Assembly: GCA_944324455.1 (NCBI GenBank) | Contig: CALUWJ010000008.1 | Coordinates: forward strand, 14,235 to 78,234 | Direction: 5' to 3' | Source: Candidatus Gastranaerophilales bacterium | GTDB taxonomy: Bacteria; Cyanobacteriota; Vampirovibrionia; Gastranaerophilales; Gastranaerophilaceae | DNA length: 64,000 nt | Shown: in pieces, positions 1 to 64,000 of the stretch | How the letters are laid out: every line of letters starts with the position of its first letter | How positions within the stretch are numbered: the stretch's first letter is position 1 | The notes under the pieces: model-generated | Seen by the model: the letters and a program-made list of their open reading frames with translations, nothing else | What the model was told of the DNA's origin: nothing | Databases searched by the model: none | Made by a program: the position numbers and the translations under genes

Positions 1-14
1 ATTCAGCTTAGAAA

Positions 15-1064
15 TTAAATATCCATTCCAAGATGTATATTTGAGGGATCGTCAAATTTGTCCAAAATATATTTAGGACAAGGTTTTGAATCACTTACCA
101 AAACATCTGTAGAATCTTGGGGATTAACCTTGACATACAAATCATAATATTTAGTACCATCCGGCATTAATACAAGATTTTTATAACACTCCTCCATAAT
201 CAAAAAATACGGAGAAGACAATGTACATACATCAATTTTTTTGATTCCATCTACGGTTCTTATACCTTTGCGATGTTCTACAATTTGCTCATTTCTACCA
301 AGGATAAATTCTTCATCAGCATCATATTCTTCACCGCGTAGAGTGTCTCTACCTATAATTATTCTTTGAAGTTTGGTTCTGTTACCGTAAAACCAATCAA
401 TTTTGCACTCATGGGTTAGCCTTCTAATCATAAACATTATTCTTGCGGCAAAAATTTCCGTTTGTAACCTCTTGCCATTAATCCAGGTATATCCTGTCAA
501 TTCAACTGCCTCATTACAGTTATAAAATTCAGCATAATGAACTTGAGCTTTTAAGCTGGACCATGCTCTAATTCTGGCAACATCAAACAAATATCTTTTT
601 AAATATTTATTACCTATTTTTAAATTCGATTTTGCCTCCCTGATTAAATCTGACTCATCTGATGTAGGCGCTCTATGAGTAAAAAAATTCTCCTGTTTAA
701 CATCGGTGACAACTTGGTAGGTTGTTTCATTTGCATTAGCATACAAATTTGCTTTTTTATTACAATTAGCACTAATGTAATTATCAGAATTATTCTCAGA
801 GCCGGCATTAGTATTTGCGCTATTATTATTAACGTTATTATTAGTATTATTATTGTTTGTATTTTTATATTTAGATCTTCTTTTTTTGCCGAATTCAATA
901 TTTAAGCTGTTAATTTTAAAAACTTCATGATTATAATCAGCCAAAATATCTTGATTATTGTTCAAATTTTGTGTTTGACCATTGATTTTATTTAATTTAT
1001 TTTTTGATATAAAATTGTTATTTACAGATGTAGTATTTTTAAAATTTAATGCGGAAACCTTCAA
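15..1064 (-). CDS. hypothetical protein with Asn-rich low-complexity N-terminal third
   Basis: Long ORF. TTG start at 1064 preceded by AAGGAGAG. N-terminal part is N/K/T-rich (NNNNTNNNVNNNSANTN). No recognisable catalytic motif. Confidence 0.5.
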   Translation of the reverse strand: MKVSALNFKNTTSVNNNFISKNKLNKINGQTQNLNNNQDILADYNHEVFKINSLNIEFGKKRRSKYKNTNNNNTNNNVNNNSANTNAGSENNSDNYISANCNKKANLYANANETTYQVVTDVKQENFFTHRAPTSDESDLIREAKSNLKIGNKYLKRYLFDVARIRAWSSLKAQVHYAEFYNCNEAVELTGYTWINGKRLQTEIFAARIMFMIRRLTHECKIDWFYGNRTKLQRIIIGRDTLRGEEYDADEEFILGRNEQIVEHRKGIRTVDGIKKIDVCTLSSPYFLIMEECYKNLVLMPDGTKYYDLYVKVNPQDSTDVLVSDSKPCPKYILDKFDDPSNIHLGMDI

Positions 1065-1105
1065 TTCATCTCTCCTTTGATGGCAACTAATATAACACTC
1101 AATAA

Positions 1106-1780
1106 CTATTGTATATCAAACAAAATATTTTGAAATACTTTTGTAACATTTTGCATAAATTGATTTTCCACTTTTGGAATTACGCCTAAAATTTTAACAT
1201 CAGAATACATATTTAATTCTTTAATAAAGTTTTCTTCACTCAAAGTCATTTTTTTTGGCATTTTGTTAATAATCAAGCCTTTAATTTTAATATTATTCAA
1301 TTTTGCACATTCAATCGTCATTAAAGTATGATTAATGCGCCCTAAAGAAGGTGTGGTTACAATTATTATTTCTTGATTTAATTCTTTTATAACATCGCTA
1401 AATAATTTATTTTTTACAGCAGGACAATATAAACCACCCGCCCCTTCAATTACAACAAAATCCTTATCTTTAGAAAAATTTATAAAATCATTTTTTACCT
1501 TATTAATATCAACATTCACATTTTCAATAATACTTGCTAAATGCGGAGAAACTTCACCCTTAAACAAATATGAATAACAAGCAGGTATTTCATTAGAATA
1601 TTTTTTAAGTTCATCTACATCAGGAGCAATTAATTTAGCATCTATTTCATAAGCGCCCGATTGAAAGGGTTTAAAATATCCGACTTTTAAACCGCTATTA
1701 TAAGCAGCTAAACACAAACCAATACTCACAAATGTTTTTCCGATATCAGTATCTACACCTGTAATAAAAATACTTTTCAT
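1106..1780 (-). CDS. bioD: dethiobiotin synthetase
   Basis: N-terminal P-loop ITGVDTDIGKT typical of BioD, about 224 aa, divergent from bioB. Confidence 0.85.
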   Translation of the reverse strand: MKSIFITGVDTDIGKTFVSIGLCLAAYNSGLKVGYFKPFQSGAYEIDAKLIAPDVDELKKYSNEIPACYSYLFKGEVSPHLASIIENVNVDINKVKNDFINFSKDKDFVVIEGAGGLYCPAVKNKLFSDVIKELNQEIIIVTTPSLGRINHTLMTIECAKLNNIKIKGLIINKMPKKMTLSEENFIKELNMYSDVKILGVIPKVENQFMQNVTKVFQNILFDIQ

Positions 1781-1834
1781 AACACATCCATTTCGTTTAT
1801 ATTATAATTATATAACAACAAAGGATTAAGGAAT

Positions 1835-2752
1835 ATGAAAACTAAAGAAGAATTATTAAAATACTATAATTTACCGCTAGATGAATTATTAAAAGAAGCA
1901 AAAAAATACACCTTTAAAGAATTTGAATTTTGTTCATTGATTTCAGCCAGAACAGGAAAATGTTCACAAAATTGTAAATATTGCGCTCAATCAACTCACT
2001 ATAACACAGATATTTATACTCATCCTTTAGTTGGTATAGATGAAGTAATTAAAACCGCAAAAGAATCAAAAGAAAACGGTGCAATTAATTTTGCAATAGT
2101 TACATCAGGAAAAACTCCCGATGAAGCTAAAGATTTTGATGAACTTTTAAAAATGATTAAAGAAATAAATAAACTTGGCTTAAAATCATGTGCAAGCATA
2201 GGAATTTTAAATCAGCAACAAGCTAAAAAATTAAAAGAAGCAGGGCTTAATCGTTTTCATCACAATATTAACACAGCAAAAAGCTACCATAGCGAAATTT
2301 GCACAACACACACATTTCAAGATAGACTTAATACTTGCAAATATGTAAAAGAGCAAGGAATAGAATTATGTTGCGGTGTTATAATAGGAATGGGTGAAAC
2401 AATAGAACAAAGAATTGAAATGGCTCTTGAATTAGCGCAAATTGCACCCGAAAGTATTCCTGTTAATATTTTAACTCCAATTAAGGGTACGCCTTTCGAA
2501 AATTATTACGATAAAATTGATGAAGAAAACATAATAAGAACAATAGCAATTTTTAAAATTGCAAACCCAAATTCATCAATTCGCCTTGCAGGAGGCAAAA
2601 AAGCAAGGCTCTCAGAAAAAAATATTGAGCTTTTAATTGAAAATTGTATAGATAGCGCAATTGTTGGGAATTATTTAACAACAACAGGTTTTAGTGCAGA
2701 AGAAGACAAGATAAAAGTTTTAAAAGCAAATAAAAAATTAAAAGGTCTGTAA
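1835..2752 (+). CDS. bioB: biotin synthase (radical SAM)
   Basis: CSQNCKYCAQ radical-SAM CxxxCxxC motif, 305 aa, adjacent to bioD. Confidence 0.9.
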   Translation: MKTKEELLKYYNLPLDELLKEAKKYTFKEFEFCSLISARTGKCSQNCKYCAQSTHYNTDIYTHPLVGIDEVIKTAKESKENGAINFAIVTSGKTPDEAKDFDELLKMIKEINKLGLKSCASIGILNQQQAKKLKEAGLNRFHHNINTAKSYHSEICTTHTFQDRLNTCKYVKEQGIELCCGVIIGMGETIEQRIEMALELAQIAPESIPVNILTPIKGTPFENYYDKIDEENIIRTIAIFKIANPNSSIRLAGGKKARLSEKNIELLIENCIDSAIVGNYLTTTGFSAEEDKIKVLKANKKLKGL

Positions 2753-2770
2753 TATTATAGACCTTTTAAT
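2740..2770. terminator. bidirectional hairpin between bioB and the convergent 957-aa gene
   Basis: aaaggtct / agaccttt 8-bp stem flanked by A-run and T-run; overlaps the bioB stop codon. Confidence 0.5.
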
Positions 2771-2787
2771 TACTTTAACAATTATTC

Positions 2788-5661
2788 TTATTGATAATTT
2801 TTTAATATTTCGTTTGCAAGTTCTTCACCGGTTTTACCTTGCATATAATCAGGATTAGCTTGTTGTGCAAAGCATAAGTCAGTTAGCGCATATACAACTT
2901 GGTCTGATAAACCTGCTTCATTGAACACTTTATTAAATGCATCATATATTTCTTGACTTCTTTCGTCATCCAAAATTGGCGTATCAGGATCTACTGTTGC
3001 ATTAATATTTTGTTGAGATTTCAAAATATTAACAATGTCATTTGCATCTTTTGCTTCACCTGATTCAAGAAGTTTTAATATTTCATCTGCTGAAAATTCT
3101 AAACCATTTTGAGCACAAGCTATCATTGCAGACCAAGCTTCTTTAGAATTAGCTCTTTGTGATTCAATTTTTTCTTGTTCTTCAGCATCAGCTTTTAATT
3201 GGTCAATTATATCTTGAGCTGTGATAGAATCACCATTGATTATATATAAGCCCTTTGCTTGTTCCATATTAATACTAAAGCCTTGTTGATCGGCAAGTTT
3301 TTCAACTTCTTGTTTCATAATTTGCCAGCTGTTTGCATTACTTAAAGAAGCTGCTTTATTTGCTGCTTGTCTCAAAGCTAAATTTTCATTGCTTTGTATT
3401 CTATCAAGTGTATTATTGAACATTTGTCTTGTTTCTTGAGCAAGTTCTCCAACATTATTAAGGACATTAACATCAGCCATTATATTATTATAACTTGCAG
3501 CTAAGTTATCATATTCAGCATAGTTTTTATTGATTGTTTCTTCAACTTCATCTTCTGATATATTAATTTCAAAGTTCTTGCCGTATGCATCAGAATAAAT
3601 TGCTTCCATAAATTCATTTGTATCATCTTTTCTTGATACATCATACTCTACGCCATTAGCAGTAAATGTAAAGCCATCATTAAATATTTCGGAATTATTT
3701 ATATCTGTTTTACCTGTTGAATTATTAACGTTATCTTCTAATCCATTTAAATCAATTTTGTCTATGCCAAAGCCCTTAGCACTTGTTAAGCCGTAAGCAA
3801 CATTTGTTGTTTCACCGCTTAAGAAACCGCCTGCTCTTTGTTCTGTTTGAGCATTATCAGTGTATTCGGTACTTATCAATTTAAGATTAGCTAATTCATC
3901 ACCCTCTAATACGCCGTTATTATCAGCATCAAGAGATTTTAAATCGTCTAACCATGTTGATGAAGTGCTGCCGCCGACAAAATCACTTGCGCCGCTAAAT
4001 GCTCCATCATTATCTCTATCTATAACAAATAAGAATTCTTTATCTTCACTTGTTTTAAATGATAACGGGTCTGTTCTTTGAATACTGTCAATTTTTCCTG
4101 AATCATCAGAGTCATTTCCGACTGAACCGCCCGGAGTTGTATCAGGGTCAATATATTCACCGTCATAAGAAGCAGTTACACCGGGTTTAACACCCCAAAT
4201 ATCATATATTTTTTGGCTTAAACCTTCAAACATTTGAGCAGTTTCACTATCACCTGCAAGTTCAATAGCATAATTTGCACCTTGATCTTGATTATCAAGA
4301 TCATATATTACACCTGTATTTTTAAATAAACCTTTATCTTTATCAAATAGCGCATACATGGCTTCTTTGAATGTAAATTTAGGTTCAGAATTGCCTAATT
4401 TATTTAAAATTTGCTCATAATTTTCAGCCAATGAAGCAAGTTGTTTATTAGAGCTTATTGTATTGCCTTGTTCAGAGTCCCAAGTATTAAGAGTGCCTTC
4501 AAATTGTGATTTTCCTGTTCCTTGATAATTATTAATAAAATCAACAATGGAAGCATAAATTGGTCTTGCACCGGCATTCATACCGTTTGGAACGCTTAAT
4601 TTTCCATTACTGTAATTAATTTGGGCATTTCCAAAATTTTCGCTCAAAAACTGAGCTGCTTGAGCTTGGCTCATATTTGAAGCTTTAATATCATCTAACA
4701 ACCCTGCATTAATTGCATTTCCTAATTGAACAACAGCATTATTGTTTGTTGTATTAGGATCAACCCCTGTTGTAAGTTCGGGTTTTAAATATTGAGCATA
4801 TTTTTCATTAATTGCTTGAATAGAATTTGCACTTACTGAAGAACTATTATTCTCACTGGCATTAACCGTTGCATCAGGATTAGCAGTTTCTTCTCCTGTA
4901 TAACTTGTATTGTTGCCGGGTTCAACATTCATTTTAGAATCAAATAATTCACCTACGATTTCTGTTTTTTCAAGAGAATAAATAGGAACATCAACCGTTG
5001 CATCAGTATTTGTGAAGCTTGTTGAAGTTGTTCCCATTTTTGATATACTTGAAACAATCATTTCATAAGCAGATTTAGTTGGACCGTATTGGCTTTCTAA
5101 AAGATTTTTTTGATCAATCCATTTTGCAGCCGTATCAACTAAATCTTGAACTTCAGATTGTTTGTTTTCAAGATTGGATAACAATTTTTCAATTTCTTTT
5201 GAACTTGAAGAAATATATGAATTATTTTGAATTCTTCTTTTGATTTCACCGGTTATAGCATCTTTTCCGATTGTACCTTTTTCATACATTGCAAATGTAT
5301 CATTAACAGCACTTTTAACAATTAAAGCTTGACGTTGCTCTAATGTATTTGATTTTCCTTGCACACTTGAAACAAGGCCTGTAATTGCATCAGATTGTTT
5401 TTTAATTTCTTCTTGGTTTTTTGCTAACTCTTCTTCTAAAACAGCCATTTTGGCTTCAAGCTTTTCAACCCTATCTTGCAAAGTAACTTGTTTTGCTTCA
5501 AGAGCTTTTCTTTGGCTATCAGTAATATCATTATCACACACAACAGTAAACACCTTTTTTAGAGCACTTTGTTGATCTGCTCTTTGTTGCGCATAGATGT
5601 TTTTCATCCATTCTTCATTCAAGACTGTTTTGTTTAAATTTTGAAGAAAATCATTTCCCAT
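2788..5661 (-). CDS. large hypothetical protein: coiled-coil N-terminus, internal EF-hand/dockerin-like Ca-binding pair, no signal peptide
   Basis: 957-aa ORF. Heptad-like KLEAKMAVLEEELAKNQEEIKK region. DRDNDGAFSGASDF and DADNNGVLEGDEL loops. Confidence 0.6.
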   Translation of the reverse strand: MGNDFLQNLNKTVLNEEWMKNIYAQQRADQQSALKKVFTVVCDNDITDSQRKALEAKQVTLQDRVEKLEAKMAVLEEELAKNQEEIKKQSDAITGLVSSVQGKSNTLEQRQALIVKSAVNDTFAMYEKGTIGKDAITGEIKRRIQNNSYISSSSKEIEKLLSNLENKQSEVQDLVDTAAKWIDQKNLLESQYGPTKSAYEMIVSSISKMGTTSTSFTNTDATVDVPIYSLEKTEIVGELFDSKMNVEPGNNTSYTGEETANPDATVNASENNSSSVSANSIQAINEKYAQYLKPELTTGVDPNTTNNNAVVQLGNAINAGLLDDIKASNMSQAQAAQFLSENFGNAQINYSNGKLSVPNGMNAGARPIYASIVDFINNYQGTGKSQFEGTLNTWDSEQGNTISSNKQLASLAENYEQILNKLGNSEPKFTFKEAMYALFDKDKGLFKNTGVIYDLDNQDQGANYAIELAGDSETAQMFEGLSQKIYDIWGVKPGVTASYDGEYIDPDTTPGGSVGNDSDDSGKIDSIQRTDPLSFKTSEDKEFLFVIDRDNDGAFSGASDFVGGSTSSTWLDDLKSLDADNNGVLEGDELANLKLISTEYTDNAQTEQRAGGFLSGETTNVAYGLTSAKGFGIDKIDLNGLEDNVNNSTGKTDINNSEIFNDGFTFTANGVEYDVSRKDDTNEFMEAIYSDAYGKNFEINISEDEVEETINKNYAEYDNLAASYNNIMADVNVLNNVGELAQETRQMFNNTLDRIQSNENLALRQAANKAASLSNANSWQIMKQEVEKLADQQGFSINMEQAKGLYIINGDSITAQDIIDQLKADAEEQEKIESQRANSKEAWSAMIACAQNGLEFSADEILKLLESGEAKDANDIVNILKSQQNINATVDPDTPILDDERSQEIYDAFNKVFNEAGLSDQVVYALTDLCFAQQANPDYMQGKTGEELANEILKNYQ

Positions 5662-5785
5662 ATCCTATTGTCCCTTTTCACTTAAATATAATATATGCCC
5701 TTTAGTTAACGACATAAAATTATTGGGACTTTAGAAAAAACAAAAAACGTTTTACAATTGTTAACAAATATAAAAAATAATATAA

Positions 5786-6649
5786 TTATTCCATATTAGT
5801 TTCATAGATTAAATTATATTCTTTAGCAGCTAATCTATTAATTTCATGGCGAATTTTCACTCCGTCGGGTGTTTTTAAAAATTCATCGATTGCTCTTAAA
5901 TTTTCATTCATTACTCTTAAGAATTTGTCGTATTTCTCTGGATGTATTTGTACTTGACGAAACATAAATTGTTTTAAATTCTCAATTATTTGTTCAGGCT
6001 CTTGGGTTGTATCTATTCCAAATGAGCTTAACTCATTAGCTACTTCATCATTATTTAATTCTGAATATGGCCTACATTTAACGTATTCAAGAAACTCTCT
6101 TGCCATATCCATAGCATCATCCATATCAACTTCGTATTTTATATTTAATTTATCAAGAACCATTCTTCCTAAAGTTTTTTCTAATTCCTGATAAACTTCT
6201 TTAGTTCTTTTATTTAATTTAAAAAGCTCTTTTTTAGTTAATTTTGAATACTTTCCATCATTTGTTATTGCTTCTTCGCTTATTGCATTTGTAGTCAAAA
6301 ACAAAGCAATATCATCAATAGAAAGAGGCCATTGCACAGGATGCCCGTGGCATAACATAGAATATGGAATAATAGAATCAGTGTCAACATCACAAGAATA
6401 ATCATCACCCACACGGTCATCTAATATTTCGCCATCAGGAGAAATTACAATTTGACGCTCAAAGCCAGTCTTATTTAGCTCATCAACAATTCTTTCCTTA
6501 GCTTCATTGTAAGCAATTTCCTTTTTATCTAAAGGCTTTTCAGTTCTTTCAAATGTATCACATTTCATTGGTTGAATATAAACTCGATCATTTAACATAT
6601 TGTCATTTCCAACTGGTACAAAGCCTTTAAAGCTGATTTTATCTATCAT
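5786..6649 (-). CDS. hypothetical protein with JAB/MPN-like HGHP..S..D motif
   Basis: 287-aa ORF, AGGAGA SD upstream of ATG. Motif CHGHPVQWPLSIDDI. Confidence 0.5.
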   Translation of the reverse strand: MIDKISFKGFVPVGNDNMLNDRVYIQPMKCDTFERTEKPLDKKEIAYNEAKERIVDELNKTGFERQIVISPDGEILDDRVGDDYSCDVDTDSIIPYSMLCHGHPVQWPLSIDDIALFLTTNAISEEAITNDGKYSKLTKKELFKLNKRTKEVYQELEKTLGRMVLDKLNIKYEVDMDDAMDMAREFLEYVKCRPYSELNNDEVANELSSFGIDTTQEPEQIIENLKQFMFRQVQIHPEKYDKFLRVMNENLRAIDEFLKTPDGVKIRHEINRLAAKEYNLIYETNME

Positions 6650-6752
6650 AATATTCTCCTATTGTTAAATTAATAAACTTTAAACATGTAAAAAATTGAT
6701 TAAATAAATACAATTGTTAAGAATTTGAAACATGGTTAATTTGCTTTATATA

Positions 6753-6784
6753 TAAAAAAATGTGCCTTATAAATATAAGACACA
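6753..6784 (-). terminator. rho-independent terminator after the 634-aa pilin-like gene
   Basis: Minus strand reads gtgtcttata-ttt-ataaggcac (one mismatch) followed by a T-run. Confidence 0.5.
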
Positions 6785-6846
6785 AATTCAAAACACAAAA
6801 AATAACATAAAAATTGATAATTGAATCGGTGGAAAATTATTTTATT

Positions 6847-8751
6847 TTACCACCAGGGATTTTGTAAATCTGGAGGCACTGTTTGGTTGTAAGGTTGACA
6901 CCAACCTGCTTCATCATAATATCCATCACATTCTAAGCATTCTCGGTCTTGGCCCCAAACGTTGCTGCTACATCTTACACATCCGTTTCCAAATTCAGAT
7001 TGGCAGCTAGTTATGCATGCTCCAAATTCCAATACATATCCAAGTGCGCATTTATTGCAGCGAGTACTGCTACAAGATACACATCCTTCGCCAAATTTAG
7101 AGCATGTATTTACACATTTTCCGCCACTTAATTGATATCCTGCTGCACATAAATTACAACGTACATTATCACAATTAACGCACTTTGCATCATATACCGA
7201 ACAGTCATATGTGCAAATTGTGCCATTTAATTTGTATCCACTAAGGCAAGATAAACAAGTTGAACTATTGCATGAAGTACACCCTGCTCCATATTTTGAG
7301 CAATTTGAACAAATTCCGTTATTAAGTATATAGCCGCTATTGCATGAACTACATGACGTTGCACTACAAGTAGAGCAATTAGCAAATAAACTACTGCAAG
7401 AAGTGCAAACCCCGTTTTTTAATACATACCCGCTTTTACAAGCAGTACATGCACTTGCCGTGCAATTAGTACAAGCTGAACCGAACTTAGCTGAGCATGT
7501 TGTACAACTGCCGCCACTTAAAATATAGCCGCTAGCACAGGCGCTGCAAGCACTTGCCGTGCAACTTGTACAACTTGAGCCGAATTTAGAAGCACAATCT
7601 ATTTCGCATTTGCCATTTTTTAATACATATCCGCTAGCGCATTTTAGACATTTATTGCCGTCACACATTTCACAACCTGCACTAATTTTATCAGCACATG
7701 ATGTAACTTCAGCTACACAGCGCACCGAAAAAGCGTCCGTACGGTAATTGTTACCCAGATACCAACTACCACTATTCAAGTGGTAATTGTAGGCGGTGGA
7801 TGAACCATTAACAGTACCACTCCACACGAGGTACGGGTAGCACCAACCATCGCCCGACCCTGGGCAACTGTTCGAATGTATACAATATGCGGACGAGTAA
7901 CCAGAATTGGCGTCACAAAGTTGCAGGCCGTTAACTCCTAATCCAACTGAATTTGCACCCCAATTAGACATTTCAGAGCTTGTAGCTAATCTCCAAGTTC
8001 TACCCCCAGCTGTGAAATTTTTACAAATATAATCAGCGGCATTCCAATCACATACTGTTCTATTGCAGCCGGAGTAGGCGCCACCATTAGCATTATCGCA
8101 ATTAGTTCCAGATGTAGCACCTTTCCAACAACATTTATTTGAACTGCCAGAGTTACATGTTTGATTAACATTAACAACATTAACTCCACTCGGAATAGTT
8201 AAACTTGTTCCATCACCTATATTTTTCTTTGTGATACAAAGATTTCCAATTTGTATAAAGTCTGGGCTTGAACAACTAAAAGATGAACATGGAGTGCTTG
8301 AAGTCGGATTAGTTAAAACATATCCATCAGCACATGCGCTACATTCACTTTCAGTACAACTAGCGCAATGAGAAAATTTAGATGAACAAGACTGACAATT
8401 TTCATCACTATCAAGATATTGACCACTCGGACAAGTTAAACATTTCTTTTCTGTGCATTTTTCGCAATCTTCGCCATATTTATCTTTGCATGGTAAACAT
8501 ATACAATTTTTAGTATCCATATATTCACCATCAGGACAAGAAATACCGCAATCAATACAACCGGCTGAAGTGCACAATGTACAGAAGTCACCGAATTTAT
8601 CAGTACAATCTGTTGTTAAATCGCCGGTGCCGCCTCCGCCAAAGACACCGGATGAAAATTTTTTAGTAATAAGAGGTGTAAAAGCAGCCGTAATACAGCT
8701 TATTACGATTAAACTTATTAATAACTCGACTAATGAAAATCCTTTTTTCAT
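6847..8751 (-). CDS. prepilin-signal protein with about 11 furin/VSP-like Cys repeats and an internal lectin-fold (DUF1566/FISUMP-like) module
   Basis: MKKGFSLVELLISLIV class III signal (G-1, F+1, E+5). Repeats C-x5-7-C-x2-C-x4-C-x2-C..GY.L....C. Module ends WRLATSSEM...AFSVRCV. AGGAGA SD. Confidence 0.8.
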   Translation of the reverse strand: MKKGFSLVELLISLIVISCITAAFTPLITKKFSSGVFGGGGTGDLTTDCTDKFGDFCTLCTSAGCIDCGISCPDGEYMDTKNCICLPCKDKYGEDCEKCTEKKCLTCPSGQYLDSDENCQSCSSKFSHCASCTESECSACADGYVLTNPTSSTPCSSFSCSSPDFIQIGNLCITKKNIGDGTSLTIPSGVNVVNVNQTCNSGSSNKCCWKGATSGTNCDNANGGAYSGCNRTVCDWNAADYICKNFTAGGRTWRLATSSEMSNWGANSVGLGVNGLQLCDANSGYSSAYCIHSNSCPGSGDGWCYPYLVWSGTVNGSSTAYNYHLNSGSWYLGNNYRTDAFSVRCVAEVTSCADKISAGCEMCDGNKCLKCASGYVLKNGKCEIDCASKFGSSCTSCTASACSACASGYILSGGSCTTCSAKFGSACTNCTASACTACKSGYVLKNGVCTSCSSLFANCSTCSATSCSSCNSGYILNNGICSNCSKYGAGCTSCNSSTCLSCLSGYKLNGTICTYDCSVYDAKCVNCDNVRCNLCAAGYQLSGGKCVNTCSKFGEGCVSCSSTRCNKCALGYVLEFGACITSCQSEFGNGCVRCSSNVWGQDRECLECDGYYDEAGWCQPYNQTVPPDLQNPWW

Positions 8752-8861
8752 GTTTTCTCCTAAAAAGTTCTATATTTTTTTTGGTTTGAGAAATTATTTC
8801 AATCTCTCTATACTTGTTGATATTTGTTCACTTTTCTTCTTTTTCTTATGATATTTATTCT

Positions 8862-9040
8862 TTTCCCGCCTGTGGGTATTTCGGCTCTGTTTGGCTAAAG
8901 TCGCCAAACAGCCTCAATTATCCTACGGCGGCATTATAATGCTTAACTCACTTTCTCAACGAAAGCTCGTTTGCGCACCGGCTTACGCTTTCTTCCGCCT
9001 GCCTCATAATTATTGGGCTTGCGCCCAAGTTATATATTTT
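8862..9040. ncRNA. candidate structured RNA (strand unresolved) between the two pilin-like genes
   Basis: About 50% GC island in AT-rich DNA, non-coding in all frames. Hairpin 8883-8913 (9 bp + 2-nt bulge + 2 bp). Enclosing helix 8866-8876/8922-8931. Hairpin 9013-9028 (ttgggc/gcccaa) followed by a T-rich tail on the plus strand. Confidence 0.3.
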
Positions 9041-10520
9041 ACAACTCCGTGACACAGCGAACGGAAAAGGCAGAAGTTTTTTCAGCAGCATATTTTTCCC
9101 AATTTTGCTCATTTAATTCATAATAATATACGTTAGAATAATAAAAAGAACCACTCCACACATGACTTGCATAGCAATTATTGTAAGGAGATACACCAAG
9201 GCAACTATTTGAACGGTCACACCAGGCAGATGAATAACCTGGTGAATCATCGCAAAGTTGTAATCCTTTGGCTTTACCTACTGAATATTTTGCCCAACTT
9301 TCCATTTCATCAATTTTAGCTAATCTCCAATTTTTACCACCTGCTTTGAAATTTTTACAAATATAATCAGCAGCATCCCAATTACATACAGTTCTTTCGC
9401 ATCCGCTATAAGTGCTACCACCATCATTATTGCAATTATATAATGATGCTGTATGACCTTTCCAACAACATTTTTGAGTTTCTGTATCGCAATTTTGATC
9501 AGCATTAATTATGGAAACCCCGCTAGGAATAGATAAAGTTATGCTATTTCCCATATTTTTACCTGTCACACAAAGTGGCTTGTTATTTGTAGTACATACC
9601 CCTATGAAGTCATTACCTGTGCAGAACGTGCTTTTTGTTAATTTAATTTCACAGTCTGTTAGGCAATTTCCATTATACAATGTGTAATTGCTGTTGCATG
9701 CCATACATTTGTCGGATGTACATGCTGTACAATTTGAACCAAATAAAGCGCTACATGTTGTACAAGCACCATTTTTTAATATAAATCCACTTTTACATGC
9801 GGTACATGCGCTTGTTGTGCATGACGTACAATTTGCTCCAAATTTAGAACAATCTATTTCGCATTTTCCATTTTTTAAAGTGTATCCGCTTTTACATGCA
9901 CTACATGTACTTGCGCTACATGCTGTGCAATTTGAAAATAAACTAGAGCAACTCTGACATGTTCCATTTTTTAACGCGTATCCATTTTTACACGCTGTAC
10001 AGGCGTTTATCGTGCAATTTGTGCAATTAGGGCCAAATAATGTATTACAATCAGCTATGCAATCATTTCCATTCAATATATAGTTATTTTCACAAACTGC
10101 ACATTTATCAATAGTGCATATAGCGCAATTTGTAAATTTATCAGAACACAATTGGCAATTATTGTCACTATCTAAATATTGACCATCAGGACAAGTTAAA
10201 CATTTTTTTTCTGTACATTTTTCACAATCTTCGCCATAAGTTTCCTTACAATCTTTGCAGGTGCAACTTGCAGTATCTTTATATTGATCACCAGCACATG
10301 TGTTAGGGTCAAGAGTACATCTTATACATCTTTTATCATCGCATAATGTACAAAATTCATTGAATTTATCAGTACAATCTGTTGTAAGATTAACTTTTCC
10401 ACCTTTTCCAAAAATGGTTGATGAGAATTTTTTAGTAATAAGGGGGGTAAAAGCAGCTATGATAGAAGCTATTACCATTAATGATATTACAAGTTCTAGT
10501 ACAGAAAAACCTTTTTTCAT
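9039..10520 (-). CDS. prepilin-signal protein with about 7 furin/VSP-like Cys repeats and a C-terminal lectin-fold module (paralog of 6847-8751)
   Basis: MKKGFSVLELVISLMV signal, same repeat spacing. C-terminal CCWKG...WRLAKIDEM...AFSVRCVTEL. AAGGAAG SD. Confidence 0.8.
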   Translation of the reverse strand: MKKGFSVLELVISLMVIASIIAAFTPLITKKFSSTIFGKGGKVNLTTDCTDKFNEFCTLCDDKRCIRCTLDPNTCAGDQYKDTASCTCKDCKETYGEDCEKCTEKKCLTCPDGQYLDSDNNCQLCSDKFTNCAICTIDKCAVCENNYILNGNDCIADCNTLFGPNCTNCTINACTACKNGYALKNGTCQSCSSLFSNCTACSASTCSACKSGYTLKNGKCEIDCSKFGANCTSCTTSACTACKSGFILKNGACTTCSALFGSNCTACTSDKCMACNSNYTLYNGNCLTDCEIKLTKSTFCTGNDFIGVCTTNNKPLCVTGKNMGNSITLSIPSGVSIINADQNCDTETQKCCWKGHTASLYNCNNDGGSTYSGCERTVCNWDAADYICKNFKAGGKNWRLAKIDEMESWAKYSVGKAKGLQLCDDSPGYSSAWCDRSNSCLGVSPYNNCYASHVWSGSFYYSNVYYYELNEQNWEKYAAEKTSAFSVRCVTEL

Positions 10521-10580
10521 TACTTCCTTTCAAACACAGCACAATTAGAGGTTTTTATTGCACAAGAACTAAGCTTTTTG

Positions 10581-10617
10581 TATAATTATGTATAGCAAAA
10601 TTTAATACATAATTATA
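10581..10617. promoter_or_regulatory. perfect 13-bp inverted repeat in the divergent promoter region
   Basis: tataattatgtat (10581-10593) and atacataattata (10605-10617), 11-nt spacer. Lies between the pilin-like gene and the HTH/S24-like regulator. Confidence 0.35.
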
Positions 10618-10805
10618 AGCGAAAGCCTAAATACACCAAAATCATCTATTTAGTTATTCGTAAATATGTTATTGTGTAAATTGATACCTTTAAATATGGC
10701 TGTTTAAGATAAACTTCTCATACTTATAATATTAATATACACATGTATTGTGAAGATGTCAACAACAAAAGTGCATAAATGTAAACTTTTCATAGAGAGA
10801 GTATC

Positions 10806-11417
10806 ATGAAATATTCTGAATTAATTAATGCCTTAAAAAATTTAATCAATTACGAACCCAAACAAATTGAATTATGCCGAATTTTAGACATCAAACCAAC
10901 TGCTATGTCAGCCAGAGTCCAAAGAAACAGTGATTTTAATTTAGATGAAATAAAAAAAATTGAACAAAAATATAATATTAAAATTAAGCAAACAGATGGA
11001 TATATAACATTAAAATATTTTGTAAAAAATATCAACTTTAATAATAAAAACGCATTGGATGGCGAGTTTATTGAATATAAACTGCCAATTGAAATTTTCC
11101 CATACAACGCAAAAGATAATACATATTCAATGTGCAGAGTAAAAATGTATGATATGAAACCTTTAATCAACTATGATGATTTTGTTATTTTAGAAAGTAA
11201 TTCTAAAATGCAAATAGAAAACGGGGAATTATACATTTTTAGCTATGACAAACAAGTTTATTTAAAACGCCTTTGCAAAAACATTAATCAAATTGTTGTT
11301 TTGTCTGAAAATCCTGATTTCACAACGCAGTATATAGAAAAAAATCAAATAGAAAAATTAAATCTGATAGGAAAAGTTATTTGTCACGGTAGAATTTGTG
11401 AAGAATATATAAAATAA
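10806..11417 (+). CDS. XRE-type HTH / S24 (LexA/CI)-like repressor with substituted catalytic Ser
   Basis: N-terminal HTH-like QIELCRILDIKPTAMSARVQ. C-terminal CI-like fold (MYDMKPLINYDDFVILE ... VYLKRL ... IGKVICHG). Confidence 0.6.
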   Translation: MKYSELINALKNLINYEPKQIELCRILDIKPTAMSARVQRNSDFNLDEIKKIEQKYNIKIKQTDGYITLKYFVKNINFNNKNALDGEFIEYKLPIEIFPYNAKDNTYSMCRVKMYDMKPLINYDDFVILESNSKMQIENGELYIFSYDKQVYLKRLCKNINQIVVLSENPDFTTQYIEKNQIEKLNLIGKVICHGRICEEYIK

Positions 11418-11432
11418 TTTGTCCAACAATGT

Positions 11433-11486
11433 AAAAAATAAAATTTGTTATAATTTTATACAAAATTATAACAAATTTTATTTTTT
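11433..11486. terminator. 25-bp perfect hairpin (loop atac) after the regulator gene
   Basis: 11433-11457 is the exact reverse complement of 11462-11486. Almost entirely A/T, with A-run and T-run at the ends. Confidence 0.55.
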
Positions 11487-11525
11487 ACAGGTTTTGTATA
11501 GATAATAAAAACACTTGGAGGCAAT

Positions 11526-12221
11526 ATGATTTCAGCTATTAAATTTGGCAGCACATATAAAATCAGTTCAAAAGACAACAGTTTTGAAAAATTATGGAAA
11601 CTTCAAAGCTTCACACATAAAACAAATCTTGAAAGTACACAAATTAAAGCAGAGAGCACTAAAAATTCAACAGACATTTCATATACAATTATTGCTCCTG
11701 ATGAAACAGATAAGACAATTGAAACTTTTTGTGCAAATAACGGAATTAATTTCAAAAAAATGACAATCCAATCATTATTAAATTCTCAAGGAATAATCAA
11801 TAGAACAAATCCGGCACCCGAAGGTAAAATTAAAACAATTGTTAATTATGATAAATTAAAATCATTATCAAAAAAACAAAACAGTAATATTGAACACTGC
11901 AAAGATGATTATTTGCAATATTACAAAAAAGAAGTAAATTCAATGTTGAAAAGCGGAGACAACATCACACCAACAAGTGTTTACATTACAAATAACGACA
12001 CAAAACATACAAAAGATTTAATTGAATATATCAAAAAATACGGAGCAGATAATTTAAACGATAATCAAATTTCAATTATTTTTAATCAAGAAACAGACTA
12101 CCCTGATCATTGCATGTATTTTGCAATGCACGATAACGGTATGAAAAATATACCAATTCTTGTTAATCAGGAAACATATTTGATTGGCTGCGCCTTGGGG
12201 CTATTTAATCAAAAAATATAA
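11526..12221 (+). CDS. hypothetical protein
   Basis: 231-aa ORF, GGAGG SD. N-terminus MISAIKFGSTYK. Confidence 0.5.
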   Translation: MISAIKFGSTYKISSKDNSFEKLWKLQSFTHKTNLESTQIKAESTKNSTDISYTIIAPDETDKTIETFCANNGINFKKMTIQSLLNSQGIINRTNPAPEGKIKTIVNYDKLKSLSKKQNSNIEHCKDDYLQYYKKEVNSMLKSGDNITPTSVYITNNDTKHTKDLIEYIKKYGADNLNDNQISIIFNQETDYPDHCMYFAMHDNGMKNIPILVNQETYLIGCALGLFNQKI

Positions 12222-12238
12222 ACAAAACAAATAAAAAC

Positions 12239-12433
12239 TTACCAAAGTTTGTTTATATGTGCTAAAAAAATATCATCCAATAAATAATGTTTTTCCATTA
12301 AACTAATAATTTCATCGTTATCTTGTGTTTTGATTTCTTTTTTAGATAAAATTTCTAATACATGTTTAACTTTTGCTTTTTCAATGCTATATTGCTTGTT
12401 TTCATGTACAACAAGTATAAATTCTTTTGCCAT
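12239..12433 (-). CDS. small hypothetical protein (64 aa)
   Basis: ORF with GAGAGG SD 7 nt upstream of ATG. No recognisable motif. Confidence 0.4.
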   Translation of the reverse strand: MAKEFILVVHENKQYSIEKAKVKHVLEILSKKEIKTQDNDEIISLMEKHYLLDDIFLAHINKLW

Positions 12434-12531
12434 TAATGCCTCTCTAGTATTTGCAATTTATACTCTATCATAAAATTTAAATTAGCAACCCTACCTAACC
12501 GGATAGTTTTTTTAATCACATAAAGAACAAC

Positions 12532-12561
12532 AAAATACTACCCAATTGGGTAGTATTTTGT
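12532..12561. terminator. palindromic terminator hairpin
   Basis: aaaatactaccc-aatt-gggtagtatttt, 12-bp perfect stem, downstream of the 561-aa gene. Confidence 0.55.
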
Positions 12562-12587
12562 TTGAATTATATAAAATTTTGCTAGCT

Positions 12588-14273
12588 CTATGCTTTTTGC
12601 TCTTTTAATTCTTTTTCTTTTCTTATTTCCACAATTTTTCGTTTAATTTTTCCACTAACAGGAACCATTAATACAGGAACCAAAAATCTAACTACAAGAG
12701 TAAATATTGTTAACGATTTAAATTTGCTTAATTGCTTCTTATACTTAGAACTTAGCGCATTTATTGCACGATTAACAGTATCTTTATTTGTTAAATCCAC
12801 GCTAGATAAAGATTTAACTATTTTTTCAGAATTCAATAATGTATCTGCTTTTTCTTTTAAAAATTCAACCAATTCTTCTTTATTTTCAGACTTCTTTAAG
12901 TTTTCAGGAACACTTTGTGCTATTTCTTGAATAATATTTTCATATTTATTAGCAGTTTTTGAAATCAAACCATCAAGCATTGTATCAATTAAAAATGCGC
13001 ATGTGCTTGAAACAATTGTTACTGTTGCAGTATGAACATTCAAACCTAATTTTTGACTCGGCTCAATTTTTTCAGATTTACTTGTATTATATATCCAATA
13101 TGCAGTAACCAATAATGATTCTATATCCCCCATTCTTGCAGAAGGTTTATTCAAAGGTCCTGGCAATGAACCAAGAGCGTTTACAACAGACTCTCCTGTT
13201 TTGGACATTGAAAGCTTTTCAACATTTTTTGCAATTAAATTAATAGTCTTTGTGTGCAGAGCACCCTTAAAAGCTATTTTATTATCTTTTTTTTGAGATT
13301 CATTATTTAATACGTCTTTTTTATCTTGAGAATTTGCATTAGCTTGTTTTTCTTTTGCTTTATCTGTTGTTCTTTTAGCAAACAATAATCCAACAACAAT
13401 AGGCAATAATATACTTGAAATTTTCGCCTTTCCAATTGCAACAGGAGAACCTGTAATATTTTTCCAAAATGAATTATAAGCATCTTTTTTATTTGAATTA
13501 GAAACTAAAGTTCTTGTAAAATTAATATTATTTTGAAATACTTGCTTATGCATGCTGTTAAATGAGTTTGCAACAGAAATCTTTTTAGCTTTTATTTCAT
13601 CAATAGTCGGAGTATAGCTTGGTGCTTTTAAGAAATTCACAAATAAAGCGCCGACTTTTTTAATACCATTTCCGCTAACAAAGCTGTCTTTAGCATTTTT
13701 AAGTCTTGCCAATAATCCTGTATGTTCTTTTACAACTAATTTTTCTGCTATTTCACCAAGATTTTTATTATCTAAAGTTACTTCTTTAATTTTGTTTGTT
13801 GCTTCATCAATATCTATAAGCTCAAGATTATTGTTTATGATATCGACAGACTTTTTAACAATACCGCCGGTAATCGTAATTCCAAAAAAACTTCCCAAAA
13901 ATGCCTGCAAGAAGTTTTTTGTTGCAACAATTTGTTTATCTTTATCTTCAGACCCCGGCATATTTAAAACAACAAAAGGCTTTAACATGCCCGCTACAAA
14001 CAAAGAAAATATAGCATTATATGCAGCTTCATTTTCATTTACAAATCCAATAACTTTATTCAAAAATTTATTTTTGATAAATTTATCAGACATAGAAACT
14101 GCTGACCCGCCAAAGCTAATCGCCTGTGCGGGTCTTTTTATATTATATTTGTAGTCATTTTTCTTCTCAAGATTATCATATACGGCAGTTGTATATTTTT
14201 CTTGCTCCTTAAAATGTATATTGTTATTATACAGCTTTGGGTTATTTTGCGAATATGTGGTATTTAGTTTCAT
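12588..14273 (-). CDS. hypothetical multi-pass membrane protein with two I(S/A)F(G/K)G-headed modules
   Basis: 561-aa ORF with several hydrophobic segments. ISFGG at aa 52-56 and IAFKG at aa 333-337. Confidence 0.6.
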   Translation of the reverse strand: MKLNTTYSQNNPKLYNNNIHFKEQEKYTTAVYDNLEKKNDYKYNIKRPAQAISFGGSAVSMSDKFIKNKFLNKVIGFVNENEAAYNAIFSLFVAGMLKPFVVLNMPGSEDKDKQIVATKNFLQAFLGSFFGITITGGIVKKSVDIINNNLELIDIDEATNKIKEVTLDNKNLGEIAEKLVVKEHTGLLARLKNAKDSFVSGNGIKKVGALFVNFLKAPSYTPTIDEIKAKKISVANSFNSMHKQVFQNNINFTRTLVSNSNKKDAYNSFWKNITGSPVAIGKAKISSILLPIVVGLLFAKRTTDKAKEKQANANSQDKKDVLNNESQKKDNKIAFKGALHTKTINLIAKNVEKLSMSKTGESVVNALGSLPGPLNKPSARMGDIESLLVTAYWIYNTSKSEKIEPSQKLGLNVHTATVTIVSSTCAFLIDTMLDGLISKTANKYENIIQEIAQSVPENLKKSENKEELVEFLKEKADTLLNSEKIVKSLSSVDLTNKDTVNRAINALSSKYKKQLSKFKSLTIFTLVVRFLVPVLMVPVSGKIKRKIVEIRKEKELKEQKA

Positions 14274-14337
14274 AGTACCTATATAAATCTTGTGAATTTT
14301 TTTATTTGCGTTTTTATTTAAGTTTTATTAATTTTTT

Positions 14338-15318
14338 TTAAAATGTCTTTAAAAGCGGTCTATAACAAACATCCATATACCCTTCAATTTTATCAATAAT
14401 TATTTTTTCAAAACTAATATTAAAAATATTATTTATTTCATTAATAAAAAAGCATGGACTTGTAATGTTTATTTCAATAACTTTCCCATCAATAACATCC
14501 AAACCTGCTAAATAAATTCCGTCTTTTTCAAATTTATCTTTAACTATATTTTCAATTAATTTTTCTTCTTCTGTCAACTGAGCAAATTTTAAAGTGTTAA
14601 TATTATGTTCGTTAAATTTAAAGTCATTGTTTGTTGCAACTTTTGAAACACAATAGTCATATATTTTACCGCAAATATAGATTAATCTTTTATCGCCATT
14701 TTTAATTTGAGACAAATATTCTTGAACCATAACTTGAGTTTTATAATTATTTGTTGCCGTAATTAATATAGAATTAATATTTTTATCTTTATCATTTAAA
14801 TAAAATACACCGGAACCGAAACACCTGTTTAGAGGTTTTATTATTATTTCTTTTTTTTCAAATAAGAACTTTTTAATTATTTTTTCATCAGCTGAAACAA
14901 TATTATCAGGAATTATGTCTTGAAATTCATTTATGTATAATTTTTCATTTTTATTTATTAAAGCAATGGGATTATTTAAAACCTTTGTTTTTGTATTATC
15001 TATGGAATTTAAAATATAACAAGCATTAATATAATCAATATCAACAGGAGGATCAGGCCTGAAAAATATTGTATCAAAATCATTTAACATAAAATCAATT
15101 GTATTTTTATCAAATTTGATATCATCATTTTCTTTATAAGTTTTATTTGCAATACAAAAAGGAATATTTCTTTTTTGATACAATCGGTTTTTCAATGTTA
15201 TAAAAACATTGTTATCTCGATTTAAATATTCCCAAATCATCCAAAAATTAGTAACAAGCTTGTTAAATTCAAAATATTTATATTCAATTTCATCTATAAC
15301 AAACAATATATTTTTCAT
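14338..15318 (-). CDS. glutathione synthetase-like ATP-grasp ligase
   Basis: Aligns by eye to E. coli GshB blocks (FRPDPPVD, NNP..L...NEKLY, IIKPLN..GSGVF, GDKRLIY, GLDVIDGKVIEINITSP). Start moved to MKNILFV at 15318. Confidence 0.7.
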   Translation of the reverse strand: MKNILFVIDEIEYKYFEFNKLVTNFWMIWEYLNRDNNVFITLKNRLYQKRNIPFCIANKTYKENDDIKFDKNTIDFMLNDFDTIFFRPDPPVDIDYINACYILNSIDNTKTKVLNNPIALINKNEKLYINEFQDIIPDNIVSADEKIIKKFLFEKKEIIIKPLNRCFGSGVFYLNDKDKNINSILITATNNYKTQVMVQEYLSQIKNGDKRLIYICGKIYDYCVSKVATNNDFKFNEHNINTLKFAQLTEEEKLIENIVKDKFEKDGIYLAGLDVIDGKVIEINITSPCFFINEINNIFNISFEKIIIDKIEGYMDVCYRPLLKTF

Positions 15319-15361
15319 ATCTTGATTATAACAAATAAATATTTTAGTGTATAATATTCTT

Positions 15362-15565
15362 ATGAAAAATTGTCCTTTTAAAAATACAACGTGCAATTCA
15401 GAATGTGCGCTTTTTATTAAAACAAGTGAACTAAACGAAATGGTGGCAAATCGACTAAAATCAATAGGAGTTATAGATTGCGATTGTGATGGAATATGCT
15501 CGCTTAAAAATATGGCGCTTGCACAAAGCAGATTTATTTTTGAAAATACAAAAGTATTTAATTAG
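15362..15565 (+). CDS. small Cys-rich hypothetical protein (67 aa)
   Basis: ORF MKNCPFKNTTCNSEC...DCDCDGIC. No SD. TATAAT lies 6 nt upstream of the ATG. Confidence 0.35.
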   Translation: MKNCPFKNTTCNSECALFIKTSELNEMVANRLKSIGVIDCDCDGICSLKNMALAQSRFIFENTKVFN

Positions 15566-15580
15566 TTTTGGAGAAAAAAA

Positions 15581-16633
15581 TTGTTTAAAGAAAACATTAT
15601 TTCGGAGTTAAAAGAAAAAATCAATTCAAACCCGACAGATACAGAGGGCTACATTAATCTTGCAAATTACTATATTGGAAGCGACGACCTGAATAGCGCA
15701 CTTAATGTATATAAACAAGTCCTTGAAATTGAACCTTGTAATTTCCAAGCTTTAATAAATCTTGGAAGCATATATTTTTACAAAAAATCATACCCCGACG
15801 CCATAGATTGCTACAAAAAATCAATCAATGTTGAGCCTGATAATTATGCTATATATTACAATTTAGGAAATGTATATGCAGAAATTGAAAATTTTGAACT
15901 TGCATTATCAAATTATCAAAAAGCACTGGAGCTAAACCCGAATAAATCGGATATCTATGCGGCACTAGGATATCTATATCAAGATGTCGATAATTTAGAA
16001 CAAGCAAAAAATTATTATTTAAAAGCAATTGAATTGGAAGATACAAACAGTGAAAATTACATCAGCCTAGCAAATATTGAACAAAAAATGGGCAATACTC
16101 TTGATGCTCTTTCTCATTATGAAAAAGCATACAGCCTCAACAATAAAGACATAAAAGCTGCTATTTGCCTTGCAAATACCTTTGCAACCTTGAAAAATTT
16201 CAAAAGCGCTCAAGAATACTTTGATAAAGCAATGGAGATAGATGAAAGCTATTATCCTTTATGGGTGTGCAGAGCAATTGCATATTGCGATGATAATAAC
16301 CACACTCAAGCAATTGCCGCCCTAAAACAAGCAATAGAAATAGACCCCAATAAACCAAATGCATATATATTGCTTGCCAATACCCTTGTTGACGAAAAAA
16401 GATATGAAGAAGCTTTAACAATATATAAAACAGTTCAAAAAATAATGCCTGATAATCCTAAAATTTCGGCATTTATTGCAAACATATATGTTATGCTTGA
16501 CAATTACACTCAAGCCACAAAATACTATAAACGCGCCATAAAACAAGCGCCGAAAGACAATGAAATTAAATTAATATATATTGAAATGGCAAATCAATAT
16601 ATTAACAATAAAATGAAAGGCATTTATGAATAA
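15581..16633 (+). CDS. TPR repeat protein
   Basis: Repeated 34-aa A..Y.KAL.L.P motifs. GGAG SD, TTG start. Confidence 0.75.
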   Translation: MFKENIISELKEKINSNPTDTEGYINLANYYIGSDDLNSALNVYKQVLEIEPCNFQALINLGSIYFYKKSYPDAIDCYKKSINVEPDNYAIYYNLGNVYAEIENFELALSNYQKALELNPNKSDIYAALGYLYQDVDNLEQAKNYYLKAIELEDTNSENYISLANIEQKMGNTLDALSHYEKAYSLNNKDIKAAICLANTFATLKNFKSAQEYFDKAMEIDESYYPLWVCRAIAYCDDNNHTQAIAALKQAIEIDPNKPNAYILLANTLVDEKRYEEALTIYKTVQKIMPDNPKISAFIANIYVMLDNYTQATKYYKRAIKQAPKDNEIKLIYIEMANQYINNKMKGIYE

Positions 16634-17027
16634 TACACTTCTTGATAGATTGGTTTCAATTTTATCTTATTATACATTTGGCATATTTAGCATAATATGG
16701 ATAATTTTTGCCAATCTTACAAAAAAAAGAATAAGCCAATTTCTAGCTTTTAATCTTTATCAAGCTATTTTTCTGTCAATTTGTCTTGCAATTATTTCAT
16801 TAATATATTCTATTGCAATTAATTTTATAAGCGTTATTCCTTTTATTGGAAATATTGCAAAATCTTTTGATTTATTCTTTAATCAAACCCCTCTATACTT
16901 TACTTTTAGTGTATCGGGTTTATTAATAACGATATTAACAACATATTTAGCAATAATGTCTTTACTTGGTAAAAAACCATATTTACCAATTATTTCTGAG
17001 ACTGTAACCTCAAATTTTGGAGGATAG
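16626..17027 (+). CDS. small membrane protein (Tic20/DUF4870-like?)
   Basis: 133 aa, 3-4 hydrophobic helices, FLAFNLYQAIFL motif reminiscent of that family. Confidence 0.4.
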   Translation: MNNTLLDRLVSILSYYTFGIFSIIWIIFANLTKKRISQFLAFNLYQAIFLSICLAIISLIYSIAINFISVIPFIGNIAKSFDLFFNQTPLYFTFSVSGLLITILTTYLAIMSLLGKKPYLPIISETVTSNFGG

Positions 17028-17432
17028 ATGTTTAAATTTGTAATAATAGCTCTAAACTTGTTAATGACCGCATCATTTGCAGCCTCAGAATTATATGCCG
17101 AAAATGAAGAAATTAAACAAGCTCTAAATAACAACATGTATGAACCAAATTATTTTAGTTTATTTTTCGGTTTATTTGTTGTAATTTCACTTGTATATAT
17201 AACAAGCTACGTTTATCAAAAATTAATAAAAGTAAAAATCAACCAAGATGACACAGACATCTATAAAATAGATATTTTATCCACCACATCACTGGGTCAA
17301 AATAAGTCATTACACATAATCAAAGCAAACGGCAAATGTATGCTTATTGGTGCTACACAAAATAATATTACATTTATTAAAGACATAGAAGACACAACGG
17401 GAATAATTGATGAACAAAACAGTCAAAATTAA
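17028..17432 (+). CDS. FliO-like small membrane protein
   Basis: Single TM followed by ILSTTSLGQNKSLHIIKANGKCMLIGATQNNITFIKDI. This parallels E. coli FliO ISASASLGARERVVVVDVEDARLVLGVTAGQINLLHKL. Confidence 0.45.
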   Translation: MFKFVIIALNLLMTASFAASELYAENEEIKQALNNNMYEPNYFSLFFGLFVVISLVYITSYVYQKLIKVKINQDDTDIYKIDILSTTSLGQNKSLHIIKANGKCMLIGATQNNITFIKDIEDTTGIIDEQNSQN

Positions 17433-18276
17433 GGATATAACAGTAGGGGATAATTACCCTTGTTTTATAATAGCTGAAATTGGAATTAATCATAACGGAG
17501 ACATCGAAACAGCAAAAAAACTTATCAATGTTGCTCATTTTTGCGGATGTAACGCTGTTAAATTTCAAAAAAGAACTGTTGATAAGGTTTACACAAAAGA
17601 AGAACTTTCTATTCCCAGAGATAGCATCTTTGGCAAAACTAATGGCGACTTGAAGCGAGGCTTAGAATTTGATTATGATGAATACAAAATAATTAATGAA
17701 TATTGTAAAGAACTTAAAATGCCTTGGTTTGCATCTTGTTGGGATGTAGACAGCGTTGATTTTATTGAGCAATTTGATGTTTGTGCACACAAAATCTCAT
17801 CTGCCTGTTTAACAGATATTGAGCTTCTAAAAAAAATCAAAAGCACAAATAAACCTGTTTTATTATCCACAGGCATGTCAACAATAGATGAAATAGATAA
17901 GGCTGTTGATATATTAGGAACAGATAATTTAATAATCTATCATTGCACATCAACATACCCTACATCAAATAATGAAATAAATCTAAATGCAATCCCAATG
18001 CTCAAAGAAAGATATAATTGCCCGATAGGCTTTTCAGGTCATGAAAGAGGAATTTTTCCATCAAGTGCAGCTGTGATATTAGGTGCATGCTCTGTTGAAA
18101 GACACATAACACTGGATAGAACAATGTGGGGTTCAGATCAAGCAGCAAGCCTTGAGCCTGAAGGGTTAAGAAAACTTGTTAGAGACATTAGAAATGTCAA
18201 AGATATATTAGGAGACGGCATTAAAGTTGTATATGAAAGCGAACTACCCATAAGAAAAAAACTTAGGAGAAAATAA
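17407..18276 (+). CDS. NeuB-family sialic/nonulosonic acid (phosphate) synthase, lacking the C-terminal SAF domain
   Basis: CFIIAEIGINHNGDIETAKKLI..A...GCNAVKFQ signature. 289 aa ends right after the TIM-barrel part. Confidence 0.8.
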   Translation: MMNKTVKIKDITVGDNYPCFIIAEIGINHNGDIETAKKLINVAHFCGCNAVKFQKRTVDKVYTKEELSIPRDSIFGKTNGDLKRGLEFDYDEYKIINEYCKELKMPWFASCWDVDSVDFIEQFDVCAHKISSACLTDIELLKKIKSTNKPVLLSTGMSTIDEIDKAVDILGTDNLIIYHCTSTYPTSNNEINLNAIPMLKERYNCPIGFSGHERGIFPSSAAVILGACSVERHITLDRTMWGSDQAASLEPEGLRKLVRDIRNVKDILGDGIKVVYESELPIRKKLRRK

Positions 18277-18758
18277 TGTTAAAATTATCCAAAAACATAA
18301 AAATGGTAATAAGCGATTTTGACGGCGTATTTACGGATGGTTCCGTTTATATTTCCGAAAAAAATGAAGTACAAAAAAAACTAAATTTTAAAGATATAAT
18401 GGGCGTTTCAATAATACTTAAATCAGGAATTGATTTTGGCATAATTTCAGGTGAAAAAAGCAATATTTTGAATTATTTTAAAGATAAATTTAACATTAAA
18501 GAAATCCATGGCGGAATAAGACAAAAAGGAATTGTGCTGGATGAAATAATGAAAAAATATAATCTTGACTCATCTCAAGTGCTGTATATCGGAGATGATA
18601 TAAATGATATCCCTGCCATGGAATTGGTAGATTATAGAATAGCGCCAAAAAATTTAAATCCAATATTAACTCTAAAAGTTAAAAATCTACAAATTACTGA
18701 AAATTATGGCGGAAATGGCGCAATTAGAGAAATTGCAGATATTTTAGCGGAATTATAA
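18276..18758 (+). CDS. KdsC-family HAD phosphatase (KDO-8-P / nonulosonate-9-P phosphatase type)
   Basis: SDFDGVFTDG HAD motif I, GDDINDIP motif, 160 aa. Start overlaps the neuB-like stop. Confidence 0.75.
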   Translation: MLKLSKNIKMVISDFDGVFTDGSVYISEKNEVQKKLNFKDIMGVSIILKSGIDFGIISGEKSNILNYFKDKFNIKEIHGGIRQKGIVLDEIMKKYNLDSSQVLYIGDDINDIPAMELVDYRIAPKNLNPILTLKVKNLQITENYGGNGAIREIADILAEL

Positions 18759-20473
18759 TGAACATATTTTTTAATTTTATAAGATACATAAATAATCTGA
18801 TAAACTCAGTTGAAACATTCAATAAACATATAAACCAATATAAGCAAATCACAAAAGAACCGGCGCTTCCTTCGTATGCATATATTAATTGGGGATTATT
18901 TTTAATAAATAACGGCAAAAAAGAAAAGGGCATAGAAAAACTAAAACAAAGTGCCATAATGAACAACACAAATCCTGAGGCATATATTAATCTTGGAATT
19001 GCATACGCACAAGATGAAAAATTTGCACTAGCACTAAAAAACTTCAAAAAAGCAATAAAACTAAACCCGACTAACGGCCGAGCTTGGGGATACTTAGCAG
19101 GGGCATACAGTGAATTAAATGAAAATACACTAGCAAAATCGGCTTTTGAAAAATCACTTGATTTAGACAGAGCAAATCCTGCGACATATCTAAACTATGG
19201 AATTTTTTGTATTAAAAACAATCAAAAAGAAAATGCAAAAGTATTGCTGCAAAAAGCGTATTTGCTTGATCCAACTTCAGTCCAACCAATGATGATATGG
19301 GGCATGATTTTAATTGAAGAAAAAGAATATAAAACAGCGCTTATGCGATTTAAAAAAGTTTTACAAAGTGAACCTTTCAACACTGACGCTCTCCATTTGT
19401 GCGGTTTATGCTCTCTTAAAATCGGATTATACCAAGACTGTATAGAATATTGTAAAAAAAGTTCTTCAATAAATCCTCAAAAAAAAGAAAATTATATTTT
19501 GATTTGTGAAAGCTATCTAAACTTAAGTGATGAAAAAAATTGCTTAAATTCTTTTGAAAAATATGAACAATACAGCAGCGAAGATTGGAGATATTATAAT
19601 TCTTGGGGTATATCATTATCTCGTTTTGAAAAATTCGAAGAATCAATTTCAAAATTCAATAAATCAATCGAACTTAAAGAAGATGAATACATTGTTCACA
19701 ATGCCTTATCGTATTCGTTAATTAAAATCAATAAATACGAAGAAGCAAAAAAAGAAATTGAAAAAGTAATGAAACTAAAACCGGATTTTGCAAATGCACA
19801 TTTTAATTTAGCGCAAATCTTTATGAAATCTGAAGAATATCAAAAAGCCATAGATTGCTATAAAAAAGCACTCTCTTTAGATGCAAATCTTAAAAAAACA
19901 TACTTTAACATTGCAGGTGCATATCACAAATTAAACGACAATAAAAACGCAATTAAATACTGGGAAAAAACAATAGATTACGATAAAAATAATATAGATG
20001 CATATTTAAATTTAGCTATGACATATTTTGATGACAATAACAATTATACAAAATCAATAAGATACATAAGAAGTGCTTATGAATTAGATAAAAATAATGC
20101 AGATATTGTCTTTAAATATGGATTAATATTATTAAAAGCAAATGAGCTATATAGAGCAGAAGAAAAACTATCAGACGCAATTAAGTTGGATAACAATCTG
20201 ATTAGCGCAAAAATTGCTTTAGCTGAATGTAATTTGCGGTTAAACAAACCTCAAAAAACCCTTGAAATATTAAATGAATGCGAACAAGAAAAAGGGGGAG
20301 ACAGAGATTATTTAACAATAAAAATCATGGCACTTCTTGAATTATTTAAAAATGATAACCAAAATTTGGAATTAAAAAACACAATCTTACAAATTTGTGA
20401 TAAAATACAAGCAAACTTTGAACAAGTTGATTTCATTGAAGAAATCAAAAAAAGTATAAACAACAACACTTAA
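18758..20473 (+). CDS. TPR repeat protein
   Basis: 571 aa of consecutive TPR-like repeats (A..N.G.AY......A...F.KA..L.P). Confidence 0.75.
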   Translation: MNIFFNFIRYINNLINSVETFNKHINQYKQITKEPALPSYAYINWGLFLINNGKKEKGIEKLKQSAIMNNTNPEAYINLGIAYAQDEKFALALKNFKKAIKLNPTNGRAWGYLAGAYSELNENTLAKSAFEKSLDLDRANPATYLNYGIFCIKNNQKENAKVLLQKAYLLDPTSVQPMMIWGMILIEEKEYKTALMRFKKVLQSEPFNTDALHLCGLCSLKIGLYQDCIEYCKKSSSINPQKKENYILICESYLNLSDEKNCLNSFEKYEQYSSEDWRYYNSWGISLSRFEKFEESISKFNKSIELKEDEYIVHNALSYSLIKINKYEEAKKEIEKVMKLKPDFANAHFNLAQIFMKSEEYQKAIDCYKKALSLDANLKKTYFNIAGAYHKLNDNKNAIKYWEKTIDYDKNNIDAYLNLAMTYFDDNNNYTKSIRYIRSAYELDKNNADIVFKYGLILLKANELYRAEEKLSDAIKLDNNLISAKIALAECNLRLNKPQKTLEILNECEQEKGGDRDYLTIKIMALLELFKNDNQNLELKNTILQICDKIQANFEQVDFIEEIKKSINNNT

Positions 20474-20482
20474 GAGGTAAGT

Positions 20483-21745
20483 ATGGGGCTAATTGTACAG
20501 AAATTTGGCGGAACATCTGTTGCAGACAGTGAAAAAATCAAAAATGTAGCTAAAGCTGTAATTAAAGAAAAGTTAAACGGCAATGATGTTGTAGTGGTTG
20601 TTTCTGCAATGGGACACACAACAGACGGTTTAATAAAATTAGCTAATGAAATAACAATAAATCCATCCCCAAGAGAAATGGATATGCTTTTATCGACAGG
20701 TGAACAAATATCAATGTCTCTGTTGGCTATGGCAATTAATGAATTGGGATATAAAGCAATCAGCCTTACAGGACTGCAAGCCGGAATTAAAACAGAAAAT
20801 TGCCATATGTGTGCAAGAATTTTAGATATAAACACAGATAAAATTCAAAGATGCCTTAAAGAAGATAACATAGTTATCGTAGCAGGATTTCAAGGAGTGT
20901 GTAAAGATAACGAAATAACAACTCTTGGTAGAGGCGGTTCAGATACAACAGCAGTTGCTTTAGCATGCGCTCTAAAAGCTCAAAGATGCGACATTTATTC
21001 TGATGTTGAAGGCGTATATACGGCTGATCCGAGAGTTATTAAAACTGCTAAAAAGCTAAAAGAAATATCTTATGAAGAAATGCTTGAACTGGCAAGAGTA
21101 GGTGCAAACGTATTGCACCCGAGATCAGTCGAAACCGCAAAACTTCATAAAATGCCAATGAGAGTCAGAAGCTCGTTTAAACTTGATGATTTAGGAACTT
21201 TAATAATAGGAGTTGATGAAATGGAACTAAACAAACCCGTTACAGGGCTTGCATGCGATACTTCACAAGTAAGAATAGTAATTTGCGATATTGTAGATGA
21301 ACCCGGAAATGCAGCAAAACTATTTAATTTATTAGCAGATGAAAATCTAAGTGTTGATATGATTATCCAATCATATGCAAGACATCAAAAAAATACAAAC
21401 GATATTGCTTTTACAATCGCAAAAAACGATATCGAAAAGTTTAATAAAATTAAAGATAAAATCAATGGAATTTTATCAGCTTCAAACATATATATTGATG
21501 AAGATATTGTTAAAGTTTCAATAGTTGGCGCCGGAATGATAGATAGACCCGGTATAGCAGCTAAAATGTTTGATACATTAGCAAAAGAAAACATAAACAT
21601 CAAAATGATTTCAACAAGCGAAATTAAAATAAGTTGTCTGGTTGAAAAGAAATATTCAAATCAAGCTGCACAAGCGCTATGCAAAGTTTTTGAACTGGAT
21701 GGCGCTGATATAGCAGACGTAAAAGGGGATTTACCCACTCTATAA
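20483..21745 (+). CDS. lysC: aspartate kinase
   Basis: IVQKFGGTSV N-terminus, kinase core and two ACT-like C-terminal repeats. Confidence 0.9.
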   Translation: MGLIVQKFGGTSVADSEKIKNVAKAVIKEKLNGNDVVVVVSAMGHTTDGLIKLANEITINPSPREMDMLLSTGEQISMSLLAMAINELGYKAISLTGLQAGIKTENCHMCARILDINTDKIQRCLKEDNIVIVAGFQGVCKDNEITTLGRGGSDTTAVALACALKAQRCDIYSDVEGVYTADPRVIKTAKKLKEISYEEMLELARVGANVLHPRSVETAKLHKMPMRVRSSFKLDDLGTLIIGVDEMELNKPVTGLACDTSQVRIVICDIVDEPGNAAKLFNLLADENLSVDMIIQSYARHQKNTNDIAFTIAKNDIEKFNKIKDKINGILSASNIYIDEDIVKVSIVGAGMIDRPGIAAKMFDTLAKENINIKMISTSEIKISCLVEKKYSNQAAQALCKVFELDGADIADVKGDLPTL

Positions 21746-21749
21746 TAAA

Positions 21750-23060
21750 ATGATTGAAACGCTAAAAACATTTTTTGAAAAATATAACATTAAAAATAAA
21801 AGCGTAGTTATTGGCTTCTCGTCAGGACCCGACAGCTGCGCTTTAGCACATTTAACATCTAAACTAAAAAAAGACTTCAATTTAGAATTGATATTAGCAT
21901 ATTTTAATCATAATTGGAGACAAGAAGCAAAAGAAGAAGAACTTTTTACAATCGAATTTGCAAATAAAATAAATGCAAAATATTATATTGAACAAGCACC
22001 CAAAAACTCCAAAAAAAATGAAGAAACAGCAAGAGAATTAAGATATAATTTTTTTGAAAATTGTGCAAAAAAATATAATACAGACATTGTTCTTTTAGGG
22101 CACAACAAAAATGACAATGTTGAAACACTAATATATAGAATAATTAAGGGCACATCAATCAAAGGGCTGAATTCAATTCCTGAAAACAGAGATATATATT
22201 ATAGACCTTTATTAAAAATAGAAAAAAAAGATATTCTTGAATATCTTGAAAAAAACAATATAGCTTTTAAAGTTGATTCTTCAAATGAAGATATTAAATA
22301 TAAAAGAAATTTAATAAGAAAAATTATTATGCCTCAAATGGCTTTAATTAATAACAATTACTTAAACTCCATAGAAAACCTGATACAAAATTCAATTAAC
22401 ACGAAATTAATTTTAGATGAAGCAATTTTATCAACAGAAAACAAAATCATTATTAACCAAAAAATAAAACTAAATGATTTTATAAATTTAAAAGAACCTC
22501 TAAGGCTCGAAATTTTAAATAATTATCTAAAAGATTATTTAAAATATAGAACTTCAAAAAATATAAAAAGATTTGATGAATTTATTTTAAACAACAATAA
22601 AAATAAAATATCAATAAATAAAAATTGCTTTTTGATAAAAAAGAATAATGAGATTTTTATTGAAACAAAACATCAAAAAAATGAAACCATTGTCAAAATA
22701 AATTCAACAGGAGAATATTATTTTGAAGATGGAAAATTAACAATTGAAAAAATAGAAAAAGGAGATAAAATTTATCCAAATTCAAAAGAAAATATTTGCT
22801 TTTTAAATTTTGATTTTCCTCTTGAGTTAAGACACAGAAAAAACGGAGACAAATTTTGCCCTTATGGACTAAAAAGTGATAGAATGAAGTTAAAAGATTT
22901 TTTGATTAATGAAAAAATAGAACAAAATAAAAAAGATGAAATTGTATTACTTGCAAACAAAGAGGATATCTGCTGGGTTATCGGCTATAAAATAAGCAAC
23001 AAATACAAACAAAATAACACCAATTGTTATAAATTAACTTGGAGAAAAATTAATGGATAA
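21750..23060 (+). CDS. tilS: tRNA(Ile)-lysidine synthase
   Basis: PP-loop FSSGPDSCAL, followed by hpt as in the common tilS-hpt arrangement. Confidence 0.85.
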   Translation: MIETLKTFFEKYNIKNKSVVIGFSSGPDSCALAHLTSKLKKDFNLELILAYFNHNWRQEAKEEELFTIEFANKINAKYYIEQAPKNSKKNEETARELRYNFFENCAKKYNTDIVLLGHNKNDNVETLIYRIIKGTSIKGLNSIPENRDIYYRPLLKIEKKDILEYLEKNNIAFKVDSSNEDIKYKRNLIRKIIMPQMALINNNYLNSIENLIQNSINTKLILDEAILSTENKIIINQKIKLNDFINLKEPLRLEILNNYLKDYLKYRTSKNIKRFDEFILNNNKNKISINKNCFLIKKNNEIFIETKHQKNETIVKINSTGEYYFEDGKLTIEKIEKGDKIYPNSKENICFLNFDFPLELRHRKNGDKFCPYGLKSDRMKLKDFLINEKIEQNKKDEIVLLANKEDICWVIGYKISNKYKQNNTNCYKLTWRKING

Positions 23061-23586
23061 AAACATAAAAGATTTAAAAATCCTGATTGACTCAAAATCA
23101 CTCAACAACAGAATTAAAGAATTAGCACAAGAAATCAATTCAAAATATAATAAAGATGAACCCTTAACGGTAATTTGCGTTTTAAGGGGTGCTGTAATGT
23201 TTTTTACGGAACTTGTAAAACATCTTGAAATGCCGATTAAAATGGAATTTGTATCATTATCAAGCTATGGCGATAATTTTAAATCATCAGGTAAAGTTAA
23301 ATCTTTTAATTTATCCTTACCTCCTCTAAAAGATGAAAATGTACTAATTGTTGAAGATATAATTGATACAGGTTTAACACTTGATTTTTTAATGAAATTT
23401 ATAAAAATTAATTGCAAAGCAAAAGATGTCAAACTTGCAGCTTTGTTTAATAAAAAGTGTGCTAGAAAATACGATATAGAACCCGATTTTAGCGCTTATG
23501 AAGTTGATGATAAGTTTATTGTCGGTTTTGGGCTTGATTATTGCGGCTTATACAGAAATTTAGATTATATCGGATATTTTGAATAA
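23053..23586 (+). CDS. hpt: hypoxanthine phosphoribosyltransferase
   Basis: VLIVEDIIDTGLTL PRPP-binding motif, 177 aa. Confidence 0.85.
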   Translation: MDKNIKDLKILIDSKSLNNRIKELAQEINSKYNKDEPLTVICVLRGAVMFFTELVKHLEMPIKMEFVSLSSYGDNFKSSGKVKSFNLSLPPLKDENVLIVEDIIDTGLTLDFLMKFIKINCKAKDVKLAALFNKKCARKYDIEPDFSAYEVDDKFIVGFGLDYCGLYRNLDYIGYFE

Positions 23587-23587
23587 A

Positions 23588-24121
23588 CTACAAAAAGAAA
23601 ATTGAACATATCCAAACAGCAGCAATTAAACCGACAACATCGGCCAAAATCCCCGCTAAAAGAGCATGCCTGAATTTTTTAATACCAACTGCGCCAAAAT
23701 AAACACTTGCAACATAAAAAGTGGTTTCACTGCTTCCTGTTATAACTGCTGCTAATTTAGTTGCATAAGAATTAACTCCTGTTTGATTGATTATATCTGC
23801 CAATACCCCTAATGTAGCTGAACCAGATAAAGAACGAGTCAGCATAATTATTGTGGTTTCTATTGGAATTTTAAAATAATCAAATAAAGGTTTAAATATT
23901 TTTTCCATAAATTCAATCGCGCCGCTTGCTCGAAACAATGCTGTACATACCATTATAGCAATTAAATATGGGATTATTTTTATTGCAATTTTAAACCCTT
24001 CGTTGGCTCCATCTACAAAAGCCTCATAAGCTGGAGTTTTTTTATAAATCGCATAAATCAAAATAAAAACGATAATTAATGGCAATATCCACAATGAAAG
24101 AGTGTTTAAAAATTGAATCAT
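23588..24121 (-). CDS. nucleoside-recognition (Gate) domain membrane protein, SpmB-like
   Basis: 177-aa polytopic protein. Paired and overlapping with the SpmA-like gene. Confidence 0.6.
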   Translation of the reverse strand: MIQFLNTLSLWILPLIIVFILIYAIYKKTPAYEAFVDGANEGFKIAIKIIPYLIAIMVCTALFRASGAIEFMEKIFKPLFDYFKIPIETTIIMLTRSLSGSATLGVLADIINQTGVNSYATKLAAVITGSSETTFYVASVYFGAVGIKKFRHALLAGILADVVGLIAAVWICSIFFL

Positions 24122-24693
24122 TTATAAAACCTCTCCAAAATTTTTGCAAAAAACAAAGCAGAAATAAAAGCAATTGATGTAACAATCAAAGTAGGCAAAA
24201 TAATTTGAGTTGGATTTTGCATTCCGTTTGCACTTAATATCGCCAAAACAACAGCAGGGACAATCTGAAAACCTGCGGTATTGATAGCTAAAAAAGTACA
24301 CATAGAATTAGTTGCCCTATTTTTATCTTTGTTTTGAGATTGCAAATTCTCCATAGCCTTTATTCCAAAAGGAGTAGCAGCATTAGATAAACCAAGAGCA
24401 TTTGCGCTAATATTAAGTGCAATATTGCTTTGTGCTTCTTTATTTTCTTTTATATCAGGAAAAATTAACAACAAAGGCTTTTGGATTATTTTAGATAAAA
24501 CATCCATTAAACCCGATTTTTTGGCAATATTAACTATTCCAAGCCAAAATCCCATAATACCAATTAAGCCAAACGCAATTTCTACTGCCCTTTGGCTTGC
24601 TTTTAACATCTCATCTGTTGCAATATCAAGCCTGTTATTTATCGCAGCAAATATAAAGGAAACAAGTATTAAAAATATGAAAATATAGTTCAT
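24118..24693 (-). CDS. nucleoside-recognition (Gate) domain membrane protein, SpmA-like
   Basis: 191-aa polytopic protein, 4-nt overlap with the SpmB-like gene. Confidence 0.6.
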   Translation of the reverse strand: MNYIFIFLILVSFIFAAINNRLDIATDEMLKASQRAVEIAFGLIGIMGFWLGIVNIAKKSGLMDVLSKIIQKPLLLIFPDIKENKEAQSNIALNISANALGLSNAATPFGIKAMENLQSQNKDKNRATNSMCTFLAINTAGFQIVPAVVLAILSANGMQNPTQIILPTLIVTSIAFISALFFAKILERFYK

Positions 24694-26547
24694 TTAGTTT
24701 TGGAATTTTGATGTGAAATAATTTTCACCATCATTTGTTATTGTGTACTTTCTCATATCTTCTATTTCAACTGTCTTAATATACCCTAAACTTATTAATT
24801 TACCAAGAACAAGCATATCGGCAATTTCACCAGTAGCAGGAAACAACTTGGAATTAATAAATTTCATTGAAAAACAGTCTTGTTTTAAGATATTTTTTAT
24901 ATAATAAGAGCAAATTAAAAATTCGTCAACTAAATCAGAAGTGTTGAATTTTGATAAATATGTTTTAAAATCAACATTTTCTTCTTGAACAGAAATTAAA
25001 TTTTCATTTCTAGGTTCAATATCCTTAACTTCAATGCTTGAATTATTTTCATTTTTGTTTATTATTTCAAGATATTCTTTATAGCTTGGAATTGGATTAA
25101 TATTTATCTCGTCAATTAATTCGTTTTTATTATATTTCGGCTTTTCTTTGTTTTCTTCATTATCTGTTTGAGGGTTTTGATTTATATCTTCTTTATTTTC
25201 AATTTTATCATCATCAATAGAATTAATTGAAAATAAATCATCTAATTTATGTTGGTTAACATCTTCAAACTTTTCTTCTTCATCTGACTTAGATTCAATA
25301 AAATCATCCGTATCATTTTCATTATCAAAAGGTAAATCCTCAAAATTATTTTTTGAATTTTGGCTATTATCTACCTTTTGATTAATCTTATCTTTATTAT
25401 CTAAAATACTTTTATTTTCAATTTTAGTAAATTCAACAGCTTTCGATGGCAAGGAAACCTGCAAAATATCATTTTCATCTAAAACTAATTCTTCAACAAC
25501 TTTTAATTTATTTTGATTATTATTCTTATAATTTTCAAACAACGCATCATTAAAAACAGTACTATCTGAAATATCTATTGCCTTAATCTCTTTTTCTACT
25601 ATAGAAATCAGTTCATCTATTCCATCTTCATCCTCTTTTTTTTCATCAATAGGTTGATTAACAATTGATATTTGAGGATGTAAAAATGATGGAGATGAGT
25701 TGTTTTCAACTTCTTTTCTTGGTGAAACAGATACAACATTAAAAGGGGTATCAGCAGCATAATTGGCAGCTAAATCTTCTTGTATGTCAAACTTTTCTTC
25801 TTCATTTTGTTCAGCGTAATCTATTAATTCGTCAAGATTAATTTTTTCAAATTCTTCTTCCGTTTGGTAATTTTTTGCTTGTTTAATATCTTCATAAGTT
25901 AAAGATGGTAAATTCTCAACATCTGATGAAACAGGAGTCTCAATAAAATCCATGGGAGGGTTATTGTCTTCAATTTCTTCTTGTAAAGTTTGATTTATAG
26001 GCAAATCTTTTAATTTATTATTTGAACTTTCTGATTCATAAATTTCATTTTTCTCTAAATATTCATCTTTTGTTTCAGATTTTTGAATTAATTCATCTGT
26101 TTGCTCATTTGTTGAATTTTCACAAATTTCATCATGCTTTATTTCATCTGTTAGCAGATTTTCTTCAACAGACCCGGACGGATGATTATCGCATAATTCA
26201 GAAGATCTATCAACTATGCTTTCAGAACTTTTTTCTTCAATATTATCTTCTTTAAAGTTTTCATCTAAATTTAGCTTATCATCTTGTGCATTAATTTGTT
26301 TATCATCATCTTTTGGCAAAACAAAATTATTATCACTTTGACTTTTGATGTTAATTTTTTCAAAATCTTCGATTGATTTAATGTTATCATCAACAATGGT
26401 AACTTTTTTTATTTGTGATTTAAACTCATCACTTGCATCAAACATAGAAGCAAAATACTTATCCATTTCATTTTGGATAATATTTTTGTTAAACGAATCA
26501 AGGCTAAATTCGCAGCCATTAGATTTAATTTTTATATTATAATACAC
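24694..26547 (-). CDS. acidic low-complexity hypothetical protein with wHTH-like C-terminus
   Basis: 617-aa ORF, GTG start. D/E/N-rich centre. C-terminal LVLGKLISLGYIKTVEIEDMRKYTITNDGENYF resembles a winged helix. Confidence 0.55.
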   Translation of the reverse strand: MYYNIKIKSNGCEFSLDSFNKNIIQNEMDKYFASMFDASDEFKSQIKKVTIVDDNIKSIEDFEKINIKSQSDNNFVLPKDDDKQINAQDDKLNLDENFKEDNIEEKSSESIVDRSSELCDNHPSGSVEENLLTDEIKHDEICENSTNEQTDELIQKSETKDEYLEKNEIYESESSNNKLKDLPINQTLQEEIEDNNPPMDFIETPVSSDVENLPSLTYEDIKQAKNYQTEEEFEKINLDELIDYAEQNEEEKFDIQEDLAANYAADTPFNVVSVSPRKEVENNSSPSFLHPQISIVNQPIDEKKEDEDGIDELISIVEKEIKAIDISDSTVFNDALFENYKNNNQNKLKVVEELVLDENDILQVSLPSKAVEFTKIENKSILDNKDKINQKVDNSQNSKNNFEDLPFDNENDTDDFIESKSDEEEKFEDVNQHKLDDLFSINSIDDDKIENKEDINQNPQTDNEENKEKPKYNKNELIDEININPIPSYKEYLEIINKNENNSSIEVKDIEPRNENLISVQEENVDFKTYLSKFNTSDLVDEFLICSYYIKNILKQDCFSMKFINSKLFPATGEIADMLVLGKLISLGYIKTVEIEDMRKYTITNDGENYFTSKFQN

Positions 26548-26556
26548 CAGCTAATC

Positions 26557-26691
26557 CTAACCCTGTTGAGTTTGTTTTTTAAGAATTTCTTCTCTCCATT
26601 TTTCTAATTGTTGTTCAACAAAATCAGCATCATCAGAAGAAAATTCAATTTCCAATTCACCTTTTTTCATTTTAAAAACATATTGAGGCAT
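26557..26691 (-). CDS. unlisted small ORF (44 aa) upstream of the 617-aa gene
   Basis: ATG at 26691 preceded by AGGAG at 6-nt spacing. MPQYVFKMKKGELEIEFSSDDADFVEQQLEKWREEILKKQTQQG. Its stop lies 9 nt before the next start. Confidence 0.35.
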   Translation of the reverse strand: MPQYVFKMKKGELEIEFSSDDADFVEQQLEKWREEILKKQTQQG

Positions 26692-26923
26692 TGTAAGCTC
26701 CTACTTAATCTATTAGCATTATAATCCAAAAGGATTATTTTTATTCGAGTTTTATAAATATTGTTAAAAAAATATACAAATTCATCAAAAATAAGCTGAA
26801 AAATTTGATTTTATAAAAAAATTAGCTAAATTGTTTATATAAAGGGTTATTTTTAATTCATTTGTATGACTAAATAAGAAAACATTTTTCCTATAATAAA
26901 CTTGGGAACATCAGGGGTTTATT

Positions 26924-28447
26924 TTGTATAATTCAATTTATCCTATAAATATAAATTACAGAAAACAAAACATTTCTCGCAACAATGAAGATGCGCAGTC
27001 AAATGCTTCTAATCCTGCTGTTTTAGATAATAATAACCAAAAAAATAAACAAAACACATTCCCCAATGGCACAAAAGTTGCTATTGATTATACAAAAGGA
27101 CAAATAAATATAAGCCAGGTCTTAACGGATTTCAGAAGTACAATTCTTGCCATTAACGCACCAGAGGACGTTAGCGAAGAAGTTAATATGTATTTAGATC
27201 TTGTAGATAGAGAATCTAAAAAAGAAAATCCGTCAAGAGAGATTATTCTTGCTAACTTAAAAAATGCTTCAAGAATTTCTGATGCTTATATAGCAAAAAG
27301 TTTGAATAAACCATCAAATGTTGTTGAAGGATGGATTGACGCACTCTTTTTGCAAAAAATCAATATTAAAGCAAACCCCGATGAAATAAATCCTGATTTT
27401 CTTCTTGAATTTCCTAAAAAAGCTCAAGCTAAAATTGATGCTGCAAAAAAAGAACAACCTGAAATTCAAACTGCTCAAGAATTAAATAAAACTCAAACAG
27501 ATGAAGAAATAAAAGAAAATCAAACTATTGAAGAAACTCCAGATAAAGAGCAACAACCATCGACTATTTTTTCAGATGAGCAAAAACCTGAAAAAATTGA
27601 AATTGAAAGTGAAATTGAAATTTCACAACCTGAAATTCAAAAAAATGAAATCAAAATTATAGATACACTAAAAACCCCCTTTAGCCCCATAAATGAAATT
27701 GATACAAAAGCTAAAACACTGTTCTCACAAGCAAAAAAACAACCCGACAACAACCAAGGAGATACTAAAGCAATAAATTTATTAAACGAAGCTTTAGGAG
27801 TACTTTCTCAAAGTAGTGAGTTTAATGAAAATATAAAAGCTGCAATTCATTTTGAAAGAGGCAGAATTTTTGACAACTACGACTATGTCGATTACGCTCT
27901 TAGGGATTATTGGGAAGCAACCAAAGCAGATGATTTAAATTTAAAAGCAAAAGCTTTTTATAAATCAGGTCAAATTTATGATGAATTCAAAGAATATTCG
28001 CCCGCTCTTGATAATTATTTATCAAGCGTTGCATATAGCGGTGAAGCCGACAATTCAAGTGCACAAGCCTGCGTGTTATCTAAAATTGCTTCCCTATTTA
28101 CAAAACAATATGATATAAACAACACTCTAAATTATTCTGATTTAGCAATCGAAACAGCGCTTGATTCCAATAGCGATAAGATAATTGCGCAAACTTATTC
28201 ATCCACAGCTCAAAACTATCAATACTTGGGAGAAAATGATAAAGCAATAGATAACTACAAAAATGCTCTTGCAGTTTTTTCAAGAACAGATGAGAGCCCT
28301 GAAGAAATTGCACACAACTATGAACAAGCTGCAATAGTTATGGAAAAATTAGGAAATCATGCTAAGGCAGAGAAGCTTCAATTGAAGGCAAATCGATATT
28401 ATCAAATAGCCCAACAACAGCAGGCGCAGTTGGAACAAGCAAGTTAA
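26924..28447 (+). CDS. hypothetical protein with TPR-like C-terminal half
   Basis: 507-aa ORF, TTG start with AGGGG upstream. C-terminal A..Y...G.....A...Y..A repeats. Confidence 0.55.
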   Translation: MYNSIYPININYRKQNISRNNEDAQSNASNPAVLDNNNQKNKQNTFPNGTKVAIDYTKGQINISQVLTDFRSTILAINAPEDVSEEVNMYLDLVDRESKKENPSREIILANLKNASRISDAYIAKSLNKPSNVVEGWIDALFLQKINIKANPDEINPDFLLEFPKKAQAKIDAAKKEQPEIQTAQELNKTQTDEEIKENQTIEETPDKEQQPSTIFSDEQKPEKIEIESEIEISQPEIQKNEIKIIDTLKTPFSPINEIDTKAKTLFSQAKKQPDNNQGDTKAINLLNEALGVLSQSSEFNENIKAAIHFERGRIFDNYDYVDYALRDYWEATKADDLNLKAKAFYKSGQIYDEFKEYSPALDNYLSSVAYSGEADNSSAQACVLSKIASLFTKQYDINNTLNYSDLAIETALDSNSDKIIAQTYSSTAQNYQYLGENDKAIDNYKNALAVFSRTDESPEEIAHNYEQAAIVMEKLGNHAKAEKLQLKANRYYQIAQQQQAQLEQAS

Positions 28448-29420
28448 TTTTCTGATTTTCAACTTTTTTATCTTGTTTCATTATTTCAATAATATCTGTC
28501 TTTTTATATTTTATTTCCTTTTGAAGCAATTGAAATTTATTTAAAAGATAATCAATTCTATTAAAATAATCTCTATCAATTATTCCAAGATTATATGATA
28601 ATTTAGCTGCGCAATTTATCCCGTAAGCCACAGCCTCACCATGGGAAATTTTTTTATAATTAGATAAAGTTTCAACAGCGTGCGCGTATGTGTGTCCAAA
28701 ATTTAATATTTTTCTTAAACTCCCTTCTAATCTATCCAGTTCAACAACCCTTGCTTTTAAATGAACACAAGCTTTAATAATATATTCAATTTCTTTTTTT
28801 ACATCCAAACTTTGATACTTTGATAATACATCTAATAAATTGTAATTAATTTCACATTTACAAGATTTTTCAATTAATGCATATTTAACGATTTCACCCA
28901 ATCCACACTTATATTGATATTCATTTAAAGTATTTAAAAAAACAGGGTCAATCAAAACCTTATTTGCTAAATAAAATGAACCAATTAAATTTTTTCCATA
29001 TTGAGAATTAAAACCTGTTTTTCCGCCAATAGATGAATCACACATTGCAAGTAATGTTGTAGGAATTTGAATTAATTTAACACCCCTTAAGACACTGCTT
29101 GCACAAAACCCTGCCAAATCTCCAACAACTCCGCCGCCAAGAGCGACAATAGTATCTTTTCTTTCAATTTTTTCTTTTAAGAGTTTATTTATAATTTGAG
29201 TATAGGTTTTAATATTTTTATATTTTTCACCATCTTTAATAATAATTACTCTTTTTTTATCAAATTTTTTTACAATATCAGAATACAATTTTGCAAGAGT
29301 ATCATTAGTTATAAGAAAAAAATTATCATTAATAAAATCTTCAATTGAATTAATTAATCCTTTTTCAATTAAGATTTCACTTTTTATATTTTCATTTGAT
29401 GAAATTACAATTTTTTCCAT
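28362..29420 (-). CDS. aroB: 3-dehydroquinate synthase
   Basis: GGGVVGDLAGF nucleotide-binding motif and HGEAVA metal-site region. Confidence 0.9.
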   Translation of the reverse strand: MEKIVISSNENIKSEILIEKGLINSIEDFINDNFFLITNDTLAKLYSDIVKKFDKKRVIIIKDGEKYKNIKTYTQIINKLLKEKIERKDTIVALGGGVVGDLAGFCASSVLRGVKLIQIPTTLLAMCDSSIGGKTGFNSQYGKNLIGSFYLANKVLIDPVFLNTLNEYQYKCGLGEIVKYALIEKSCKCEINYNLLDVLSKYQSLDVKKEIEYIIKACVHLKARVVELDRLEGSLRKILNFGHTYAHAVETLSNYKKISHGEAVAYGINCAAKLSYNLGIIDRDYFNRIDYLLNKFQLLQKEIKYKKTDIIEIMKQDKKVENQKINLLVPTAPAVVGLFDNIDLPSIEASLP

Positions 29421-29923
29421 AAAACATCCAGAATTTCTTTTTTAATATCATCTACACTTTTATTATCCGTATTTATTTTAAGGTTTGCAAGATTGTAATA
29501 TTTTTCTCTTTCTAAAAGTATTTTTTCAATTTCATTTTTTGGATTATCAACCAACAATAGCGGACGATTAAAGTCGTTTTTAATTCTTTCATAAATTGAA
29601 TTTACTTCAGCTTTTAAATAAATTGTAAAAATATCAGAATTAAATAAAATATCTCTGTTTTCATTAGCCAAAACAACCCCGCCGCCGCAGGATAAAATAA
29701 AATTATCACAAGATGAAATTTTCTTTAAAATTTTAGTTTCAATTTCTCTAAATTTCTTTTCACCAAATTGTTTAAAAAAATCTTTTATTTTTATTGCATT
29801 TTCTTTTTCAAAAATCTCATCGGCTTCAAAAAGATTATATTTTGTCTCAATCGCCAATAGTTTTGCTATTGTACTTTTTCCACACCCCATCATCCCAATA
29901 AGTGCAATTTTATTATATTTCAT
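29405..29923 (-). CDS. aroK: shikimate kinase
   Basis: GMMGCGKSTIAK P-loop, 172 aa, between aroC and aroB. Confidence 0.85.
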   Translation of the reverse strand: MKYNKIALIGMMGCGKSTIAKLLAIETKYNLFEADEIFEKENAIKIKDFFKQFGEKKFREIETKILKKISSCDNFILSCGGGVVLANENRDILFNSDIFTIYLKAEVNSIYERIKNDFNRPLLLVDNPKNEIEKILLEREKYYNLANLKINTDNKSVDDIKKEILDVLWKKL

Positions 29924-31034
29924 TTATCCTCTTAATATAATATTCAAAAGAATTATCAATATCTATTTTACAATCAGAACCAAATTTATCCAAAAAAGCA
30001 TCCAAAATTACTATTGCACTCATATTTTTTGCAACAACTCCACAAGCATAAACAGCGCAATTATCCGCCCTTTCAAAATGTGCTAAAGAAGCATTGTGTG
30101 TTTTCATTTCAACACTGTTTAGTGCTTTTTTCATTGTCGGAATAGGTTTCATTGCAACAGTTAAAATAATATCTTCGCCGTTAGACATTCCGCCTTCAAT
30201 TCCGCCTGAATTATTTGTTTTATGATGATAATTTTCATCATAAAATATTTCATCATGAGAATTATAGCCTGAAATTTGCGCGTAATTTTTACCCAAACCA
30301 ATTTCAACAGATTTTATTGCAGGAATTGACATTAAAGCTTGTGCTAATTTACCATCAAGTCTTTTATCCCAATGAATAAAACTACCCAAACCAATAGGAA
30401 CATTTTTAATTATAACCTTGATAATCCCGCCAAGGCTGTCGCCTTCTTTTTGATAAGTTTTAATATATTCATCAAAATCTTTTTTATTATTACATTCACC
30501 TATAGATAAAATTTCAAAAGAAAAATCAATATTATAATATTTTAAAATATTTTGACATATTGCACCAACTGCTACTCTTGTTGCTGTTTCTCTAGCACTT
30601 GAGCGTTCTAGGACATATCTTATATCATCAAATCCATATTTCATTGTACCTGCTAAATCAGCATGGGCAGGACGAAAACGATTTATTTTTTTATCATTAA
30701 TTTTATTTTTGATTTCATCAGCTAAATTTTTATCTAAATGTAAAAAATCTATCTTTTCAACACTCATCGGATAAACCCAATTTTGCCAATCTTTATTTTC
30801 TATTTCAATCAAAATAGGGCTTGCTGTTGTAATTGCGTGGCGAACTCCTGATTTAATTTTAATTTTATCCTTTTCAATTTTCATTCTGCCGCCTCTACCA
30901 ACACCTTCTTGGCGAGCAGCAAGCTCAGAATTTATAAAATCAAAATCAAGCTCATAACCATAAGGAATTCCCTCTATTATTGCATTTAAAGATTGTCCGT
31001 GGGATTCACCCGAAGTTAAAAATCTAATTGCCAT
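29913..31034 (-). CDS. aroC: chorismate synthase
   Basis: FLTSGESHG N-terminus. Start set at MAIRF (31034), giving a TAATG overlap with the upstream gene. Confidence 0.9.
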   Translation of the reverse strand: MAIRFLTSGESHGQSLNAIIEGIPYGYELDFDFINSELAARQEGVGRGGRMKIEKDKIKIKSGVRHAITTASPILIEIENKDWQNWVYPMSVEKIDFLHLDKNLADEIKNKINDKKINRFRPAHADLAGTMKYGFDDIRYVLERSSARETATRVAVGAICQNILKYYNIDFSFEILSIGECNNKKDFDEYIKTYQKEGDSLGGIIKVIIKNVPIGLGSFIHWDKRLDGKLAQALMSIPAIKSVEIGLGKNYAQISGYNSHDEIFYDENYHHKTNNSGGIEGGMSNGEDIILTVAMKPIPTMKKALNSVEMKTHNASLAHFERADNCAVYACGVVAKNMSAIVILDAFLDKFGSDCKIDIDNSFEYYIKRINEI

Positions 31035-31798
31035 TAAACCATCACCCAAGGTTTTTCTTCTTTTGCAATAATAACTTCAACTTTTGTTTTAGCTATTAAC
31101 CCTTGAATTAAAGGCAAAACCGGCAACTCTGATTCAAAATGTCCAACATCTATAACAGCAAAACCTTCAACTTCAAGAGCTTTATGGAATTTTATATCAC
31201 CTGTTATATAAACATCGACATCATAATCTTTAATCTTATCAACAAATCCGCCGCCGCTGCCTGCACAAATTGCAATATTTTTAACTATTGAAACATTATT
31301 AGGATTAATTAATTTAACAGAATCTAAATTTAGTGCTTGCTTAACATTATCTATTAATTGCTCAAGCGCTAATTCATCTTTTAGATGTGCAATTTTAATA
31401 TAATCTTCAACGGTTACAAGGTTTTGCAACCCTAAAACTCCACACAATGCATCAGTTGTTGAACCATACGTTTTATCCAAATTAGTGTGTGCACTATACA
31501 CACATATATTATTTCTAATTGCTTCAGCAATAAGAGCGTTATCAATTTTTTTAATTGAATTAAAAATCAAAGGATGATGAGTAATGATTAAATCGCAATC
31601 ATTTGTTATAGCTTGCTCTAATACATCTTTGGTTAAAGATAAAGCAACTAAAACTTTATTAGTATAATCATGACCCAAATTTATTTGCCAACCTGAATTA
31701 TCCCAAGGTTCAGCTAATTCAAGCGAAGCATATTTTTCAATTTTAGAAATAATATAATCAGTTTTAATCACAGACAACCTCCAGAATTTTTTTAGCAA
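31034..31798 (-). CDS. NIF3/YbgI-family dinuclear metal centre protein
   Basis: AEPWDNSGWQ and ITHHPLIF motifs. An alternative GTG start at 31768 would remove the overlap with coaBC. Confidence 0.8.
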   Translation of the reverse strand: MLKKFWRLSVIKTDYIISKIEKYASLELAEPWDNSGWQINLGHDYTNKVLVALSLTKDVLEQAITNDCDLIITHHPLIFNSIKKIDNALIAEAIRNNICVYSAHTNLDKTYGSTTDALCGVLGLQNLVTVEDYIKIAHLKDELALEQLIDNVKQALNLDSVKLINPNNVSIVKNIAICAGSGGGFVDKIKDYDVDVYITGDIKFHKALEVEGFAVIDVGHFESELPVLPLIQGLIAKTKVEVIIAKEEKPWVMV

Positions 31799-32936
31799 TG
31801 TTATCTTTGGAATCTAGTTCTATATTTATAATTTTACCACTTTTTTCAATTATTGTAACCCTGTTTTTATCTGTATTTAGTGCTGTTTGAACATCATTTG
31901 CAATTATATAATCCAAATTTTTATTCACTAATTTATTTTTAGCACAATTAATTATATCTTTATCAGCTAAACAAAATCCAATTATTTTTTGATTTTCTTT
32001 TTTAGTTTGAGCAATAGTTTTTACAACATCTGGATTTTTTACCAATTTTAATTGAAAATCATCCTTAATATCTTCTTTTGAAATTTTAAATTCAGATACA
32101 TTATCCACCCTAAAATCACCAACCGCAGCCGCCATAATAAGATAATCAAACTCTTGTTTTTTCAATTCATCAAGCATTTCGAGTGCAGAATTTACTTTAA
32201 TAATCGGATAATTTCTACTAAAATCAATAGATGAAATTACATTTACATCATAACCAAAGTTATAAGCCCAATCAGCAAGAGAAATTCCCATTTTTCCTGA
32301 TGAATAATTTGAAATATATCTAACTGAATCAATTTTTTCTCTTGTGCCGCCTATTGTAACAATAACTTTTTTATTATTATTCTCTATCTTTTGAAAAATT
32401 AATCTTTTAGTTTTTTGAAAAATTAAATCAATATCTGCTAATCTTCCAACCCCATTAGTTCCACAAGCAAGAAAACCAACTTCACAATCCATAAAATAAC
32501 AACCATTTGATTTTAATTTTTTAATGTTTTCTTGAATAACTGGATTATTATACATATCCTTATTCATTGCAGGAGCTAATAATATTGGTTTTTTTGAACC
32601 CAAAAAAGCACAAAAGATGCTTGTTAATAAATTATCCGCAAAACCAAAAGAACATTTTGAAATAGTATTGGCACTAATTGGCGCAACAACAAAAACATCT
32701 GCCCAATCAACAAGCGAAATATGCTCTACATCAACCCTTGGGTCAAATTGTTTACAATATACCTTTTCTGCTGTTAATGTCTCTAAAACCAAAGGAGAAA
32801 CGAAATTAAGCGCATTTTCTGTTAAAACAACTTTTACATTAAATCCATTTTTTTTATATAGCCTAATCAACTCATAAGCTTTATATGAAGCAATAGATGA
32901 AGTTATTCCAAGAAGAATATTTTTAGTATTAACCAT
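31764..32936 (-). CDS. coaBC: bifunctional phosphopantothenoylcysteine decarboxylase/synthetase
   Basis: Flavoprotein N-domain (ILLGITSSIASYKA) plus DFP C-domain (SSGKMG). Start set at MVNTKN (32936). Confidence 0.9.
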   Translation of the reverse strand: MVNTKNILLGITSSIASYKAYELIRLYKKNGFNVKVVLTENALNFVSPLVLETLTAEKVYCKQFDPRVDVEHISLVDWADVFVVAPISANTISKCSFGFADNLLTSIFCAFLGSKKPILLAPAMNKDMYNNPVIQENIKKLKSNGCYFMDCEVGFLACGTNGVGRLADIDLIFQKTKRLIFQKIENNNKKVIVTIGGTREKIDSVRYISNYSSGKMGISLADWAYNFGYDVNVISSIDFSRNYPIIKVNSALEMLDELKKQEFDYLIMAAAVGDFRVDNVSEFKISKEDIKDDFQLKLVKNPDVVKTIAQTKKENQKIIGFCLADKDIINCAKNKLVNKNLDYIIANDVQTALNTDKNRVTIIEKSGKIINIELDSKDNIAKKILEVVCD

Positions 32937-33504
32937 TATTTGTTTCCTTATTGTATATTGCAATTAATTCATCAACTGCTTTATCTACAACATCATTTTC
33001 AATAACATAATGGAATTTATCTGCATTATTCAATTCTTCTTTTGCAGCTTTAAGTCTTTTTAAAATACTTGCTTCATCTTCACTGTGTCTACCTCTTAAA
33101 CGTTTTTCAAGTTCTTCAAAAGTTGGAGGTTTGATAAAAATAGTAACAGCATCGGGACATTTCTTCATAACCTGAAGTGCACCTTGAAGTTCGATTTCAA
33201 GAAGAACGCTTTTACCTTCATTTATTTTTTGCGCTACAAAATTTTTATTTGTACCGTAGTAATTACCGCTATAACAAGCATATTCTAAAAACATATCTTC
33301 ACTAATCATTTTTTCAAATTCTTCTTTAGAAATGAAAAAATAATGCATGCCGTTGATTTCACCATCTCTTGGTTGTCTTGTTGTATTTGAAATAGAATAA
33401 ACAATATTATTATCTACTTTTTTAAAAAAATCAGATAGTATTGTCCCTTTTCCAACACCTGATGGACCTGTAAATATAATTAATTTTGCTTGTTTTTTAT
33501 TCAT
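32929..33504 (-). CDS. gmk: guanylate kinase
   Basis: GPSGVGKGT P-loop, TTRQPRDGE motif. Confidence 0.9.
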   Translation of the reverse strand: MNKKQAKLIIFTGPSGVGKGTILSDFFKKVDNNIVYSISNTTRQPRDGEINGMHYFFISKEEFEKMISEDMFLEYACYSGNYYGTNKNFVAQKINEGKSVLLEIELQGALQVMKKCPDAVTIFIKPPTFEELEKRLRGRHSEDEASILKRLKAAKEELNNADKFHYVIENDVVDKAVDELIAIYNKETNNG

Positions 33505-33562
33505 ATAAACCTAAGAAATTTTGTAATTACTTAATTATATAATAAATTTAAAAATTGTCTAT

Positions 33563-33592
33563 TAAAAACCCTCAAGCAATCTTGAGGGTTTT
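33563..33592 (-). terminator. terminator hairpin after rpoD
   Basis: aaaaaccctcaag-caatc-ttgagggttttt. Confidence 0.55.
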
Positions 33593-33596
33593 TATT

Positions 33597-34670
33597 TTAA
33601 ACTTCAACATACTCTTTTAAACGTTTAGAACGATTTGGATGACGTAATTTTCTTAAAGCTTTTGCTTCAATTTGACGAATACGTTCACGAGTAACGCCGA
33701 ATAATTGACCAACTTCTTCTAATGTTCTTTGTCTTCCATCATCCATACCAAAACGCAATCTTAAAACATCACGTTCACGAGCTGATAGAGAGCCTAAAAC
33801 TTCAGCCAAATCTTCTCTTAATAATTCATGAGCAACCGTTTTAACAGGAGCATCAGCATCTTTATCTTCTATAAAATCACCAAGGCGAGAATCTTCTTCT
33901 TTTCCGATGGGAGTTTCAAGAGATAAAGGCTCTTGCGCAACTTTAATTATTTCTCTTAACTTATTAATTGAAATACCCATTTCTGCTGATAATTCTTCTT
34001 CAGATGGTTTTCTTGCAAGCTCTTGAGCTAATTTTCTTGTAACTTTTTTAAGTTTATTGATTGTTTCAACCATATGAACAGGAATTCTGATTGTTCTTGC
34101 TTGGTCTGCTATTGCTCTTGTAATTGCTTGTCTAATCCACCAAGTTGCATAAGTTGAGAACTTATAACCTCTTTCATGGTCAAATTTCTCAGCAGCTCTA
34201 ATCAAACCTAGGTTTCCTTCTTGGATTAAATCTAAGAATAACATACCGCGACCAACATATTTTTTAGCAATAGAAACAACAAGACGCAAGTTTGCTTGAA
34301 CAAGCTTTCTTTTTGCAACAGCACCTGAATTTCCACCTGCAACAATTTTTCTTGCTAAATCTATTTCTTCATCTGCAGTCAAAAGTTTAATTCTGCCAAT
34401 TTCTCTTAAATACATTCTTACAGGGTCATCAACAGAAATTCCGCGCGGAATTGAAATATCATTTTCATTTTGGTCATCTTCATCATCATTTTGATCAAAA
34501 AAGTGAGATACAGAAGATGTTTCAACAGTGCTAACTCCTTGAGTTCTCATAATATTGGAGATGTTATCAGTTTCAAGTTCACTGCCTTCAAAAAATTCAT
34601 CATCTTCCATAACTTCCGATTTATCAATTACGCTTATTACAGAACTTTCGGGATTTCTTTTTCTGCTCAT
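33597..34670 (-). CDS. rpoD: primary RNA polymerase sigma factor (group 1)
   Basis: [14 protein letters not shown] region 2.4, regions 3 and 4 present, C-terminal [16 protein letters not shown]. Downstream of dnaG. Confidence 0.9.
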
Positions 34671-34691
34671 TTAATTTATTCTCCAATCTTA

Positions 34692-36566
34692 TTATTGTTG
34701 TTGTAATTCTTGAAAGAACTCTTGAGATAATTTAAGTTTTTCTTCTTGTGAAAGTGTATTATCTTTTAACATTTTTCTTAAATTTTCCTTTTTATTTTGT
34801 TCTTTCAATTTTGCCAATCGGATAAAAGTTTCATCTACCGCCCTTTTGTAATCTTCTAAAGATAAGTTGTTAAATACATGCGAAGAGAAAATATTATCTG
34901 AAATTTTCTTTTGGATATGCTGTTCATTATAAAACTCAAGAAAAAGTTTTTTTGCTAGTTCATCAACATTATTTACTTGCGCAAGATTTTTGTCAATTAC
35001 ATTAAGAATTTTAGCATTGTCTTCATTTTCACAAATATAAGAACTTATCTTTTCGCTAAAATAATTTCTTTCTTCAGTTTTAAGAGCAGCAAATGCCAAT
35101 TTTATTAAGTTTTCTTCCATTAATTCATACTGACTTTTTGAATCATTTTTAATAATTTTTCTTGAATTAAAGGATTGTTCATTTTCTATTTTTAAAATTC
35201 CAAATTCATCTGTTTGTTTATTAAGAATTTGTGTTTTTAAAATTGTTTGTGACACATCTAATTTAAAAGATGCGACTTTTATATAATCGTCCAAAATTAC
35301 AGGATTTTTAATTTGAGCCAAAATATCGGCAATTTGTATGACATAAGAACTTTTTTCCTGAGGGGTGATGTCGCCCTTTATGGTTTCATAAATTTGATTT
35401 AGCTGATAATCTAATAACAAGGGTGCTTGTTCAACTTTTTTTAAATATTCTTCACCGCCAAATTCTCTTATAAATTCATCCGGATCTTTGCCTTGAATTT
35501 CTTGAACAACCCTTATTTCGCAAACATTATCAGTTGTATTTTGAAAATTAGAATCATATTGTTTAATATCACCTAAGGCGCAAAAAATATTTTTAATAAC
35601 CTCAGCCCCATGCTCAATAGCTTTTTTGCCGGCAGAATCCGTATCAAACGCAAGAAATATTCTTCTTGAAGGACAAAAACGACTTATAAGCCTTATATGC
35701 TGGGGGGTAAGAGCAGTTCCGCAAGTTGCAACAGCATTTTCTACCCCGCCAAGGTGTGCTGAAATTACATCAAAATACCCCTCCATAAATATTACGCTGT
35801 CATTTTTAGATATTGACTCCTTTGCTCGATTTAAACCGAACAAAACAGCGCTTTTATTATATATAACGCTTTCGGGTGAATTTATATATTTAGGCATTTG
35901 TCCGTCTATAATTGCTCTTGCGCCAAATGCAATTGTATTTGAATTTACATCTTTAATTGGAATAATAATTCTATTTTTAAATCTGTCATAAAACACACCG
36001 TCTTTTTCATAAACAAGACCTGCTTTATTTAATTCATCAATCGTGAAGCCAAGATTTGTTAAATAATTTTTTAATTCAAAATGGCCTTTTGGAGCAAGCC
36101 CTAAAGAAAACTTTGAAATTGCAATTTCATTAATTCCTCTTTTTTCTAAATACTCAAGAGCTTTTTGATTAGATTCAAGATTTCTTGAAAAATATTTTTG
36201 AGCCTGCTCCATTGCATCATAGAGTCTATCTTTTTCTGCTTTATAGTTTGCATTGTTTTTATTGTTTTTCTTTGGAAGCTCAATTCCAAAAATCGACGCT
36301 TGTTCTTCAATAACTTCAGCAAATGATTGATTATTTATTTTCATCAAGAATGTCAATACATCGCCGCCTTCACCGCAACCAAAACATTTAAAAATTTGCT
36401 TATCAGGAGTAACAACAAAAGAAGGTGTTTTCTCATTATGAAAAGGACAAAGCCCTTGATAATTTCTGCCTGTCTTTTTCAATACAACATATCTAGATAC
36501 AACATCGACTATATCCAGTTGATTTTTTATCTGCTCGACCGCTTGCTGGTAAGTAACTTCCGACAT
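34692..36566 (-). CDS. dnaG: DNA primase
   Basis: CPFHNEKTPSF..CFGCGEGGD zinc finger, TOPRIM (EGYFDV) region. Confidence 0.9.
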   Translation of the reverse strand: MSEVTYQQAVEQIKNQLDIVDVVSRYVVLKKTGRNYQGLCPFHNEKTPSFVVTPDKQIFKCFGCGEGGDVLTFLMKINNQSFAEVIEEQASIFGIELPKKNNKNNANYKAEKDRLYDAMEQAQKYFSRNLESNQKALEYLEKRGINEIAISKFSLGLAPKGHFELKNYLTNLGFTIDELNKAGLVYEKDGVFYDRFKNRIIIPIKDVNSNTIAFGARAIIDGQMPKYINSPESVIYNKSAVLFGLNRAKESISKNDSVIFMEGYFDVISAHLGGVENAVATCGTALTPQHIRLISRFCPSRRIFLAFDTDSAGKKAIEHGAEVIKNIFCALGDIKQYDSNFQNTTDNVCEIRVVQEIQGKDPDEFIREFGGEEYLKKVEQAPLLLDYQLNQIYETIKGDITPQEKSSYVIQIADILAQIKNPVILDDYIKVASFKLDVSQTILKTQILNKQTDEFGILKIENEQSFNSRKIIKNDSKSQYELMEENLIKLAFAALKTEERNYFSEKISSYICENEDNAKILNVIDKNLAQVNNVDELAKKLFLEFYNEQHIQKKISDNIFSSHVFNNLSLEDYKRAVDETFIRLAKLKEQNKKENLRKMLKDNTLSQEEKLKLSQEFFQELQQQ

Positions 36567-36699
36567 TTCTTAATCTTATAAACTCATTTCTTTTCTGTCT
36601 TGTTTTAACACCAAAACAACAAGTTTTAAAGGGTATTTTTAAAAATAGTTTAAAAAAGTTTACAAGCATGGGTCTTTATGGTTAAATTTACTTGTTAGT

Positions 36700-37632
36700 G
36701 TGGTTTATAGTATGGGCGAAAAAAATCTTGAAAATATAATCTCATACCTTAATGATAAACTTAAACATAAAAAGGATTATGTTTCATTTTTTAAAGAGCT
36801 AAAAAACGAGTGTAATTATAATGAATTAATATTAATCTATAAATTTATCTTGGAAAATTCATCAGACATAATTCTTTTAGATTATTTAATAAGAGAAATA
36901 AATTCACAAAAAGATAAAAACTGTCTGCCATTTTTAATAGATTTTATTCTAAGACAAAATAACAACAATGATTTTTTAAATTTAAAAGTTTTAGCAATTA
37001 AAACTATATCCAATTTTAAAGATACAAGCTCTGTAACAGCGCTTATGTATTGCTTAAATGATAAAAATTCAAACTACAAAATAAGACTTTCTGCAGCTGA
37101 AGCTCTAGGTAAAATTGGCGACAAAAATGCCTTTGAAACACTTGGCAATATTGCTTGCGATGAAAAAGAAAAATCAGCCTATGTTAAAGAATCAGCTGTT
37201 ATTGCACTTGGTATGCTTGGAGATAAAAGAGCACTTAAAGTTTTTAATTCAATTATTAATACCAAGCAAATGTTCTTATCTAAATTTTCATATCTAAAAG
37301 AACGCATTGTTGAAGCAATGTCGAAACTTGATTTAGAAAAAGATGCAATGGCATTAAACATACTAAAAAAATCACTCCTTGACCCGTCAGCAAGAGTTAG
37401 GATAGGAACAATTGAAACATTAATGAATTCAAATATTTCTGAAAGTTATGATTTAATATATGAAAGACTTAAATTTGATGATGATATTGAAGTTAAAAAA
37501 AATGCCCTGGTTGCACTATACAATATGACAGATAGAAAAATTTTAGACGAAGTTACAAATGGCGATTTTTGTGATGAATTAAAAAACTATGCAAAAGAAA
37601 TTATAATTGAATACGAGGAAAACAATGAATAA
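36700..37632 (+). CDS. HEAT (PBS-lyase type) repeat protein
   Basis: Repeats such as RLSAAEALGKIGDKNAFETL and ESAVIALGMLGDKRALKVF. GTG start, or ATG at 36712. Confidence 0.65.
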   Translation: MVYSMGEKNLENIISYLNDKLKHKKDYVSFFKELKNECNYNELILIYKFILENSSDIILLDYLIREINSQKDKNCLPFLIDFILRQNNNNDFLNLKVLAIKTISNFKDTSSVTALMYCLNDKNSNYKIRLSAAEALGKIGDKNAFETLGNIACDEKEKSAYVKESAVIALGMLGDKRALKVFNSIINTKQMFLSKFSYLKERIVEAMSKLDLEKDAMALNILKKSLLDPSARVRIGTIETLMNSNISESYDLIYERLKFDDDIEVKKNALVALYNMTDRKILDEVTNGDFCDELKNYAKEIIIEYEENNE

Positions 37633-38281
37633 AACAGGAATAATATTATTATCAGGAGGTTTAGACAGTTTAGTTTCTCTTGATATTGCAAGAAAAAAAT
37701 GCTCAATAACAAGAGCATTAACTTTTGACTACGGACAAAAAGCTTTTAGCGAAGAAAAACTTGCAGCAATTGAAATTTGCAAATTTTATAAAATCGAAAG
37801 CGAAATTATAGAACTTCCTTTTTTAAAAAAAATGTTAAATAATGCCCTAACTAATGAAAATGACGATAAATTGAATGATTTTAATTCTGTTTGGATACCT
37901 AATCGCAACGGTTTATTTTTAAATATTGCCGCATCTTACTGCGACAACTATAAAATAGATTATATTATCTTTGGTGCAAACAAAGAAGAAGCAAGAAATT
38001 TTAGCGACAACAGTAAAGAATATATAGAAATTTCAAATGATTTTTTTAAATTATCAACTCAAAAAAAACCGCTTGTTATAGCACCTTGTATTGATATGGA
38101 TAAAACAGACATAGTTAACTATGCAATTGAAAATAATGCACCTTTTAAATTTTTAAAAAGCTGCTACAACTCAAAAGAAAACACAAATAAAAAACATTGC
38201 GGAAAATGTATGTCATGCAAACTTTTATATAATGCCATTTTAAGCAGCAAAAAACCTGATTTAATTAAGGAGATTTTTTAA
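37625..38281 (+). CDS. queC: 7-cyano-7-deazaguanine synthase
   Basis: ILLSGGLDS PP-loop and C-terminal Cys cluster (C...CGKCMSC). Start set at MNKTGI. Confidence 0.85.
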   Translation: MNKTGIILLSGGLDSLVSLDIARKKCSITRALTFDYGQKAFSEEKLAAIEICKFYKIESEIIELPFLKKMLNNALTNENDDKLNDFNSVWIPNRNGLFLNIAASYCDNYKIDYIIFGANKEEARNFSDNSKEYIEISNDFFKLSTQKKPLVIAPCIDMDKTDIVNYAIENNAPFKFLKSCYNSKENTNKKHCGKCMSCKLLYNAILSSKKPDLIKEIF

Positions 38282-38838
38282 TGAACACTCATTTTATAGA
38301 TAAAGAAATAAAATACATAGGCTCTCAACTTGCCCCGCATTGGATTTATAAAAATTTTCATCTTCAAGGAGACTCAATTGTTGCATTTATTGGTGAAGTC
38401 GATGTAAAAATAGATGAAATGGTAGATATTGAAGATGTAATAAACAATGAACCCATTTATTCAAAAAAAATGTTAAATTTTATAATTGAGCAGTTTGATA
38501 TCTCGCTAACAGCTATGGTATATGCTCAAAGACTGTTTGTTTCAATCATAAAAGAAGTTTTAGAAGAATATAACATTTCAGCTAAAAGAAATGGAGATGA
38601 TCTGTTTTATCAAAACAGAAAATTATCAGTTTCAATTGCAACAAAATCTATAACTTCTTGCCTAATTCATACAGCATTGAATATAATAAAAGAAGGTGCA
38701 CCAATTAAAGCATCTGATTTAACCGAAATGGGCATAAATAATCCTAAAGAATTTGCAATAAAAATAATGAAAAAATATGCCCAAGAAACAAAAGACATTA
38801 AAATGGCTACATATAAAGTAAGAGGTGTAACTGAATAA
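38281..38838 (+). CDS. conserved hypothetical protein (possibly DUF366-like), translationally coupled to queC
   Basis: TAATG overlaps on both sides. 185 aa, no catalytic motif recognised. Confidence 0.4.
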   Translation: MNTHFIDKEIKYIGSQLAPHWIYKNFHLQGDSIVAFIGEVDVKIDEMVDIEDVINNEPIYSKKMLNFIIEQFDISLTAMVYAQRLFVSIIKEVLEEYNISAKRNGDDLFYQNRKLSVSIATKSITSCLIHTALNIIKEGAPIKASDLTEMGINNPKEFAIKIMKKYAQETKDIKMATYKVRGVTE

Positions 38839-39602
38839 TGGATTTTAATTCATCAAATTATTTTGCATATAAAAAAAATAAAATTCAAGCACAGGCAAAC
38901 ATGCAGGAAAAAAAGATTTCAAAATTAAACTTCCTATTTCAAATATTTATATCAACCTTTATTATAATGTTCATCATTATAGTTGTTGCTATCATGAAAT
39001 ATTCTACAAAGGTTGATATTGAATATTCAAAAAATACCTCTCTAAATAACCCTAATATAGATAAAACTTCATCAATACAAGAAGAATTATATGAAGAAAA
39101 GCAAGGCAAAATAGACAAAAGGTTGATTTTAATTCAACAAGAAGAAAATGCACCCTATGAAGCTAAAATATTAGAGAAACAAAATCCTGAAGAAATAATC
39201 AATCCAATACATTTAGAAAAAAATAAAAACATAGAACAAAAAGAAAAGCTTGAAGCAAAAAAATTGCAACAGAAAGAAGAAAGCAAAGATTTATTAAAAC
39301 CAAAAATAACTAACCCCATAGATGAGCTTATTAACAACTCAAGCAAAAAAAATGAAGAAAACGTATTAAACAAAAATATAACAATTATGTCAAAAGTTTT
39401 AATAGGAAGATATTCAACTTTAGAAGAAGCTCAAAAAGCACAAGCTGAAATTAAATCATTAAATACAGGTTCACCATTTGTTAAAAAGATTGGCGATGTT
39501 TTTAGTATACAAATGGGTTCATACCAAGATTTTTCAACCGCCAGAAGTCACGCTCAAAATCTTAAATCAAAAGGGTATGATGTTTGGATTTATCAGCAAT
39601 AA
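38838..39602 (+). CDS. SPOR-domain membrane protein
   Basis: N-terminal TM, K/E-rich linker. C-terminal VLIGRYSTLEEAQKAQAEIK...FSIQMGSYQDFSTARSHAQNLKSKGYDVWI, typical of SPOR. Confidence 0.7.
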   Translation: MDFNSSNYFAYKKNKIQAQANMQEKKISKLNFLFQIFISTFIIMFIIIVVAIMKYSTKVDIEYSKNTSLNNPNIDKTSSIQEELYEEKQGKIDKRLILIQQEENAPYEAKILEKQNPEEIINPIHLEKNKNIEQKEKLEAKKLQQKEESKDLLKPKITNPIDELINNSSKKNEENVLNKNITIMSKVLIGRYSTLEEAQKAQAEIKSLNTGSPFVKKIGDVFSIQMGSYQDFSTARSHAQNLKSKGYDVWIYQQ

Positions 39603-39618
39603 CGAATAATGTTTAATA

Positions 39619-39650
39619 AAAAACCGCTAATCAATTTGATTAGCGGTTTT
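39619..39650. terminator. bidirectional terminator between the SPOR gene and tpsA
   Basis: aaaaaccgctaatc-aattt-gattagcggtttt. Confidence 0.6.
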
Positions 39651-39667
39651 ATTATATATTTCGAGAA

Positions 39668-42600
39668 TTAGTTTTCTTTTTCATCATCCTTATTGTTAGT
39701 ATTGTTTGTTTCTTGATTTATATCAACCTTTGCAGCTGCAGACATTATATTTGCTGTTTGGTCAACGGTGTTATCAGAAACTTTTGATGATTTAGAGATT
39801 TCAACTTGTTCTCTTGGTAACTTGATTTGGTTAATCAAAGAATCAATATTATCATCTGTTTGATCAACATCAGGTAGTGGAGGACAGTCATTGTCTACAT
39901 CAACATCAACATCAACATCAACATCTGTATGTGTTTTATCATAAACTAGGATGAAATCATCTCCACCATTTTTGTCAAACTCAATTGTATGTTTTTGATC
40001 TGTTGTTGTGGTTGTTGTAGTAGTAGTTGTAGTAGTTGTAGTTGTATTGTCTGTTTTGTCAACATCTACATCAACTTGTACATCTTTATCTACAATAACT
40101 GAATCATAATTACCTGTATAATCAAATCCATCAGGTTCCGGAGTATAATCTTCATTAGGATCTAAGTTGAAGCCACCTTGGTCTCTAACTTCAATATAAC
40201 CTTTAGATGGAGTACCTTCAGGAAGTCCTTCTAATTGTTCGGCTGTAAGATCTACATCAGAAGCAATCATTGTATCATTCTTATCCATGAATAGCTTATC
40301 TGTAATAATCTTAGATACTGCAAGCTCATCATCAACAGCATTTACATGAACTTCAGGACCTTGATTTTTATCAATTTGTTCATCCCAAACGTTATTTTCA
40401 GCTGTTAACTCAATACCTGCATCTTTGTTGTTTGCATTTTTAAGATCAAGTGTAATACTACCATTTGTATTATTTTCAGGTGTTGTAACTTGTGTTTTAG
40501 TATTTACAACTAATTTAGTTTGGTTAATGTCAAGAACTTGTCCATTTTGTTCTGTTCCATCTTGATCAACTTCAACACTTTGAGGGAATGTATGAACAGA
40601 TTCAGATGTGTGTTTTGCAACTGTTTTTGTTACATCTTTTGTAGTTACATTACCTTTAGCATTGATAGTTGTTTTGGTATCTTTTGCATCTGCAGTAGCT
40701 TTTTTAATTGTTAAATTATTTAAGATAACATCTCCACCTTCTTGAGTCGTTGTAATGTTATTACTTTTTGATTCAAGTGAAGAATTTACAAATTGAATAT
40801 CACCTTTTGTTGTAAAGTTATTTGCTTTACCTGCAATATAATCAACATTTACTGATTTAAGCGAATCTTCGCTTGTGAAATTATTGCTGCCTGCAGCATT
40901 AAATGTTAATCTGTCGCCATAAGTTAAGCTTGGCATTGTTGTTTTTTCTGCATTAATATCACCACCGGTTGAAGTTATATACATATCTTCACCTGATGAA
41001 ATTTTAACAGAATTATCAATATTAATGTTTTCAGCTCCTTGAGGACCAAATGTTATTGTTTCGTAAGCAATTAAATTAACATCTTTGCCACCTTGAATTA
41101 CTGAATTATCTTTAACATTCATCGCACCTTTTGTTGCTTCTGCCGTAAAATTATTACCTGCATTAAATGTTGAATCATTAATATTAACGTTACCTTCTTT
41201 TGCTAATAAATTAATATCATTGTTAGCTTTAACATTTGTTTTGTTAACTGAATTTACATTGCCTTTTGTTGAAGTAATGTTGATATTGTTAGCGTTTGCT
41301 GTCTTGATGGTAGTATCATATTTAACACCATTAACAGTGCCGTCATCTTTTAATGTGCCATCATCATTTCTATCAAATTTCAACGTATAGGCAGCTCTTT
41401 GCAATGTTGCATTATCAAGAGTGAAATCACCATTTGTTTCAAGGGTAATATCGCCGCTTACGGTTTTATTACCATCAACAACATTTGTTTTACTAAATGT
41501 AGCATTATTTGCAACAGTTACATTATTAAGACCTGTTGTACCATCTTCATAAAATTTAATTTCATCATAAACTAATGAAGCATTATCAATTTTTGTGTTT
41601 TTACCTTGAATTGAAAGTTTGCCATCAGCAATAATTAAAGATTGATTGTTGCCATCTTGATCTAAATCACTTTCAATAATAATATCACCTGATAATTCAC
41701 CATTTGAATAAGCAGCCTTAACATCTATATCGCCGGAAGCATCGGCGTCAACATTTTTCATATTAACACCATTTGCTGCAGAAATAGTAATGTTTTTGGC
41801 TTGATTTGTTGCTTCAGTATTTCTGGCTTGTACCAATGAATCATTAATTTGTACTTTATCAGTTGACATAATTTTTGCGTCACCTTTAGCAATAATTTTT
41901 GTATTGTCAACTTTCGCAGTACCGCCATAAGAATATAATCTAACTGCGCCTGCATTTTCAGCGTTTGCCGTACCTTCTTTAGCACCTGCTGACACTATCA
42001 AAGAATCTTTTACTGTTAAATCTTTATCAGCAGAAATATAAACTTCGCCACCATTTTGCGTAGTTGTATCTTTTACAACGCCATCTTTTTCAACAGATGT
42101 ATTTACGGATTCTAAACGAGAATTGCTAACCAATACATCGTTTGAACCAACAATCATAATATCGCCGTTTTCTTTATTAACAAGTTTTGTGCCTTTAATA
42201 ATAGAATTTGATATTTTGATATCAGAACCTTCTGCTTTAGATTTATTTACAATATGAACATCGCCTGATTTGATTGCAGCTTCATCATTTGCTAAACCAG
42301 AGTTATCCATTTCAATATTTCTAACAACATCAGTTTTTGTATCTTCTGCAACTGAATAGTTATCAGCATAACCGTTTGCAAGATATCCAAATGTTACACC
42401 ATCTGCTGTTACCAATCTAACATTTGAGAAAGATTTATCAGAACTTGATGTAATATAGTTATAATTATCACCTGTTCTGATTAAAGAATCTTTATATTGA
42501 ATATTATCGGAAACAATAGCAACTGACTTATTAGGATTAAAATCAGCCATTGTGCCGTCAGAATTAAAATGACCGAATTGAGTGCCGTCTAATTTTATTA

Positions 42601-43243
42601 AAGTTTCACCCGGTTTAAATGTAACACCGGCATCCTCAAATGCTTGAGTATAATTTGAATCAAAAGTAATGTCACCATAGTTTCTGTTTTCGCCATTTAC
42701 AGCAGCAACAGGTGAAAACTTATTTAATACACCTGCTTGATATTGTGCCATTTCAGCTTCAGTCATACCTTTAAGGTTTTTGATACCATTAATATCAAAT
42801 GTTGAAGCAGTAAATGAATTCAAATCAACAGTTGAGCCAGGTCCAAATAAAATACCAGCTGGGTTGATAAGTATAACTTTACTTGTAGCTGCAAACGAAT
42901 CACAATTACCACCTGAGATACAAGAATTTGTTAATTTACCTAAAATTTGAGATTCATTTCCACCAAGTACACGGTTAATTATTGTTTGAGATAATCCTGA
43001 AAAACCAAAATTTACTTGTTGACCACCGGGTACTGAAAAATCTTTCCAGTCAACTTGGCCAACTGCACCATTCTGTCCGGATGTAATATCAACATTTAAT
43101 TTTATGTCATTACCTGTAATACTTGTATTTCCGGTATGATCGATAACATCGCCGACACCAACCGCAAATGTTGCCGCGCTAGATATTGACAAAAAAGCTA
43201 ACATTGCCGTAAATGCGGTAAACTTTCTTTTAAACTGACTCAT
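39668..43243 (-). CDS. two-partner-secretion exoprotein (TpsA, filamentous haemagglutinin-like adhesin)
   Basis: Sec signal MSQFKRKFTAFTAMLAFLSISSAATFA. TPS domain (IINRVLGGNESQILGKL ... LINPAGILFGPGSTVDLNSFTAST). Long beta-helix-like repeats. Start moved from 43330 to 43243. Confidence 0.8.
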   Translation of the reverse strand: MSQFKRKFTAFTAMLAFLSISSAATFAVGVGDVIDHTGNTSITGNDIKLNVDITSGQNGAVGQVDWKDFSVPGGQQVNFGFSGLSQTIINRVLGGNESQILGKLTNSCISGGNCDSFAATSKVILINPAGILFGPGSTVDLNSFTASTFDINGIKNLKGMTEAEMAQYQAGVLNKFSPVAAVNGENRNYGDITFDSNYTQAFEDAGVTFKPGETLIKLDGTQFGHFNSDGTMADFNPNKSVAIVSDNIQYKDSLIRTGDNYNYITSSSDKSFSNVRLVTADGVTFGYLANGYADNYSVAEDTKTDVVRNIEMDNSGLANDEAAIKSGDVHIVNKSKAEGSDIKISNSIIKGTKLVNKENGDIMIVGSNDVLVSNSRLESVNTSVEKDGVVKDTTTQNGGEVYISADKDLTVKDSLIVSAGAKEGTANAENAGAVRLYSYGGTAKVDNTKIIAKGDAKIMSTDKVQINDSLVQARNTEATNQAKNITISAANGVNMKNVDADASGDIDVKAAYSNGELSGDIIIESDLDQDGNNQSLIIADGKLSIQGKNTKIDNASLVYDEIKFYEDGTTGLNNVTVANNATFSKTNVVDGNKTVSGDITLETNGDFTLDNATLQRAAYTLKFDRNDDGTLKDDGTVNGVKYDTTIKTANANNINITSTKGNVNSVNKTNVKANNDINLLAKEGNVNINDSTFNAGNNFTAEATKGAMNVKDNSVIQGGKDVNLIAYETITFGPQGAENINIDNSVKISSGEDMYITSTGGDINAEKTTMPSLTYGDRLTFNAAGSNNFTSEDSLKSVNVDYIAGKANNFTTKGDIQFVNSSLESKSNNITTTQEGGDVILNNLTIKKATADAKDTKTTINAKGNVTTKDVTKTVAKHTSESVHTFPQSVEVDQDGTEQNGQVLDINQTKLVVNTKTQVTTPENNTNGSITLDLKNANNKDAGIELTAENNVWDEQIDKNQGPEVHVNAVDDELAVSKIITDKLFMDKNDTMIASDVDLTAEQLEGLPEGTPSKGYIEVRDQGGFNLDPNEDYTPEPDGFDYTGNYDSVIVDKDVQVDVDVDKTDNTTTTTTTTTTTTTTTDQKHTIEFDKNGGDDFILVYDKTHTDVDVDVDVDVDNDCPPLPDVDQTDDNIDSLINQIKLPREQVEISKSSKVSDNTVDQTANIMSAAAKVDINQETNNTNNKDDEKEN
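39897..39926 (-). repeat. in-frame hexanucleotide tandem repeat (acatca x4-5) encoding (DV)n in tpsA
   Basis: Direct reading: acatca acatca acatca acatca acatct. A poly-Thr-coding imperfect triplet tract lies at about 39999-40047. Confidence 0.6.
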
Positions 43244-43585
43244 TACTATGTTCCCTTTCATAAACATTTTAATCCATATGCTTATACATGTAATAAAAAC
43301 CACGACATGGAAAAAAATTCTCAAAAACAAAAATCAATTTTACAAAAATTTACAAAACTCAACTTTGTCTAAAGATTATACCAAATAAATTTCAAAAAAG
43401 CAATAAATAAAAAAATAAAAAAATAAAAAAACATTAATATTTCTTTACAATTTGACAAAATAAAGTTTTTTTTACCGTTATTGTAGTATGATTAAAAAAT
43501 CATCAATTTAATTTATTGTTTAATAATTACATATGAATTATTATTGTATTGCGCGTAAAGTATATGTGCTCTTTGTAGTTAATAT

Positions 43586-45382
43586 TTGAAGGAATTTAAG
43601 AAAGTGCATAACAAAAAACTTAATAAGATAAAGTTAAATTCTTTAGCATTGGCAGTATGTTTAATAGCAAGCGTATCAACAGCCCTTGCAGGACCTGAGC
43701 CCGGTTCAAATTATATCCCCAATGGAATTGGTAATTTTGACCCCGGTGTAGTAGATCAAACAAACTTTAGACAGATTAAAGATTACGAACAAAAAATCAG
43801 GGACGATAGAGAAGAAGAGCACCAAGAACAAAACATTCAAATGAACAAAGAAATGAAAGATCGCATGAAAGATCTTCCGAATAAAGAAGTAAGCTTTAAA
43901 TTGAATTCAATTCATATTACTGGCAATACCGAATACACGGAAGAACAATTGATGAACTTAATTTGTCAAAGAATTGGCGAAGAAGTTACAATTAATGATT
44001 TAATCGGTATGGCAAATGCAATTACTGAATATTATCAAAGAAATGGTTATATATCTACAACAGCATACTTACCGCCTCAAAAAGTTGAAGACGGTAATGT
44101 AGAAATTGTTGTATTAGAAGGTAAATACGGAAATATAAAAATCGAAGGCAATAAATGGGCAAGAAACAAATATTTAAATGCCACATTCCTTAAAGACAAA
44201 AATATTCAAGAAGATAAAGTATTAAATGTTGCAGATATTCAAGAATCTTTGCGCGAACTTAATGCAACAGACTATATCAAAGGGGCAGTTGCCTTACAAG
44301 ACAATGAAGATTCAGAACAATATACCGATTTAACATTAAATGTTAAAGATAGATTCCCTATTGATTTTGACTTCCGTTTTGATAACCAAGGTCGTTCTTC
44401 AGTAGGTTTAAACAGATTTGTTATATTTGCCGGTATGTCTAACTTAACAGGCTTTGGTGATCAATTATTATCAACCACATCATTAGCCAGAAGTTCATTT
44501 AGCCAAGGTGTATTCTATTCTGTTCCTATCGGTCGCCATGAAACAAAATTAAATGTTGGTTATTCTTTCTCAGGAACAGAACTTGACAAAGGCGAATTAA
44601 AAGACTTTGATGTTAAAGGTAAATCACACAGCTTCTATATAGACTTATCAAGAAGATTAATCAAAACCGAGAACTATAAATTATATGGTGATATCGCTTT
44701 TGATATGAGAAACACAGAAACCACTTTAAGGGGCTTTGATTTATACGGATACAGAACTCGTGCAATTAAATTAAACTTAACAAACGTTAAAGATGATATT
44801 TATGGTAAATGGTTTGCTAACATTGGTGTTGCAAAAGGTATAGATATTTTTGGAGCTTCAAACGATTCTGACGGCTATTACTCAAGACATACTCCCACAA
44901 ATAGAATGTTCAAAGTGCAAGCTTCAATTGCTCGTTTACAAGTATTGCCTTGGAGAATGATGGGCATATTTACCGCAAACGGCCAATGGGTAAATAGAAA
45001 CGTATGGTATTCAGACAAACTTCAAATCGGCGGTATTTCATCGGTTAGAGGTTTTGAAGAAGGCTACTTCTTAAGAGATTATGGTGTAACTGCTTCAGCT
45101 GAATTTAGAGCACCAGTGCCATTCTTAAATCACTTACCTGAAAAATTAAGATTTATTGATGACTCAATTAGACTTGCTGCATTTTGTGATGTTGGTTGGT
45201 TTGGGGATTACGGTTACGGAATGCCAAGTTCAAATTTTGTAATGAGCGTCGGCGGTGGTATAATCTTAAAAATGACAAGATACTTATCAGGTAACGTATA
45301 TTTTGGTGTTCCGATAGTAGGAAAACCTGATGATGCTTCAAGCTTTAGAGTCCACTTCATGATTACATCAAATATTTTATAA
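43586..45382 (+). CDS. TpsB (ShlB/FhaC-family) outer-membrane transporter
   Basis: Signal peptide, POTRA-like region (FKLNSIHITGNTEY..., VEIVVLEGKYGNIKIEGN), C-terminal beta-barrel. Divergent from tpsA. TTG (or GTG at 43604) start. Confidence 0.8.
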   Translation: MKEFKKVHNKKLNKIKLNSLALAVCLIASVSTALAGPEPGSNYIPNGIGNFDPGVVDQTNFRQIKDYEQKIRDDREEEHQEQNIQMNKEMKDRMKDLPNKEVSFKLNSIHITGNTEYTEEQLMNLICQRIGEEVTINDLIGMANAITEYYQRNGYISTTAYLPPQKVEDGNVEIVVLEGKYGNIKIEGNKWARNKYLNATFLKDKNIQEDKVLNVADIQESLRELNATDYIKGAVALQDNEDSEQYTDLTLNVKDRFPIDFDFRFDNQGRSSVGLNRFVIFAGMSNLTGFGDQLLSTTSLARSSFSQGVFYSVPIGRHETKLNVGYSFSGTELDKGELKDFDVKGKSHSFYIDLSRRLIKTENYKLYGDIAFDMRNTETTLRGFDLYGYRTRAIKLNLTNVKDDIYGKWFANIGVAKGIDIFGASNDSDGYYSRHTPTNRMFKVQASIARLQVLPWRMMGIFTANGQWVNRNVWYSDKLQIGGISSVRGFEEGYFLRDYGVTASAEFRAPVPFLNHLPEKLRFIDDSIRLAAFCDVGWFGDYGYGMPSSNFVMSVGGGIILKMTRYLSGNVYFGVPIVGKPDDASSFRVHFMITSNIL

Positions 45383-45400
45383 TTATAAATGAAAATATTA

Positions 45401-45432
45401 AAAAAACGTTGGATATTATCCAACGTTTTTTT
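45401..45432 (+). terminator. rho-independent terminator after tpsB
   Basis: aaaaaacgttggata-tt-atccaacgttttttt. Confidence 0.6.
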
Positions 45433-45490
45433 AATAGCAAAATAAAAAAATCAGATGTTTTATACCCTCGCAAGGTAATAAGGACAAAAA

Positions 45491-47593
45491 ATGAAACTTC
45501 AATCTATAAACTATAATTTATATTATTTAAACAAAAAATCAAAAATAAACACAAATTACAATCAGCAAAACAATATATGTAAAGTAAATAAAAAAAACTC
45601 AAGTCAAGTTAACTCGAAACTAGCACTGATTTATTTTTACGGAAATAAAAGTATAAAACCAGCTAAAAGACTCGAACAATCAGATTACAAAATATCAAAT
45701 TACATTGCCGAAATAAACAAAGCAAGATATCTGTATGGAGATAAAGCAGTCGTAGATTTATCAATGGGCAATCCCGACTTAACACCTCCACAGAAAGCAA
45801 AACAAGCCCTGAAAGATAAAGTTGATAATCTTTGGTCACATAGATACAATAATCCAAAGGGGGAAAGCTACACTTTAAATACAATTTCCGAATGGATGAA
45901 AAACAGATTTAATTTAGAAATCAACCCCAGTGAAGAAATAATGGTAACATCTGGCGCATCTGATGCAATAGACCATATTTTAACCGCATACGCCGAATAC
46001 GGCGACAGCATACTTGTTCCAAACCCAGGATATTCGCTATATGATGACTTAATAAACAGGCACGACCTTAAAAAAATACCATATAATTTAAATCCAGATA
46101 ATAATTATCAGCCTGATTTTTCAAAAATGCCAAAAAATGCAAAAATTTTAATATTAAATTATCCGCACAATCCAACAGGCGTTTTTGCAACAAAAGAAAC
46201 GTACGAAAATGCAGTAAAATTTGCAAAAGAAAACGGAATTTTAATAATCCATGATATGGACAACAGCGAAATAACACATTCAGGAAAAAAACCTTCAGGA
46301 ATCCTTCAGACAAAAGGAGCTAAAGATGTGGCATTTGAAGTCCACACATTTTCAAAAGCACAAAGTATGCCTGGATTAAGAATTGCATTCGCAGTCAGCG
46401 GGAAAGAAAATATAGACAATCTATTGAAAGCAAAATACTTGTCAGGAGGAAGCGTTTATATACCTGTACAAAATGCAGCAGCAGAAGCGCTTAAAGATAA
46501 AGAAGGATACATAACAAAAGTAAATCAAATATATAGAGAAAGAAAGAATACCACAATAAAAAGACTTAATGAATTAGGAAGCGACGCGAAGCCAACACAA
46601 GGAACATATTATTTATGGGTAAAAATTCCCAATGGTTTTACATCTGACGAATTTTTCAAATACGTGCTTCATAAATCACAAATAGCTTTTACACCGGGAG
46701 ATGTATTTGGCAGCAACGGCGACGGCTATATAAGAATTGTTATGTCAGCAAATGAAAAACAATTAAATGAAGCATTTGACAGAATTAAAAAAGCAGGAAT
46801 AAGATTTGATGTTGCAAAGTTTGATCTGACTGAAGAATTACAAAAAGAAATAGATTTAATAAGCAGTGGTAAATACACAGCAGAACCCAAATCGCAAAAA
46901 GATTTTAAAAAATACTTAGAACAGCTAATTCAACGCCGGCAAAAATTAACAAATCAATACAAAAACAAAGATGTAAAATTTGAGCACTACATCCCAAAAA
47001 ACAACATTCAACTGCCATGGAATATATTAAAAGACGGACAAAGCGTATATTTGCAAAATATAAAAGAAGGTCAATCAGTTTTTGGAGAAGTTGAAGATAT
47101 TTTACCATTTAGCGACAACAAAAAATACTATGAACTTTCACAAAAAATTAAGCAGCAATGGCAACAAGAAAAATACCCGAACGCAACCATTCTTCCTCCA
47201 TACAAAACAGGCGTATATTACAAAGATGCAGCGTATTTTGTATTAAAAACCGAAGACAAAATACAAGCTGTCGCAAATCTTGAAGTTCAAAATGACGGTT
47301 GTTTTTGGATAAGACACTTAAACACAGCGCCTTGGAATCAAAAAGAATATCGAACAATAAAAAATAGTGCAAAAACACTAATTACAAGAATTGTAAGTTT
47401 TTGTCTGGAAACAGACAATAATACACTAAAACTCGCGACAAATAAACCTGAAAATATAGATTTTTATAAATCGCTCGGCATGCAAGAAAACGGGACAAGA
47501 TACATTAACGGCACCGAATATACCGTTTTGACTTTTGATAAAAAATCGATGAAAAATTACTTAAATGACTTTCAAAGCAATTTAAGTTTTTAA
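45491..47593 (+). CDS. class I/II PLP aminotransferase fused to a C-terminal GNAT-like domain, with about 55-aa N/K-rich leader
   Basis: NYPHNPTG and SFSKAQSMPGLRIAF (PLP-Lys) motifs. C-terminal FWIRHLNTAPW..YRTIKNSAKTLITRI..DFYKSLGM resembles the GNAT motif A/B region. Confidence 0.7.
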   Translation: MKLQSINYNLYYLNKKSKINTNYNQQNNICKVNKKNSSQVNSKLALIYFYGNKSIKPAKRLEQSDYKISNYIAEINKARYLYGDKAVVDLSMGNPDLTPPQKAKQALKDKVDNLWSHRYNNPKGESYTLNTISEWMKNRFNLEINPSEEIMVTSGASDAIDHILTAYAEYGDSILVPNPGYSLYDDLINRHDLKKIPYNLNPDNNYQPDFSKMPKNAKILILNYPHNPTGVFATKETYENAVKFAKENGILIIHDMDNSEITHSGKKPSGILQTKGAKDVAFEVHTFSKAQSMPGLRIAFAVSGKENIDNLLKAKYLSGGSVYIPVQNAAAEALKDKEGYITKVNQIYRERKNTTIKRLNELGSDAKPTQGTYYLWVKIPNGFTSDEFFKYVLHKSQIAFTPGDVFGSNGDGYIRIVMSANEKQLNEAFDRIKKAGIRFDVAKFDLTEELQKEIDLISSGKYTAEPKSQKDFKKYLEQLIQRRQKLTNQYKNKDVKFEHYIPKNNIQLPWNILKDGQSVYLQNIKEGQSVFGEVEDILPFSDNKKYYELSQKIKQQWQQEKYPNATILPPYKTGVYYKDAAYFVLKTEDKIQAVANLEVQNDGCFWIRHLNTAPWNQKEYRTIKNSAKTLITRIVSFCLETDNNTLKLATNKPENIDFYKSLGMQENGTRYINGTEYTVLTFDKKSMKNYLNDFQSNLSF

Positions 47594-47596
47594 ATT

Positions 47597-48808
47597 TTAC
47601 TGCTGATAAGCTTGGAATAAAGGTAAATATAATGCCAAACCCAAAATACCAACAATCACACCGATAAATACCATCAGCAAAGGCTCAATCAGCTTTGTGA
47701 AACCATCTATGACAGCATCTAGCTTTTTATCAATAAAATTAACACAATGATACAAAGAATCACCAAGCCTACCTGATTGCTCACCTGTTGCAACCATAAA
47801 TGTCATCATCGTAGGAACTTCTTCAACGTTTTTTAAAGCTACAGATAAGTGTGTACCTTGTTGAACTTTGGCAGCTGCCTGCATAATTGCATTCTTTAAT
47901 ATAAAATTATCAATTGTTAAATTAGCCAAAAATAAACAGTCAACAATCGGAATACCTGCTTCATAAGAAACTTGCAATACTGCAATAAAATTTGAAAAAT
48001 TAGAATATTTTAACATATCAGAAAGCATGGGAATATGCAAGACACATTTATCACAAAAATTCCTAACTCTCGGGAATTGATATGCTTGATTTGCTACAAC
48101 AATAACAACAATAACAGAAACCAAACATAATGCCCAGTATGTTTTTATAAAAATACCCATATCCATACATGCTCTTGTAATCCATGGCAATGGTTTACCT
48201 AAATTGTTAAACATCTCATCAAAAGCAGGGAATACAAAAACAAGCATAACAATAATAGCTACAATTGCCAAAAGCACAACTATGGCAGGATAAATTAAAG
48301 CACCTATTACTTTGCCTTTAACTGCATCTTGTTTTTTCAATAAGTCCAACATACGAACAAGTGTTTTATCCAATTCCCCGGAATCTTCACCTGCTTTAAT
48401 CAGACCAATGTAAACACGACCAAAAATATTTCTGTATTTTTCAAGCGTTTCTCCAAGAGTTGAACCGCCAATAATTTGCTGTCTAAACTCATGGGTAATT
48501 TTTCTAATTCTTTGAGAATCAGAATTCTGCTCAATAAATAAAAGCGCTTCAATAATAGGAATTCCCGTTGAAGTCAATATTTCTAAAGTTGATGTAAAAT
48601 CAATCTTTTCTCTCAAACTTAAAGCTTGAATAACCTGTTTGTCGCCTTTTGTCTTCTTTGTTTTAGCAGATGCATCTTGAAAAGACGTCGGAATAAGCCC
48701 CATAGCTCGCACTTTTCTTCTGGCTTCAACTGTATCAACAGCATTGACTCTGCCGGACACAAGGGTAACATTATCTTCTTTTAGTGCTGTGTATATATAT
48801 TCTGCCAT
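47597..48808 (-). CDS. pilC: type IV pilus / T2SS platform protein (PilC/GspF family)
   Basis: Two T2SSF repeats with AGEDSGELDKTL and TGEQSGRLGDSL, three TM segments. Confidence 0.85.
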   Translation of the reverse strand: MAEYIYTALKEDNVTLVSGRVNAVDTVEARRKVRAMGLIPTSFQDASAKTKKTKGDKQVIQALSLREKIDFTSTLEILTSTGIPIIEALLFIEQNSDSQRIRKITHEFRQQIIGGSTLGETLEKYRNIFGRVYIGLIKAGEDSGELDKTLVRMLDLLKKQDAVKGKVIGALIYPAIVVLLAIVAIIVMLVFVFPAFDEMFNNLGKPLPWITRACMDMGIFIKTYWALCLVSVIVVIVVANQAYQFPRVRNFCDKCVLHIPMLSDMLKYSNFSNFIAVLQVSYEAGIPIVDCLFLANLTIDNFILKNAIMQAAAKVQQGTHLSVALKNVEEVPTMMTFMVATGEQSGRLGDSLYHCVNFIDKKLDAVIDGFTKLIEPLLMVFIGVIVGILGLALYLPLFQAYQQ

Positions 48809-51096
48809 TATTGTTCACCTGCCAAGCCCAAAATTCTAACTTGTTCTTCAATTGAAGTTTCTCCTTCCAGAATGTGCCTTAAACAAGCCATTCTTAAAGT
48901 TTTCATGCCTTGCTTTACGGCATAATCTTCAAGTTCAACATCATGAGCACGTTGTGCAATCATTTTTCTGATTTCATTATTAATAACAAGAATTTCCAAC
49001 ACGGCCAAACGACCCAAATATCCGGTATTTTTACAGTTTGGACATCCATGAGGTCTGTATAATTTTGTCTTAGTGAGTTTTTGTATTTCAACAGGATCGG
49101 TCAAAATCTTTCTTGCTTCTTCATAAGTCGGGAAGTATTCTTCCTTGCAACTTGGACACAATCTCTTGACAAGACGTTGTGCAATAATACCGGAAATTGT
49201 TGAAGATATCAAATAATCTTTTGCACCCATTTCAATTAAACGTGTAATTGTGGCTGAAGCAGAATTCGTGTGCACAGTTGATAAAACCAAATGACCTGTT
49301 AATGAAGCCGAAATTGCAACTTCGAGTGTTTCGTAATCACGAATCTCACCAATCAATATTGTATCAGGGTCTTGCCTTAAAATTGCACGTAATGAATTAG
49401 CAAATGTGATACCTGCTTTAGTATTAATTGAAGATTGATTTATACCCTCTAGACGTATTTCGACAGGGTCTTCAATTGTAGTAATATTGATTGTATCTGA
49501 ATTCAAATATCTTAAAATTGCATACAAAGTAGTAGTTTTACCCGAACCTGTAGGACCAGCCGTCAAGACAATCCCGTTTGGAGTAGATGCAAGATAGCGA
49601 ATTTTTTTTATATCTTCTTCGGTTGCGCCAATAATTTCAATTTTGTCGGCCTTAGCTTCCTTTGAATCCATTTGAGGTGCAAGCACACGAATTACCATTT
49701 TTTCTCTGCCTGCTACAGGGAGCGTATTCACACGAAAATCTTGAGCTTTATTTTTGTATTTTAACGTAAATGAACCGTCTTGCGCACGTCTATGCTCGGC
49801 AATATTCATTCTAGATAATACTTTAAATCTTGAGATTACAGCGCTATCTACCTTTGCTGGAATTTTTAAAACCTCTTGCAAAGAACCATCTATTCTAAGA
49901 CGAACTCTATATCCGACAGAAAGAGGTTCAATATGAATATCTGAAGCGCGTCTGTCGATTGCCATAGTAATTATTTTATTTGCAAGTTGAGAAACAGCGC
50001 CATCTGAATTTTGAACTTCTTTTTCGACTTGTTCCCACAGCTCACCCGCATTTTCATCTATCTTTTCATCTTCATTTATCTGTTGCAATAATTCATCAGT
50101 GTATGACTTGTCAGCACTATAATAAGTGTTGATAAAATTTTCAAACTCGACATGTGTAACCAACATAATAGTTGGTTTTAATCCTGTTTGATAAACTATT
50201 TCATTAATAACCTTTGTGTCGTTTGGATTTACCATACCTACAACCAAAGATTTATCAGTCATGCTCAACGGTATTACTTTGTTTAATTTAACAAAATCTT
50301 CAGGTAAAATAGAAACGGCAGTAGGTAATGATTTCAATTGTTCAGCTGTTGCATATTTTAAGCCCAATTGAGCGCCAAGAGCTTCTTTTAAATCCTTTAT
50401 TGCGACAAAACCCATTTTTACAAGCACTGAACCAAGCGGAATATGTTGCACCTTGCTTTCGGCCAAAGCAATTTCCAACTGCTTTTCTGTAATCAATTGT
50501 TCTTCTATTAATATTTCACCAAGCTTTTTGGTTTGAGGTGATTTTACCTTATCAATATGAGATACAGCAGTCGACTCATCTTTTTTATTTTTTTCGCTTT
50601 CTACATGGTCAGCTTGTTCGTTTACTTCATCTTGATCATCATCATCCAAATCATCATCTAAATCATCGCTATCTGGATCATCCAGCAAATATTCAGGCTC
50701 AGATGAATCATAATCATTAAGCTCAACATCTTCATCTAAGTCAACATCCAAAGAATCATCAGACGTAAGTTCAATTGAATCCTCATCTTCGGGCAATGAA
50801 TAATCTTCAACCGGCAAACCCAAATTTTGCGCTTGCTTCTTTAAGAAATTTGCAAACAATAAATCAAAATTATCTTTTGTTAAATATATAAACTCCAACT
50901 TGTTTTCAATTTTACTGTTAACATATTTAATGATTTCTTCTTTATTGGATTTTGTACTAATCGCTATAAAGAATACATCATTTTGCATATTCACGGGAAC
51001 AAAAGACATATCCCGAACGACAGCAAGATCTAATTTTTTTGCCAAATCGAAATTTATTTTATTAGATATTTTTGTAATTATTGCGTTGTTCATCAT
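48808..51096 (-). CDS. pilB: type IV pilus / T2SS assembly ATPase (PilB/GspE family) with extended N-terminus
   Basis: Walker A GPTGSGKTT, ILIGEIRD Walker B, CPSC...CPNC tetracysteine. Two T2SSE_N-like regions split by an acidic linker. Confidence 0.85.
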   Translation of the reverse strand: MMNNAIITKISNKINFDLAKKLDLAVVRDMSFVPVNMQNDVFFIAISTKSNKEEIIKYVNSKIENKLEFIYLTKDNFDLLFANFLKKQAQNLGLPVEDYSLPEDEDSIELTSDDSLDVDLDEDVELNDYDSSEPEYLLDDPDSDDLDDDLDDDDQDEVNEQADHVESEKNKKDESTAVSHIDKVKSPQTKKLGEILIEEQLITEKQLEIALAESKVQHIPLGSVLVKMGFVAIKDLKEALGAQLGLKYATAEQLKSLPTAVSILPEDFVKLNKVIPLSMTDKSLVVGMVNPNDTKVINEIVYQTGLKPTIMLVTHVEFENFINTYYSADKSYTDELLQQINEDEKIDENAGELWEQVEKEVQNSDGAVSQLANKIITMAIDRRASDIHIEPLSVGYRVRLRIDGSLQEVLKIPAKVDSAVISRFKVLSRMNIAEHRRAQDGSFTLKYKNKAQDFRVNTLPVAGREKMVIRVLAPQMDSKEAKADKIEIIGATEEDIKKIRYLASTPNGIVLTAGPTGSGKTTTLYAILRYLNSDTINITTIEDPVEIRLEGINQSSINTKAGITFANSLRAILRQDPDTILIGEIRDYETLEVAISASLTGHLVLSTVHTNSASATITRLIEMGAKDYLISSTISGIIAQRLVKRLCPSCKEEYFPTYEEARKILTDPVEIQKLTKTKLYRPHGCPNCKNTGYLGRLAVLEILVINNEIRKMIAQRAHDVELEDYAVKQGMKTLRMACLRHILEGETSIEEQVRILGLAGEQ

Positions 51097-51104
51097 TTTA
51101 ATTT

Positions 51105-53018
51105 CTATAAGTCGTATATTTGATTGCTTGTCGGCTCATCGCCATCTTTGATAATATGAGGTGTTACAACTATTACAAGTTCTTCTCTTGTTTTAGATGT
51201 AGTATTATTTCTGAAAAATGCACCTATGAAAGGTAAGTCAGATATTAACGGCATTTTTTGTATAGTTTGAGTTTCATTTTCCTTAATCAAACCTGCAAGA
51301 ACAAGTGTTTCGCCGTCTTTTATTCTTATATTCCTTAATTCTAAATCTCTTCTTTGCAATAATGTAGCGGCAATTTCTCTTGCACCCGAATCACCCGTAG
51401 TATAAACTCTTTCTTTGATAGTTGCAAATTCAGGCGTAATATTCATCGATACATAACCATCAGGAGAGATAAAAGGTACAATTTCAATCATTAAACCTTC
51501 ATCTGAACCTATATCATAAGTTCTTTGAGTTGCACTCGTAACAGTTGATGAACCTTGAAGAACTTGGCTTGTAACAGATTTAACATAATCTGAAGTCATA
51601 TCGATAGTCGCCTTTTTACCATTTGTAACCATGATTTTCGGATTTGTCAAAACTCTGCCATTTCCATTTTCTACCAAGTATTTCAATTGATATACCAAAG
51701 CTCTATTATTTGATTTTGTTATTATTTCAGTTGTAGTATCTGTTGTAGTAGAATCACCTGTTACAGTTGTGCTGGTAACTGTTGTTGGGTATTGGTTGCC
51801 CCAAATAAAGAACGGAGAAGTTGTAGTCAAACCCTCATCAGGTCTAAAGCCTAATGAAATAAACGGAGTCCACAAATTCCACTCGTTGGAAAATTCTTTC
51901 GAACCTGTTTCATTTAATTCAATTACAGATAACTCAACATAAGCCATCAGCTGTTTTTTGTCATGTTCTTTTATAAACTCTTTTATTATTTCAACTTGCT
52001 CAACAGATCCGCCGTAAACACCTATCTTTCCAAGTTCAGAAAAATAAGTTATTGTAAGAGGATTTGCTTTAAATGCAGCTAAAGTTGTACCGTTTGAACC
52101 ATTTCTTGACCTGTTTGTTCTTGATGAAGAAGATGTACTTGAAGAAACTTCATCCCTGCAAGCAACTACTCCTCCGCCCAATACAACTTCTTCCGATTCC
52201 ATATCTGTTTCAGAAGAACTTGAATTATTTGAAGTATCTGCATCATAAAACAAAGAGTCACATATCAAAGTAGCCATTTCCTTAGGAGTTGTATGGTTTA
52301 CCTTGAAATTATTCACCATCGGCTTTGTATCTAAAACCGGTAAAATCCTTTTTACAGCCATTACGTCAGCACTAGAGCCAAATACCACAATTTGATTTGT
52401 TCTTGGGTTTGATGTAACTATAGGCTGACTGGAAAGCCCAAAAATATTAGAATTAAACAAGTTATCATTTAAAAACTCTGCAACGCTTTCTGCGTTAACG
52501 TATTTAACAGGCAATACTGTCATATTTTTTCTTGTGTATGCAACATCTTTAGCTTTTTCAAGAGTCATGACAGTAACCGTATTACCTTCCATAAAATAAG
52601 TTAACTGACAAGATTTAAAAACAACCATAAAAGCATCATTTACATTAACATTTTTTAAATCCAAAGTAACTCTGCCAACAACAGACTCATCAAATGCAAT
52701 ATTTACACCGGCTTTATCTGCCAACATTCTCAATGCTTGCCTTATATCAGAGTCCCTTAATGAAACATTGATTTTTGCATTTGAATTTGTTATTGGTTGA
52801 TTTGAATCCAACCTAAATGTAGCTTCAATTCCCTTTGCGTCCATTGAATTTAAATTCAACAAGCTTTTTCCGTCAGCAGGCTGGCTTTGCATATAAGAAG
52901 TTGAAACACTGTCTAAGTATGAAACTCTGTTGTCATACCCGAAAACCGATTGAGTTAATAATGTTAAACTCAATAAAGTTAAACAAATGTTTATCCTGTT
53001 CGGTTTAAATTTTTGCAT
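51105..53018 (-). CDS. pilQ: secretin (PilQ/GspD family)
   Basis: Signal peptide, N0/STN-like VSLRDSDIRQALRMLADKAGVNIAFD, C-terminal secretin core ...LISDLPFIGAFF...VTPHII. Confidence 0.8.
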   Translation of the reverse strand: MQKFKPNRINICLTLLSLTLLTQSVFGYDNRVSYLDSVSTSYMQSQPADGKSLLNLNSMDAKGIEATFRLDSNQPITNSNAKINVSLRDSDIRQALRMLADKAGVNIAFDESVVGRVTLDLKNVNVNDAFMVVFKSCQLTYFMEGNTVTVMTLEKAKDVAYTRKNMTVLPVKYVNAESVAEFLNDNLFNSNIFGLSSQPIVTSNPRTNQIVVFGSSADVMAVKRILPVLDTKPMVNNFKVNHTTPKEMATLICDSLFYDADTSNNSSSSETDMESEEVVLGGGVVACRDEVSSSTSSSSRTNRSRNGSNGTTLAAFKANPLTITYFSELGKIGVYGGSVEQVEIIKEFIKEHDKKQLMAYVELSVIELNETGSKEFSNEWNLWTPFISLGFRPDEGLTTTSPFFIWGNQYPTTVTSTTVTGDSTTTDTTTEIITKSNNRALVYQLKYLVENGNGRVLTNPKIMVTNGKKATIDMTSDYVKSVTSQVLQGSSTVTSATQRTYDIGSDEGLMIEIVPFISPDGYVSMNITPEFATIKERVYTTGDSGAREIAATLLQRRDLELRNIRIKDGETLVLAGLIKENETQTIQKMPLISDLPFIGAFFRNNTTSKTREELVIVVTPHIIKDGDEPTSNQIYDL

Positions 53019-53070
53019 TTTTATTATTTCTCCTAGATTAATTATTTTTCTTTATTGGTTTTATATTTTC

Positions 53071-54276
53071 TTATTTGATGGTTGATGTACTTCTTGTGTT
53101 TACGCTAACCTCAGATTCGGAAACGTAGCTCGGATCAACCTTTTGATATTTACGATTACCCGAAGAAGTATAACTTGCAACTCCATAAAATCCATCATCA
53201 ATTTTAAAGCCCTCACCAATTGTTGCAGTATAAACATTCTTACCATATGCAATTGCAACAGTTGTTTTTTGTATATCGGCAATTCGGAACTTGTCCAACA
53301 TATCGCCTTCTTGAACAAAATAATCATTTCCTTCAAAGGTAATTATTGCAGAAGGTTTTTTATCATCATACATAATTCCGGATACGGAAACATTCATTAA
53401 TTGATAAGTTTCAGGTTCATCTGTGCCAAATTCTTTTGGCGGTGCAGGAATACCAGCCTTATCATATTGTATGACCTTTTGCGGAACTTCTACAGCCATG
53501 TATTTCTGTATTGGCATAAAAGGATTTGGTCTACCTGTTTGAACAACATTAATAACCTCTTTTTTTTCTTGAATATCCGGTTTAATTTCAGCTATTTCTT
53601 CTTCATTTACTACGGGGATATTTTCCTTTTCCCTATTTTCAATATCTTCTTTAGTTAATTCATTTAATTCTTCTTGCTTGTTTGGTATCAACAGTTCGTC
53701 TTCCGCTAAATTTTTGTTTTTAGTAAAATCAATCGCATAATATACGCCGCCTGCAACAAGAATTGCGAACAATAAAGCTAATAACAAACCTGTTGAACTC
53801 GAGCTTTTCTTTACTTGACGTTTTCTTGGAATAAAATCATCAGATTGAGAGGCATTCATATTGGAAGACTCGATATTTGACTCATCAACCAGCATAGAAT
53901 CATCCAAATTAACATCTTTCAATCGCTCACTATCATCTTCAGCATCTTGAGAATAATCATCACCTTGACCAAAGGCGTCAAATGCTTTTTGTTTAGGACT
54001 ATATTCAGATGCATTATTGTCATTTAATATTTTAGCAAGTTCATCATCACTTACGTTTTCATCATCGCCCTGAACAAATTCTAAATCATCGCCCAAATCA
54101 ATCAAATTTAAATCATCAGTTTCACCGGATGCCTTAGAAGTTTGTTGTCCGTCTTTTATATTTACAAGATCATCTTGCGACGCTTGCAATACATCGTCCC
54201 AATCAACAACTCCGTCTTCAGATACTCTAATATCCGCCCCGTTGTTTATAAAATCTTTTTCTTCCTCAAAAAACAT
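53071..54276 (-). CDS. bitopic protein with acidic cytoplasmic N-terminus and PilP/GspC-HR-like periplasmic C-terminus
   Basis: TM LLLALLFAILVAGGVYYAI. C-terminal VSGIMYDDKKPSAIITFEGNDYFVQEGDMLDKFRIADIQKTTVAI pattern. First gene of the secretin operon. Confidence 0.45.
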   Translation of the reverse strand: MFFEEEKDFINNGADIRVSEDGVVDWDDVLQASQDDLVNIKDGQQTSKASGETDDLNLIDLGDDLEFVQGDDENVSDDELAKILNDNNASEYSPKQKAFDAFGQGDDYSQDAEDDSERLKDVNLDDSMLVDESNIESSNMNASQSDDFIPRKRQVKKSSSSTGLLLALLFAILVAGGVYYAIDFTKNKNLAEDELLIPNKQEELNELTKEDIENREKENIPVVNEEEIAEIKPDIQEKKEVINVVQTGRPNPFMPIQKYMAVEVPQKVIQYDKAGIPAPPKEFGTDEPETYQLMNVSVSGIMYDDKKPSAIITFEGNDYFVQEGDMLDKFRIADIQKTTVAIAYGKNVYTATIGEGFKIDDGFYGVASYTSSGNRKYQKVDPSYVSESEVSVNTRSTSTIK

Positions 54277-54371
54277 CTCTTAATTCTTATCTCTAATTTC
54301 TCTATAATACATATCACATAAATATACTTATAAGTTTACTATGAGTTTTGGTTTTGTCAAAATGTAACTTT

Positions 54372-55661
54372 TTAGTAATATTCTTCATCATAAGTTAGCT
54401 CAATTCCAGCTACAATAATAGTATCCCCGTTTTTTACGCCACATTCTCTAAGAGCATCGTAAACCCCCATAGAATCTAATATATTTGTAAATCTTTTTAT
54501 TTGCTGTGTATTTCTTATATCCGTAACAGATGCAAGTCTTTTTAATTTACCGCCCGTTATTTCAAATGTATTTTTATTTAGCTTTGTTATATCAAATTCT
54601 GAATCATCATTATCAATAGAAGCCAAATCTTCCTCAATATCTAAAGCGATTTTTATATCATCAATTTCGCCAAGCTTAATATAAAGATAATTCAAAAGTT
54701 CTTGTACACCTTGTTTTGTAACAGTAGATATTATAAAAACATCATCATTTATATTAAATCTATTTTTAAATTCATCTTTTATTTCTTGAGCATGCTCATC
54801 ATCAACAATGTCAACTTTATTTAAAACAAGAACCTGCTTTCTTTTTGATAGTTCAAAATCAAATTTTTGTAATTCATTATTAATTTTAATATAGTTATCA
54901 AAACTTTCGTCTTTTGAAATATCAATCACATGCAATAATAATTTACATCTTTGCACGTGGCGCAAGAACTCATGCCCCAAGCCCAAACCATCGGATGCAC
55001 CTTCAATTAACCCCGGTATATCAGCTATAACAAACCCGTCACCATCAGGTTTTCTAACAACACCCAAATTGGGAACCAAGGTTGTAAAAGGGTAATCGGC
55101 AATTTTTGGCTTTGCAGCGCTGATGACGCTGATTAAACTTGATTTTCCGGCATTTGGCATGCCAACCAAACCAACATCAGCGATTAGTTTTAATTCTAAT
55201 TCCAATTCTCTTTCAATAGAAGGTTCTCCGGGTTCACAAAACTGGGGTGCTCTTTTTTGTGCAGTTGCAAAACGAGCATTTCCACGACCGCCGCGACCGC
55301 CTTTTGCAATTAACACGGTTTTGTTATCACAATCCAAATCAGCAATAAGCTTATTTGTTTTCAAATCTCTAACCACAACCCCGACAGGCATTTTAATGAA
55401 CAAATCATCGCCATCTTTTCCATGGCAATTTTTATTTTTGCCATTTTCACCGCGTTGTGCCTTAAAAACTGTTTTATGAGTAAAATCTAATAAAGTTGAC
55501 ATATCTTTTGTTGCAACAAAATAAACATCTCCGCCGCAACCGCCGTCACCACCTGCAGGGCCGCCTTTATCAACATATTTTTCTCTGCGCCAAGCCATGG
55601 CACCATTACCACCGGCACCTGATATAACTTTTATTTTAGCTTTATCTATAAACGCAGCCAT
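54372..55661 (-). CDS. obg: GTPase Obg/CgtA
   Basis: Gly-rich Obg fold (GGDGGCGGDV), G1 GMPNAGKSS, C-terminal OCT domain. Confidence 0.9.
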   Translation of the reverse strand: MAAFIDKAKIKVISGAGGNGAMAWRREKYVDKGGPAGGDGGCGGDVYFVATKDMSTLLDFTHKTVFKAQRGENGKNKNCHGKDGDDLFIKMPVGVVVRDLKTNKLIADLDCDNKTVLIAKGGRGGRGNARFATAQKRAPQFCEPGEPSIERELELELKLIADVGLVGMPNAGKSSLISVISAAKPKIADYPFTTLVPNLGVVRKPDGDGFVIADIPGLIEGASDGLGLGHEFLRHVQRCKLLLHVIDISKDESFDNYIKINNELQKFDFELSKRKQVLVLNKVDIVDDEHAQEIKDEFKNRFNINDDVFIISTVTKQGVQELLNYLYIKLGEIDDIKIALDIEEDLASIDNDDSEFDITKLNKNTFEITGGKLKRLASVTDIRNTQQIKRFTNILDSMGVYDALRECGVKNGDTIIVAGIELTYDEEYY

Positions 55662-56203
55662 TATCCCGCAAGCCTTTCGAAATTTTCCTGATAATTCAAG
55701 CAGTCATTTAAATTAAATTCTCTATCAGGATATTCAAATCTGCTTATAACCTTTTCCACAAATAATTGTAACATCATAGAAAAAGTTTTTCCATCAATCT
55801 TTTGATTTATATAATCATAAATTAAGCGCATTACACAAGGATAAAAATCTATTGCATAACAAGAATTTATTGTGTTTATTGGCTTTATTAACTCATCTAT
55901 ATCAGGATTTTCAAAAACCATCCACAAATAATATTTTGAATACTCAACCAATAAATTCACAATTTTTTCAGATGTGAAATTTTGTATTGCATTTTCATAA
56001 TAAATAACAAAGTCATTATACAGACTCTCATCATCAGAAATTTTATTATTTACAACAGTCAAATAATCTTTGATAAAACAACCGAACAAGTTTAAATCAT
56101 TGTTGCAATTTCGTTTTATGCTGTATAACCCTCTTATTTGTTCCAATTCAAGAGAAAACTCCATGAATTTAAACAATTTTTCCATTTGTTCTATATAATC
56201 CAT
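55661..56203 (-). CDS. hypothetical protein translationally coupled to obg
   Basis: 180-aa ORF whose stop overlaps the obg start. No motif recognised. Confidence 0.5.
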   Translation of the reverse strand: MDYIEQMEKLFKFMEFSLELEQIRGLYSIKRNCNNDLNLFGCFIKDYLTVVNNKISDDESLYNDFVIYYENAIQNFTSEKIVNLLVEYSKYYLWMVFENPDIDELIKPINTINSCYAIDFYPCVMRLIYDYINQKIDGKTFSMMLQLFVEKVISRFEYPDREFNLNDCLNYQENFERLAG

Positions 56204-56260
56204 AGCAACATTTTACATTTGTTTTTTTTGAATTCAAAAAAGTAATAAAACTTTATTTGA

Positions 56261-57271
56261 CTAATTTCTATACCCCATGCCTGCTCTGTATCCAGATATT
56301 GTATAAAGCAAAGGTAAAGACGGCTCAATCCATTTTAGCCCTGATAACAAAGATACTGTTGCAATATCATCCGTGTGCAATCCTAAATCCAAAAGTTCTG
56401 GTTTTCTTTCTTTTACACCTTCTTTTTCGGCATCTTTTTTAATCAAAGGAACGATTATCTTTTTTGATACAAAATTGGCAATCTTAGAACCGCCTAAAAC
56501 ACCGGTTAAAACAATCCCCGTAGTCATGCCTATTGCTCTTGCTGTTTTAGAAGTTATATTCAATTTTTCTAATATTGCTAAAGCACACCCAGCACCAATA
56601 TTGCACATAAAAATATTTGCAAGATACTGATATAAACCTTCATTAATTTTATCGGGTACTTTTTCTTTTAAATTTTCTTTATTATAAATATCAACCCCAA
56701 CACCACCTAAAATTCCTCCTAAAACAGGTACAGCTCCATAAATTGATAGATAACCTATTTCTTGAAAAATGTCTTTAGCTTTAATATTTTCAGGATCAGG
56801 TATTAATTTTTTTAAAAATTCTTTTTCATGAGCTGATTTTAAAGAAGAAAACAATTGCTTGATTTCGCTAAAATTTAAAACGTTAGTCTTAGCCTTATTT
56901 AAAATTTCAACATTTTTTAAATCCAAAGATGTTGAATTTAAAAAATCCGAAATAAGTTTTTCATTTTTATCTTTTACTTTTTCTAAAGAGTCTAAAGAGG
57001 CTCTATTAACTAATTTTGAGGCAATTTTAGGAGCCATCAATGCGCTTAAGATAGCGCTTGTCAATACAATTGATTTTTTAAAAAATTCTTTTTTTAAATC
57101 ATACTTTTCAATATCTGTTGAATTTTTAGATTTTTCAAACAAATCATATGAATTTTTTATCAAATATAAACCACCCAATGAAAACAAAATTTTTGGCATG
57201 GCTTTATTTAATTTTGCAACCAAAAGAGGTTGATCCAAAAACTTTCCAAAAGAAGAAATATTATTTATCAT
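56261..57271 (-). CDS. hypothetical membrane protein coupled to the MntR-like repressor
   Basis: 336 aa, Gly-rich helices (GAVPVLGGILGGVGV, GIVLTGVLGGSKI). N-terminus MINNISSFGKFL. TAATG overlap with the upstream gene. Confidence 0.55.
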   Translation of the reverse strand: MINNISSFGKFLDQPLLVAKLNKAMPKILFSLGGLYLIKNSYDLFEKSKNSTDIEKYDLKKEFFKKSIVLTSAILSALMAPKIASKLVNRASLDSLEKVKDKNEKLISDFLNSTSLDLKNVEILNKAKTNVLNFSEIKQLFSSLKSAHEKEFLKKLIPDPENIKAKDIFQEIGYLSIYGAVPVLGGILGGVGVDIYNKENLKEKVPDKINEGLYQYLANIFMCNIGAGCALAILEKLNITSKTARAIGMTTGIVLTGVLGGSKIANFVSKKIIVPLIKKDAEKEGVKERKPELLDLGLHTDDIATVSLLSGLKWIEPSLPLLYTISGYRAGMGYRN

Positions 57272-57666
57272 TAATTTAATTCCTTATTAGCACGATTTTT
57301 AATATAAAGTTCGCTAAATTGATGAATTTTATCAAGTACTTCATCATCAATAACATGTTCAATTTTACAAGCGTTTTTATCTGCTATCTGATAATCAATC
57401 TTTAAAACTTCACTAAAAAATTTAAACAAAATATTATGCCTGTTTATAATTTTTTTAGCTTCAACAACACCTTTTTCGGTTATTTTAATGCCTTTTCTGC
57501 CTTCATAAATGATTAAATCTAAATCTGCTAATCTGATTAAAGCCTCAGAAACCGAAGGACGCGAAATTTTAAATTCGTTTGCAATATCAATTGCTTTTAT
57601 AACCTTATTTTTAGAAATTGTTTGATAAATCAATTCAAGATAATCTTCAAGACCTTTTGTTAACAT
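57271..57666 (-). CDS. mntR: DtxR/MntR-family metal-dependent repressor (short form)
   Basis: EDYLELIY, ISRPSVSEALIRL HTH, RHNILFKF, KIEHVI. Parallels B. subtilis MntR blocks. Confidence 0.75.
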   Translation of the reverse strand: MLTKGLEDYLELIYQTISKNKVIKAIDIANEFKISRPSVSEALIRLADLDLIIYEGRKGIKITEKGVVEAKKIINRHNILFKFFSEVLKIDYQIADKNACKIEHVIDDEVLDKIHQFSELYIKNRANKELN

Positions 57667-57667
57667 T

Positions 57668-57715
57668 GTTAGGTATCCCTTACTAAATTAAAATTTATTG
57701 TAAGGTAAACCTAAC
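57668..57715. promoter_or_regulatory. imperfect 16-nt inverted repeat abutting the mntR-like start codon
   Basis: gttaggtatcccttac (57668-57683) versus the reverse complement of gtaaggtaaacctaac (57700-57715), 13/16 matches. Contains TTAGGT/ACCTAA half-sites. Confidence 0.35.
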
Positions 57716-57899
57716 TAATTGTCAAGAACTTTTCATATTGCTTAATAAAATATCTAGAATTGATTGCAAGAAATATGTGTTTATAATATTATTAAGATGT
57801 TATTAGATTACCTTTTCGGCTATTATTTCCAAATGGCATTTTAGCCAGCCTATTCCATAGAGGTCAGGATTAAACCGAAAAAAGAAAGGACAAGAAACT

Positions 57900-58661
57900 A
57901 TGGCAGTAGCTACTTTAGTAGAATTATTAGATGCAGGTGTACACTTTGGTCACCAAACACAAAAATGGAATCCAAAAATGAAACAATACATTTTTGGTGC
58001 TAAAAACGGTATTTACATTATCGATTTAAGAAAAACTTCAGATTTATTGGATAAAGCTTATGAAGTTGTTAGAAAATTTGCTTCTCAAGGCAAAAATGTT
58101 TTATTTGTTGGCACAAAAAAACAAGCTGTTGACGTAATTGCTCAAGAAGCAACTCGTTGCGGCGGATACTACATCAATCGTCGTTGGTTAGGCGGTATGA
58201 TGACTAACTTTGAAACAATCAGAGGCAGAGTGAACAAATTAAGAGAACTTGAATCATTCCTTGAATCAGGTGCAGCTAATAAACTTCCCAAAAAAGAAAT
58301 TGCACAATTAAACAGACAAGTTGCAAAATTATCTAAAACTTTAGGCGGTATCAAAGAAATGAAAGGCATGCCTGACATTTTAGTTGTAATCGACCAAAAG
58401 AAAGAATTAATTGCAATTAAAGAAGCAAATAAACTTAACATTCCTGTTGTATGTTTAGCAGATACAAATGCTGATACAGATGGTATTGACTACATCATCC
58501 CAGGAAACGATGATGCTTTGCGTTCAATTAAATTAATTGCTTCAAAAATGGCTGATGCAGTTCTTGAAGGAAAAGAATTAAGAGCAAACAACGCTAAAAC
58601 AAACGGCAAAATTGAAAAAATCGAAGCAAAAGATGCAAACGCTCAAACAATTGAAGCATAA
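57900..58661 (+). CDS. rpsB: 30S ribosomal protein S2
   Basis: [19 protein letters not shown] signature. Followed by tsf. Confidence 0.95.
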
Positions 58662-58688
58662 GTAAGATTAGAATTAGGAGAAAAAACT

Positions 58689-59564
58689 ATGGAAATTAAA
58701 GCATCTATGGTAAAAGAATTAAGAGACAAAACAGGCGCCGGTATGATGGACGCTAAAAAAGCTCTTGTTGAAACCAATGGTGATATGGATAAAGCAGTTG
58801 AACTTTTAAGACAAAAAGGTATGGCATCAGCTGACAAAAAAATGGGCAGAATAGCAGCAGAAGGCACAATCGCATCAGCAATCGAAGGAAAAGTTGGTGC
58901 TATGGTTGAAGTTAACTGCGAAACAGACTTCGTTGCTAAAAACGAAGAATTCAAAGAATTTGCTCAAGATATGGCTAAGGCAATAATCGCCATGAATCCA
59001 TCTTCAGTTGAAGAATTCTTAGGCATGACTTGTCCTAAATGCAATAAAAAAATCGAAGATGTTGTTAAAGAAAAAATCGCTAAAATTGGCGAAAAAATCA
59101 CAATCAGAAGATTTGTTAAATATGACGCTGATTGCTGCGTAAATACATACATTCACAATGGCAAAATCGGTGTTTTATTGGAAGCAAAATGCACAACTTG
59201 TGATGAAACTCTAACAAAAGACATCTGTCTGCACATCGCTTCAAATGCTCCTGAATTCATTTCAAGAGACCAAATTCCTGCTTCTGTTATTGAAGAAGAA
59301 AGAAGAATTGAAATGGGTAAGGAAGATTTAGCAAAAAAACCTGAAAACATTAGAGAAAAAATTGTTGAAGGCAGAGTTAATAAATTAATGGCAGAAAGAT
59401 GTTTATTAGAACAACCTTTCGTTAAAAACCCTGACCAAACAATTGCTCAATTAATCGAAGGTAAATGCGAAATTGTTAAATTCGAAAGATACGTTCTTGG
59501 TGAAGGTCTTGAAAAAAGACAAGATGACTTTGCAGCAGAAGTTATGAGCCAAATCAAAGGTTAA
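58689..59564 (+). CDS. tsf: elongation factor Ts
   Basis: VKELRDKTGAGMMDAKKAL UBA-like N-terminus, IGEKITIRRF core. Confidence 0.9.
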   Translation: MEIKASMVKELRDKTGAGMMDAKKALVETNGDMDKAVELLRQKGMASADKKMGRIAAEGTIASAIEGKVGAMVEVNCETDFVAKNEEFKEFAQDMAKAIIAMNPSSVEEFLGMTCPKCNKKIEDVVKEKIAKIGEKITIRRFVKYDADCCVNTYIHNGKIGVLLEAKCTTCDETLTKDICLHIASNAPEFISRDQIPASVIEEERRIEMGKEDLAKKPENIREKIVEGRVNKLMAERCLLEQPFVKNPDQTIAQLIEGKCEIVKFERYVLGEGLEKRQDDFAAEVMSQIKG

Positions 59565-59581
59565 TAATATAAAACAAGAAT

Positions 59582-59613
59582 AAAAATGAGCCTGTATTTC
59601 AGGCTCATTTTTG
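59582..59613 (+). terminator. rho-independent terminator after tsf
   Basis: aaaaatgagcctg-tattt-caggctcattttt. Confidence 0.6.
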
Positions 59614-59628
59614 TATTATAATCAATTT

Positions 59629-60186
59629 ATGGAAATTATTTTAGCAAGCGCTTCACCAAGAAGAAAAGAAATACTTTTAAAAGCAGGATATAGTTTTAAA
59701 ATTATCCCATCAAGATATGATGAAAAAATTTCTAATAAAATATTTTCAACAGGCTTAGTTGAAAATTGCGCAATAAATAAAGCAAAAGAAATTTATGTTA
59801 ATCATAAAAACTCTCTTATAATTGCTTCTGATACAGTTGTTGTAGTTAATAACACAATTTTAGGTAAACCTAAAAACAAAATTGAAGCAATTAATATGCT
59901 ATCAAGTTTATCTAATAAAACACACTTTGTTGCAACATCAATTTGCTTAATTTATAAGGATAAAATTTTATCAGACACCCAAAAAACTTATATTACATTT
60001 AAAAAATTAAATAAAGAAGACATTGAAAATTATATTGATACACAAAAACCCTTTGATAAAGCGGGCAGCTACGGAATTCAAGATAAAGATTTTAATTTTG
60101 CTAATAAAATAGATGGCGACATTGATAACGTTATTGGCTTTCCTATAAAACTTTTTGAAAAATTGCTCAAAAAAATTACAAACTAA
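59629..60186 (+). CDS. maf: Maf-like nucleoside triphosphate pyrophosphatase
   Basis: ILASASPRRKEIL N-terminus. Start set at ATG 59629 because the longer ORF overlaps the tsf terminator. Confidence 0.85.
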   Translation: MEIILASASPRRKEILLKAGYSFKIIPSRYDEKISNKIFSTGLVENCAINKAKEIYVNHKNSLIIASDTVVVVNNTILGKPKNKIEAINMLSSLSNKTHFVATSICLIYKDKILSDTQKTYITFKKLNKEDIENYIDTQKPFDKAGSYGIQDKDFNFANKIDGDIDNVIGFPIKLFEKLLKKITN

Positions 60187-61141
60187 TATTTTGATACAAC
60201 CAACAAGAAACATTATTTTCATTATAACAACACAATGAAGGCTTTTTTATTTTACAAATATCTTTTACATAATTACATCTTGGATGAAATTTACAACCTG
60301 CTATAACATCTGTTATAGGTGAAATCTGCCCTTTAATATTTTCTAATCGTTTACCCCTTTTTGTGGGCAAGGCATTTAAAAGTGCTTTTGTATATGGATG
60401 CATGGGGTTTTTAAAAAGCACTCTTGTATTTGCATTTTCAACAATATCACCCATATACATAATAGAAACAGTGTCACAATAATTTGAAACTATAGATAAA
60501 TCATGCGTAATTAAAATTATTGTTTTACCTTTGTTTTTTAAATCCAAAAGTAAATCTAATATTGAATTAGATACAGAAACATCAAGCGCAGTTGTAGGTT
60601 CATCAGCTAAAATCAACTCTGAATTTTGTACCAAACTCATTGCAATAATAACTCTTTGTTTCATACCTCCCGATAATTCGTGCGGATATGATTTTAAAAC
60701 ATTATCAATATTTTTAATCCTGACTTCATTTAGTGCCCATTTAATTTTTTCAATATTATCTTTAGAATTATCTAAAAAAACCTCAGCCATTTGATTTTCA
60801 ATAGTATATAAGGGATTTAGCGACATAAAAGGATCTTGCGGAATAAGAGAAATTTTATTTCCTCTTATTTTTCTAAATTCCCTATCTTTCAATTCTAAGA
60901 TATTTTGATTATTAAAAAAAATTTTACCTGATTTAATTTGAGAATTTTTGGGTAATAATTTCAAAACAGTATTAATTAAAACAGATTTCCCGCAGCCTGA
61001 TTCACCGGCTAGTGCATGGATTTTATTTCTCTCAAAAGATAAATTGATTGAATTAAGTGCATAAAAAAATTTTTCAATATTATTTATCTCAATATTAAAC
61101 CCGACACTCAAGTCTTTGATTTCTAAAATATTATCTGACAC
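60176..61141 (-). CDS. ABC transporter ATP-binding protein, Opp/Dpp D-type
   Basis: GESGCGKSV Walker A, LSGGMKQRV signature, C-terminal oligopeptide-type extension with CKFHPRC. Confidence 0.8.
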   Translation of the reverse strand: MSDNILEIKDLSVGFNIEINNIEKFFYALNSINLSFERNKIHALAGESGCGKSVLINTVLKLLPKNSQIKSGKIFFNNQNILELKDREFRKIRGNKISLIPQDPFMSLNPLYTIENQMAEVFLDNSKDNIEKIKWALNEVRIKNIDNVLKSYPHELSGGMKQRVIIAMSLVQNSELILADEPTTALDVSVSNSILDLLLDLKNKGKTIILITHDLSIVSNYCDTVSIMYMGDIVENANTRVLFKNPMHPYTKALLNALPTKRGKRLENIKGQISPITDVIAGCKFHPRCNYVKDICKIKKPSLCCYNENNVSCWLYQNISL

Positions 61142-61145
61142 AAAA

Positions 61146-61174
61146 ATAATCCCTATAATTTATATAGGGATTAT
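61146..61174 (-). terminator. hairpin between the DUF2229-like gene and the ABC ATPase gene
   Basis: ataatccctata-atttat-atagggattat; only a short U-tract on the minus strand. Confidence 0.35.
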
Positions 61175-61197
61175 AACATTATAATTAAATTTTAACA

Positions 61198-62349
61198 TTA
61201 TACTTTTGATGTTTCTTTTGTATTTTTATTTGCTTCGATTTTTGCTTTCATTTTCTTTCTTCTCATTAAATCAACAAAAGCTTCAAGTCGAGTAATATAA
61301 CCGGCTCTGCCTGTTTGTTCATCCATAATTAATGATAAAATTGGAAGATTTGTATCTTCTCTCATTTTTGGAAAAATATTTTGACTCATGATTTCAGGCA
61401 TGCAAGTAAAAGGAGAAACATGGATTAATCCATCTACATTTCTTTCTTTTGCATATAATACATCAGACACACATTCAAGAGCATCCCCTCCAATATCACG
61501 CATTAAATAGGGTTTTGCTAATCTATAAGCACGTTCCAGATGAGTTTCACCTTTTTTAAACATTTTAGGAATAATGGCATCCTTTAAAAATGATGAAATA
61601 GTCAATGAACGTCTAACCTGTACACCCATTGCACCAAGCTCTCGCTCCATATTTTGATTAGAGAATTCATCATTTACAATATATATTTCACCTGTTAAAT
61701 CAACATGTAACACATCTTTATTTTTATCGATTTTAACGCTTGATAATTCTTTTAAACCTTGCTTATGTGCTTTTATAAGCTCGCGATATCCGTTTGCATT
61801 TCTAATCAATTTAATAGCGCGATTAAAAGCTTTTTCGCTATCGCCCTTGTTTATTTCTCTTGCTCTATAATATGAAAGAAAGCTTTGGAGTTCGTCAACC
61901 ATAAAAACAGTTCTTGTGGCAAGAAAAATTGCTTTAAATATTTTAAAATAATTTTTCGATCCGCTTAAACGAACCAAATAATCAATCATACCCTTAAACC
62001 CATCATAAAGACTAAGTTCAATATAATTTGCCTTATAACCTAAATCCAATAAGACTTGCTCAATATTTCTCCCGTATTCACCCAATCTGCAAATCCCCGG
62101 AGAAGTAATCATTGAAACATAATCTACTCCACCTTCAATTGCTTCAATAAAATTACCTAAAATTAATTTATAAGGCAAACAAATTGCTTCAGGTGAATTT
62201 TTTGTTCCTAATGAAAGTGTTTTTTTGCTTGTATATGGAGGAATATAAGGTTCAACCCCCATTGTCTTTAAAGCCATTTCCCAAGCTACATAAATATTTC
62301 CCATATGAGGAAAGGCAACTTTAATCTTCTTTTTTTCTAAATTTTTCAT
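61198..62349 (-). CDS. acyl-CoA dehydratase activase-related protein (DUF2229-like)
   Basis: VAFPHMGNIYVAWEMALKTMGVEPYIPP...SPEAICLPYKLILG pattern remembered from that family. Start moved to 62349 because the longer ORF runs into the rplL terminator. Confidence 0.5.
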   Translation of the reverse strand: MKNLEKKKIKVAFPHMGNIYVAWEMALKTMGVEPYIPPYTSKKTLSLGTKNSPEAICLPYKLILGNFIEAIEGGVDYVSMITSPGICRLGEYGRNIEQVLLDLGYKANYIELSLYDGFKGMIDYLVRLSGSKNYFKIFKAIFLATRTVFMVDELQSFLSYYRAREINKGDSEKAFNRAIKLIRNANGYRELIKAHKQGLKELSSVKIDKNKDVLHVDLTGEIYIVNDEFSNQNMERELGAMGVQVRRSLTISSFLKDAIIPKMFKKGETHLERAYRLAKPYLMRDIGGDALECVSDVLYAKERNVDGLIHVSPFTCMPEIMSQNIFPKMREDTNLPILSLIMDEQTGRAGYITRLEAFVDLMRRKKMKAKIEANKNTKETSKV

Positions 62350-62363
62350 AATACTAATTATAT

Positions 62364-62399
62364 AACAAAAAAACCGCATGCAAGAAAACATGCGGTTTT
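62364..62399 (-). terminator. rho-independent terminator after rplL
   Basis: Minus strand: aaaccgcatg-ttttcttg-catgcggttt followed by a U-run. Confidence 0.6.
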
Positions 62400-62416
62400 A
62401 ATATTTATAAAATCAA

Positions 62417-62794
62417 CTATTTGATTTCAACAGTAGCACCAGCTTCTTCTAATTTAGCTTTGATTTCTTTTGCTTCTTCAGCTTTTACGCCTTCTTTAAT
62501 AGCTTTTGGAGCACCATCAACTAAATCTTTAGCTTCTTTTAAGCCTAAACCAGTGATTTCACGAACTAGTTTTAAAACTGGAATTTTGTTAGCGCCAGCT
62601 GAAGCTAAGATAACATTAACTTCAGAAGGAGCATCAGCAGCAGCTTCACCAGCAGCAGCAGGAGCTGCAGCAGCAACTGCAACAGGAGCAGCAGCTGAAA
62701 CGCCGAATTTTTCTTCCATAGCTTTTACTAATTCAGCAGCTTCTAATAATGTTAATTTTTCAATTGATTCTAAAATTGTTTCTACGTTACTCAT
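62417..62794 (-). CDS. rplL: 50S ribosomal protein L7/L12
   Basis: Ala-rich hinge, C-terminal [12 protein letters not shown]...[10 protein letters not shown]. Confidence 0.95.
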
Positions 62795-62831
62795 TTTTAT
62801 TACCTTTCATAGTTAAATATATCTACATAAA

Positions 62832-63353
62832 TTAAGCGGATTTTTGATCTTTAACAGCATTAATAGCTCTAACAAGAGCAGACATAACACCATTTACAGA
62901 ATATACTATGCCGCTGATTGGAGAATTGATAGAACCAAGCATTTTTGCGTATAGTTCTTCTTTTGAAGGCATAGAAGCAAGCTTTTCAGCTTCTTGTTTA
63001 GATAGAACCTTGCCATCTAAAACTGCTCCAAGGATTTCTCCTTTTTTATTTTCTTTAATAAATTTAGCTAAAACTTTTGCAGCTGCAACTTCGTCACCAA
63101 AACCAAAAGCAATTGCAGTTGGTCCTTGCATTAATTCTGAAACACATTCAAAATTAGTATCTTTTGCAGCAACTTTACATAAAGTGTTTTTTGTAACTGT
63201 TAAATCAGAGTCTTGAGCTTGTAAACCACGTCTTAATTCAGTAATTTCTTCAACAGAAAGACCACGATAATCAGCTACAACAGCAACTTTAGCTTTTTCA
63301 AATTGTTTTTTGTAATGTTCAATTTTTTCGTTTTTAAATTGTTTTGTTGCCAT
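62832..63353 (-). CDS. rplJ: 50S ribosomal protein L10
   Basis: 173 aa immediately upstream of rplL. VVADYRGLSVEEITELRR motif. Confidence 0.9.
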   Translation of the reverse strand: MATKQFKNEKIEHYKKQFEKAKVAVVADYRGLSVEEITELRRGLQAQDSDLTVTKNTLCKVAAKDTNFECVSELMQGPTAIAFGFGDEVAAAKVLAKFIKENKKGEILGAVLDGKVLSKQEAEKLASMPSKEELYAKMLGSINSPISGIVYSVNGVMSALVRAINAVKDQKSA

Positions 63354-63530
63354 AATGAAGCTTATTTCTCCTTTCTTTAAGACTTCGCTAAAATTCTCTT
63401 AATAATAAGAAAGTTTTGCGAGTATAGTACGCAAAACAGCTCAAATAAAGAAAAATAAATATTTAACTTCTAAATGAACCTGGATTGGAAATTAAGGACA
63501 AGCCGCCAATCGTCTTTGGTACTAAATAAA
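63354..63530 (-). promoter_or_regulatory. rplJ 5' untranslated leader with hairpins (possible L10-leader type autoregulatory RNA)
   Basis: Hairpin gttttgcg/cgcaaaac (about 63413-63437) and a GC-richer stem gattgg/ccaatc (63483-63511) upstream of rplJ. Identity with the known L10 leader not verified. Confidence 0.25.
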
Positions 63531-63722
63531 TTTTATAATATCAAATATTCATGTCAAGAACAGCTTTACAAAAGTTAATATTTCATAGATAAATAGCAAT
63601 TTTGATTTTTAGATAACTTTTTAGTGCATATAATTATTAATGTACATAAAAATTAATAATTATGCGTTTAATCTTTAATTTTTAAAGAAAGCATGTTAAT
63701 ATATCTACTCCGGTGAAAGTTT

Positions 63723-64000
63723 ATGCAAAGTATTAAAGAAAAAGTAGAAAAAGACATAAATTTAAGACAGTATTCGGATCTTATAAACAAGATTGCCAAA
63801 GTTGAATATAAATCAATGGGAAATCAACATTTAATAGAGTTTGACGAATTAATAAATATCGGCTTACAAACTATTAATATCTTATGTTCACAAAAAGATT
63901 TTAATTTATATAATGAATCATATCTTTCAACTGCCATCAAATGGGCAATAAGAAATGAATTAAGAAACCGTTACAGATGGTATGGAGTACGCCAACAAAA
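63723..64000 (+). CDS. sigma-70 family factor (group 3/FliA-like), 5' partial, runs off the window
   Basis: My translation from ATG 63723 is open to the end. FDELINIGLQTI...YLSTAIKWAIRNELRNR resembles sigma region 2. Confidence 0.6.
   Translation, partial: MQSIKEKVEKDINLRQYSDLINKIAKVEYKSMGNQHLIEFDELINIGLQTINILCSQKDFNLYNESYLSTAIKWAIRNELRNRYRWYGVRQQ

Follow-up and report, generated by a model that had tools for sequence, protein, structure and literature searches.

The question raised by this locus is what kind of protein is encoded by two neighbouring genes that join a prepilin-type N-terminus to cysteine repeats and a lectin-fold module, and whether the binding head of these proteins is fixed or diversified. 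The window analysed here is the whole 64-kb stretch of Gastranaerophilales DNA in which the two genes lie; its source is an uncultured bacterium of the gut, related to cyanobacteria. Both minus-strand ORFs described in the initial annotation are present, encoding proteins of 634 and 493 aa, (Table 1), and both have good ribosome-binding sites. The proteins begin with MKKGFSLVELLISL and MKKGFSVLELVISL, respectively. Taken together, the data suggest that the two genes are probably members of one paralogous family, whose products bind ligands outside the cytoplasm and have a binding head that is the target of a diversity-generating retroelement (DGR), in which a reverse transcriptase (RT) copies a template repeat (TR). 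The architecture of this family is established as: a prepilin-type N-terminus; a disulfide-rich, VSP/furin-like stalk; and one to five DUF1566-type modules of C-type-lectin fold.

Table 1. Features of the two genes and of their surroundings; positions are those of the 64-kb window.
Feature	Position	Strand	Remarks
634-aa gene	6847..8751	-	prepilin-type signal, 3 Cys repeats, lectin module with DGR variable region, 7-8 Cys repeats
Class III-type signal, 634-aa protein	8662..8751	-	leader MKKG, F+1, E+5, hydrophobic helix to ~residue 30
3 N-terminal Cys repeats, 634-aa protein	8287..8607	-	motif count
Lectin-fold module (DUF1566/Lcl_C type), 634-aa protein	7702..8289	-	Lcl_C 26.4 bits
DGR variable region of 634-aa gene	7714..7920	-	residues 278-346, LCD...SVRCV, inside lectin module
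7 regular + 1 degenerate Cys repeats, C-terminal end of 634-aa protein	6898..7698	-	motif count
493-aa gene	9039..10520	-	prepilin-type signal, 7 Cys repeats, C-terminal lectin module
Class III-type signal and helix, 493-aa protein	10431..10520	-	below-threshold profile scores; modelled helix
7 Cys repeats, 493-aa protein	9651..10376	-	modelled as beta-hairpin stalk
C-terminal lectin-fold module, 493-aa protein	9042..9623	-	Lcl_C 30.3 bits
VR-equivalent stretch of 493-aa gene	9051..9257	-	no adenine-biased mismatch to any TR found
GC-rich hairpin, 6-bp stem and 4-nt loop	9013..9028	-	11 nt past 493-aa stop codon, ~23 nt past VR-equivalent stretch
Segment differing between same-species strains	7482..10113		68-84% identical to L103
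T4P or T2SS-like machinery: T2SSF, T2SSE with MshEN, secretin, PilP-like	47597..54276	-	candidate assembly/export route

The class III-type signal first proposed for both N-termini is borne out by profile searches. The 634-aa protein scores 22.3 bits with Pfam N_methyl and 18.0 with TIGR02532, above the respective curated cut-offs of 21.2 and 16.3, and the 493-aa protein falls slightly under them, at 12.7 and 14.6 bits. Across the family, N_methyl matches 25 of 29 members. In the 106 complete family N-termini, position -1 is occupied by G (56), A (49) or S (1) and position +1 by F in all but one (105/106); the E at +5 is invariant in both family alignments. Every complete ORF with a lectin module carries this N-terminal motif. 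A lipobox-like VISC is also found at residues 16-19 of the 634-aa protein; the 493-aa protein has no lipobox because its helix has no cysteine.

The N-terminal helix leads to a stalk built from cysteine repeats. Cysteine makes up 83 of the 634 residues (13.1%) of one protein and 60 of the 493 (12.2%) of the other, in line with the earlier statement that it lies well above 10%. The repeat unit spans 32-33 aa in both. Its core, CxxCx3-5CxxC, is present in 7 copies in the 493-aa protein, exactly as initially counted, and in 10 copies plus one degenerate unit in the 634-aa protein, close to the 11 reported. The assignment of these repeats to a VSP/furin-like type stands indirectly: a family profile matches R-spondin furin repeats (FU1-FU2) in the PDB at E=1.3e-4 and, with E between 1e-190 and 1e-100, giant proteins rich in cysteine, and three of four of these giant proteins that were scanned are members of Pfam VSP (1.2e-67, 1.6e-33 and 4.9e-36). 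What does not stand is a direct assignment, as the furin, GCC2_GCC3 and VSP models give no match at E<=1 in either window protein; such matches are rare among family relatives. The CxxC spacing and the beta-hairpin repeats are common to the window family and to the Giardia VSP-type or furin-like (R-spondin FU) repeats, and VSPs, like the window family, are large, variable families of surface proteins. Variation in VSPs arises by expression switching among genes and not from a retroelement. The likeness of the repeats may reflect homology or convergence.

The lectin-fold module is ~190 aa long in each window protein. Both score below the threshold of 34.9 bits for Pfam Lcl_C (PF07603, formerly DUF1566). 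The earlier DUF1566 call is supported at the level of the family: 26 of 29 members match Lcl_C at E<=0.01, the strongest at 5e-24. An AlphaFold2 model of the 493-aa protein (mean pLDDT 87.3) has a single helix (residues 7-30) and a disordered linker (27-42), followed by the beta-hairpin repeats and the lectin module. A globular pilin domain, in which the C-terminal half of alpha-1 would pack on a beta-sheet, is absent from this model. The cysteine repeats are predicted to follow the linker directly, in agreement with the original remark that there is no pilin head. Modelled alone, the lectin module of the 493-aa protein reaches a pLDDT of 93.3 and a pTM of 0.91. The structures closest to it in fold, Lcl-CTD, snake-venom C-type lectins, Bd2740 and ToxD, are C-type-lectin-like, but all these matches are weak (best E=0.03, TM<=0.53). 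Together with the Lcl_C matches, the module model and these weak fold matches place the DGR variable region (VR) in a C-type-lectin fold.

The initial annotation took the lectin module to be static cargo. In the 634-aa protein, this module is instead a site of DGR variation. The reference used for comparison was TR2 of locus L097, which comes from other metagenome contigs and may not be from the species of the window; against it, the VR mismatches at 19 of 55 adenine and 7 of 152 other positions (p=1.3e-7), or 6 of 151 others in a second count (p=4.5e-8). The 6-8 non-adenine mismatches left between the two are counted against this reading. A second comparison is provided by L103, which is this locus in another strain of the species; its flanks are 98.9% and 99.4% identical to those in the window. 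Here, the segment that differs between the strains encodes proteins of 810 and 599 aa. Between the VR of the 634-aa gene and that of the 599-aa gene in L103, 26 of the 55 TR-adenine positions have changed, against 8 of the 152 others (p=2e-11), and the L103 VRs show the same adenine pattern (p<=5e-8). When lectin modules are compared, identity is 79-88% over the 200 nt that precede the VR; within the VR, it is 94-97% in non-adenine columns and 50-73% in adenine columns. Judged from sequence, these comparisons demonstrate that the 634-aa VR bears the DGR mismatch signature and has been rewritten between same-species strains.

The neighbouring gene behaves differently. Its VR-equivalent stretch mismatches the TRs found at 26 of 54 adenine vs 55 of 149 other positions (p=0.19), which is no DGR signature, and none of the fetched loci contains a close relative of it. 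The architecture of the 493-aa gene is that of the cassette-adjoining target in relatives. As its VR-equivalent stretch matches no TR found, this gene would be a target that has decayed or one that is served by a TR not yet seen. The 64-kb window contains no RT, Avd or TR, and the RT and TR of the source genome are expected to lie outside it.

Relatives contain the corresponding machinery, with DGR components adjoining family members in L026, L036, L098 and L099. In L026 and L036, a family gene occurs with a bAvd-like ORF (E=7e-9), an RT that scores above the RVT_1 cut-off and has the motifs IGNLTSQ...YVDD, and an Asn-rich TR. L099 holds a complete cassette of target, bAvd, reverse transcriptase and TR; the target is a 480-aa protein with a prepilin signal and mismatches the TR over 218 nt at 18 adenine positions and one other. 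Within its own genome, the TR of L026 corresponds to 10 VRs at 8 loci, each with 12-26 adenine and 0-10 non-adenine mismatches. These cassettes, read as sequence, demonstrate a DGR mechanism in the relatives.

As read from sequence in the relatives, this mechanism involves: transcription of the cassette of bAvd, reverse transcriptase and TR; copying of the TR RNA with errors at adenines; and replacement by the cDNA of the ~207-nt VR, the part of the lectin module that spans LCD to SVRCV. A single TR serves many scattered targets. The TR contains 18 AAY codons, so that the ligand-binding surface is rewritten while the fold is kept.

A reading in which the proteins are static, disulfide-rich adhesin or lectin cargo of a pilus or pseudopilus, varied by duplication and recombination without a retroelement, is very improbable. 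It would suit the lack of adenine bias in the 493-aa gene and the big recombinational swaps that the L103 comparison reveals at the locus. It would also suit the invariance of both proteins on many contigs: identical copies of the 634-aa protein are found on 7 public contigs and of the 493-aa protein on 12, and the 90% clusters of the two hold no variants, which counts against the DGR explanation as far as ongoing diversification in this strain is concerned. It fails, however, to account for the adenine-specific differences of the 634-aa gene from both the TR (p=1e-7) and its same-species counterpart (2e-11), for the homogenisation of non-adenine VR columns across modules, and for the complete DGR cassettes that adjoin family members in relatives. 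Static cargo is refuted for the family in general, as it is for the 634-aa gene itself.

The diversified family is restricted in its distribution. Among the 156 homologues found, nearly all have the same N-terminus. A scan of 185,579 species genomes gave 143 family loci, with up to 12 in a single genome; the best 80 of the 143 were kept, and the named carriers among these 80 are all Gastranaerophilales, Melainabacteria or 'Cyanobacteria bacterium SIG27'. No relatives are found on IMG/VR viral contigs. In the collection scanned, the family is a lineage-specific set of DGR targets. In InterPro, DUF1566 corresponds to IPR011460.

The initial annotation regarded this architecture as undescribed, a view that does not survive: N_methyl with DUF1566 is already in a census of modular pilins, where IPR012902-IPR011460 is found seven times and a version with two IPR011460 twice (PMC8179133). 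The family is a variant on two kinds of protein that were already known, the DGR variable proteins and the modular pilins. In modular type IV pilins such as Streptococcus sanguinis PilB and PilC, as in the window family, a functional module, in many cases a lectin, is grafted on behind the IPR012902 motif (PMC8179133). Tip display for adhesion has been proposed for modular pilins in that census, which describes no link to DGRs (PMC8179133). PilB and PilC still have the canonical globular module of a pilin, whereas the window proteins are predicted to have the N-terminal helix only; they possess the IPR012902 motif and extra modules of a modular pilin and lack its globular part.

On the DGR side, DUF1566-type C-lectin domains are a recognised target class (PMC5758913). 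This DUF1566/DUF823/Fib_succ_major class (CLec2, category 'd', Legionella LdtA; PMC5758913) shares with the window family: a VR that sits in a C-lectin fold of the DUF1566 type, with ...SVRCV at its end; adenine-specific mutagenesis from a TR with RT and Avd; and surface-directed binding proteins with conserved cysteines. Unlike this class, which has a lipoprotein signal, the window family has a prepilin-type N-terminus, a long VSP/furin-like Cys-repeat stalk, up to three TR-matching VRs (internal VRs included) and up to five lectin modules per protein, and one TR for at least 8-10 scattered targets. A further comparison is TvpA of Treponema denticola, a lipoprotein with a C-lectin domain of the FGE-sulfatase type. 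The TvpA DGR has seven further scattered targets, and thus resembles the window family in that one DGR serves many paralogous, chromosome-scattered targets in a host-associated bacterium (PMC5758913). TvpA differs in having neither a pilin-type signal nor a Cys-repeat stalk. [quoted passage not shown] The Lcl head binds glycans (PMC11162425), and 8q4e is among the top fold matches of the window lectin module. In contrast to the window proteins, Lcl has a collagen-like trimer stalk, a head without disulfides, no prepilin signal and no DGR.

How the diversified head reaches its ligands is a separate matter, and display on a type IV filament is suggested by the N-terminus. This would require: removal of MKKG by a prepilin peptidase; extraction of the protein from the inner membrane, permitted by the hydrophobic helix, by T4P/T2SS-like machinery such as that at 47.6-54.3 kb; and exposure, in which the protein would most likely be a minor or tip subunit. 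With the variable lectin head kept off the cell by the stalk, its ligands could be the changing glycans or surfaces of the gut. The window contains no further prepilin-type ORF. As first noted, no prepilin peptidase is visible: scans of the window ORFs outside 16626-24693 gave no Peptidase_A24. A pilD gene has been reported in a Gastranaerophilus genome (PMC5877343).

A live rival to filament display, though an unlikely one, is that these DGR-diversified binding proteins are not pilus subunits and that the N-terminal helix, cleaved or uncleaved, is a mere membrane anchor. Stalk and head would then lie in the periplasm or on the envelope, as in the 'membrane-bound' class of cellular DGR targets. 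Consistent with an anchor, and counting against pilus display, the model predicts a 24-residue helix only, with a disordered linker behind it, and lacks a pilin head by which the protein could be packed in a filament; Ala and not Gly occupies -1 in about half of the family (49 of 106 members); and the genes are scattered and do not adjoin pilus genes. A plain anchor, however, would have no need of a near-invariant F+1 and E+5 behind a short basic leader, and the 634-aa protein passes both curated prepilin cut-offs. In a diderm, a head directed at external ligands must also cross the outer membrane, and a secretin system is encoded in the window.

The same N-terminus bears on whether the 634-aa protein could be a lipoprotein, cut by signal peptidase II at VISC (Cys19) in the manner of Legionella LdtA and the DUF1566/Fib_succ_major DGR targets, for which lipoprotein signals have been noted (PMC5758913). 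There is little chance of this. The protein does have a basic n-region, a hydrophobic stretch and V-I-S-C, and a Cys is present at that position in 68 of 106 members, with a lipobox-like motif in 49. A lipobox is nevertheless missing from the 493-aa protein and from over half of all members, and the conserved residues are G/A at -1, F+1 and E+5, not the cysteine. This Glu is moreover a charged residue within the h-region. A charged Glu inside the h-region is atypical of Sec or lipoprotein signals.

Returning to filament display, a tentative proposal, less likely than not, is that gut Gastranaerophilales may build a type IV filament or pseudopilus with headless pilins as tip or minor subunits, each bearing one to five DGR-diversified lectins on a disulfide-rich stalk, with one TR for at least 10 such subunits. 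If true, this would amount to a programmable library of pilus adhesins, and would connect DGR hypermutation with subunits of type IV filaments for the first time.

A minor observation concerns the GC-rich hairpin downstream of the 493-aa gene. Its flank recurs 3' of a C-terminal VR in L103 and 3' of the TR in L099. The hairpin may be a terminator or a DGR cis-element.

Both genes of the pair encode proteins with the shared start MKKGFS(L/V)(V/L)EL, which bears out the two prepilin-type minus-strand ORFs reported in the initial annotation. The 634-aa protein passes both Pfam N_methyl (22.3 bits against a curated cut-off of 21.2) and TIGR02532 (18.0 against 16.3), and the 493-aa protein lies slightly below the curated cut-offs of both models. 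No further prepilin-type ORF was found in the window, which has a G+C content of ~30%. Cysteine makes up 13.1% of the 634-aa protein and 12.2% of the 493-aa protein. A CxxCx3-5CxxC core recurs with a period of 32-33 aa, ten times plus one degenerate unit in the former and seven times in the latter, close to the 11 and 7 units first counted. Each protein also carries a module of ~190 aa with a sub-threshold match to Pfam Lcl_C (PF07603), the former DUF1566 (PMC11162425). AlphaFold2 models the 493-aa protein (mean pLDDT 87.3) with a single helix at residues 7-30, then a disordered linker and a row of beta-hairpin repeats, followed by a compact domain at the C-terminus; in keeping with the initial claim, this model has no globular pilin domain. 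The initial observation is confirmed, since the ORFs, the signal, the repeats, the module, the missing pilin domain and a pilus-like gene set elsewhere in the window were all recovered.

Features of the window and of related contigs
Feature	Contig	Position (nt)	Strand	Remark
634-aa ORF	window	6847..8751	minus	ribosome-binding site a few bases 5' of the ATG
493-aa ORF	window	9039..10520	minus	ribosome-binding site a few bases 5' of the ATG
Variable region of the 634-aa gene	window	7714-7920		residues 278-346; compared with TR2 of L097
Equivalent stretch of the 493-aa gene	window	9051-9257		
Strain-variable segment	window	7482-10113		compared with L103 8408-11793
GC-rich intergenic element	window	8854-8991	minus	core 8861-8935; between the two genes
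287-aa and 957-aa ORFs	window	2788-6649	minus	directly 3' of the pair
Peptidase_S24 (LexA/CI-like) gene	window	10806-11417	plus	divergent from the 493-aa gene
Two-partner secretion pair	window	39668-45382		1220-aa TPS-domain protein and divergent ShlB/FhaC-type transporter
Pilus or type II secretion-like gene set	window	47597-54276		T2SSF, T2SSE with MshEN, secretin, PilP-like
Ribosomal protein L10 leader (RF00557)	window	63398-63537	minus	47.4 bits (gathering score 44); the window's only Rfam match
Tandem template repeats after RT	L097	964-1688		
Tandem template repeats after RT	L098	1959-2683		
Putative recombination scar	L099	6290-6700		
Two facing cassettes	L101	56-4021		4-kb contig
Another retroelement	L089	932-3355		
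Another retroelement	L090/L091	941-3355		

The same architecture recurs in a family of proteins. A protein search recovered 156 relatives, all metagenomic, and almost all share the N-terminus (G/A)FSL(V/I)EL(L/M)ISL. The residue at -1 is G in 56 of 106 complete N-termini, A in 49 and S in one; F occupies +1 in 105 of them, and both family alignments have an invariant Glu at +5. Lcl_C matches 26 of 29 family members (best E=5e-24), in agreement with the DUF1566-type lectin module first proposed, and N_methyl matches 25 of the 29. Every complete lectin-module ORF has a prepilin-type N-terminus, and the modules number one to three per protein, or up to five in the wider search. When one genome was scanned for each of 185,579 species, 143 loci came up; the best 80 of these 143 are spread over 18 genomes, with up to 12 in a single genome, and the named records among those 80 are all Gastranaerophilales, Melainabacteria or 'Cyanobacteria bacterium SIG27'. 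Contig edges cut off roughly half of the ORFs in the family (41/85), the pattern expected because repeated genes break assemblies.

The GC-rich intergenic repeat was traced into related loci, and those loci were then scanned for reverse transcriptases (RTs). Two RT ORFs with the hallmarks of diversity-generating retroelements (DGRs; IGNLTSQ ... YVDD) lie directly 3' of family genes. This DGR link is the element that the initial annotation missed. At one such locus, L026, the order is family gene, ORF similar to the accessory protein bAvd (PF22296, E=7e-9), RT scoring above the RVT_1 cut-off, and template repeat (TR). The TR is a non-coding, Asn-codon-rich copy of the end of the lectin module, and it matches ten variable regions (VRs) at eight other loci of the same genome over roughly 160-220 nt, with 12-26 mismatches at TR adenines and 0-10 elsewhere. 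The 110-kb contig L099 holds a complete cassette beside a 480-aa target with the architecture of the 493-aa protein (prepilin-type N-terminus, cysteine repeats, C-terminal lectin module); VR and TR differ there at 18 adenines and at one further position. Further RT loci have targets with a similar prepilin-type N-terminus, and on contigs L097 and L098 short Asn-rich ORFs, the TRs, lie 3' of a bAvd-RT pair. C-type lectin VRs of the DUF1566 type are a recognised class of DGR target (PMC5758913), and the commonest cellular DGR targets are membrane-anchored binding proteins (PMC8144416).

The 64-kb window contains no RT, Avd or TR, and the TRs near RT homologues P0130, P0134, P0141, P0126, P0128, P0135 and P0124 do not match the window VRs. 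The best TR for the VR of the 634-aa gene was found by a VR-peptide search, which led to the short Asn-rich ORFs on L097/L098. Against TR2 of L097, whose species may differ, the VR differs at 19 of 55 adenine positions and at 7 of 152 others (p=1.3e-7); non-adenine mismatches between this TR and the window VR number 6-8. The TR has 18 AAY codons among 69. L103 is the corresponding locus of a second strain of this species, with flanks 98.9% identical over 7.9 kb and 99.4% over 6.6 kb. There, the pair encodes proteins of 810 aa (three lectin modules) and 599 aa, and all four VRs are adenine-biased (p<=5e-8). Between the window VR and that of the 599-aa gene, 26 of 55 TR-adenine positions differ, as do 8 of 152 others (p=2e-11). 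When lectin modules are compared, the 200 nt 5' of the VR are 79-88% identical; within the VR, non-adenine columns are 94-97% and adenine columns 50-73% identical. Homogenised non-adenine columns and scrambled adenine columns are the pattern that retrohoming leaves. From the adenine-biased differences, both to TR2 and to L103, we conclude on sequence grounds that the 634-aa gene is a DGR target rewritten within this species. This speaks of past rewriting only and does not imply current DGR activity; the exact 634-aa protein is found without change on 7 contigs and the exact 493-aa protein on 12. Contigs that match the window are present in ENA samples ERZ24773333, ERZ28614392 and ERZ28614994.

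The equivalent stretch of the 493-aa gene shows no adenine bias (p=0.19), and its only relatives among all fetched loci are the window itself and an identical public copy. TR1 of L097/L098 was rejected as its template, as it does not match. This stretch would be either a target that has decayed or one served by a TR not found.

The strains also differ completely across a segment that spans parts of both genes, with flanks 98.9-99.4% identical; one breakpoint falls within the 493-aa gene near residue 136 and the other within the 634-aa gene near residue 423. The replacement suggests that paralogues recombine in a cassette-like manner, in addition to DGR mutagenesis. Other origins and switches were considered for the pair. 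A recent tandem duplication was rejected on a DNA identity of only ~75%, and an invertible promoter or phase-variation switch on the absence of inverted repeats within 6500-11000; promoter-like sites around the pair are no more frequent than in shuffled sequence. Phage origin was likewise rejected, since IMG/VR viral contigs hold no family relatives and the neighbours are housekeeping genes.

The sequences of the relatives, with the signature in the window, show how rewriting most likely proceeds: the TR is transcribed; the RNA is copied by the RT with Avd, and adenines are misread; and the cDNA takes the place of the VR, so that as many as 18 Asn-templated positions in the lectin head are changed. 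For display, prepilin peptidase would cut off the MKKG leader, and the hydrophobic helix would allow a type IV filament machine to extract the protein from the inner membrane for passage through the secretin, after which the variable head would be presented on the narrow, disulfide-bonded stalk. A plain membrane anchor in place of pilus display is a serious rival, though less likely than not. For the 634-aa protein alone, a lipoprotein is possible, as VISC occupies residues 16-19, but the family-wide pattern of conservation does not support this reading.

The stalk was first described as furin/VSP-like, and this likeness stands indirectly. The direct comparison failed: no furin-like, GCC2_GCC3 or VSP model of Pfam or NCBIfam matches the repeats of the two window proteins at E<=1. 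The family profile matches the furin repeats of R-spondin (E=1.3e-4) and the cysteine-rich domains of TNF receptors (E=3e-3) in the PDB; R-spondin FU1-FU2 is also the top match, a weak one, in a fold search, and the fold searches returned nothing at E<=0.001. An exhaustive profile search gave 1,123 representatives at E<=1e-30. Among the best 150 of these, 122 were new relative to the first search, and 61 of the 122 belong to the family. The remaining half consists of giant proteins (1,400-5,500 aa, 10-14% cysteine) that have ordinary signal peptides and no lectin module and match the profile in its repeat part alone; three of the four scanned pass Pfam VSP (1.2e-67, 1.6e-33 and 4.9e-36). Given the matches to R-spondin and to these VSP-passing proteins, the stalk is of a VSP/furin-like type; a shared ancestry is not proven.

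The closest known systems include DUF1566-class DGR targets such as Legionella LdtA, a multi-target Treponema DGR (PMC5758913), modular pilins (PMC8179133) and the Lcl adhesin, which has a stalk and a DUF1566 head (PMC11162425). The claim that the architecture was undescribed is not supported as it stands: a census of modular pilins already counts N_methyl with IPR011460, nine times in all (PMC8179133), and the full combination with stalk and DGR was not found described. The DGR mechanism was known already, as were modular pilins and the DUF1566 target class, so the novelty lies in the combination and not in a principle. We found no description of a pilin-type signal that lacks a pilin head and is joined to a VSP-like cysteine stalk, together with several VRs per protein, some internal, and ten or more targets per TR. 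Full-text searches of open-access papers found none that connects DGRs with Melainabacteria, Gastranaerophilales or prepilin.

Among bacterial surface fibres, type IV filaments are the most widespread, and DGRs are the only known bacterial system that rewrites the binding site of a protein on purpose. Joined in one family, if the reading is true, they would provide a gut bacterium with a new way to track changing glycans, hosts or phages. To this the family adds its eukaryote-like stalk and its multiplicity of VRs and targets. These uncultured non-photosynthetic relatives of cyanobacteria thereby gain a concrete, testable system of surface recognition.

The cassettes themselves vary. L097 and L098 carry two different tandem TRs after the RT, each after the leader MKKYKENELMILVQDNKLSIKLCD; the RTs of L098 and L099 share 99.7% identity, and L099 carries only one TR, which is different. 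In L099 the TR is directly followed by the 3' flank that usually goes with a C-terminal VR (hairpin TTGGGCGCAAGCCCAA), then by the promoter region and first 12 codons of a family gene (MKKGFSVLELII), and last by GC-rich filler and the usual post-TR terminator. This arrangement looks like a scar left when a TR recombined with a target locus. On L101, two bAvd-RT-TR cassettes stand face to face as an inverted duplication, which may be real or an assembly artefact. In L089-L091, from samples of the same studies, another DGR adjoins a prepilin-type gene (NAFTLAELLVSV...) with a lectin-like and a Gly_rich_2 part; it is a single 808-aa ORF in one sample and split (~360 + 398 aa) in two others.

The GC-rich element between the window genes folds strongly (-62.4 kcal/mol, z=-5.0) and has no match in Rfam. 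It is missing at the same junction in L103, and from L099. Copies 86-100% identical occur in other Gastranaerophilales genomes, often 13-320 nt 3' of family genes and in either orientation. The element resembles either a structured RNA or a small, MITE-like mobile repeat. Neither the 287-aa nor the 957-aa ORF has a family match, the latter showing a faint coiled-coil match only; their order is kept in L103 and in the identical public copy L001, as is the position of the Peptidase_S24 gene.
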